Source: Limnochordales bacterium (GTDB lineage Bacteria; Bacillota; Limnochordia; Limnochordales; ZCTH02-B6). From it: 43,061 nt of DNA. The notes beneath the pieces are model-generated. The model had not been told where the DNA came from and did no database searches. It was given only the letters and a program-made list of their open reading frames with translations. Position 1 is the stretch's first letter. Each line of letters begins with the position of its first letter. Position numbers and translations under genes: made by a program. The stretch is from the NCBI GenBank assembly GCA_036562195.1, contig DATCKT010000160.1, forward strand, positions 1 to 43,061, read 5' to 3'. Positions 1-43,061 of this stretch are shown here, piece by piece.

Positions 1-660
1 GTCTTCGGAGCTGTAGTAGGCGCTTTCCAGAAACACGCGCCGGTCCTCAAGCACTTTGAGCAGCTTGTTCATCTGGATGGGGTGCAGCTCACCGATCTCG
101 TCGATGAACAGGATGCCGCCGTGGGCCTTGGTCACCGCACCCGGCTTCGGCTGGGGGATGCCCGCCTGCCCCAAGGGGCCTGCGCCCTGGTAGATGGGGT
201 CGTGCACCGAGCCCAAAAGCGGGTCGGCAATGCCCCGGTCGTCGAAGCGGGCGGTGGTGGCGTCGACCTCCACGAATTGCGCGTCCGGCTTGAAGGGCGA
301 CAGCGGGTTGCGCTTGGCCTCTTCCAACACCACCCGGGCAGCCGCCGTTTTGCCGACGCCGGGTGGGCCGTAGATGATGACGTGCTGGGGATTGGGACCG
401 CACAGCGCCGCCCGCAGGGCCTTAAGCCCTTCTTCCTGCCCGATGATGTCATGGAAGGACGCCGGCCGCGTTTTCTCCGCCAAGGGCTCTGTTAAGGAGA
501 TCTGCTTGAGGCGGTTGAGCTTCTCCAGCTCCTTGCGGGACTCCCGGTCCACCGCCGCCCGGCTCGTGTGCTGCGCCCGCAGCAGGTTCAGGAAGTACAG
601 GCCGATGACGATCGCAAAAAAGAAGTTAATCAGCCCAAACAGGCCCATCATGTCCATCAT
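1..660 (-). CDS. lonB: ATP-dependent protease LonB, N-terminal part (gene runs off the window start)
   Basis: Absent from the ORF track because it is truncated by the window edge. Reverse translation from ATG 660 gives MMDMMGLFGLINFFFAIVIGLYFLNLL...IIGQEEGLKALRAALCGPNPQHVIIYGPPGVGKTAAARVVLEEAK...GGILFIDEIGELHPIQMNKLLKVLEDRRVFL. This is an N-terminal TM helix plus AAA+ Walker A/B, collinear with Bacillus LonB as I recall it. GGGAGGG RBS about 10 nt upstream. Confidence 0.85.
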   Translation of the reverse strand, partial: MMDMMGLFGLINFFFAIVIGLYFLNLLRAQHTSRAAVDRESRKELEKLNRLKQISLTEPLAEKTRPASFHDIIGQEEGLKALRAALCGPNPQHVIIYGPPGVGKTAAARVVLEEAKRNPLSPFKPDAQFVEVDATTARFDDRGIADPLLGSVHDPIYQGAGPLGQAGIPQPKPGAVTKAHGGILFIDEIGELHPIQMNKLLKVLEDRRVFLESAYYSSED

Positions 661-720
661 CGGTACGCGTCCCTCCCGCCCCGGCCACAGGTAGTATGCC
701 CGGCGCGAGCTTGCGGCAAT

Positions 721-752
721 CAAAAAAGCCGGAAACGCTGGGGCTTCCGGCT
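721..752 (-). terminator. Rho-independent terminator downstream of clpX
   Basis: On the minus strand: AGCCGGAA-10 nt loop-TTCCGGCT followed by TTTTTTG. It lies about 155 nt after the clpX stop. Confidence 0.7.
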
Positions 753-907
753 TCCTGACTCGGCTTTCGCCGCTTGGGTGACGCCGCCGTCTCGGCCTTG
801 CACTTGCCTGCGCTGGGTAAGACGCCCGCCGCTGCCTCACGGGCGCGCCGCCGCGGCACGGCCCGGATGCGGCGGAGAACGTTTACACAAGGCGGAGAAA
901 CCCGCTC

Positions 908-2170
908 TTAGGCGCTCTCCTCCTTCTTTTTGGCCTTCCGCTCCACCCGGACCAGCGTGGGCGGCTTGCCCTCCAGCACGCAGTCGGCGTCGATGATGCA
1001 CTTGTGCACGTCGTCCCGGGATGGGATCTCGTACATGACGTCCAAGAGCAGCCCTTCGACGATGGACCGCAGGCCCCGGGCGCCCGTCTTGCGCTCCATG
1101 GCCTTCTTGGCGATGGCCCGCAGGGCATCGGGGGTGAATTCCAGCTCCACGCCGTCCATCTCGAAGAATTTCTGGAACTGCTTGACCAGCGCGTTGCGGG
1201 GCTCGATCAGGATGCGTACCAGGGCGTCCTCGTCCAAGGCATCCAGCGCCACGATCACCGGCAAACGCCCGATGAACTCCGGGATGAGCCCGTACTTCAG
1301 CAAGTCCTCGGGCATGATCTGCCGCAGCAAATCGCCGATGGGTTTCTCCTCGCGGGTCTTGATGTCCGCACCGAACCCGATGCCCTTCTGGCCGATGCGC
1401 CGCTCGATAATCTTCTCCAGCCCGTCGAAGGCGCCGCCGCAGATGAAGAGGATGTTGGACGTGTCGATCTGGATGAACTCCTGGTGCGGGTGCTTGCGCC
1501 CGCCCTGGGGCGGCACGCTGGCCACAGTGCCCTCCAGGATCTTGAGCAGCGCCTGCTGCACGCCTTCGCCCGACACGTCTCGGGTGATGGACGGGTTCTC
1601 CGACTTGCGGGCGATCTTGTCCACCTCGTCGATGTAGATGATGCCCTTCTCGGCCTTCTCCACATCGTAGTCGGCGGCCTGGATGAGCTTGAGCAGAATG
1701 TTCTCCACGTCTTCGCCCACGTAGCCGGCTTCCGTCAAGGACGTGGCGTCCGCGATGGCGAACGGCACGTTGAGGATGCGCGCGAGCGTCTGGGCCAGCA
1801 GCGTTTTGCCCGAGCCGGTGGGCCCCAAGAGCAGGATGTTGCTCTTCTGCAGCTCCACGTCGTCGGAGCGCACGCCCGAGTTAATGCGCTTGTAGTGGTT
1901 GTAGACGGCCACCGACAGCGCTTTCTTGGCCTGCTCCTGGCCCACCACGTACTGGTCCAGGATCTCCTTGATTTCCTTGGGCCGGGGCACGTTGCCCAGT
2001 TCGACGTCAACGTCTTCGTGCAGCTCTTCTTCGATGATCTCGTTGCAGAGCTCGATGCACTCGTCGCAGATGTAGACCCCGGGTCCGGCGATCAGCTTCT
2101 TGACCTGCTCCTGCGCTTTGCCGCAGAAGGAACACTTCAGCTGGCCCTTCTCGTCGCCGAACTTGAACAT
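908..2170 (-). CDS. clpX: ATP-dependent Clp protease ATP-binding subunit ClpX
   Basis: Track ORF. Zinc finger CSFCGK...CDEC, Walker A GPTGSGKT, full-length ClpX-like sequence. Starts 4 nt after the clpP stop. Confidence 0.97.
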
Positions 2171-2174
2171 CGTA

Positions 2175-2783
2175 TCACCTCGTGGTATTGGCCGGCTTGG
2201 CTCGCTCCCGCAGCACGCCGTCGATGATGCCGTACTCCAGGGCCTCCTCCGACGACATGTAGAAGTTGCGATCGGTGTCCCGCTCGATCCGCTCCAAGGG
2301 CTGGCCGGTATGCTTGGACAGGATCTCGTTGAGGGTGTGCTTGATGCGCAGGATCTCCCGCGCCTCGATCTCGATCTCGGTGGCCTGTCCGCGCGCCCCG
2401 CCCAGCGGCTGGTGGATCATGATCCGCGAGTACGGTAGCGCAAACCGCTTGCCCTTGGCCCCGGCCGAAAGCAACAACGCGGCCATGCTGGCCGCCATGC
2501 CGACGCAGATGGTGGACACCGCAGGCCGGATGTACTGTATGGTGTCGTAGATGGCCAGTCCCGAGTAGACGATGCCGCCGGGGCTGTTGATATACAGATG
2601 GATGTCCTTTTCCGGGTCCTCCGATTCCAGGAACAGCAGCTGCGCGATGACCAAGTTGGCCACGTGGTCGTCGATGGGCCCGCCGATAAAGACGATCCGG
2701 TCCTTGAGCAGGCGCGAATAGATATCGTAGGCCCGCTCGCCCCGGTTGGTCTGCTCCACCACCATCGGCACCAGCACGCTCAT
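2175..2783 (-). CDS. clpP: ATP-dependent Clp protease proteolytic subunit ClpP
   Basis: Track ORF 2175..2810 trimmed to ATG 2783. [26 protein letters not shown] matches the ClpP N-terminus and an AAGGTGAGG RBS precedes it. Ser in GMAASMAA, His in MIHQP. Confidence 0.95.
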
Positions 2784-2820
2784 GGACGTCCTCACCTTCC
2801 CTGGCCCCAATATATGCTTG

Positions 2821-2883
2821 GGGACACGGCCCGCTGTACGGCGGCTGCGCCTTGCATTGTTCCCCTCGCGTCGGCCGTGTCCC
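2821..2883 (-). other. Long stem-loop between tig and clpP (11-bp perfect inverted repeat)
   Basis: GGGACACGGCC (2821-2831) and GGCCGTGTCCC (2873-2883) are separated by 41 nt. No U-tract follows on the minus strand. Confidence 0.4.
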
Positions 2884-2908
2884 TTGGTAAATTTTCGTGC
2901 CGTTCGGC

Positions 2909-4426
2909 TTACTCCGGCCGCGGCGCCGATTCCTGCTTGGCCTGCCCGGAGTCCTCGGCTCCGGCCCGCCTCGCTTCGCCCTCCGCCTGGCCGCTGGCCG
3001 CAACCGGCGCGGCGGTGGCCGCGGTCGCCGCCTCGGTCGCCTCCGCCGCGGGCGCCCCGTCGGCCCCGCCGGCTGCGCCGCCGGTTTCAGTCGCGTCGCC
3101 CGCCTGAGCGGTTTCCGCGGCCGGCTCGTACTCGGTCACCGTCACCTGGGCGTGCTGCACCAGGAAATCCATGGCCTTGGCCCGGCGCAGGCTGTCCCTG
3201 ACGGCCAATCGGTTGTCCTCATTCCGGATCCGCTCTTCTCGCTCCTTGGTATCCTGCACCGAGGCGAACAACTCCTGCAAACGGGCGTCGATCTCTTCCT
3301 CGGTGGGCTCCAGCCCCTCCGCCTTGGCGATGGCCTCCAGCACCAGCTCCGCCTTGACCCTCTGGGCGGCGCTGGGACGCAGCCGTTCCTCCAGGTCCGC
3401 CTCGGTCTGCTGGGTGAGCTCCAGGTACCGCTCCAAGGTGAGGCCGTTCTGCCATAGATTTAAGACGAACTCGTCCCGCAGGCGGTTCAACTCCTGGTCC
3501 ACCATGACCGGCGGCAGCTCCACCTCGGAATTGGCCACGGCCTGCTCCATGAGGGCATCCCGCATGGCCACTTCGGCCGCCCGCTCCTCGGCTTCCTCCA
3601 GCCGCCGGCGCCGGTCGGCTCGCAAGTCGGCGATGGTTTCAAACTCGCCCACGTCCTTGGCGAACTCGTCGTCGGCCTCAGGCACCCGCCGCTGCTTGAT
3701 TTCGTGCAAATGGACACGGAACTTGGCCGTCTTGCCCGCCAGGTCTTCGCGGGCTTCCGGCGGAAACGTCAGTTCAAACTCGCGGTCTTCGCCGGGGGCC
3801 ATGCCCACCAGCTGCTCGCTGAAAGCCGGCAGCACCCCGTCGGCGCCCACACGGATGATCTCGCCCTTGGCGGCGCCGCCGCGGAACGGTTTCCCATCGA
3901 TGAGGCCTTCGAAGTCAACGACGGCGTAGTCGCCCGGCTCAAGGCGCTCCTTCTCCGCTTTGACCAGCTCGGCAAACTGCTCCCGCAACGCGTCTATGAC
4001 GCGGTCCACGTCTTTCTCGGTCACCTTGCGGATGCGCTTCTCCACCGCGAGGCCCCGGTATTGGCCCAGCTTGACCTCGGGTTTGACATCGACCTCCGCC
4101 TTGAACTTGAGCGGCTTGCCCGCGCCGTAGTCGATGATGTCGATCTTGGCCTGGGCGACGGGCTCAAGACTGGTCTGCCGGACCGCTTCCCGGTAAGCCT
4201 GGGGGATGAGTTCATCGACGGCTTCCAAGTATAGGGCGTCCTTGCCCAGATGCATCTCCACGACGGGGCGCGGCGCTTTGCCCGGACGGAAACCCGGGAT
4301 GCGTACCTGGCGGGCCAGGCGGCGGTACACGCTGTCGACGGCGCGCTCCACCCGCTCCGGCTCCACTTCCACTTCCAGCACGACCCGGGATGGGTGTCCG
4401 GGCAACCGCTCCACACGGGTGTTCAT
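2909..4426 (-). CDS. tig: Trigger factor (ribosome-associated chaperone/PPIase) with an Ala/Glu-rich C-terminal tail
   Basis: Track ORF. The N-terminal ribosome-binding signature [10 protein letters not shown] and the overall trigger-factor layout are present. About 75 extra low-complexity residues at the C-terminus. Confidence 0.93.
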
Positions 4427-4504
4427 GCAACGTCCTCCCCGGCTGTGACCTCACGGCGAGTATTCTGTCCAATGCTGGGCAGAGCTGGTGGGCCTGCCCA
4501 TGAA

Positions 4505-4533
4505 ATTATCCCTTAGGCGGATCCTGCTGTCAA
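4505..4533 (-). promoter_or_regulatory. Consensus sigma-A-type promoter for tig
   Basis: Minus strand reads TTGACA-17 nt-GATAAT (-35 at 4533-4528, -10 at 4510-4505), about 75 nt upstream of the tig start. Confidence 0.6.
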
Positions 4534-4577
4534 CAAAAGAAAACAGGGGCGGACCGTGTGCGCACGCCGCCGCCTGT
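4534..4577 (-). terminator. Terminator-like hairpin after tRNA-Leu
   Basis: Imperfect GC-rich hairpin (ACAGG..CGTGCGCACACG..CCTGT) followed by TTTTCTTTTG on the minus strand. Confidence 0.5.
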
Positions 4578-4583
4578 CGCGCT

Positions 4584-4668
4584 TGGTGCGAGAGGGGGGA
4601 CTCGAACCCCCACGCCATAGGGCACCAGATCCTAAGTCTGGCGCGTCTGCCAGTTCCGCCACTCTCGC
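4584..4668 (-). tRNA. tRNA-Leu (anticodon UAG), CCA encoded
   Basis: Reverse complement: GCGAGAGTGGCGGAACTGGCAGACGCGCCAGACTTAGGATCTGGTGCCCTATGGCGTGGGGGTTCGAGTCCCCCCTCTCGCACCA. Cloverleaf with long variable arm; anticodon loop CTTAGGA. Confidence 0.9.
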
Positions 4669-4679
4669 CGGCTGACTCC

Positions 4680-4709
4680 AGTATAGCCAACGGGGGACGC
4701 ACCGATCAA
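4680..4709 (-). promoter_or_regulatory. Candidate promoter for tRNA-Leu
   Basis: Minus strand TTGATC-18 nt-TATACT, ending about 11 nt before the tRNA 5' end. Confidence 0.45.
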
Positions 4710-4785
4710 CCCGCTGGCCGTCGTGCCCTGCGCGGCCTCTTCGCCCCGCATGGGCCGCGCGGTGAACCCGGGCGGCGTTCCCGCC

Positions 4786-4820
4786 TATAAGAAGCAACAA
4801 GCCCCGCGCGCTCGCGGGGC
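4786..4820 (-). terminator. Terminator after tRNA-Lys
   Basis: GCCCCGCG-CGCT-CGCGGGGC hairpin (4801-4820) followed on the minus strand by TTGTTGCTTCTTATA. Confidence 0.5.
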
Positions 4821-4827
4821 CGGCCAA

Positions 4828-4902
4828 TGGTGTGCCCGGTGGGATTCGAACCCACAACCCAGGGATTAAAAGTCCCTTGCGCTACCGTTGCGCCACGGGC
4901 AC
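4828..4902 (-). tRNA. tRNA-Lys (anticodon UUU), CCA encoded
   Basis: Reverse complement: GTGCCCGTGGCGCAACGGTAGCGCAAGGGACTTTTAATCCCTGGGTTGTGGGTTCGAATCCCACCGGGCACACCA. Anticodon stem-loop AGGGA-CTTTTAA-TCCCT. Confidence 0.9.
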
Positions 4903-4909
4903 GTTTAAT

Positions 4910-4938
4910 ATTGTACCGCGCGCCCGGGCGCCCGTCAA
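4910..4938 (-). promoter_or_regulatory. Candidate promoter for tRNA-Lys
   Basis: Minus strand TTGACG-17 nt-TACAAT, ending 7 nt before the tRNA 5' end. Confidence 0.5.
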
Positions 4939-4989
4939 ACGCCTGGCCTCGCACGAACGTGACGCCAAGGAAAGCGTGAGGTGCTGCAC

Positions 4990-5790
4990 CTATGTCGCGC
5001 GACCCCGGCGGAACCGGAAGATTTCCGTCACGTACCCCCACGCGGCGGCGGCTAGCGCCAAGAGGACTTCCCCTTGCGCGATGCGCGCCCGCACGGATAC
5101 CCGACCCGTGAAGCCCGTGGCGGTGAAGGACGGAGTCAGCTGGGCCCGCGGCGGCTGGAGGAGCTGAACCCGCTGCGCCAGCCAAGCCGTGCCAAAGCCG
5201 ACCGCCGCCCAGCCGCAGCCGCACGCCACGGCGGTGGCCGCCGCGTCGCCCATCCCGACCCGCAGCGCCAGGTCGAGCTCCTCCACTTGAAGATGAGGCC
5301 AGAACCGCCGCCCGCCGGCGGCGGCCGCGGTGCGGAGGGCTCCTAGAGAAACCCTAGGGGCGGCGCGCGCCCCGCCCGGCGGCGCAGGCGGCTGCTGCTC
5401 ATCGGACCCGGGCCGGACATCCAAACGTTTCTCAATCACCTGGGACACGATCTCCTCGCTCAGAAGCCACAAGAGGGCGTCGCGCAAGGCGGATCCGACG
5501 ACGACGCGCCGGACGCGCACCACGTGCAGGAAGCGCATTTCGGCTGTACCCGAGAAGGCGGCCGAGTCCCATCCCATGGCAACCCGCAGCCGGCCGGCCA
5601 TAACGGCCGCCTCCAGTTCGCCCCGCGCTCCGGGCCCCACGGCCAGGGAGAACCGCAGGACCACGGGCCAGCGATAGGCCACCCAAAGGCCGAGCACGGC
5701 CAACGCCAACGCGAGCCACCACAACGGCACTTCCCCCGCTTGCCAGCGTTGCCATCTCCGGGGAATGCTATGCCGCGGGTCTCGCGACAC
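4990..5790 (-). CDS. Membrane protein, DUF2953 / sporulation protein YtfI-like
   Basis: Track ORF with GTG start. N-terminal TM helix (LWWLALALAVLGLWVAY). The central VGMGDAAATAVACGCGWAAVG block resembles the IGVGDAASTG..GVAWS block of B. subtilis YtfI as I recall it. Confidence 0.55.
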   Translation of the reverse strand: MSRDPRHSIPRRWQRWQAGEVPLWWLALALAVLGLWVAYRWPVVLRFSLAVGPGARGELEAAVMAGRLRVAMGWDSAAFSGTAEMRFLHVVRVRRVVVGSALRDALLWLLSEEIVSQVIEKRLDVRPGSDEQQPPAPPGGARAAPRVSLGALRTAAAAGGRRFWPHLQVEELDLALRVGMGDAAATAVACGCGWAAVGFGTAWLAQRVQLLQPPRAQLTPSFTATGFTGRVSVRARIAQGEVLLALAAAAWGYVTEIFRFRRGRAT

Positions 5791-5811
5791 GCGTTGGCCC
5801 CCAAGCGCGAC

Positions 5812-5841
5812 AAGTCCCCGGAGTCACGGCTCCGGGGACTT
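5812..5841 (-). terminator. 12-bp hairpin after the tRNA-Pro/Gly/Arg/His cluster
   Basis: AAGTCCCCGGAG-6 nt-CTCCGGGGACTT. No clear U-tract. Confidence 0.45.
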
Positions 5842-5851
5842 GTATCAATGG

Positions 5852-5929
5852 TGGGGTGAGTGATGGGACTTGAACCCACGACCTCCAGGGCCACAACCTG
5901 GCGCTCTGACCAGCTGAGCTACACCCACC
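5852..5929 (-). tRNA. tRNA-His (anticodon GUG) with encoded G-1 and CCA
   Basis: Reverse complement: G-GTGGGTGTAGCTCAGCTGGTCAGAGCGCCAGGTTGTGGCCCTGGAGGTCGTGGGTTCAAGTCCCATCACTCACCCCA. Anticodon loop TTGTGGC; the extra 5' G pairs with C73. Confidence 0.88.
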
Positions 5930-5940
5930 ACGCGCATCCC

Positions 5941-6017
5941 TGGCGCGCCCGGCAGGATTCGAACCCGCGACCCGCTGCTTAGAAGGCAGCTGCTCTGTCC
6001 AACTGAGCTACGGGCGC
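5941..6017 (-). tRNA. tRNA-Arg (anticodon UCU), CCA encoded
   Basis: Reverse complement: GCGCCCGTAGCTCAGTTGGACAGAGCAGCTGCCTTCTAAGCAGCGGGTCGCGGGTTCGAATCCTGCCGGGCGCGCCA. Anticodon loop CTTCTAA. Confidence 0.9.
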
Positions 6018-6022
6018 AAAAC

Positions 6023-6099
6023 TGGAGCGGGCGACGGGACTCCAACCCGCGACCCCCGGCTTGGAAGGCCGGTGCTCTAGGCAACTGAGCTACGCCCGC
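6023..6099 (-). tRNA. tRNA-Gly (anticodon UCC), CCA encoded
   Basis: Reverse complement: GCGGGCGTAGCTCAGTTGCCTAGAGCACCGGCCTTCCAAGCCGGGGGTCGCGGGTTGGAGTCCCGTCGCCCGCTCCA. Anticodon loop CTTCCAA. Confidence 0.88.
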
Positions 6100-6146
6100 T
6101 CGGCAACGACCATTATATCGCACCGAAACGGCTGTACGCAAGTCAT

Positions 6147-6224
6147 TGGTCGGGGAGAGCGGATTTGAACCGCCGACCTCGTGCTCCCAAGGCACGCGCG
6201 CTGACCAAGCTGCGCCACTCCCCG
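6147..6224 (-). tRNA. tRNA-Pro (anticodon UGG), CCA encoded
   Basis: Reverse complement: CGGGGAGTGGCGCAGCTTGGTCAGCGCGCGTGCCTTGGGAGCACGAGGTCGGCGGTTCAAATCCGCTCTCCCCGACCA. Anticodon loop CTTGGGA. Confidence 0.9.
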
Positions 6225-6235
6225 ACGCGCTTCCC

Positions 6236-6263
6236 ATTATAGCACACTCTGGGCCTCAGGCAA
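6236..6263 (-). promoter_or_regulatory. Candidate extended -10 promoter for the tRNA-Pro/Gly/Arg/His operon, overlapping the rdgB stop codon
   Basis: Minus strand TTGCCT-16 nt-(TGc)TATAAT. The TATAAT contains the rdgB TAA stop. The tRNA-Pro 5' end is 11 nt downstream. Confidence 0.5.
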
Positions 6264-6857
6264 TCGCCACAGGCGCATCAGGCGCTGCCGGGCCAAGGCC
6301 AGGGCCCGCGCCCGGTGGCTGATGCGGTTCTTTTCTTCCGGCGCGAGCTCCGCGAAGGTCTGGCCCACCTCCGGTACGAGGAACAGCGGATCGTAGCCAA
6401 ACCCGCCCTCGCCCCGGGGACCGTCCGTGATGACGCCTTCGCAGACGCCCTCGTCCACCCACGTCTCCCCCTCGGGGCTGGCAATGGCGATCGCGCAGCG
6501 AAACCGGGCGTGCCGCCGGGCCGGCGGTACGCCCTGGAGCAGCTTCAAAAGCAGCTCGTTGTTGGCCGCGTCCGTGGCACCAGGACCGGCAAAGCGGGCC
6601 GACCACACGCCCGGCCGGCCGTCCAGGGCGTCCACTTCGAGCCCCGAGTCGTCGGCCACCGCCCAGTGGCCCGTGTGCCGGGCGGCCGCGATGGCCTTCA
6701 GGCGCGCGTTCTCGGCAAAGGTGGCGCCGGTCTCCTCCACCTCCGGCGCGTCGGGGAACGCGCCCAAGTCCACCACCTGGATGGGCAAGTCCGCGAGCAG
6801 CGCGGCCAGTTCCTTGAGCTTTTTCTTATTGCGGGTAGCCACGACCAGCGTCCGCAC
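6237..6857 (-). CDS. rdgB: Non-canonical purine NTP pyrophosphatase (RdgB/HAM1 family)
   Basis: Track ORF 6237..6977 trimmed to GTG 6857, which has a GGAGGAGG RBS 5 nt upstream. Motifs [12 protein letters not shown] and FGYDPLF. Overlaps the rph 3' end by 32 nt. Confidence 0.9.
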
Positions 6858-7605
6858 GCCGTCCTCCTCCAATCCGGGCGGCCAGCTCCTCGCCCAGCGC
6901 CTCCCGCTGGATGCGCACCAGCTGCTCGATCCCGGCGGCCGCGAGGTCCAGCAGTTCGCTGAGCGTGGCCCGGTCAAAGGGAGCGCCCTCCGCCGTACCC
7001 TGCACTTCCACGAGGCGCCCGCTGCCCGTCATGACCACGTTCATGTCCACCTCGGCCTCCACGTCCTCGGCGTACGCCAGATCCAGCAGGCAGCGGCCCC
7101 CCACCACGCCCACGCTGGTGGCGGCCACAAAGTCGCTGACGGGCAGGGGCGCGTGGGGCTTGTCCGCGCACAGCCGCGCGAGGCTCTCCACCAAGGCCAC
7201 GTACGCCCCGGTGATGGCCGCGGTGCGGGTGCCCCCGTCGGCTTGGAGCACGTCGCAGTCCAGGGTGATGGTGCGCTCGCCCAAGCGGGACAAGTCCACC
7301 ACCGAGCGCAGCGCCCGCCCGATCAGGCGTTGAATCTCCAACGTCCGGCCTCCTTGCCGGCCTGCCGTGGCCTCCCGCGGCGTGCGCTCCAGGGTGGCGC
7401 GGGGCAGCATGCCGTATTCGGCCGTCACCCAGCCGAGGCCGCTTCCCCGGCGCCAGGCCGGCACCCGCTCCTCCACCGTGGCGGTGCACAGGACGCGGGT
7501 ATCCCCCAGCTCAATGAGGACCGCTCCCTCGGCGTACTTGTTGACATGCCTGCGGATCGTCACCGGCCGCAGCTGGTCCGGACGGCGTCCGTCCTGCCGC
7601 GTCAA
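6826..7605 (-). CDS. rph: Ribonuclease PH
   Basis: Track ORF. TTG start with a GAAGGAGG RBS 9 nt upstream. RNase PH-like throughout (RPDQLRPV...[17 protein letters not shown]...[19 protein letters not shown]). Confidence 0.95.
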
Positions 7606-7627
7606 ACGGCCTCGCCTCCTTCCCCGC

Positions 7628-7654
7628 CGGTCCTGGACTGCCCGTCCGGGACCG
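7628..7654 (-). other. 11-bp intercistronic stem-loop between murD and rph
   Basis: CGGTCCTGGAC-TGCCC-GTCCGGGACCG (one G-U pair). No U-tract. It sits immediately upstream of the rph RBS. Confidence 0.4.
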
Positions 7655-7659
7655 CACCC

Positions 7660-9201
<1,542 letters not shown>

Positions 9202-9225
9202 CCACGGCGGGGACCGCCGCCCGCC

Positions 9226-9750
9226 CTAAGGCGAGGCGACGAAGCGCTCGTCGGGCAGGAGCGGCTCCGACAGGTCCAGATGACCCACGAGGCTGTCGAT
9301 CTCCGCTCCCTCCAAAAGCAACTGGACGGCGTCGATGGAGGGCAGCTGCGTCAGGGTGGCCACGATGGAGTACACCGTCAAGATCTCTCCCGTGCTGCCG
9401 CCGGGATGGTTGGTGCGCAGCTCCCGGCTGTAGTTCACGTACGCCACCCCGTCGTGCACGACCACCGCCAGCGGTCGCGCTCCCGCAGGGATGGTTGGCC
9501 GCAGATCCGGCCTGCGCGGACCCCGGCCCAGCTCGTCCAGGAGGCGCAGCGGGTTCAACTCGGCGGCTGGCAAGGAGCGTTCCTCCGGCACCAAGTACTG
9601 GGCGTCGGCGTCGCTGAAGTAAACCCGGACGGTGACCCGCGGCGCCAGCACCGCATCGAAGGCGGGTTGGCGCCGCAGTCCCCACCAGCCGGCCGCGATC
9701 AGGCCGGTCAAAAGCAACAGCACTATGCCCCGGCGCCACAGCCTGTCCAC
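9226..9750 (-). CDS. GerM (Germane) domain membrane protein
   Basis: Track ORF. GTG start with an AGGAGG RBS 8 nt upstream. N-terminal TM helix followed by one GerM-like domain (VRVYFSD...LLDELGRGP...VAYVNYSREL...VYSIVATLTQLPSIDAVQLLLEG). Matches the gerM-rph-rdgB synteny of Bacillus. Confidence 0.75.
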   Translation of the reverse strand: MDRLWRRGIVLLLLTGLIAAGWWGLRRQPAFDAVLAPRVTVRVYFSDADAQYLVPEERSLPAAELNPLRLLDELGRGPRRPDLRPTIPAGARPLAVVVHDGVAYVNYSRELRTNHPGGSTGEILTVYSIVATLTQLPSIDAVQLLLEGAEIDSLVGHLDLSEPLLPDERFVASP

Positions 9751-9790
9751 CCTGGTCGCCTCCTACATCGCCCGTGCGACGCTTCCCCGA

Positions 9791-12700
9791 TCAAAGCTCC
9801 GGTGTCTGCGCAATGGCTTCCGAGGCCGTCCCCAGCGCCGCGGCCGGCCGCACCACCAGGACGTCCGCCGGAAGATCCCCTTTCTCCAGAAACGCCGCGG
9901 CCACCTGCTCCAGCTCCCCGTCCCAGTCGACGACGGTACGCGGCAGAGGCTCTGCCCGCAACTCCGCGAAGTAGCGCACCACGCCCTGGGCGATGCCCAT
10001 GGCCGCCCGGCGCTGGAACTCCGGGTCGTTGAGCAGGCGCTCCTCCGCGGGGTTGTCGATGAAGGCCACCTCCACCAGCACCGCGGGCATCTCCGTGTGG
10101 ATCAGCACGTGAAACGCGCGTTGCCGGACGCCCCGGTCGGGCAAGCCGGTGGCCGCCAAGAGCTCCCGGTGGACCGCGTAGCCGAGCCTGGCGTTGGCGC
10201 CTATCTCCGGCGCCTCCCCGAGCCCCGGGTAGTAGAAGGTGCCGGTGCCGGACGCGGTGCGGCCCGGACCGATGGCGTCGGCGTGGATGCTCACGAACAC
10301 GTCCGCGCCCAGCGCATTGGCCATGCGGCTTCGGTTCGCCAACTCCACGTACACGTCCCGATCCCGGGTGAGGATCACCCGCGCCCCCGCCTGCTCGAGG
10401 TACAGAGCCACCTGCCGGGCGATGGCCAAGTTCACGTCCTTCTCCTGGGTACCGCCGGGACCGATGGCGCCCGGATCGCGGCCGCCGTGGCCCGCGTCCA
10501 CCACCACGACCCGCCCGGCCAACTGCGACGGGCGCACGCTGAGAACGGCCCGGGTCCGGTCCGGGGAGAAGAGCACCTGGTGCTCCGCGACCTGCCGCGT
10601 CTCCACCACCACACGGCCGGTGTTGGGGTCCGCCTGGCCGGCCCGTACGGCCGTGACCACCGCGCCGTCGGGCGGGGTCAGCGGCCCCAAAGTTCGCTCC
10701 AGCAAGACGCCGGGCATATCCAACACGATCCGCTCCGGCTGCCGGAAGCGGCGTACCTGCGCGTCCAGGGGCCCCCGGCCCTGCAGGAGAACCAGTTCGC
10801 TCCCGTTCTCCCGTACGAAACCTACAAATTCCAACAAGTTCATGGCCCCGGTCGGCATGCGCGGATTGAAGGCCAGCTGGCCATCGGCGTCGAGGACGAT
10901 GGCGAGGCGACCGTCGGGCCCCGGGTGGGCTTGTCCACTGACGGGGCTTGTAGGCCAGGCCACGGGCTCGTCCAGTTCCAGGACGACCCGGGCCGCGTCC
11001 TGGCGGAACTGGCTGACCCGCACCGCCCTCACCCCCGCCTGGCCCAACGGCAGGTCCAAGGGAGCGGACACGGTCACATCGAAAAGGTCCACGACGACGC
11101 GCCAGGGTTCCCGCAGGATAAAGGCCTGGTACGGGATGGGGCCGCCGCTCACTTCGGCTTCCAGGGCAACGCGGCCGCCTTCCACCGGCGCCGCACGGAC
11201 TGCCCGCAATTGGTGATTGAGCCGCACCACGAATCCCGGGTGGTCCTCCGCAGGCAGAAGGGTATATCCCGTGGGGGCCGTCAGATCGGCCACCAAGCGC
11301 ACGCCGGCCTGTTCGCCGCTGACGCGCAGCTGGCGCATCACGACCCCGTCCATGGGCATGACGCGCCAGTCCGTGGCCAACGTGGCGCCGGGCAAGTCCA
11401 CCACCAGGCGGTCCGGTTCCGGCAGATACACAGCGCGCACTTCCACCGGACCGTCGGTGATGACCACCAGCTCCTGCCGCCCGTCCAACGTGCGCACGCG
11501 CACATCCAACAGCGCCCCGTCGGCCGCGCCCTCCGGCAGCAGGACGCGCCCGGCATTGGAGATAGGAAACGCCGGCAACACCGCGGGCGGAGGAGACGGC
11601 TCTGGCATACCCGCGGCCTCGGGCTTGTCCACCCGTTTTGGCTCCGAGCCTGCGCTCGGGTCCGGTTGTTCTCCTTGCACAGGTTGCTGCTCGGCTGGTT
11701 CATCCTCGGGCGCGGCTGCCCCTGCGGGTGCGGGCGCCGGCTCCGGCGCGGGTTCCCGCAGCGCGGCCAGCGCGGACGGCGCGGGTGGCTCCGCAGGCGC
11801 CTCGGCTTCCGGCGTGGGCTCCGGCTCCTCGGCCGTCCCTTGTCCGGTCGGCAACCCCCGCCGGCCCGGGCCTCGGGCCACCGGGACCCCGTCCAACGGC
11901 CACCACTCCATTTCGGGCGCGGCCATGAACGCTTCCAAGCCCAACCAAGGCAGGTCCGCCTCGGGCGCGGAACGCTCGAACAGGGCCACCAGCGCTGCCG
12001 CATCGGACCCGGACCAGACCGGGCCGGGCTCGGCAGCCGGCCCGTCCAGCCCCGTCTCCGCGAGGGCTGTGTCGGCAGCGGCCGGCCCCGGTGCCGCCGC
12101 CGGTTCCGCCGGGCCGCGCCCGGGTACAGCCCAGTTGGCTTTGGCCGGCCGCTCCGGTCCTGCCGTCGCCTCCGCTGCCAGCGGTTCGATGGCCCCGGGC
12201 GGCCTCCATGCGGGGCGCTCCCGCGCGGATGCCGCCTGGGGCACCGTGTCCAGCGCGTCTGCCCGCCGTGCCGTCAGGCCGCTCTCTTCGGGAGCCGCGG
12301 CCGGTACGGCCGGTGCGGCCCGAGCCTCGGGAGCTGGTGCCGCCTCCGGTCGTGCTGCGGCAGTCACCGACACAACAGGCGTTCCGGCTGCCGGCGACGC
12401 CTCGGGCGCGGGCGACGCTGGGCGCGGCGCCGGGCCTGGCGCTGTGCGGGCGCCGTCGCCGTCACGCGCCGGCGGCGGGGACGACGGTGAGCCGGCGGAG
12501 GGCAGCGGCGGCCCCGCGCTGGCGACCGCAGCCGCCACCGCGGCGGATCGCCCTGCGTCTTCTGAACGCGGCGGCCCGCCGGTTTCCGCCAAGGCGCGCG
12601 GCGCCGCGACATTCCCTAGCTCAGCCGGGCTACCGCCGGCCAGGCCAGCGATTTCCGTTCCCCGGCGGTGTAGGCGCAACACCCCCGCCGTCAGGTCGTA

Positions 12701-13084
12701 CTCCACGCGCAAGCCAGCCAAGTCCGCCACCAGGTGCAAGGGCACGTAGAGCATGCCGTCGCGGGCCACGGGGGTCGCCTGCAGCTGTACGGCACGGCCG
12801 TCGAGCACAGCGGCCCGCTGGCCCGCCTCGATCCGGGCCACTCTCTCTCCCGCCCGCAGCTGCACCACCGGCCAGGCGCTGTCGTCCACGTCGATGCCCA
12901 GCTCTCCCGTCATCACCGCTTGGGACAAGCCCAGTCCCGTGCCGATGAGCAGAAGCGCATCGCCCGCCGCGACAGGACGCCCGTCCAGTATGAGCTTTAC
13001 CTGGGCCCAGCCAGGGCAGGCACACAGTAGCACGGCCAGGCACCCGAGCAGCCACCGGATGCCCCCGCGCCGCACTTGCGCCAT
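9791..13084 (-). CDS. Secreted multidomain N-acetylmuramoyl-L-alanine amidase (Cu-amine-oxidase-N1-like domain, long Pro/Ala-rich linker, 3 AMIN-like domains, Amidase_3 domain)
   Basis: Track ORF 9791..13441 trimmed to ATG 13084, which has an AGGAGG RBS 7 nt upstream and a signal peptide (MAQVRRGGIRWLLGCLAVLLCACPGWAQV). Catalytic domain VVVVDAGHGGRDPGAIG...DVFVSIHADA. Three repeats of the ...PDRLVVDLPG / PWRVVVDLFD / PERIVLDMPG type. Confidence 0.85.
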   Translation of the reverse strand: MAQVRRGGIRWLLGCLAVLLCACPGWAQVKLILDGRPVAAGDALLLIGTGLGLSQAVMTGELGIDVDDSAWPVVQLRAGERVARIEAGQRAAVLDGRAVQLQATPVARDGMLYVPLHLVADLAGLRVEYDLTAGVLRLHRRGTEIAGLAGGSPAELGNVAAPRALAETGGPPRSEDAGRSAAVAAAVASAGPPLPSAGSPSSPPPARDGDGARTAPGPAPRPASPAPEASPAAGTPVVSVTAAARPEAAPAPEARAAPAVPAAAPEESGLTARRADALDTVPQAASARERPAWRPPGAIEPLAAEATAGPERPAKANWAVPGRGPAEPAAAPGPAAADTALAETGLDGPAAEPGPVWSGSDAAALVALFERSAPEADLPWLGLEAFMAAPEMEWWPLDGVPVARGPGRRGLPTGQGTAEEPEPTPEAEAPAEPPAPSALAALREPAPEPAPAPAGAAAPEDEPAEQQPVQGEQPDPSAGSEPKRVDKPEAAGMPEPSPPPAVLPAFPISNAGRVLLPEGAADGALLDVRVRTLDGRQELVVITDGPVEVRAVYLPEPDRLVVDLPGATLATDWRVMPMDGVVMRQLRVSGEQAGVRLVADLTAPTGYTLLPAEDHPGFVVRLNHQLRAVRAAPVEGGRVALEAEVSGGPIPYQAFILREPWRVVVDLFDVTVSAPLDLPLGQAGVRAVRVSQFRQDAARVVLELDEPVAWPTSPVSGQAHPGPDGRLAIVLDADGQLAFNPRMPTGAMNLLEFVGFVRENGSELVLLQGRGPLDAQVRRFRQPERIVLDMPGVLLERTLGPLTPPDGAVVTAVRAGQADPNTGRVVVETRQVAEHQVLFSPDRTRAVLSVRPSQLAGRVVVVDAGHGGRDPGAIGPGGTQEKDVNLAIARQVALYLEQAGARVILTRDRDVYVELANRSRMANALGADVFVSIHADAIGPGRTASGTGTFYYPGLGEAPEIGANARLGYAVHRELLAATGLPDRGVRQRAFHVLIHTEMPAVLVEVAFIDNPAEERLLNDPEFQRRAAMGIAQGVVRYFAELRAEPLPRTVVDWDGELEQVAAAFLEKGDLPADVLVVRPAAALGTASEAIAQTPEL

Positions 13085-13520
13085 GCCATCCGCCTCCTGC
13101 TTGCGCCGTCGGCAGGGGTGTCGAAAAAGCTCACCACAGTATCCCCGAAATTTCCATTGCAAGCGCTGATTTCCTGCTGCAGGCGACGGGCCCCGGCTCG
13201 AAAACACATCGAGTGGGAGGGGGCGTCTCCTCCCCTCACACCACCTAGCATGCGGGTCCGCACTCCGTGGTTCGCCAAAGCTGGCGGATTTCAGGTAACG
13301 ATCCACAAGGCTGATGAGTCCTTGAGAGCGCCAGTAGGCGTTCGTCAGGACGCTGTTCAAGGGGCCGGAGGCCCGCGCCACGGCCCTTTGCGCGCGTTCG
13401 CCAGTTCGTGCTCCCTTCAGATTCCACCTCGCAGTGGACACCCTCGCCTTCAGCTAACGGTTGGTGTCACCAACCCCCGTTCGGGACGTTCACCCTATAG
13501 CTGCAGCCCATGCCGGGCGT
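13085..13520 (-). promoter_or_regulatory. Long non-coding leader / possible cis-regulatory RNA upstream of the amidase gene
   Basis: About 440 nt between the ssrA terminator and the amidase ATG. Locally lower GC, no convincing ORF, several hairpins (for example GGTTGGTG-aca-CCAACC and GGGAGG-8 nt-CCTCCC). No class assigned. Confidence 0.3.
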
Positions 13521-13559
13521 ACAAGAAAGGCCACCGTCCGCAAGCACCGGACGGTGGCC
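13521..13559 (-). terminator. Rho-independent terminator of ssrA
   Basis: 12-bp stem GGCCACCGTCCG-7 nt-CGGACGGTGGCC followed by TTTCTTGT on the minus strand, 9 nt after the tmRNA CCA end. Confidence 0.75.
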
Positions 13560-13568
13560 TAGGCCTGC

Positions 13569-13933
13569 TGGTGGAGGCGCCGACGAGTCGCACGCCGGGT
13601 CCGCAACGGCAGTGACAGGAGTTTCTCCGGGCGCAGCCTGTGTTTGCAGTTCGCCCGCCGGACCTCCCACAGGCAGGATTTCCGGCAGGCTAGCCCTCTT
13701 GGCTGTCCCCCCGCCCCGAGGGCGGCGGTCAGGGGTAAGCCTGCAAGATATGACACCGACGGCCGCCTTGCAGGCGAGGCGTCCGCGGCGTGCGGCTAAC
13801 GGTTAGTTACGCAGCAGCCGCCAGAACGGGTTGACGGTTGGCATCTATTTGCCGTCCACCGTTTCACGAGCTGGTGGGACCTCGACCCGCTTATCTCCTG
13901 TCCCCACTCGCCACGTCGAGCCTACTCGCCCCC
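13569..13933 (-). ncRNA. ssrA: tmRNA (SsrA), one-piece
   Basis: 5' GGGGGCGAGTAGGCTCGACG... and 3' ...GGACCCGGCGTGCGACTCGTCGGCGCCTCCACCA form a tRNA-Ala-like acceptor with a G3-U70 pair. Internal tag reading frame GCC AAC CGT CAA CCC GTT CTG GCG GCT GCT GCG TAA (13842..13807) gives ANRQPVLAAAA. Sits directly downstream of smpB. Confidence 0.9.
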
Positions 13934-13946
13934 ATATCGAAAATTG

Positions 13947-14414
13947 TTACCTCGCCCGCTTGACCGCCCGCGCCGCTTCCCGCTGGGCTTCCCGGCGGGC
14001 GATGTCTTCCCGCTTATCCCACTTCTTCTTGCCCCGGGCCAGGGCCAGCTCCACCTTGGCCCAGCCCCGGTCGCTGAAGTAGACCCGCAGCGGGATGAGG
14101 GTCAACCCTTGCTCCCGGGTTTTCCCCACCAGGCGCCGGATCTCGTCCTTGTGCAGCATCAGCTTGCGGACCCGGGTCGGTTCGTGGTTGAACCGGTTCC
14201 CGTGGTCGTAGGGGCTGATGTGCATGTTGTACAGGTACACCTCCCCGTCCACCACGCGGGCGAAGGCGTCGTTCAGGTTGGCCTTGCCTTGGCGGAGGGA
14301 CTTGACTTCGGTACCTGTCAGCACGAGGCCGGCCTCTAGGGTTTCGAGGATATGATATTCATGGCGGGCCTTGCGGTTGGTCACCACGGCCCTTTCCGGC
14401 GCCACCCGTACCAC
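13947..14414 (-). CDS. smpB: SsrA-binding protein SmpB
   Basis: Track ORF with full-length SmpB similarity (NRKARHEY...GTEVKSLR...LYNMHISPY...KLMLHKDEI). The true start may be GTG 14405, 9 nt after GAGGTG. The stop is 13 nt before the tmRNA 5' end. Confidence 0.93.
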
Positions 14415-14428
14415 CTCGTGCCATCCTT

Positions 14429-14456
14429 ATTATAGCACCCGCCCATGGGGTGTCAA
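14429..14456 (-). promoter_or_regulatory. Consensus extended -10 promoter for smpB-ssrA
   Basis: Minus strand TTGACA-16 nt-(TGc)TATAAT. Confidence 0.6.
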
Positions 14457-14486
14457 CGAAACGGGGCCGCGACCGCCGCGGCCCCG
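14455..14486 (-). terminator. Terminator after hppA
   Basis: CGGGGCCGCG-5 nt-CGCGGCCCCG followed by TTTCGTT on the minus strand. Overlaps the smpB -35 element. Confidence 0.6.
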
Positions 14487-14517
14487 GGTTGGCTGTGCTG
14501 AAATTGCGGCCTCCGGC

Positions 14518-16584
<2,067 letters not shown>

Positions 16585-16603
16585 TGGCGTCTCCTCCCCA
16601 CGC

Positions 16604-16825
16604 TCACACCCAGATGCTGATGATGATGGACAGCACCAAGAAAGCTACAGCCAAATACGTCGTCGCCTTCTCGAGGACGCGGTCGACGCCGCGCGCTTGA
16701 TCAAAAAACATCTGCGCGCTGCCGCCGACGGCTCCGAGGCCTTCGCCCTTGCTGCGCTGCAGGAGCACCACGGCGATCAGCCCGATGGACACGAGCAGTT
16801 GGAGGATCATCAAAAAAACGCCCAC
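16604..16825 (-). CDS. secG: Preprotein translocase subunit SecG
   Basis: Track ORF 16604..16855 trimmed to GTG 16825, which has a GGGGAGGTGG RBS 6 nt upstream. Two TM helices with the [11 protein letters not shown] loop typical of SecG. Confidence 0.8.
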
Positions 16826-16864
16826 GGCCCCACCTCCCCGACGCAAGCGGTGCACACAGCGTTC

Positions 16865-16894
16865 ATTCTAGCACACGCTTTTTCGAGTTTACAA
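16865..16894 (-). promoter_or_regulatory. Candidate promoter for secG-hppA
   Basis: Minus strand TTGTAA-18 nt-(TGc)TAGAAT. A second TTGACA (16916-16911) lies 17 nt upstream of TGTAAA. Confidence 0.4.
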
Positions 16895-16929
16895 CCGCAA
16901 TCCCATAAACTGTCAAGGCCTAGCCAAGG

Positions 16930-16962
16930 ACACCCCGCCGGGGCGGTCCCCCGGCGGGGTGT
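16930..16962 (-). terminator. 14-bp GC-rich hairpin after eno
   Basis: ACACCCCGCCGGGG-5 nt-CCCCGGCGGGGTGT, 14 nt after the eno stop. No U-tract. Confidence 0.55.
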
Positions 16963-16975
16963 GCCAAGCTCAAGG

Positions 16976-19128
<2,153 letters not shown>

Positions 19129-19141
19129 CGTGTTCCCTCCG

Positions 19142-20341
19142 TCACCGGCTCGCGGCGGGCTTGTCCCACAGCGCCGCGACTCCGGGCAGCTCCCTGCCTT
19201 CCAGGAACTCCAGCGACGCGCCGCCGCCTGTGGAGATGTGGGTGATGCGATCCGCGACGCCGGCCTGCTCCACGGCGGCGACCGAGTCGCCGCCGCCCAC
19301 GATGGTGGTGGCATTGGCCTCCGCCATGGCCCGGGCGATGGCCAGCGTCCCTTGCGCGAAGGGTTCCCATTCAAAGACGCCCATCGGCCCGTTCCAGACG
19401 ATGGTACGGGCCCGCCGCACCGCCGCGACGAACAGCTCCCGCGTGGCGGGGCCGATGTCCAGTCCTTGCCAGTCGGGTGGAATGGCGTCCACCGGCACCA
19501 CCTTGTGCTGGGCGTCCGGTGCGAACCGGTCGGCCACCACCACGTCCACGGGCAAAAGCAGCTCCACGCCCCGGGAGGCCGCTTCTTGCAAGAGCTCCTG
19601 GGCCAGCGGGATCCGCTCCTCTTCCAAAAGCGACCGGCCCACCTCCAGCCCCTTGGCCTTGAGGAACGTGTAGGCCATGCCGCCGCCGATGGCGATGGTG
19701 TCCACCTTCGTCAACAAGTTCCGGATGACGCCGATCTTGTCGCTGACCTTGGCGCCGCCCAACACGGCCAGGAACGGCCGCTCCGGTTCGGTCAAGGCGC
19801 GCCCCATGATCTCGATTTCCCGCTGCATCAGGAAACCGGCCGCTGCCGGCAACAGGCGCGCCACGCCTTCCGTGGAGGCGTGGGCCCGGTGGGCGGTGCC
19901 GAAGGCGTCGTTCACGTACAGATCCGCCAACGCGGCCAGCGCCTTGGCGAACTCCGGATCGTTTTTCTCCTCGCCCGCGTGGAAACGCACGTTTTCAAGG
20001 AGCAGCACGTCGCCGTCCTGCATGGCCGCGACCATCTGCTCAACCGCCGGCCCGATGCAGTCGTCGGCTTTGCGCACGTCGATGCCCAACAGCTCACTGA
20101 GGCGGCGGGCCACCGGGTCCAGGCGCAGCTTGTCCACGACCTGGCCCTTGGGCCGGCCCAGGTGGCTGACGAGGATGACGCGCGCGCCCGCCCGGCGCAG
20201 GTGCTCAATGGTGGGCAAGGCGGCGCGGATGCGGCTGTCGTCCGCGATCTGCCCGTCCTGCAGGGGCACGTTGAAGTCGACCCGCACCAGCACCCGCCGG
20301 CCGGCCACATCCAAATCGGCAACGCCCAGCTTCCGGCCCAT
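19142..20341 (-). CDS. pgk: Phosphoglycerate kinase
   Basis: Track ORF. Full-length PGK similarity (RVDFNVPL..., GGGDSVAA). Confidence 0.97.
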
Positions 20342-20344
20342 GGG

Positions 20345-21394
<1,050 letters not shown>

Positions 21395-21407
21395 TCACGA
21401 ACCGGAT

Positions 21408-22352
21408 CTAGTTTCCACTGTCCGCGGGCGAATTCCTCCGCAGTTGGTCCGCCAGGGCCGCCAGCCGCCGCAGGCGGTGGTTCACCGCGGACTTGGTCAA
21501 GGGCGGTTCCGCCAGCTGGCCCAAGTCGGCCAGGCTCACGTCGGGGTGCTCCAGGCGCAGCCGCGCCACTTGCGCCAGCGACGGCGGCAGTTTGCCCAGC
21601 CCCAACCGCTCGTCGATGAAACGGATATCGTCCAGCTGCCGCATGGCGGCCGCCACCGTTTTCTCCACGTTGGCCGCTTCGGCGTTGACCAGGCGGTTGA
21701 TCTGGTTGCGCATTTCCTTGAGCACCCGGAAGTCCTCCAGGGCCAAGAGCGCCCCGTGGCCGCCGCTTAGGCGCAGCACCTCGGCAATGTCGTCCGCGTC
21801 CTTGATGTAGACCACCGGCTTCCCTTTGCGGAGCATCACGCCCGCGCGCACGCCGTAGCGCGCGAGCACCTTGCGCAGGTCGTCGGCCTGCTGGACCGTA
21901 TCCAGGGCCACTTCAAGATGATACCCCGTTTCCGGATCCGTCATGGATCCCCGGCTGAGCAGCATGCCCCGCACGTACGCCCGCCGGCAGCAGTCCCGCT
22001 CCGGGGGCGCCGTCCAGCCCGCCCCGGGGAAACCGGGGTGTCCTTGGGCGGCGGGGCCGCCCCCGCCGGCCGGTTCCGCCGGCAGCGGCGGCAGTTCCGC
22101 CAAGTAGCGGATGCGGCGGCCCCGCGCCGTGCGCGTCACCCGCGGGGAGACGCCCCACACCCGCTTGGCCAGCGTGTACAGCTTGCGGGCCACGGCCGCA
22201 TTGGCGGCCTCCACGGTCAGGCCCGCCGCCGGGGCGCCGCTTTCAGGCCGGCTGTCCAGCGCCACGAGCACGGCCAACTCCGCCTGCTGGCAGCAGCGCC
22301 GCCGCGGCAGCACCCGGGCCAGCTCATCCCGCAAGCCGGCGGCGAAAGACAA
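21408..22352 (-). CDS. whiA: DNA-binding protein WhiA
   Basis: Track ORF. TTG start with a GAAGGTGA RBS. LAGLIDADG-like core plus a C-terminal HTH (DLGQLAEPPLTKSAVNHRLRRL). Confidence 0.9.
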   Translation of the reverse strand: MSFAAGLRDELARVLPRRRCCQQAELAVLVALDSRPESGAPAAGLTVEAANAAVARKLYTLAKRVWGVSPRVTRTARGRRIRYLAELPPLPAEPAGGGGPAAQGHPGFPGAGWTAPPERDCCRRAYVRGMLLSRGSMTDPETGYHLEVALDTVQQADDLRKVLARYGVRAGVMLRKGKPVVYIKDADDIAEVLRLSGGHGALLALEDFRVLKEMRNQINRLVNAEAANVEKTVAAAMRQLDDIRFIDERLGLGKLPPSLAQVARLRLEHPDVSLADLGQLAEPPLTKSAVNHRLRRLAALADQLRRNSPADSGN

Positions 22353-22393
22353 TCCGCGTCACCTTCTGTCGTCGTCCTGGCGTCCACGGCCGC

Positions 22394-23749
22394 TCACCCG
22401 TGGTCGCGCCGGGCCCAGGCCGGCAACAGACGCGCCATCCACGCCATGGCCGTCTGGCCGCGCGCGGCCCGGTGGGTTTCCCAAAGATCGCGGACGGCCA
22501 GGGCCAGCTTCTCCGAGTCGTGCCGGGCCAGGTCCGATTGGCTCATCAGGGCCCGGGCCACGGGCACCACGCCCAGGGCCCGCACGGCGGGCAAGTCGGC
22601 TTTGACCGGGTACGCGCCCTCCCGGCGGTACTTCTCCGCCAGCGCCGGCGGGACGCGGCCGACGTTGAGGATGGCGTAATCCACGATTCCGGGGCCTGCG
22701 TGATCGATTAACGCCCGCACATGGTCGGAGGCGCAGTAGCCGTCGGTTTCGCCGGGCTGGGTCATGACGTTGCACACATACACCCGCATGGCCCGGGAGC
22801 GGCGGATGGCGTCGGCGATGCCGGGCACCAGCAGGTTGGGCAGGACGCTGGTGTACAGGCTGCCTGGACCGAGGACAATGACGTCCGCCTCGCGGATGGC
22901 CCTCAGGGCGTCGGTCAGGGGCTGGGCGTCGGGCGGCTCCAGGCTCACCCGCCGGATGGGTTTTCCGACCCGGGGCAGCTGGCTTTCGCCCGCCGCCCGG
23001 GTTCCATCGGCGAACTCGGCCACCAGCGTCACGGGCTGCACCGTGGCCGGCAACACCTGCCCCCGCACGGCCAGGACCTTGCTGGACTCCCGCACCGCCT
23101 GCTCGAAGTCGCCGGTGATCTCGGTCATGGCCGCGATGAACAGGTTGCCGAAGCTGTGCCCCTTGAGCCCTTCGCCCACCTGGAAGCGGTGCTGGAACAG
23201 CCGTTCCATCAACGGTTCGGTGTCGGCCAAGGCCACGAGGGTGTTGCGCACGTCGCCGGGCGGCGGGACGCCCATCTCCACCCGCAGGCGGCCCGAGCTG
23301 CCCCCGTCGTCGGCCACGGTGACGATGGCGGTGATGTTGCTGGTGAAGCCTTTGAGGCCCCGCAGGAGGGTGCTCAGGCCCGTCCCGCCGCCGATGGCCA
23401 CCACCCGCGGTCCGCGGCGCAAATGTTGCCGCCGGTACACAAGGCTGGCCAGGCTTTCCACCTGGTCGGGCAGCACCACCGCCAGCAGGGAGCGGATGGT
23501 CTGGCGCAGGCCAAAAACGATGAGGGCGACGCCGCCGGCGATGACCACAAGCCCCGCCACGGGCGCCGCCTGGGGCAGGCCGCCCACCAGCCGCCCGATG
23601 GAGGCGGCCACACTCCGCTCCACCGTGCCCAGCACGTTCACGTCGACGACGAGGGTGAAGCCGCCGCTGACGCACAGCATCCCGACGGCCATCACCAGGA
23701 GCCAGCGCTTGACGCCCATGCCCGGATACAGCCATTTCCAGACGTCCAC
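22394..23749 (-). CDS. yvcK: YvcK/GlmR-family (CofD-like, UPF0052) protein with an N-terminal membrane segment
   Basis: Track ORF 22394..23815. I prefer GTG 23749, which has an AAGGGGGGA RBS 5 nt upstream. VVAIGGGTGLSTLLRGLK...TVADDGGSSGRLR motif. Confidence 0.85.
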   Translation of the reverse strand: MDVWKWLYPGMGVKRWLLVMAVGMLCVSGGFTLVVDVNVLGTVERSVAASIGRLVGGLPQAAPVAGLVVIAGGVALIVFGLRQTIRSLLAVVLPDQVESLASLVYRRQHLRRGPRVVAIGGGTGLSTLLRGLKGFTSNITAIVTVADDGGSSGRLRVEMGVPPPGDVRNTLVALADTEPLMERLFQHRFQVGEGLKGHSFGNLFIAAMTEITGDFEQAVRESSKVLAVRGQVLPATVQPVTLVAEFADGTRAAGESQLPRVGKPIRRVSLEPPDAQPLTDALRAIREADVIVLGPGSLYTSVLPNLLVPGIADAIRRSRAMRVYVCNVMTQPGETDGYCASDHVRALIDHAGPGIVDYAILNVGRVPPALAEKYRREGAYPVKADLPAVRALGVVPVARALMSQSDLARHDSEKLALAVRDLWETHRAARGQTAMAWMARLLPAWARRDHG

Positions 23750-23839
23750 CCGCGTCCCCCCTTGCGAACCCTCCGTTGTCCGGGTCCGGGTGCTTCCGGC
23801 CGGGGTGCCCGGCATGTTCCCGGCCGGTGCCGGGCGTCC

Positions 23840-24700
23840 TTACTCCTCCAGGTCCCTGTGCTGGACGGCCACCCGGAAACCTCGCCCCTGCAGGAACTCG
23901 CCGACGCGCCGGGCGACGGCCACCGACCGGTGCCGGCCGCCCGTGCAGCCGATGCCGATCAGCAAGTGGCTCTTGTTCTCGCGGGTGTACTGCGGCATCA
24001 AGAAGTCCAGCAGGTCGTACAGCTTCTCCATGAACCGCTGGGTCACCGGCCATTTGAACACGTACTCTTCCACCGCCGGGTCGTTGCCCGTCATCTCCGC
24101 CAGGTCCTCCACCCAATGGGGGTTGGGCAGAAAGCGCACGTCGAACACCAGGTCCGCGTCGATGGGCACGCCGTTCTTGAAACCAAAGGACATGACGGTG
24201 ACCGCCAGCCCCTCGGCTTGTCCCGGCGTAAACAGGTACGCGATGCGCTCTTTGAGCTCGCGGGGCGTCATGTGCGACGTGTCCAGGATATGGTGGGCGC
24301 GGCCCCGCAGCTCCTGCAGCCGTCGCCGTTCCTCCCGGATGCCGTCCAGCACCCGGCCGTCGGGCACTAGCGGGTGGCGGCGGCGGGTGGCCTTGAACCG
24401 GCGCACCAGCACCTCGTCCGAAGCCTCCAGAAACACGATGGTGTACTGGAACCCGACGGCTTCCAGCTCCGCCAGGGCGTCAAACAGGTGCGCGAAGAAC
24501 TGCCCGCCCCGGATGTCGATGACCAGCGCCACATGGCCCACCTGGCCGCCGGACTTGGCGCACAGTTCGGCGAACTTCGGGATCAGGGCCGGCGGCAGGT
24601 TGTCCACGCAAAAGTAGCCAAGGTCCTCGAAGGAGCGCATGGCTTCACTCTTGCCGGCCCCCGACAGGCCGGTAATGATGACGAACCGGACCGGTTCCAT
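23840..24700 (-). CDS. rapZ: RNase adapter / nucleotide-binding protein RapZ (YvcJ)
   Basis: Track ORF. Walker A GLSGAGKS. Full-length RapZ similarity. Confidence 0.93.
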   Translation of the reverse strand: MEPVRFVIITGLSGAGKSEAMRSFEDLGYFCVDNLPPALIPKFAELCAKSGGQVGHVALVIDIRGGQFFAHLFDALAELEAVGFQYTIVFLEASDEVLVRRFKATRRRHPLVPDGRVLDGIREERRRLQELRGRAHHILDTSHMTPRELKERIAYLFTPGQAEGLAVTVMSFGFKNGVPIDADLVFDVRFLPNPHWVEDLAEMTGNDPAVEEYVFKWPVTQRFMEKLYDLLDFLMPQYTRENKSHLLIGIGCTGGRHRSVAVARRVGEFLQGRGFRVAVQHRDLEE

Positions 24701-24884
24701 CGTCCTCCCCCCGTCTGGCCGCGCCGGAGTCGAGGTTACACGACCCCCCTGCCGGCCTTGCGGCGGCGGCCGTTCCTCACGGCTGCCGCGGCCGCCCTGC
24801 GGGGATGCCGCGCGGCCGGGCTACGGGTGCTTCGCGCCCCATTGCCGGACGCGCGGCCGACTCGGCCATCGCCTCACCTCCATT

Positions 24885-25637
24885 CTACGCCGGCGGCGCC
24901 GAAAGGGCAAAGGCGGCCGCTTCGTCCAGGATCAGCGTCACGTCCGGGTGGCGCTGCAGGACGGAGGCGGGCACCGCCTCGGTCACCGGCCCATTCACCG
25001 CCCGGGCCACGGCGGCGGCCTTCTCCCGGCCCGAAGCCAACAACAGCACTCGGCGGGCGGCCATGATGGTCCCAATCCCCATGGTGATGCCGAATTCAGG
25101 CACATCCCGCAAGTCCTGGAACCCGTAGCCGCGATAGTTGGCCAGCCGCGTTTCTTCCGTCAGGCGCACCAAGTGTGTGGCGGAGTCAAAGGGCGTGCCC
25201 GGTTCATTGAAACCGATATGGCCGTTGCTGCCGATGCCCAGCACCACCAGGTCCAGTCCCCCGGCGGCGCGGATTTGGTCCTCGTACGCCCGGCACGCAG
25301 CGTCCGGGTCCGCGCCCGACACGCCCGCGTCGGGCCAGTGGGCGTTGCCGGGGGCGACGTTGACGTGCGCGAGCAGATGGGTGCACATAAAATAGGCAAA
25401 GCTCATGGGGTGCTCGGGCCCAAGGCCCCAGTACTCGTCCAGATTGAAGGTGACGACGCCCGCAAAATCCAGCTCCCCGGCTTGGTGCAGGCGCACCAGC
25501 TCCCGGTACATGCCCTTGGGGGTATTGCCCGTCGGCAAGCCCAGGACGATGCGGGGCCCCGCCTTGATGGCTGCCGCCACGGCGGCCGCGGCGTTGAGGC
25601 TCATCTGCTCGTAGTCCGGAACAACGATGACGTTCAT
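24885..25637 (-). CDS. nagB: Glucosamine-6-phosphate deaminase
   Basis: Track ORF. LGLPTGNTP and LGIGSNGHIGFNEPG motifs. ATGA overlap with the nagA stop. Confidence 0.93.
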   Translation of the reverse strand: MNVIVVPDYEQMSLNAAAAVAAAIKAGPRIVLGLPTGNTPKGMYRELVRLHQAGELDFAGVVTFNLDEYWGLGPEHPMSFAYFMCTHLLAHVNVAPGNAHWPDAGVSGADPDAACRAYEDQIRAAGGLDLVVLGIGSNGHIGFNEPGTPFDSATHLVRLTEETRLANYRGYGFQDLRDVPEFGITMGIGTIMAARRVLLLASGREKAAAVARAVNGPVTEAVPASVLQRHPDVTLILDEAAAFALSAPPA

Positions 25638-26860
25638 CGCGAAAACACAATCTCTCCCGCCACCATAGTCATACGTACCGCGAGATCCTCGTCCAGAATG
25701 ACTAGGTCGGCCTCGTATCCGGGGGCCAGGCGGCCCAACCGGCCGGCGACGCCCAGGCCCTCCGCCGGCGTCCAGGTGGCCATCCCGACGGCCTCTACCA
25801 GCGGCACGCCCACCCGCCGCACCATGACCCGCACCGCCTCGGCCATGGTCAGCACGCTGCCCGCCAGCGCCGACGGGTCATCCCTGAGCCGCGCTTGGCC
25901 GTCCCGCACCACCACGGGCAGATCTCCCAGGGTGTATTCCCCCGGCGGGCAGCCGACCGCCCGCATGCCATCGGTGACCAGCATGACGCCGGCCGCTCCC
26001 TTGCACCGGTACAAAAGCCGCATGGCGCCCGGATGCACGTGCACGCCGTCGGCGATCAGCTCCGCCCGCACGCGCCCGTCCACGAGCACGGCGCCCAGGC
26101 AGCCCGGCGCCCGGTGGTGCAGGCCTTCCATGGCATTGAAGGCGTGGGTGGCCGTCCGCGCACCCGCGTCCACCGCCGCCAGCGCCTGTTCGTAGGTCGC
26201 GGCCGTATGGCCGATGGAGACGTTCACCCGCCGCTCCGCCAGCCACCGGATGGCGGCCTCGGCCCCCGGCAGCTCCGGCGCCAGGGTTAAGGTCACCAGG
26301 GCGGGCCCCAGCGCGGCGTACAGCCGCGCCAGCTCCGCCAAATCCGGCGGACGCAGGTAGGCGGCGTTGTGGGCCCCGCGCCGCGCCGGGTTGAGGTAGG
26401 GGCCTTCTAGATGCACACCCAGCAGCCGGGCGCCGCCCGTGCTCACCCCCACCATGGGCCGCACCACGGCGGCCACGTCCAGCAAATGCTCCAGCGGCGC
26501 GCTCATGGTAGTAGCCACCAGGCGAGTGGTGCCATGCGCGGCATGGGTGCGGGCCATTTGCGCGATTGACCCCGCGGTGGCGTCCATCACGTCCGCGCCG
26601 CCTCCCCCATGGACGTGGCCGTCGATGAAGCCGGGGCAGATGTAGCCCCCGCCCGCGTCCAGCTCCTCGGCCCCGCGGGTTTGGTCCAGGAAACCGCCCG
26701 CGCCCGCGGCCGCGCCGGCGTAGACGATCTTGTCGCCGGCGATGATCACGAGCCCGTCGTCCACCAGCCCCTCCGGCGTCACCAGCCGGCCGTTCCCAAT
26801 CACGATGCGGCGGCCCGGTGCCCGCCCCGGACCCGCGCCGACGCCGATCTCCCGATTCAT
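25634..26860 (-). CDS. nagA: N-acetylglucosamine-6-phosphate deacetylase
   Basis: Track ORF 25634..26875 trimmed to ATG 26860, which has a GGGAGG RBS and an ATGA overlap with the upstream gene's stop. GFIDGHVHGGGG metal-binding motif. Confidence 0.9.
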   Translation of the reverse strand: MNREIGVGAGPGRAPGRRIVIGNGRLVTPEGLVDDGLVIIAGDKIVYAGAAAGAGGFLDQTRGAEELDAGGGYICPGFIDGHVHGGGGADVMDATAGSIAQMARTHAAHGTTRLVATTMSAPLEHLLDVAAVVRPMVGVSTGGARLLGVHLEGPYLNPARRGAHNAAYLRPPDLAELARLYAALGPALVTLTLAPELPGAEAAIRWLAERRVNVSIGHTAATYEQALAAVDAGARTATHAFNAMEGLHHRAPGCLGAVLVDGRVRAELIADGVHVHPGAMRLLYRCKGAAGVMLVTDGMRAVGCPPGEYTLGDLPVVVRDGQARLRDDPSALAGSVLTMAEAVRVMVRRVGVPLVEAVGMATWTPAEGLGVAGRLGRLAPGYEADLVILDEDLAVRMTMVAGEIVFSR

Positions 26861-27894
26861 GGTCCCGCCTCCCACTGCACCACGTGCAGGCGGCTGGGGT
26901 AGCCGACCACGGCCAGCTGCAGGCCCCCGTTGCCCAGGAAATCCGCCGCCGCCACCGACGCCACGGCCCAGCCCAGGCTGCGGCCCGATTCGGCCAAGAG
27001 CTCAAAGGCACTGGTCAATCGGTATACGGCCGCCCGGCCGCGGTCGTCGGCCACGGCCAGAAGGTGCCGGGCTCCGGAGGGCACGGCGGACAGGGCAAAG
27101 GCCGGCGCTTCCCGCAGCGTTTCCTCATGTAGCCGCTCGTAGCCCGCCGCCCCCCACGTCCACACCTGAATGTCACCGGGATTGCGGCCGGTCCCCTCCT
27201 CCACCACCAGCTCCCACACGCCGTCGCCGTTCAAATCGCCGCCGGTGATGGCCCGCACCCGGCCGATGGTGGGGGTTTCCCAGAGCAGGCGAAAGCGGCC
27301 GTTGCGCCAACCCAAAAGCTCGACGCCCTTCTGGGGCACGTTGTCCTCCACCGCGTGCTGGCGGCTCATGGCGATGAGGTCGTAAGGATGGTGCGGGTGG
27401 CGCACGACGCCGATTTCTTCCGGCGCACCCCAACCGGCTTCTTCGTGAATGAGTTGCATGCGGCCGTCTTGCCACGCGAACAGGCGCAGGCGGGTGCGGG
27501 TGAGGACCGCGATCTGGGCCCGGCCCAGGCCGGTGAAGTCGCCCACCGCTACGGCCAGGTGGCTGACGGGCTCCCACAAATTGGGGCTTTGCCACACCAC
27601 CTCGAAGCGGCGGCCCGTCCAGCGCAAGACGTAGATGTAGTTCTCTTGGGATTCGTAGTTGCGCCCCGACAGCACCAGCTGCGCCCGGCCCTCGCCGGTG
27701 ACGTCGCCCGCTGCCACCTGGAGCAGCGTCTGCATGAGGAAGCCATCCTGCCGGTACACTTCGGGGAGATCGGGCACGGCCAAGGCGGGAGGGGCCGCGG
27801 CCGCCGCCCACACGGTAAGGACTGCCAAGACCATGAGGAGGGCCGGGGCAAGGAGGACGCAGGCCGCCCAGGCCCGATGGCGATGATGCCACAT
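26857..27894 (-). CDS. Secreted or membrane-anchored FG-GAP/VCBS-like beta-propeller repeat protein, function unknown
   Basis: Track ORF. N-terminal signal/anchor (AACVLLAPALLMVLAVLTVWAAAAA). Repeated GDVTGEG, GDFTGLG, GDLNGDG and ADFLGNGG motifs spaced about 60-80 aa apart. Confidence 0.7.
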   Translation of the reverse strand: MWHHRHRAWAACVLLAPALLMVLAVLTVWAAAAAPPALAVPDLPEVYRQDGFLMQTLLQVAAGDVTGEGRAQLVLSGRNYESQENYIYVLRWTGRRFEVVWQSPNLWEPVSHLAVAVGDFTGLGRAQIAVLTRTRLRLFAWQDGRMQLIHEEAGWGAPEEIGVVRHPHHPYDLIAMSRQHAVEDNVPQKGVELLGWRNGRFRLLWETPTIGRVRAITGGDLNGDGVWELVVEEGTGRNPGDIQVWTWGAAGYERLHEETLREAPAFALSAVPSGARHLLAVADDRGRAAVYRLTSAFELLAESGRSLGWAVASVAAADFLGNGGLQLAVVGYPSRLHVVQWEAGP

Positions 27895-27980
27895 CGCGGC
27901 GGATCACCCGGTGCCCATTTCGGGGCACCCTTCCGCGTTTCCTTTTCAAAAAGGCAGGATTTCCTATGCCGGGCGCGGCT

Positions 27981-29996
27981 TTAAGCCCGCATGTGCCAGG
28001 CGTGGGCCCATATCTCCCGGTCCCGCAGCCCAGCGTGCCGTTCCAGGTAGTCGACGACCGTCCACACGTACGTGGCGTGGGACCAGGTCAGGGGTGCGAC
28101 CGACAAGGGCTGGCCGGTTTCGGGGTGGTACTGCTCCGCCAGCACGCCGCTGGGCAAGGCACGGTCCACCACCCAATCCAACAGCTCCACCGCCGGGCGC
28201 AAATCCTGCGGCCGGTTGGCGGTGGCGATGTACCACTGGGCGAGCCACAGGGTGCAGATGACCCAAGGGTTTCCCGGTATGCGTTGGAAATCGTCGCTGC
28301 GGCAGAAATAGTAGTCCCGGTAGTAGCGGGCGATGCCGCCCACGGGCGTTTTGACCCAGAGCGCATCCCGCACCTGCTCCATGGTCTTGGCCACCCGCGG
28401 ATCCGTTGCCGGCAAGACGCCGAACAGAAACAAGCCGGCCACGCTGCTCTCGGGCGTCGGGTCGGGCGCGAGGCTGCCGTCTCCGCGCATGACCAGTCCC
28501 CGCAGAAACCGGCTTTCCTCGGCCGAGTAAAGGTGCCGCTCGATGGCGTCCCGCACTTGCCGGGCCGCGTCGCGGTAGCGCCGGGAGCGGTCGGTCTCGC
28601 CCCATAAGGCGGCCAGGCGGGCGGCTGCCCGGAGCCCCCCGCACACCGCGGCCGCGGTGAAGGTAAACACCCCCCGGCGCTCCTCCCACAGGTCGTAGCT
28701 GTCCAAAGGCAGTCCGGTGCACGCGTCCCGGTAGTCAGCCAGGAAGTCCGCGGCCGGTTTGATGAGCGGTTCGTAGAGGGACTCGATGAACTCCAGATCC
28801 CGCTCCAACCGGAAAAACTGGCCCAAAGCCCACAGCACCAGCGCCGTCTCGTCCTCTTGGATGGGCAGCTGCACCTGGCCGTGCACCAGCCACGGGTGCC
28901 AGCTGGAGCCCACCGACCGGTCGGGGTTGTACTTGTGCCAGAAAAACCCCCCGGGCGCCAGCACCTGCGCGCAGAAGCGGTAAAAGGCCCGCGTCAGCTC
29001 CGGGTAGCCGGCCCGGTCCAGAGCGTGAGCCACCAGCGCCCCGTCCCGGGGCCACATGTAGCTGTAGTGGTCCCGGTTGAACTGGAGGATGTCCGAATCG
29101 TTGGCGGCCAAGATCGCGCCCTCATGGTCGATTTGGGTCCGGATGAGGAGCAGGCTGCGCTTGAACAACCGCACCACCGGCGGCGGCAGGTCGGCCCAGT
29201 CCCGGTCGCGCTTGGTGACCCACGCCCGCCAGTAGGCGCGGGTCTCTTCCAAGAGCGCTGCGAGGCCCCGTTCGCGCACCTCGGCGTGCAGCCGCCGGAC
29301 CTGCTCAAAGCTGCGCCCCACGGCGACCCAGTGATGGACCACCTGCCGGCCCCCCGCGGGCAACAGCAGCCGGAAGCTCATGACCGAGTCCACCGACCCT
29401 TGCGCGATGGGGTTCCCCTCCAGGTGCCCATCTTCAGCGTCCCGCCACGTGCCCTCCGCGCCGCCGAACCGCTTGGTGCCGGTCGCGTACTGGAACAGCC
29501 CCTGCTGGCCCGCGGGAGCGTCGGGAAGCCAGCCGGCGATGAGGAAACACTTGTCCCGTTTGTAGTGGAGGACGCCGTCGACGCTGGGGTCATACAGGGC
29601 CGTGTCGCCGATGTCCGTCTGGTCCACGCACAGGTCGTACGGGAAAAAGACGCGCACTTCCCGGGCGGCAGGCGCCAGGTTGTGCACCTCCACTCTTTTC
29701 AGGTACACATCCCGGCGGACGTGGACCGCGTCCTGGGCCACCAGCCGCAACGCCAGCTCGTCGTGGGTCAGCGTCGCCCGGGTGACGAGGGTGTCTTCCT
29801 CGTATTCCAGCGACCGCTGCCAGGCCGGCCCGCCCACCCAGCTGAACCGGCCGTCCACCCAGACGCCGACGGGGTTCTTGTGCCCGCACAACTGGTTGAG
29901 CATCCCGACGTGGGGATAGTACAGGTCCCGCATGGCGTAGTCGCCGTCGAACGTGATCAAAAGCCGCCCGTTGCCCACCACCAAAGGCCGCGGCAT
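27981..29996 (-). CDS. Glycoside hydrolase family 15 (glucoamylase/glucodextranase/trehalase-like), cytoplasmic
   Basis: Track ORF 27981..30521 trimmed to ATG 29996 (MPRPLVVGNGRLLITFDG, GGAGGGG RBS). YSYMWPRDGA and DLWEERRG motifs characteristic of GH15. No signal peptide. Confidence 0.85.
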   Translation of the reverse strand: MPRPLVVGNGRLLITFDGDYAMRDLYYPHVGMLNQLCGHKNPVGVWVDGRFSWVGGPAWQRSLEYEEDTLVTRATLTHDELALRLVAQDAVHVRRDVYLKRVEVHNLAPAAREVRVFFPYDLCVDQTDIGDTALYDPSVDGVLHYKRDKCFLIAGWLPDAPAGQQGLFQYATGTKRFGGAEGTWRDAEDGHLEGNPIAQGSVDSVMSFRLLLPAGGRQVVHHWVAVGRSFEQVRRLHAEVRERGLAALLEETRAYWRAWVTKRDRDWADLPPPVVRLFKRSLLLIRTQIDHEGAILAANDSDILQFNRDHYSYMWPRDGALVAHALDRAGYPELTRAFYRFCAQVLAPGGFFWHKYNPDRSVGSSWHPWLVHGQVQLPIQEDETALVLWALGQFFRLERDLEFIESLYEPLIKPAADFLADYRDACTGLPLDSYDLWEERRGVFTFTAAAVCGGLRAAARLAALWGETDRSRRYRDAARQVRDAIERHLYSAEESRFLRGLVMRGDGSLAPDPTPESSVAGLFLFGVLPATDPRVAKTMEQVRDALWVKTPVGGIARYYRDYYFCRSDDFQRIPGNPWVICTLWLAQWYIATANRPQDLRPAVELLDWVVDRALPSGVLAEQYHPETGQPLSVAPLTWSHATYVWTVVDYLERHAGLRDREIWAHAWHMRA

Positions 29997-30089
29997 CGAC
30001 ACCCCTCCGCGTGTAGGTTGCGGCGCAGTGCCGTCATAGATTCCGCGCCCCGGACACATCCTACACACGGTCAAGGGGGGCGGGAGCCG

Positions 30090-31118
30090 GTGACAGCCGC
30101 GCCATGGGAAACCGAAGCCCACGCCTGGGTGGGCCGCCCGGGCCCGGGACAAACCGGTCCGGGCCCGGGGCAAACCGGTCCGGGCCCGGGAGACATCGGC
30201 CTGGGCGCCGGGCCCCTGGCTGCCGGCAGCTCCTTCGCCGGGCACGGCCTGGGCGACGGGGCGGCCGGGGCGGACGTGTACCGGCAGGAAGCACAGCACC
30301 GCCCGCCCCACGGCGGCCTGGCGCCCGCCGGTGGGACCGACCCGGTGCGGGACGGACCCTATGAGCTGCCGCCCGGATACGGCACCGACCGGCTCACCCT
30401 GCTGGTGCGGGATCCCTGGTGCGTCTTCGCCTTCTGGGAAGTGACGGCCGCCAGCTGGCACGACGCGGCGCGCCGGCTGGCATCCGACGGTGAAACGCCT
30501 CAGCTGGTCCTGCGCCTCCACGATCTGACCGGCGCTCAGGGTGCAGACGGCGGGACGTACACGGACCTCGTGGTGTCATGGCGCGACCGCTGGTACATCC
30601 ACCTGGACCGGCCGGGCCGCACCCTGATCGCGGAGATCGGCGCCGGCACCTCCTGGAGCTTCGTGCCCATCGCCCGCTCCAACGTCGTCCACACGCCGCC
30701 GGGCACCGTGTCGGAATGGGCTGAGGCGGGCTGGATGTCGGTGGAGGCCGCGTACCGGCTGCTGTCCCCCGGGGCGTGGGGCGGGACCAGCCCCGGACTC
30801 TTCCTGCAGCGGGAGTGGCGCGCGGCGGCCGCGGGCAGCGGTTTCGCGCTGGCCCCTGCGAGCCCGGGCTACTGGCCCCTGCGCGCCGCCCCACAGGCGG
30901 CGTTGACGGTGGACGCCGAGCTCATCCTTTACGGCCGCGTGAGCGACCCCGGAGCCAACGTGCTGGTCCACGGCCAAGCGGTCCCCGTGCAACCCGACGG
31001 TTCCTTCCGGTTCCGGTGCTCCCTCCCCGACGGCACCGCGGTGCTCCCTGTGGAGGCCCGGTTTCCCGACGGCCGGCGCCAAGCGGTGACGCCGGTGGTC
31101 ACCCGAGAAACGTACTGA
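30090..31118 (+). CDS. DUF4912-like protein of unknown function
   Basis: 3' part of track ORF 28857..31118. The conserved core starts at ...YELPPGYGTDRLTLLVRDPWCVFAFWEV and ends with ...LILYGRVSDPGANVLVHGQAVPVQPDGSFRFRCSLPDG. The start is uncertain: GTG 30090 after AAGGGGGGCGGGAG, or GTG 30129 or 30345. Third-codon-position GC is high from about 30196 onward. Confidence 0.65.
   Translation: MTAAPWETEAHAWVGRPGPGQTGPGPGQTGPGPGDIGLGAGPLAAGSSFAGHGLGDGAAGADVYRQEAQHRPPHGGLAPAGGTDPVRDGPYELPPGYGTDRLTLLVRDPWCVFAFWEVTAASWHDAARRLASDGETPQLVLRLHDLTGAQGADGGTYTDLVVSWRDRWYIHLDRPGRTLIAEIGAGTSWSFVPIARSNVVHTPPGTVSEWAEAGWMSVEAAYRLLSPGAWGGTSPGLFLQREWRAAAAGSGFALAPASPGYWPLRAAPQAALTVDAELILYGRVSDPGANVLVHGQAVPVQPDGSFRFRCSLPDGTAVLPVEARFPDGRRQAVTPVVTRETY
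30138..30199. repeat. About 2.5 tandem copies of a 21-bp repeat (CCGGGCCCGGGRCAAACCGGT)
   Basis: Copies at 30138-30158 and 30159-30179 with one mismatch, plus a partial copy from 30180. In the plus frame they encode PGPGQTG-PGPGQTG-PGPGD. Each unit contains the palindrome CCGGGCCCGG. Confidence 0.85.
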
Positions 31119-31145
31119 CGGATCCTGGGCGAAGGAGGCGCGCCC

Positions 31146-32819
31146 TTGGCACAACCACAAGGGTATCTGGCCCTGGTGCTCCATGCCCACTTGCCGTTTG
31201 TGCGCCACCCCGAGCGCGAGGCGGTGCTGGAGGAAGACTGGCTGTTTGAAGCCATCACCGAGTGCTACCTGCCGCTTTTGAACGTTTTCGCCGGCTGGGA
31301 ACGGGATGGGGTGCCCTGGAAGCTGGCCATGTCCGTCACCCCCACCCTCGCGGCCATGCTGGGCGACCAACTGCTGCGGGAGCGCTACGTGCGCCACCTG
31401 GAGGGGCTCATCGCCCTGGCCGAGCAGGAGATGCAGCGCACGTCCACCGAACCCGCGTTTCATCGCCTGGCGCGCATGTACCACCGCAGGTTTCTGAGAG
31501 CGCGGCAGCAATTTGTCGAGGAGTACCGCGGCGACTTGCTGGGCGCGCTGCGCGGCTTTGCGGACACCGGCCGGCTAGAGCTGTTGGCCTCCGCCGCCAC
31601 CCACGGGTACTTGCCCCTCATGCATCCCCACCGCGCCGCGGTGCGGGCGCAGGTCGCGGTGGGCGTCGAGGCCCATCGCCGGGCCTTCGGGCGGGAACCC
31701 GCAGGCTTTTGGCTGCCCGAATGCGGCTACAGCCCGCCCGACGACGAGATCCTGGCCGGCTGCGGCGTCCGCTGGTTCATCGTGGAAACCCACGGCCTGC
31801 TGCACGCGCGGCCCCGGCCGCCCTACGCGGTGTTCACGCCCGTCTATTGCCCCGGCTCCGCCGTGGCCGCCTTCGGCCGCGACGTGGAATCGTCCAAGCA
31901 GGTATGGAGCGCGACCGAAGGCTACCCGGGCGACGGGGATTACCGGGACTTCTACCGGGACATCGGGTACGACCTGGACGACGACTACCTCCGCCCCTGG
32001 CTCAAGGCGGGCGTGCGCAAGCACACGGGCATCAAGTACTACCGGGTCACCGGGCCCACGGCGGCCAAAGCGCCCTATGACCCGGACGCCGCCCGGGAGA
32101 AGGCCGCCATCCACGCGGGCAACTTCATGTTCAACCGCCACAAGCAGGTGGAGTACCTGCGGGCCCACATGGACCGGCCGCCCATCGTGGTCGCCCCGTA
32201 CGATGCGGAGCTGTTCGGCCACTGGTGGTATGAAGGGCCCCAGTGGCTGGACTTCCTGGTGCGCAAGCTCGCCTACGATCAGGACACCCTCGCCCTCACC
32301 ACCCCCAGTGAGTACCTGGACCTGCACCCCCGCAACCCCGTGGCGCAGCCGTCCATGTCCAGCTGGGGCTACAACGGCTACAGCGAGGTGTGGCTCAACG
32401 GCGCCAACGACTGGATCTACCCGCACCTGCACATGGCGGCCGCGCGCATGGCGGAGCTGGCCGCGCGGCACCCGGCGCCCGACCCCCTCACCCGCCGGGC
32501 GCTCAATCAAGCCGCGCGGGAGCTCTTGCTCGCCCAAAGCAGCGACTGGGCGTTCATCATGAAGACGGGCACGATGGTGGAGTACGCGGTGCGGCGCACC
32601 AACGACCACCTGGGGCGGTTCGCGCGGCTGTACGAGCAGATCCAGGCGGGGGCGGTGGACGAGGGCTGGCTCGCCGACGTGGAGCGGCGGGACAACATCT
32701 TCCCGTGGCTGGACTACCGCGTGTACGCAGAAACCCCCGTGGCGGCGGCGCCACCCCCGGCCGGCACCAACGGCGCGTGGCTGCCGGTGCCCGCCGGGGC
32801 CCAACGGGCAGGCGCCTAG
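31146..32819 (+). CDS. Glycoside hydrolase family 57 enzyme, 1,4-alpha-glucan branching enzyme type
   Basis: Track ORF. TTG start with a GAAGGAGG RBS 7 nt upstream. N-terminal YLALVLHAHLPFVRHPE, nucleophile region GFWLPECGYSP, acid/base region APYDAELFGHWWYEGPQWL. Starts 27 nt after the DUF4912-like stop. Confidence 0.88.
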   Translation: MAQPQGYLALVLHAHLPFVRHPEREAVLEEDWLFEAITECYLPLLNVFAGWERDGVPWKLAMSVTPTLAAMLGDQLLRERYVRHLEGLIALAEQEMQRTSTEPAFHRLARMYHRRFLRARQQFVEEYRGDLLGALRGFADTGRLELLASAATHGYLPLMHPHRAAVRAQVAVGVEAHRRAFGREPAGFWLPECGYSPPDDEILAGCGVRWFIVETHGLLHARPRPPYAVFTPVYCPGSAVAAFGRDVESSKQVWSATEGYPGDGDYRDFYRDIGYDLDDDYLRPWLKAGVRKHTGIKYYRVTGPTAAKAPYDPDAAREKAAIHAGNFMFNRHKQVEYLRAHMDRPPIVVAPYDAELFGHWWYEGPQWLDFLVRKLAYDQDTLALTTPSEYLDLHPRNPVAQPSMSSWGYNGYSEVWLNGANDWIYPHLHMAAARMAELAARHPAPDPLTRRALNQAARELLLAQSSDWAFIMKTGTMVEYAVRRTNDHLGRFARLYEQIQAGAVDEGWLADVERRDNIFPWLDYRVYAETPVAAAPPPAGTNGAWLPVPAGAQRAGA

Positions 32820-32851
32820 CAGAGCGCGCAGGTGTGGAGGCGACCGGGCCG

Positions 32852-34195
32852 CTAGGGGCGCGGTCCGTTGCGGTTGGCCTGCGCCACGGCAGTGACGGGG
32901 GCGCGGGTTTCCGTGTACCGGCTAGGCGGCACCGTCACCAGGGCGTCCACCGAGGGCCACAGCTGCTCGGCTTCCGCCCGCCGGCGAGCCAAGGCCGCGT
33001 CCCACCGGGTCTCGGCCCACTCGGCCAGCACCTCTTCGTACACGGCCGCGGTCCGGGCGGCGATGTGCTCCCACGCGCAGTGCTCCTGCACGTGGCGCAG
33101 GGCGTTGCGGCGCAGCTTGTCGGCCAGCCCCGGCGCCGAGAGCAGTGCGACCACGTTGTGGGCCAGGGATTCGGCGTTGCCCGGCAGCGCCAAAAGGCCG
33201 TTGTGGCCGTGACGGACGATCTCTTGGAAACCGCCGGTGGCGGTCACCACCACCGGCGTGCCGACCGCCATGGCCTCCAGCGCCACGATGCCGAAGGGTT
33301 CATACAGGCTGGGAAACACGGCCACCTGGGCGGTGCGGAGAAAGCGGTCCCGGTCCCTGTCGTTGGCATAGCCGTAGAAGGCAACCCGGTCGGCGACGCC
33401 TAGGCGGTGGGCCTGGGCCTCCAGATCGGGGCGGGCGGGACCCTCGCCGGCGATGACGAACCGCGTCGCCGGGTGGCGCTCGAGGATCCGCGGCACCGCA
33501 TCCAGCAGGACATGCACGCCTTTTTCAAACACGAGCCGGCCCAGGAAGAACACCAGCGCCTCATGGGGCTCGGCGAAGCGGACCCGGAACGCCGCGTCCT
33601 GCTCGGGATCTACAGGTTCCTCGGGCACCGTCACCCCGTTGGGCACGACCCGGATCTTGTCGGCCGGCAGCTGGAAGACGCGGCGCACTTCTTCTTCCAT
33701 AAAGCGGCTGCAGCAGATGACCCGCCACGCCTCGTAGGTGAGCCACCACTCCACGCTGCCGATGTGGCGCTGCAAGTCGTTGTGCAGGCCGTTGTTGCGC
33801 CCGTGCTCCGTGGCGTGGATGGTGGCCACCAGGGGCACCGCCAGCCCGTGTTTCAGCGCCTTGCCCGCGTACGCCGCCAGCCAGTCGTGCGCGTGCACCA
33901 GGTCAAATCGCCGCCCGCACACAAGCAGGTGCAGGGCCCGCTCCACCATTTCCAGGTTGAGGCGCATCACCCAGCCGGGGAAGTCCAGCGGCGCTGGCCC
34001 GTGAACCGGCAGCCGCAGCACCTCCACGCCCGCGTCCCACTCGTGGGTGTCCGCGCCGGGCGCCTCCTGGGTGAGCACGGTGACCCGGTGTCCCAGCTTG
34101 GCCAGGGCCCGGCTGAGATGGCACACGTGGCGGGCAAGCCCCCCGACGACCCGGGGCGGGTATTCCCACGAGAGCATCAAAATGTGCCGCGTCAT
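32852..34195 (-). CDS. GT4-family retaining glycosyltransferase (glycogen-synthase-like alpha-glucosyltransferase)
   Basis: Track ORF. N-terminal ILMLSWEYPPRVVGGLARHV and the EX7E region PSLYEPFGIVALEAMAVGTPVV. ATGA overlap with the upstream CBS gene. Confidence 0.85.
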   Translation of the reverse strand: MTRHILMLSWEYPPRVVGGLARHVCHLSRALAKLGHRVTVLTQEAPGADTHEWDAGVEVLRLPVHGPAPLDFPGWVMRLNLEMVERALHLLVCGRRFDLVHAHDWLAAYAGKALKHGLAVPLVATIHATEHGRNNGLHNDLQRHIGSVEWWLTYEAWRVICCSRFMEEEVRRVFQLPADKIRVVPNGVTVPEEPVDPEQDAAFRVRFAEPHEALVFFLGRLVFEKGVHVLLDAVPRILERHPATRFVIAGEGPARPDLEAQAHRLGVADRVAFYGYANDRDRDRFLRTAQVAVFPSLYEPFGIVALEAMAVGTPVVVTATGGFQEIVRHGHNGLLALPGNAESLAHNVVALLSAPGLADKLRRNALRHVQEHCAWEHIAARTAAVYEEVLAEWAETRWDAALARRRAEAEQLWPSVDALVTVPPSRYTETRAPVTAVAQANRNGPRP

Positions 34196-34650
34196 CCGCT
34201 CGTTTCCTCCTGGTACGATCCATGCGTGAACAAGCGCACCACGTCGATGCGGTCAATCATGCCCGCCAGCCGACCCCCCTCGACCACGGGCAGGTGGCGC
34301 AAGCCGTGTTCGGTGAGGAAGCCGATGACCTGCTCCAGCGGCGCGTCCGGCGCCACCGTGTGCACGGCGCGGGCCATGATGTCTTTGGCCCGCACGCCGG
34401 CGATCTCCCTGAGCACCTCTTGGTGCAGGCGCCTCGGGCGCAGGTAGAGGTCCACGTCCAGAAACCGCACCCGGTTGGGCACAAGCAGCCGCAGGAACTC
34501 GGCGGCGGTGATCATCCCCACCAGCCGCTCCCCGTCCACCACCGGCACGCCGTCGACCCGATGGCGCACCATCAACGCGGCCACGTCACCCAGGGCGGTG
34601 TCTGGGGCGGCCGTCACCACCGCGGTCTGCATGAACTCCCGGACGATCAT
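34192..34650 (-). CDS. Stand-alone CBS-pair (Bateman domain) protein
   Basis: Track ORF 34192..34656 (TTG start). ATG 34650, with GGAGG 6 nt upstream, is the preferred start. Two CBS motifs (...VDGVPVVDGERLVGMITAAEF... and ...LRHLPVVEGGRLAGMIDRIDV...). Confidence 0.8.
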   Translation of the reverse strand: MIVREFMQTAVVTAAPDTALGDVAALMVRHRVDGVPVVDGERLVGMITAAEFLRLLVPNRVRFLDVDLYLRPRRLHQEVLREIAGVRAKDIMARAVHTVAPDAPLEQVIGFLTEHGLRHLPVVEGGRLAGMIDRIDVVRLFTHGSYQEETSG

Positions 34651-36910
34651 CGGCAACCTCCAGTTCCTCCGCCCACACCCGCAGCCACTCGGCGACGCTC
34701 CACGCCTGGGCGAAGCAGCCCCGGGGAACGTGCGGCGGGTCGCCGTCGAAGATCTCGGACACCTGCCCCAGCGCGCCCTCGCACCGCAAGTGGTGGCGCA
34801 GGGGTTCCAGCCGGACGCGGGCGGCGGCCACGGTCTCGGGCGTTCGCCCGTGACAGCGGAGAAACCCGCTGATGAAGGGACCCAGCAGCCAGGGCCAGAC
34901 CGTGCCCTGGTGATAGGCGGCGTCCCGCTGCCACTGGTCGCCCGTGTATCGCCCGCGGTACTCGGGGTCGCCGGGAGCCAGCGTACGCAACCCCACCGGT
35001 GTCAGCAAATCCCGTGCCACCCGTTCGAGGATGGCCCGCCCCCTGCGCCTCCCTACCACGGGAAAGGGCAGCGCTAGGGCCAGCAGTTGGTTGGGACGCA
35101 GCGGTTCGTGGGCGGGCGCACGGGCGGAGCCGGCTTGGGCGACGGCCGTAGGCTCCGCCCCGGCCCAAGAACCGGTGTCTTGGACCACGTCCCGCAGCCA
35201 CCCGTCGGGATGGGCGAACCGCCGGAGGAAACTGCGGCGGGCCGCTGCGGCCAGCCGTCCCCACTGGCCCGCGTCAGGACGGCCACACCTTCCCGCTAGG
35301 GTTTCCACCGCCCGCAGGGCGTTATACCACAGCGCATTGATCTCCACCGCCGCCCCCATGCGCGGCGTCACCACCCAGTCGCCCACCTTGGCGTCCATCC
35401 ACGTGAGCTGCACCCCCGGGTGCCCGGCGTAGACCAGTCCGTCGGAACCCACGTGGATGCCGTAGGCCGTGCCCCGTAGGTAATGCTGGAGAATGTCCGC
35501 GGCCGCAGGCAGCAGCTCGGCGCGGGTGGTAACGGTGTCACCCGTGGCGCACCAGTACTTCCACACCGCGTACACGAACCACAGCGAAGCGTCGGCCGCG
35601 TTGTAGGCGGCCGGTTCGCCGCCCCCCTCCCCGTGGTCGGCGAACCGGTTGGGCACCAGGCCCTCCCGCCGGTGGGCGGCGAACGTCAAGAGCACCTCCC
35701 GGGCCGCTTGGTGCCGGCCAGTGCACAAAAGCAGGCCCGGCAGGCTGATCATGGCGTCGCGGCCCCAATCGGTGAACCACGGGTAGCCGGCGATCAGCGT
35801 CGCTGCACGCGTCGTCCGCCGCCAGGCGACAAAGTCGTCGGCGGCCAGCGCCAGCCGCTGCCCATCGGGATCGCCCCCGGGTGCGGCCGCGGCCAGGCGG
35901 CGGCGGCGGTCCGCCGCCGCGCCGTAGGCGGCCTCCGCCCACACAAAGAGAGCCGCGGGCCCGTCGTGCCAAGGCGGGGCCGGTGCCCCGTCCCCGGGGG
36001 CTTCCTGCGGCTCCGGACGCGGGCAGTACCCGACGAGCACCGCGCTGTCGCCGCACCCTGCGAGCCGGATGTGAAAGGCGCCGGGACAGAAATGGTCTTC
36101 CACGTGATCCAGGCCCCGTTCGGCTTCCCACGCGTAGTGGAAGTTGTAATACCAAAGGCCGCCGGGGTCGTAGCGGGCACGGCCATCGGGCGCGCTGTCG
36201 CCGGCGCTGCCTGGACTGCCGGCCGCGAGGACCAGCGGCGGTGCGCCGGGGTATGCCGTGACGCGGGTTCCATACGGGAGGGTCTCCTGCCGGAACTCCC
36301 ACCCGGTGGCCCGAACGGTGTGATGGTAGTCCCGGCAATTGATGAAGGGCTTGAGCACCAGCTCCACGGAAGGGCCCGCCAGCAGGCGGTAGCGGGCCAC
36401 CGTCGCGTTTTGGCCCCGGACCATGAACAAGGTCCGCTCCACCAGCACGCCGTCCACGCTCCACAGCCACGTGGGGAACGGGTACAGCCGCCAAGACACG
36501 AGCCGCCGCCAGCCGTCGGGGTGCAGGAGGCCGCCGTAGTCGTGGTTGGCCAGGGGCCATTGACCCGCGGGCGTCCGCAGCCACTCCTCGGCGCCGGCCC
36601 ACAGCAGCCGGCGGTCCACGGGGGGCGCGAGGGCGGCGATGAGCCAGCCGTGGTAGCGGCGGGACGCCGCGCCCAAGACAGTGCCGCAGGCGAACCCGCC
36701 AAGGCCGTTGGTCACCAGCCATTCGGGCTGCTCGTGCAGGCTTGTCCCCGCTGCGGGCCGCCAGTGAATCTGTGCCTGCTCCCACAAGTCAGGAGTCCGC
36801 TCCCATTCCCCGGGCCAGCGCCCGTCCATAGGGTGAGGTCCGGAGGGACAGCGCAGGATGACGGTTTCGCCCGAGCAGTTCCAGCGGCGGGTGCGGGTGC
36901 GTTTGCCCAT
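34586..36910 (-). CDS. Amylo-alpha-1,6-glucosidase / archaeal-type glycogen debranching enzyme (GDE_N + GDE_C)
   Basis: Track ORF. EWLVTNGLGGFACGTV...RRYHGWL N-domain and IAGYPWFTDWGRDAMISLPGL catalytic-domain motif. The start is uncertain (ATG 36910 or ATG 36829; neither has a good RBS). The 3' end overlaps the CBS gene by about 65 nt. Confidence 0.85.
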   Translation of the reverse strand: MGKRTRTRRWNCSGETVILRCPSGPHPMDGRWPGEWERTPDLWEQAQIHWRPAAGTSLHEQPEWLVTNGLGGFACGTVLGAASRRYHGWLIAALAPPVDRRLLWAGAEEWLRTPAGQWPLANHDYGGLLHPDGWRRLVSWRLYPFPTWLWSVDGVLVERTLFMVRGQNATVARYRLLAGPSVELVLKPFINCRDYHHTVRATGWEFRQETLPYGTRVTAYPGAPPLVLAAGSPGSAGDSAPDGRARYDPGGLWYYNFHYAWEAERGLDHVEDHFCPGAFHIRLAGCGDSAVLVGYCPRPEPQEAPGDGAPAPPWHDGPAALFVWAEAAYGAAADRRRRLAAAAPGGDPDGQRLALAADDFVAWRRTTRAATLIAGYPWFTDWGRDAMISLPGLLLCTGRHQAAREVLLTFAAHRREGLVPNRFADHGEGGGEPAAYNAADASLWFVYAVWKYWCATGDTVTTRAELLPAAADILQHYLRGTAYGIHVGSDGLVYAGHPGVQLTWMDAKVGDWVVTPRMGAAVEINALWYNALRAVETLAGRCGRPDAGQWGRLAAAARRSFLRRFAHPDGWLRDVVQDTGSWAGAEPTAVAQAGSARAPAHEPLRPNQLLALALPFPVVGRRRGRAILERVARDLLTPVGLRTLAPGDPEYRGRYTGDQWQRDAAYHQGTVWPWLLGPFISGFLRCHGRTPETVAAARVRLEPLRHHLRCEGALGQVSEIFDGDPPHVPRGCFAQAWSVAEWLRVWAEELEVADDRPGVHADRGGDGRPRHRPG

Positions 36911-37119
36911 CGCCGACCGCTACTTGGCCGGAGGCGACGAAGCCGCCGCGGCCGAACGCGACCTGGAGCGGGCCTTTGCCCGGCCGATCCTGCGCGTGAC
37001 CATCGCCCCCGCCGACGGCGGTACCGCGGGCGCCGCCGGCCCGCCCACCTCTAGCATGCCAACGCCCCCGCCTTTCATGAGCGCCGCCAGCCCCCACGAC
37101 CCCTCGTCCAACGGCGCTC

Positions 37120-38163
37120 TCAGCGGCGGGAACCTAGCCGCGCCCGGCGCCACCACGCCGTCGCGCCCAGCATCACGAAGAGAAGCCCAGCCGCCCCCAA
37201 CACCGGCGTCGCCCAGGCCATCGCCGCCCGCCCTCCGCCTACGGGATGAATCAGGGCAGGGACCGCCGGCCCGCCGGCCGGCGCCGTAAAGGAACCCAGC
37301 TGCCGCGCTTGGTTGGGCCAAAAGCGGGGCGCCAGGAGGTCGATGACCTGCGGCACCGCCCCGGCGTCGTCGCCGCCGCCGAAGCTCCACTCGGTGGCCA
37401 CCGCCCGCACCGGACGATACCCGTCCTCGCCGAAGGGGTCGAACCCTCCCACCAGGACGTAGTACCGCCATGAGGGCTGGGGCGTGCCCAAGACGTCCTG
37501 CGGCACCGACGCGCGAATCGTGCGGCCGTCGGCCACGAGGCCCGCGGCCAGCCCGTCGGTCCACCCGGGTTCATCGGGCCCATCCCCGGCGCGATGCAGG
37601 CGCGTGCCGCCAAAGGGCGCGACCCGCAACCGCACGTCCCAAGCATGGTTCGGATCGAACCGCACCCGGGGGCCGGGGCGCAGCGGGCCGGTGTGCCCCG
37701 CGCCGGGGGTGGTGTCGATGTAGATGTCGATGAGCTGGTGGTGAAAGCCTTCGGGCGCGTCCCAGGGGTTGACCATGGCCCGGAACGTGAGGTCGAAATG
37801 CACGTGGTGCCCGCCGGTGCGGACCGCAAACGAGGTGAGGTCGAACAAGCCGGGCACAAAGGTGTGGTGGCCGGGATAGCGGTACCCGCCCGGGCCGCGG
37901 TCGTCCCCGACAGGGTCGTTCATCTGAAACACCGTTTTCTGCTGAGCCGGGGCGGTGTCCGCCAACGTGGGGACGCCGTCGGGCTGCCGGCGCCCGCCGG
38001 GATCCCAGATCCCCGCCGCGGCCGCCAGCATCACCGCCGCGACGCCCACACCCAGCGCTATGGCGGCCCACGAGATCGCGGGCCAGCGCCCGCTTCGCCG
38101 CCGGCGAAGCGTCGGCCGGCCCCGCTTCGCCCACCGCCCGCCACCGGGGCGTCCCGCCAACAC
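37120..38163 (-). CDS. Membrane-anchored protein with a glucodextranase C-terminal binding-module-like (Glucodextran_C) domain
   Basis: Track ORF 37120..38250 trimmed to GTG 38163, which has a GGGAGGGG RBS 5 nt upstream. N-terminal Arg-rich segment plus TM helix. Core NDPVGDDRGPGGYRYPGHHTFVPGLFDLTSFAV...NPWDAPEGFHHQLIDIYID. C-terminal TM helix plus RRARLGSRR tail. Confidence 0.7.
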   Translation of the reverse strand: MLAGRPGGGRWAKRGRPTLRRRRSGRWPAISWAAIALGVGVAAVMLAAAAGIWDPGGRRQPDGVPTLADTAPAQQKTVFQMNDPVGDDRGPGGYRYPGHHTFVPGLFDLTSFAVRTGGHHVHFDLTFRAMVNPWDAPEGFHHQLIDIYIDTTPGAGHTGPLRPGPRVRFDPNHAWDVRLRVAPFGGTRLHRAGDGPDEPGWTDGLAAGLVADGRTIRASVPQDVLGTPQPSWRYYVLVGGFDPFGEDGYRPVRAVATEWSFGGGDDAGAVPQVIDLLAPRFWPNQARQLGSFTAPAGGPAVPALIHPVGGGRAAMAWATPVLGAAGLLFVMLGATAWWRRARLGSRR

Positions 38164-38312
38164 GCCGACCCCTCCCGGAGTCGTTCCTATGCGACGCGGA
38201 CGCCCCGCATGCCCCGAGGACGCGACACGGCGGGGGCGGGCATCCGGCACACCCGCCGCACGCCCCGCATGCCGCGGGACAGGGCAGCGCGGCGCTGGGA
38301 AGGCTGGAGCGG

Positions 38313-38372
38313 TCAGAACGGACGAGGCGGCCAGAACGGGCTGTGGGCAGCCAAGAACGGGCAGTGGGCGAG
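38313..38372. repeat. Three imperfect direct repeats containing AGAACGG, spaced 18-21 bp apart
   Basis: tCAGAACGGacgaggcgg / cCAGAACGGGCtGTGGGCag / cCAAGAACGGGCaGTGGGCgag. They lie in the gap between the hemC stop and the next gene. Confidence 0.6.
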
Positions 38373-38391
38373 GACAGGCGCGTGAAGGGCG

Positions 38392-39498
38392 TCACGGGCT
38401 CCGCCGGGCCAAAAGCTCTGCCGCCCCTTGCGCCAGCAACCGGTCGGCCACCGCGCGGGCCAGATCGCGCGCCGCTTCCTCGGCGGCCGCCACCGCCTCC
38501 TCCCAATCCGGTGAGGCAGCGGCCCGGCCATGGCCGGGCATCGGGGCATGCGCGGCCTTCTGCACCAGGGCTGGCGCGGGCCGGCTATGGCCGGTAACGA
38601 TAAGGCGGGTCCCCTCCGGATCTGCGACGGAGGCCTGCAAGTGCAGGCGGCGGGCCGGGCCTTCCCCTTGCCAGACGGCCAGGGCTCCGATGGGCACGTG
38701 GCAGCCGCCTCCCAACCGAGCCAGAAGTTCCCGCTCGGCCGTCACCGCGACGCGCACGTGCGGGTCATCGATGAGGGCCACGGCCGCCCGCGCCTCGGCG
38801 TCATCCGCCCGCACCTGCACCGCCAGCGCCCCTTGGCCCGGCGCCGGCAGGCAATGTTCCGGCGCGAGGGGCTGGACCCGGTCATCCCACAAGCCCAGGC
38901 GGCGCAAGCCGGCCGCGGCCAGTACCACCGCGTCCAATCCTTCGGACTGCAGCTTGCGCAGGCGGGTGTCGACGTTGCCCCGGATAGGCACGAAGGTCAG
39001 GTCGGGCCGCCAATGGCGCAGGTGGGCGATGCGGCGGGGCGAGCCGGTCCCTATCCGGCCCCCGGACGGCAGGAAGGGCAACGGCCGGCTGGCGGCGCCG
39101 GCCGCCCGCCCACGGTCGGGATTGGGAGTGCCCGGCCCACCGCTGGCGGTGCGGGCTACGACCGCCACGTCGCGCGCGTCGTCCCGCACAGGGTAGGCGG
39201 CCAGCACCAGGTCGGGCGGCTGCTCGCCGGGCAAGTCCTTCAAGCTATGGACGGCCACGTCCACTTCGCCCCGGCGCAGGGCCTCCTCGACGGCGCGCAC
39301 AAAGACGCCCCGCTGGCCGAAGCGGGCCAGCGGGGTTTCCCGATCGAGGTCGCCCTCCGTGCGGATTTCCCGCAAGGTCAACCGCAATGGCAGGTTGTAC
39401 TGACGGGCCGCCGCCTCCAGCTGCTCCATGACCCAGCGCGCCTGCCAGACGGCAAGGGGGCTGGGGCGAGTGCCCACCACCAGTTCCCGCGGCTGCAA
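38392..39498 (-). CDS. hemC: Porphobilinogen deaminase (hydroxymethylbilane synthase)
   Basis: Track ORF. TTG start with a GGGGAGGGG RBS. GTRPSPLAVWQA, GTGSPRR, and the cofactor Cys in GGGCHVPIG. Carries low-complexity insertions. Confidence 0.92.
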   Translation of the reverse strand: MQPRELVVGTRPSPLAVWQARWVMEQLEAAARQYNLPLRLTLREIRTEGDLDRETPLARFGQRGVFVRAVEEALRRGEVDVAVHSLKDLPGEQPPDLVLAAYPVRDDARDVAVVARTASGGPGTPNPDRGRAAGAASRPLPFLPSGGRIGTGSPRRIAHLRHWRPDLTFVPIRGNVDTRLRKLQSEGLDAVVLAAAGLRRLGLWDDRVQPLAPEHCLPAPGQGALAVQVRADDAEARAAVALIDDPHVRVAVTAERELLARLGGGCHVPIGALAVWQGEGPARRLHLQASVADPEGTRLIVTGHSRPAPALVQKAAHAPMPGHGRAAASPDWEEAVAAAEEAARDLARAVADRLLAQGAAELLARRSP

Positions 39499-39525
39499 TG
39501 GACCGAACCCCTCCCCGCCCCGCCG

Positions 39526-40830
39526 TTAGCCGAACCGCCGCTGGGCGGTGGCCTGCAGTTCCCGATCTACGCCGAAGAGCTGCGCCGCCGTATCAGCGAA
39601 CCGCCAACCCTCCGGCGAGTGGGCCTGCTCCTTGAGGCGCACCATCGGCTCGTGCAAGAGCTTGTTGACGATGGCCGCGCTCATGGCCCGGATCCGTTCT
39701 TTGTCCGCCTCCGGCAAGTGATCCAGGCGGCGGAGCACCTTGTCCAGCTCCTGGGTGCGGATCTCCTCGGCTCGCCGGCGGAGCACCGCGATGACGGGCG
39801 CCACCGCCCGCTGGCCGTACCAGGCCCAGAACTCCCGCACTTCCTCATCGACGATGGCTTCGGCCTGGTCCATCCGCTGGCGCCGCTCCGCCAGCGTCGA
39901 GTCCACCACCGCGTACAAATCGTCCACGTTATAAACATACACGCCCGGCAGTTCCTGCACCGCCGGGTCCACGTCCCGGGGCACGGCCAGGTCAATGAAG
40001 TACAGCGGGCGGCCGCGGCGCCGCTCCAAGACCCCTCGCACCAGGGCCGCGTCGATGATGGGCTCGGGAGCGCCGGTGGAACTGATGACGAGGTCGGCCG
40101 CGGCCAGGCCGTCGGCCAGCGCGGTCAGCGGCAGCTCCGACCAGCCGTAGCTTTGGGCCAGCTGCGACGCCCGCTCCAAGGTGCGGTTCGCGATCCGCAC
40201 CCGCGCCGGGCCCTTCCGGGCCAAGTGGCGGGCCACCAGCTCCGCCACCTTGCCGGCGCCCACCAGCAGCACCTCTTTTTCGGCCAAGGAGGGGATGAGC
40301 CGGGCCGCGAGCTTGACGGCGGCGTGGCTGATGGACGCCGCTCCTTCCCCGATGGCCGTTTCGGCCCGGGCCCGTTTGCCCGCCCGCAGCGCCGCCTCAA
40401 ACAGGCGCGTCACATGGGCGCCCGCGGTGCCCGCCTGCTGGGCCAGGCGCAGGGCGGCGCGGACTTGGCCCAGGATCTGGGCTTCACCGATGAGCATGGA
40501 ATCCAAGCCGGCCGCCACCCTGGCCAGATGGCGAGCCGCGGCCACGCCGCTGTAGTGGTACAAGTACGGCAGGACGGCCTCGCGGGGCTGTCCCGCAAAG
40601 GCGCACAGGAACCCCACCACCGCCTCCCGCGCCTGCTCATGGTCGTCGGCCGCGACGTACACTTCCGTCCGGTTGCAGGTGGAGAGGATGGCTGCTTCGG
40701 AGAGCGCGGCGGCACCGGCCAGGCGCCGCAAATGTACGGGCACCTGGTCGGGTCCAAACGCCAGCCGCTCGCGCACCGCCACAGGGGCGGACTTGTGGTT
40801 GAGGCCGACCAAGATGATGTGCATGTCCAA
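39526..40830 (-). CDS. hemA: Glutamyl-tRNA reductase
   Basis: Track ORF. LVGLNHKSAPVAVRE, catalytic Cys in STCNRTEVY, NADPH site LLVGAGKVAE. The start may be ATG 40824. Confidence 0.95.
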   Translation of the reverse strand: MDMHIILVGLNHKSAPVAVRERLAFGPDQVPVHLRRLAGAAALSEAAILSTCNRTEVYVAADDHEQAREAVVGFLCAFAGQPREAVLPYLYHYSGVAAARHLARVAAGLDSMLIGEAQILGQVRAALRLAQQAGTAGAHVTRLFEAALRAGKRARAETAIGEGAASISHAAVKLAARLIPSLAEKEVLLVGAGKVAELVARHLARKGPARVRIANRTLERASQLAQSYGWSELPLTALADGLAAADLVISSTGAPEPIIDAALVRGVLERRRGRPLYFIDLAVPRDVDPAVQELPGVYVYNVDDLYAVVDSTLAERRQRMDQAEAIVDEEVREFWAWYGQRAVAPVIAVLRRRAEEIRTQELDKVLRRLDHLPEADKERIRAMSAAIVNKLLHEPMVRLKEQAHSPEGWRFADTAAQLFGVDRELQATAQRRFG

Positions 40831-40849
40831 CAGTTATTCTACCACGTCG

Positions 40850-41617
40850 TTACCGGCTTGGCCATTCCACGGGCGCCACGGGCGGCATCGAGCGCTTGTG
40901 ACGGCTGCGGGCGTGCATGCGCTCGATCCGCTCCTTCACCTCCGGCGCGGCGCGCCCCTCCAAGATGTAGGTGTCCAGTTCCGCGTAGGTCAGACCCATC
41001 TCGCCCTCGTCCGTCTGGCCTTCCCAGAGCCCGGCGCTGGGCGGGCGCTGCAGGAGGCGCTCCGGTAGCCCCAAAAACCGCGCCAACTCGTACACTTGCC
41101 GCTTCACCAAGCCGCCGATGGGCAGGATGTCGCCCGTGTCGCCGTATTTGGTGCAGTATCCCACGTAAAGCTCGGATCGATTGCCTGTGGCGACCACCAA
41201 GTAATTGTGCAGGTTCGCGAGGAAGTACAGCGTCTGCATGCGCAGGCGGGGCTTCAGGTTGGCCATGGCGAGGCGCTCTCGATCCGGGGGCACCGACGAA
41301 TTCTGGACGCCCGCTCCCAACCGCAGGGCGGTCAGCATCGTATCGTAAACGGGCGTCAGGTCGACGCGGACCACGGGGATGCCCTCATGCTCGGCCAAAA
41401 GCCGCGCGTCGGCTTCGTCCTGTGGGTTGCTGTGGCACGGCATGATGACGCCCAAGCACCGTCCGGGGAAAGCCCGGCGGCACAGGGCGGCGGTGACGGC
41501 CGAATCGATGCCGCCGCTCAAGCCGACCACAACGCCGTCCGCGCCCGCGTCCTCCACCTGTTTCTTGAGCCAATCCACCAAACTGTTGACGACGGGCTCG
41601 AGACGTGCTCCGGCCAT
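40850..41617 (-). CDS. nadE: NH3-dependent NAD+ synthetase (short form)
   Basis: Track ORF 40850..41638 trimmed to ATG 41617, which has an AAAGGGGGTG RBS 5 nt upstream. PP-loop GLSGGIDSAV. Confidence 0.88.
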   Translation of the reverse strand: MAGARLEPVVNSLVDWLKKQVEDAGADGVVVGLSGGIDSAVTAALCRRAFPGRCLGVIMPCHSNPQDEADARLLAEHEGIPVVRVDLTPVYDTMLTALRLGAGVQNSSVPPDRERLAMANLKPRLRMQTLYFLANLHNYLVVATGNRSELYVGYCTKYGDTGDILPIGGLVKRQVYELARFLGLPERLLQRPPSAGLWEGQTDEGEMGLTYAELDTYILEGRAAPEVKERIERMHARSRHKRSMPPVAPVEWPSR

Positions 41618-41810
41618 CGCCGCACCCCCTTTGTCCATTGGACACGCGCCGCCTGGTGAGGCGCCCCGCCAGCGATTGTTGGTGTGATGCCACCCATGTC
41701 CTTTCGAAAACAGTACGCGCAGCGGGGCCAGCCCGTCAAGAGACTTTTGTCCATCTTTGGGGGCGTCTTCCGGAGGATCCGGGGGGCGTCCCGGGCAATC
41801 GGGCGCCTCG

Positions 41811-42962
41811 TTACGGTGCGGAGAAACCGGTGGGGAAGGGCACGTGGCGCCGGGGATTGCGGGAGCCGACCATGCAGACGATCTCGTACGGAATGGTGCC
41901 CAAATGGGCCGCCCACTCGTCGGCGGTAATCACCGCGTCGCCGTCCCGCCCCAAGAGCGTCACCACGTCGCCCGGGCGCACAGGCAGGTCGCCCGCGTCC
42001 ACCATGCAGTGGTTCATGCAGATGCGACCCACCACCGGCCGCCGCTGGCCGTGCACCAGCACGTGCAGCTTGTGGGAGAGGCCGCGGCTGACGCCGTGGG
42101 AATACCCCACCGGCAAGGTGGCGATGGTGGTTTCGGCAGGCGTCACGTAGGTGCCGCCGTAGCTGATGGGCCACCCCGGGGGAACACGGCGGGCGGCCAC
42201 CACCCGGGCCCGGAAGGCGAGGGCCGGGCGCAGCCGGATGCCGGCGGCGGCCGCCATGCGGGCCACCGCCGGGGACGGCGCGATGCCGTAGAGCGCGATG
42301 CCGATGCGGGCCAGCGAGTAGCGGCTTTCGGGCAACGCCAGGGCCGCGGCGCTGTTGGCCGCGTGCACCGCGTCGGGCCGCAGCCCCTCCAGGGCCAGGG
42401 TCTCCAAGACAGCCTCAAAGCGGGCCAACTGGGCCCGGGCCGAGGTAAGATCGTCGTCATCCGCAGCGGCCATGTGGGTGAACAGTCCCGCGACGCGCAC
42501 CCCCGGCAGGTTGTGCACCGCCCGCACCAGCCCCGGCGCGTCCTCAGGCCGAACGCCCAGGCGGCCCATGCCCGTGTCGACCTTGATGTGGACGGGGATC
42601 GGCCGCCCCCGGCCCTGGCCGGCGACGGCGAGGAGGCGCGCGGTTTCCAGGTCGGCCACGGCTGCGATCAGGTCGTGGGCCGCATAGGCCGGCGCCTGAT
42701 CGGGCAGCGGCGGGGTCAGAACGAGGATCGGGGCGTCCAAGCCCGCCGCGCGCAGCTCCACCGCTTCGTCCACCACGGCCACGATCAGGCCCGCCGCCCC
42801 GGCGGCCAGCGCGGTCCGGGCGGTGTCGACGCTGCCGTGCCCATAGCCCTGGGCTTTCACCACCGCCCACAGCTGGGCGCCGCCCAAGGCCTGCCGCAGA
42901 ACACGGACGTTGTGGGCCAGCGCCTCGTGATCGACCTCGACCCAGTGCAACGCGTCGGCCAT
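41811..42962 (-). CDS. alr: Alanine racemase
   Basis: Track ORF. PLP-lysine motif AVVKAQGYGHG. Full-length Alr similarity. Confidence 0.95.
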   Translation of the reverse strand: MADALHWVEVDHEALAHNVRVLRQALGGAQLWAVVKAQGYGHGSVDTARTALAAGAAGLIVAVVDEAVELRAAGLDAPILVLTPPLPDQAPAYAAHDLIAAVADLETARLLAVAGQGRGRPIPVHIKVDTGMGRLGVRPEDAPGLVRAVHNLPGVRVAGLFTHMAAADDDDLTSARAQLARFEAVLETLALEGLRPDAVHAANSAAALALPESRYSLARIGIALYGIAPSPAVARMAAAAGIRLRPALAFRARVVAARRVPPGWPISYGGTYVTPAETTIATLPVGYSHGVSRGLSHKLHVLVHGQRRPVVGRICMNHCMVDAGDLPVRPGDVVTLLGRDGDAVITADEWAAHLGTIPYEIVCMVGSRNPRRHVPFPTGFSAP

Positions 42963-42966
42963 GGCT

Positions 42967-43061
42967 TCACGCGCCCGTTCCGCGAGGACCGTCCTCCTGG
43001 CGAGCGTTGAGGTACACGGCGCGCAGGACGTCGTCGCGGGCGATGATACCCACCAGGCGCC
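42967..43061 (-). CDS. 3' end of a CBS-domain-containing protein (gene starts beyond the window end)
   Basis: Reverse translation gives ...RLVGIIARDDVLRAVYLNARQEDGPRGTGA*, a typical CBS-motif ending. Stop TGA at 42969-42967, 4 nt before the alr ATG. Confidence 0.5.
   Translation of the reverse strand, partial: RLVGIIARDDVLRAVYLNARQEDGPRGTGA

Follow-up and report, generated by a model that had tools for sequence, protein, structure and literature searches.

A non-classical route of glycogen synthesis (GlgC-Rv3032-GlgB) has already been reviewed (PMC12525153, PMC6686919), and the combination of a GT4 glucosyltransferase with a GH57 enzyme is established in the literature as the "non-classical Rv3032 pathway" (PMC6686919, PMC12525153, PMC9041414). 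A Rhodococcus relative of Rv3032 (RjoGlgAb, 71% identical) elongates glycogen from ADP-glucose in vitro, although it is a poor glycogen synthase with low efficiency on glycogen (bioRxiv 10.1101/2023.02.13.525685). Archaeal clusters (Sulfolobus; Picrophilus, with GT4, GH133, and GH57) combine GH15, GH57, GH133, and a glycosyltransferase, and the role of the archaeal GT4 "requires clarification" according to a review (PMC11046441). For GH57 glycogen branching enzymes (GBEs), a flexible loop and the β5–β6 strands were introduced as a criterion by Xiang et al. 2021 (PMC9291813); loop-deficient GH57 proteins branch amylose weakly or not at all and were proposed to be non-glycogen enzymes altogether, their in vivo role being an acknowledged open question (PMC9291813). 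One of the loop-deficient proteins, Thermotoga maritima AmyC, is a low-activity branching enzyme that was originally described as an intracellular α-amylase and has high hydrolytic activity (PMC6616209). We found no biochemical study in Bacillota of a route that combines GT4, GH57, and an NTP-transferase/phosphoglucomutase fusion protein.

The DNA analyzed here (the window) is a whole 43-kb contig of a Limnochordales metagenome-assembled genome, and all absences of genes reported below hold for this window only. We propose that seven genes at positions 27981–38391 probably allow the cell to build and recycle a glycogen-like α-1,4/α-1,6-glucan in its cytoplasm by a non-classical (Rv3032-type) route, accompanied by breakdown enzymes of archaeal type. 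The proposal is based on the families to which the proteins belong, on their homology to Rv3032, Rv3031, and AmyC, on intact GH57 catalytic residues, on the prediction of membrane segments in only one of the seven proteins, and on conserved neighborhoods; the sugar donor, the polymer structure, and the roles of the DUF4912 and CBS proteins are what we infer.

Organization and chromosomal setting of the locus

The seven family calls made in a preliminary description of this DNA (GH15, DUF4912, GH57, GT4, CBS pair, GDE, and Glucodextran_C) all score above the Pfam curated cut-offs (Table 1).

Table 1 Features of the α-glucan locus (positions in the window).
Feature	Position	Strand	Basis or remark
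GH15 exo-glucosidase (glucoamylase/oligosaccharide-amylase type), monocistronic	27981..29996	-	Pfam Glyco_hydro_15, E 2.6e-24
GH15–DUF4912 intergenic region	29997..30089	divergent	conserved block of ~55 nt, roughly 30035-30089
DUF4912 protein, 342 aa (also 342 aa in the NCBI annotation)	30090..31118	+	Pfam DUF4912, E 2.9e-23
GH57 + BE_C, branching-enzyme type, AmyC-like loop-deficient class	31146..32819	+	Pfam
GT4 retaining glucosyltransferase, Rv3032-like subfamily	32852..34195	-	Glycos_transf_1 / Glyco_transf_4
Stand-alone CBS-pair protein	34192..34656	-	Pfam CBS x2, E 3.8e-29
GDE, GH133-type amylo-α-1,6-glucosidase, archaeal-type debranching	34586..36910	-	GDE_N + GDE_C, E 5e-115 and 1e-67
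Glucodextran_C membrane protein	37120..38250	-	Pfam Glucodextran_C, E 2.9e-57

The DUF4912 and GH57 genes are read from the plus strand and the remaining five from the minus strand, which gives at least four transcription units. In the unit that begins with GDE, CBS ends within the start of GT4 (ATGA), and the overlap of GDE and CBS amounts to 65 nt with the ATG at 34650 as the CBS start codon, or to 71 nt with a TTG; such an arrangement implies that GDE, CBS, and GT4 are co-transcribed and probably coupled in translation. The spacer between DUF4912 and GH57 is 27 nt, so that the tight packing noted earlier (ATGA, 65 nt, and 27 nt) is correct in each instance. GH57 and GT4 converge with a gap of 32 nt, Glucodextran_C lies 209 nt from GDE, and GH15 and DUF4912 diverge from a 93-nt region whose conserved block is nearly identical in two of the comparison loci described below (L088 and L090). 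An inverted repeat in this region (30007-30020/30057-30070) is broken in L090 and shows no covariation, and a search of the region for a sigma-70 consensus found none. The start of the GH15 open reading frame at 30521 was rejected in favor of the ATG at 29996, which is preceded by a GGAGGGG ribosome-binding site.

One flank consists of hemC, hemA, nadE, and alr and the opposite one of rapZ, yvcK (CofD), whiA, and gap, which confirms the hemA-hemC and rapZ-yvcK-whiA-gap blocks described before; however, the locus does not border the latter block directly, since nagB-like, nagA-like, and FG-GAP genes intervene between it and rapZ. The G+C content matches that of the flanks, and the placement with alr on one side and nagA-nagB-rapZ-yvcK on the other is conserved in distant Bacillota, so the locus is not an acquired island, contrary to the term initially applied to it.

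Classical glg genes are absent from the window, in agreement with the initial view of a non-classical α-glucan locus. The NTP-transferase/phosphoglucomutase fusion, used as a tblastn query, revealed no GlgC-type or other NTP-transferase homologue in the window at E <= 1e-3, and none is present among the window ORFs; the Moorella GT5 query matched only the C-terminal half of the GT4 gene (24% identity), leaving the window without a GT5 GlgA homologue by tblastn. No window ORF resembles GH13 GlgB or GT35 GlgP, as judged by reading the translations and by Pfam on the locus and flanks. Like the classical GlgC-GlgA-GlgB-GlgX-GlgP operon, the locus encodes predicted synthase, branching, debranching, and chain-end-degrading enzymes together, but with GT4 in place of GT5, GH57 in place of GH13, GH133 in place of the GH13 enzyme GlgX, and GH15 in place of the GT35 phosphorylase, and without an allosteric GlgC.

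The GT4–GH57 pair and the DUF4912 protein

The similarity of the locus to the mycobacterial one, suggested earlier from family labels, proved to be true homology: the GT4 protein is 38% identical to M. tuberculosis Rv3032 (220 bits, E 1e-71) and the GH57 protein 32% identical to Rv3031 (E 2e-55). The GT4 protein reaches at most 104 bits with any solved GT4, including GlgM, and its N-terminal match to Glyco_transf_5 (PF08323; 74 bits, above the cut-off) represents a starch-synthase-like motif that Rv3032 also has. Identification as the maltose-1-phosphate synthase GlgM (TIGR02149; 157.7 bits against a cut-off of 302.4) or as classical GlgA (TIGR02095; 100 bits against 328) was rejected. Being nearer to Rv3032 than to other characterized GT4s, with the starch-synthase-like motif and an adjoining GH57+BE_C gene, the protein is assigned by its sequence to the Rv3032 type, and we propose that it is an α-1,4-glucan synthase. 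Matches were confirmed for at least 598 stretches of the GTDB collection with one genome per species. In the Rv3030-Rv3032 locus of the methylglucose lipopolysaccharide (MGLP) or "Rv3032" route (L087), the order is SAM-dependent 6-O-methyltransferase (Rv3030), GH57+BE_C, and GT4, and homologous GT4 and loop-less GH57+BE_C genes are thus neighbors in both organisms. However, GT4 and GH57 are co-directional in M. tuberculosis and convergent in the window, where a methyltransferase or acyltransferase is lacking, DUF4912, absent from the mycobacterial locus, precedes GH57, and the GH133, GH15, and CBS genes are additions.

The conserved surroundings were defined in 80 GT4-anchored Bacillota loci, each from another species. 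The NTP-transferase/phosphoglucomutase fusion occurs in 50 of them, DUF4912 in 37, and GH57 in 36; the DUF4912–GH57 pair is found in 32, all four core genes in 23, and a stand-alone starch-binding protein (CBM53/CBM25) upstream of GT4 in about 15. The fusion protein is most similar, in its N-terminal half, to a UTP-glucose-1-phosphate uridylyltransferase (E 5e-60), and its gene, directly following GT4 in most relatives, is missing from the window. The conserved Bacillota core is therefore GT4, the fusion, and DUF4912–GH57, with GH15 (3/80) and GDE (1/80) as variable members; the full seven-gene arrangement recurs only in the closest relatives, and there only in parts (L007 and L088). Thus, of the gene combination proposed earlier for a neighborhood check, GH57, DUF4912, and GT4 recur together, but CBS recurs in only one of the 80 loci. 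In other lineages, DUF4912–GH57 stands beside classical GT5 glycogen synthases, and in Moorella-type loci GT4 itself adjoins a GT5 synthase, which suggests that the role of GT4 is not simply redundant with that of glycogen synthase.

The closest characterized relative of the GH57 protein is T. maritima AmyC (PDB 2b5d; E 7.5e-144). Alignment gaps at β5–β6 and the flexible loop appear against the Thermococcus (T. kodakarensis), Pyrococcus (P. horikoshii), and Thermus (T. thermophilus) enzymes, but none against AmyC, which likewise lacks both elements and has identical catalytic residues. After Xiang et al. 2021, the protein accordingly has the domains and the catalytic Glu and Asp of a "true" GBE (Glu192 and Asp353, kept in 83 of 83 relatives), but not the 17–22-residue flexible loop and the β5–β6 strands. 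AmyC differs from the situation considered here in that it was studied alone in vitro.

Of the genome loci that could be evaluated, 32 of 34 have DUF4912 directly before GH57, as do 46 of 58 DUF4912-anchored metagenome loci; the latter contain also a GT5 GlgA-like gene (15), the fusion (9), or a GalT-like gene (5). The domain is represented by about 11,000 representative sequences, and we found no literature on it. The protein consists of a low-complexity G/P-rich N-terminus, the DUF4912 β-sandwich, an S/G linker, and a Glucodextran_B-like β-sandwich (a weak Pfam match, E 1.7e-6); both β-sandwiches are predicted with confidence by AlphaFold2 (pLDDT above 90), and Foldseek matches are generic FnIII/Ig folds only. 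We propose, from gene order and sequence, that DUF4912 is a non-catalytic partner of the GH57 enzyme. More tentatively, DUF4912 proteins may be a non-catalytic subunit that has been missing from the picture of the loop-deficient GH57 "branching enzymes" (~92% of that family). They would bind glucan and/or enzyme through their two β-sandwiches and tether the enzyme by N-terminal modules that vary between a membrane anchor, a basic tail, and a Rho_N (HeH) domain. If so, this would explain the near-inactivity of loop-deficient GH57 proteins assayed alone, and these proteins would belong in glycogen-type synthesis after all.

Variable members of the locus

The GH15 protein has no hydrophobic segment and scores 322 bits against TIGR01577 (cut-off 820), with the glucoamylase and trehalase equivalogs also far below their cut-offs; in the PDB it is most similar to dextran dextrinase and the bacterial glucoamylase 1lf6 (about 1e-10). 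Its gene adjoins DUF4912–GH57 also in L004, L020, L028, L037, L088, L090, and L163. The GDE protein passes the NCBIfam model TIGR01561 ("archaeal type"; 406.1 bits against a cut-off of 364.15) and matches the C-terminal domains of eukaryotic GDE in the PDB. The locus shares the GH15 glucoamylase, GH57, GH133 amylo-1,6-glucosidase, and glycosyltransferase families with the archaeal glycogen clusters, but the archaeal GH57 is of amylase type whereas that in the window is of BE_C branching-enzyme (AmyC-like) type, and the host is bacterial, with DUF4912 and CBS partners.

Of the three genes without assigned role that were first described as coupled to the enzymes, DUF4912 is tightly linked to GH57, but coupling of all three is not supported. 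The CBS gene stands beside GT4, together with GDE and with the identical overlap, in a single one of the 80 loci (L007); judged from these sequences, CBS and GDE are peculiar to the closest lineage. The CBS pair matches no specific NCBIfam family and is possibly an adenylate-sensing regulator. The Glucodextran_C protein resembles residues 777–947 of glucodextranase 1ug9 (E 2e-14) and is predicted to be a surface-exposed membrane protein, with an Arg-rich N-terminus, transmembrane segments 56–83 and 342–365, and the intervening domain facing outward. In 7 of the 80 loci, a homologue is encoded upstream of GT4, inside the conserved alr...GT4 synteny; membership of the Glucodextran_C protein in the α-glucan system is uncertain.

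A probable glycogen-like glucan and competing interpretations

In the predicted scheme, GT4 would lengthen α-1,4 chains from NDP-glucose made elsewhere in the genome, which in most relatives would come from the fusion protein encoded right after GT4. The loop-deficient GH57 enzyme would add or remodel α-1,6 branches together with the two-β-sandwich DUF4912 protein, serving for glucan binding and/or localization; GH133 would debranch the polymer, GH15 would free glucose from chain ends, and the CBS pair, overlapping GDE and GT4, may link the balance to adenylate status. Counting against a glycogen-like product are the lack of an NDP-glucose pyrophosphorylase gene in the window, the recurrence of the seven-gene set in the closest relatives only and there in parts, the weak action of loop-deficient GH57 on amylose (PMC9291813), the poor performance of the Rv3032-like Rhodococcus enzyme, and the occurrence of GT4 beside GT5.

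The last three points, together with the homology to the MGLP enzymes, would also suit the product favored in the preliminary description, a specialized small α-glucan (of MGLP type, or built on a compatible-solute primer) instead of storage glycogen. We consider this unlikely, and less likely than a glycogen-like storage glucan: the locus and its flanks contain no methyltransferase or acyltransferase domain (equivalents of Rv3030 and Rv3034c) and no GpgS or GpgP equivalent, whereas a methyltransferase adjoins in L087; the polymer-type catabolic enzymes GH133 and GH15 are present; and across Bacillota and beyond the same genes neighbor NDP-glucose supply, starch-binding (CBM53) proteins, GH15, 4-α-glucanotransferase, and GT5 synthases. 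A mainly catabolic locus is somewhat less plausible still. Here GH15, the AmyC-like GH57 as an amylase, and GH133 would degrade imported maltodextrin or starch captured by Glucodextran_C, with GT4 unrelated, as could be argued from the first description and strong hydrolysis of AmyC, the outward-facing Glucodextran_C domain, and the three hydrolases among the seven proteins; yet the window contains no sugar transporter, a hydrophobic membrane or signal-type segment is predicted in the Glucodextran_C protein alone among the seven, the partners conserved with GH57 serve biosynthesis (GT4 or GT5 with nucleotide-sugar supply), and GH15 and GDE lie outside the core. Least probable is that unrelated units are merely adjacent through inherited chromosomal order, as the ancestral alr...nagA-nagB-rapZ-yvcK macro-synteny, the several transcription units on two strands, and the joint recurrence of only GT4 and DUF4912–GH57 might suggest, because α-glucans are the substrate or ligand of all but one of the seven families, GDE, CBS, and GT4 overlap, and GH15 adjoins DUF4912–GH57 in several independent lineages.

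Under the preferred interpretation of glycogen-like synthesis and turnover, what is new in the locus is only DUF4912, an uncharacterized domain adjoining GH57 in most of the related genomes examined; otherwise, this is an ordinary metabolic locus. For glycogen-type storage, much of the Bacillota seems to depend on a route of GT4, GH57, and the pyrophosphorylase/mutase fusion. This locus and those related to it offer a tangible and testable starting point for the in vivo role of loop-deficient GH57 proteins, which are encoded with synthases, nucleotide-sugar supply, and a dedicated and conserved partner, DUF4912. If DUF4912 activates or localizes GH57, the view of branching outside the GH13 family would be revised, with a possible use in enzymatic starch modification.

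Gene organization and ancestry of the locus

The gene map built from third-position G+C and ORF analysis confirms the observations of the preliminary description, and the comparisons set out below support part of its interpretation. All of the family calls are borne out by Pfam above curated thresholds, the housekeeping flanks are as described, and the close packing is present, that is, the ATGA overlap of CBS and GT4, the 65-nt overlap of GDE and CBS (CBS being read from an ATG start), and the 27-nt spacer between DUF4912 and GH57. Between rapZ and GH15 there are also nagB-like, nagA-like, and FG-GAP genes. The DUF4912–GH57 pair lies on the strand opposite to that of the other locus genes, divergent from GH15 (93 nt apart) and convergent with GT4 (32 nt apart), and this layout requires at least four transcription units.

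Coordinates of the locus genes and associated features (window positions unless a relative's locus, L004, L008 or L009, is named)
Feature	Coordinates	Strand	Remark
GH15	27981-29996	-	resembles glucodextranase catalytic part
DUF4912 protein	30090-31118	+	
DUF4912 protein, C-terminal domain	30900-31118		weak match to glucodextranase domain B
Three tandem 21-nt repeats	30138-30213		5' part of DUF4912 gene
GH57	31146-32819	+	
GT4	32852-34195	-	
CBS pair	34192-34656	-	
GDE	34586-36910	-	
Glucodextran_C protein	37120-38250	-	resembles glucodextranase domain C
hemC	38392-39498	-	
Block of ~55 nt	~30035-30089		GH15/DUF4912 intergenic region
Syntenic segments	20345-27894 and 38392-43061		compared with L008, L009, L004
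tmRNA and six tRNA genes	13569-13933 and 4587-6224	- and -	Rfam; housekeeping part, unrelated to locus
Second GH57 paralogue	L004 8242-9843	-	one Limnochordia genome
APH/RIO-type kinase-like gene	L008 8608-9846		Bacillota MAG
APH/RIO-type kinase-like gene	L009 8816-9886		Bacillota MAG

The window spans a whole 43,061-bp contig of a Limnochordales (Bacillota) metagenome-assembled genome. Its G+C content is about 70% throughout; the locus itself, at about 0.68-0.75, resembles its flanks and is not set off by any compositional break. The order alr ... Glucodextran_C ... GT4 ... GH57/DUF4912 ... nagA-nagB ... rapZ-yvcK-whiA is common to the window and distant Bacillota MAGs, in which GT4 is only about 57% identical to that of the window. 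The locus, earlier termed an "island", is therefore regarded as ancestral and not as horizontally acquired.

Within the GH15/DUF4912 intergenic region, the loci of two relatives (L088 and L090) share, almost unchanged, a block of ~55 nt (GTGCCGTCATAGATTCCGC...GGACACATCCTACACACGGTCAAGGGGGGCGGGAGCC), despite the divergence of their DUF4912 N-termini; it may serve both genes as a promoter or operator. There is no support for an RNA structure in this block, and an inverted repeat in the same intergenic region was rejected as a conserved structure, being without covariation and broken in L090. Promoter and terminator scans gave nothing above chance, and Rfam detected no RNA element within the locus, the only hits elsewhere in the window being tmRNA and tRNAs.

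GT4 and GH57 compared with known enzymes

The window GT4 has no close match among solved GT4s, the best score being 104 bits for a sucrose-phosphate synthase, with 90 bits for GlgM; its identification as GlgM was rejected because the score is below the cut-off of the curated GlgM-family model. For comparison with Rv3032, the query sequence was validated only through its hit, an M. tuberculosis protein of 100% identity that is encoded in a locus with the gene order to be expected, methyltransferase–GH57+BE_C–GT4. The published Rv3030–Rv3032 order is in agreement (PMC4555173). The window GT4 shows 38% identity to Rv3032 over 394 residues (E 1e-71), and the window GH57 shows 32% identity to the GH57 adjoining the M. 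tuberculosis GT4 (E 2e-55); thus, the resemblance to the MGLP locus, previously put forward as an analogy, is real homology. A methyltransferase adjoins GH57/GT4 in the M. tuberculosis locus, which contains no DUF4912, whereas the window has DUF4912 upstream of GH57 and neither a methyltransferase nor an acyltransferase.

The window GH57 matches the T. maritima loop-deficient enzyme AmyC (E 7.5e-144) far better than it does the branching enzymes of Thermococcus, Pyrococcus, and Thermus; residue-level alignments show that, as in AmyC, both the β5–β6 insert and the flexible loop are missing, with the catalytic Glu and Asp being kept. Among the neighbouring GH57 proteins in relatives, the catalytic residues are kept in 83 of 83 and the loop is missing in 81 of 83. 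The exception is a second GH57+BE_C paralogue of one Limnochordia genome (loci L004 and L005), which carries an insertion of 16-17 residues at the flexible-loop position and adjoins GH15; it has no adjoining DUF4912 on its own strand. The only DUF4912 gene that the locus contains is transcribed divergently from it and lies directly upstream of the other, loop-less paralogue, on the opposite strand.

Gene neighbourhoods of GT4 and DUF4912

The GT4 scan, in which each species was represented by a single genome, confirmed 598 or more matching stretches, those listed being nearly all from Bacillota, and 80 loci with 10-kb flanks were analysed by tblastn, ORF clustering, Pfam, and a DUF4912 HMM; selection of the best 80, in this as in the DUF4912 scan, is biased towards relatives of the window proteins. 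Within 10 kb, an NTP_transferase–LbH–phosphoglucomutase fusion (about 825 aa) is found directly downstream of GT4 in 50 of the 80 loci, DUF4912 in 37, a loop-less GH57 of the same type as that of the window in 36, and GT4, fusion, DUF4912, and GH57 all together in 23, while a stand-alone CBM53/CBM25 starch-binding protein is encoded just upstream of GT4 in about 15. A Glucodextran_C-like gene (7/80) and GH15 (3/80) also occur within this distance. GT4 and DUF4912–GH57 recur together; CBS and GDE were rejected as general GT4 partners, both being found in a single locus, that of the closest relative (L007).

In its N-terminal half, the fusion best matches a UTP-glucose-1-phosphate uridylyltransferase (E 5e-60). 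The canonical arrangement is GT4–fusion–(GH57, DUF4912 on the opposite strand), and the window, in which tblastn did not find the fusion gene, looks like this arrangement minus the fusion and plus GDE–CBS upstream. In Moorella-type loci, GT4 adjoins a GT5 synthase, a GalT-like gene, and GH13 enzymes. The GalT-like gene (GalP_UDP_transf/DUF4921/DUF4931) recurs near GT5/GT4 synthases and DUF4912–GH57 (L001/L002 of Neomoorella humiferrea, L021, L043, L146, L153, and L161) and is possibly an alternative route of nucleotide-glucose supply. Two Bacillota MAGs carry an APH/RIO-type kinase-like gene (about 356-412 aa) directly upstream of GT4; by analogy to maltokinases, which have an APH fold, its product could feed the glucan pathway.

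DUF4912 directly adjoins GH57 on the same strand in 32 GT4-anchored loci, downstream in L035 and otherwise upstream. All four GH57 genes without DUF4912 are truncated where a contig or locus ends. Among the DUF4912 genes without GH57, three are truncated at a contig end, and those in L060 and L076 are divergent from GT4, neither having a GH57 in its vicinity. A separate metagenome scan, with DUF4912 as the anchor, gave 58 evaluable loci, in 46 of which the next gene is GH57 (the median gap being about 53 nt); the loci also contain GlgA-like GT5 (15), the fusion (9), GalT-like (5), and Rv3032-like GT4 (5) genes.

A profile search yielded 11,187 DUF4912 representatives at 50% clustering, the usual architecture being a variable N-terminus followed by DUF4912, then an S/G linker, and lastly a Glucodextran_B-like domain. 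Of 99 representatives scanned, 23 contain Rho_N. Of the 37 Bacillota members adjacent to GH57, 13 carry a membrane anchor at the N-terminus and about ten further ones have long tails rich in Lys/Ser/Thr. In the window, where tandem DNA repeats encode GPGPGQT-type repeats, the N-terminus is of low complexity, and it is highly divergent among relatives. The AlphaFold2 model contains two confident β-sandwich domains, for which Foldseek returned generic FnIII/Ig folds only, with no carbohydrate-binding-module assignment. The long representatives that were scanned include no DUF4912–GH57 fusion protein; instead, they show PBP_like_2 with DUF4912 repeats or Rho_N with DUF4912. Two such proteins (P0210 and P0245; 1,300-1,540 aa) consist of an N-terminal PBP_like_2 (phosphate-binding-protein-like) domain and five or six tandem DUF4912 domains, an architecture with no obvious glycogen connection. 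A literature search for DUF4912/PF16258 found nothing relevant. We infer for DUF4912 the role of a non-catalytic partner, binding the glucan and/or GH57 and positioning the enzyme, an adaptor role with which the variable N-terminal anchors are consistent.

A probable non-classical route to a storage glucan

AmyC shows weak branching and strong hydrolysis (PMC6616209), and the loop-deficient class, comprising 92% of the GH57 branching-enzyme-like sequences, branches amylose little or not at all; its in-vivo role was described as unknown, and it was proposed not to be a glycogen enzyme (Xiang et al. 2021, PMC9291813). The neighbours of the loop-deficient GH57 include genes for nucleotide-glucose supply and for starch-binding modules and, outside these lineages, classical GT5 synthases. 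They place the enzyme in α-glucan biosynthesis, which argues against the proposal that it serves an unrelated pathway.

The most economical reading is that the locus makes a glycogen-like storage glucan via the non-classical Rv3032-type route, already described in reviews (PMC6686919, PMC12525153, PMC9041414). The specialised MGLP-like product suggested in the preliminary description is given lower confidence and is not supported by the domain calls on the locus and its flanks, since the tailoring genes are absent. Lower confidence is likewise given to a mainly catabolic maltodextrin locus. The GDE scores above the cut-off of the curated 'archaeal type debranching enzyme' model, and GH15 matches at the family level only in curated-model scoring; on this reading, the GH15/GH133 degradative pair known from archaeal glycogen clusters (PMC11046441) is combined in the window with the Rv3032-type route. 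We speculate that the CBS pair may provide adenylate sensing in the lineage of the window, standing in for the missing allosteric GlgC.

Mere synteny with no shared function is also a reading of lower confidence for the locus as a whole; the adjacency of the Glucodextran_C protein in particular could reflect inherited gene order. This protein is the sole one in the locus with predicted transmembrane segments, the other six having none; its domain sits between two predicted helices behind an Arg-rich, cytoplasmic N-terminus and is thus predicted to face outward, away from any cytoplasmic glycogen, so that its membership in the system is doubtful. Arthrobacter glucodextranase consists of a GH15 catalytic part, a domain B, and a domain C, which correspond to three separate genes of the window, but domain B is matched only weakly (28 bits) and the likeness may be a coincidence.

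Altogether, the locus represents a known type of non-classical α-glucan system in a lineage-specific variant, and its DUF4912–GH57 module, conserved and undescribed, is the part worth pursuing.
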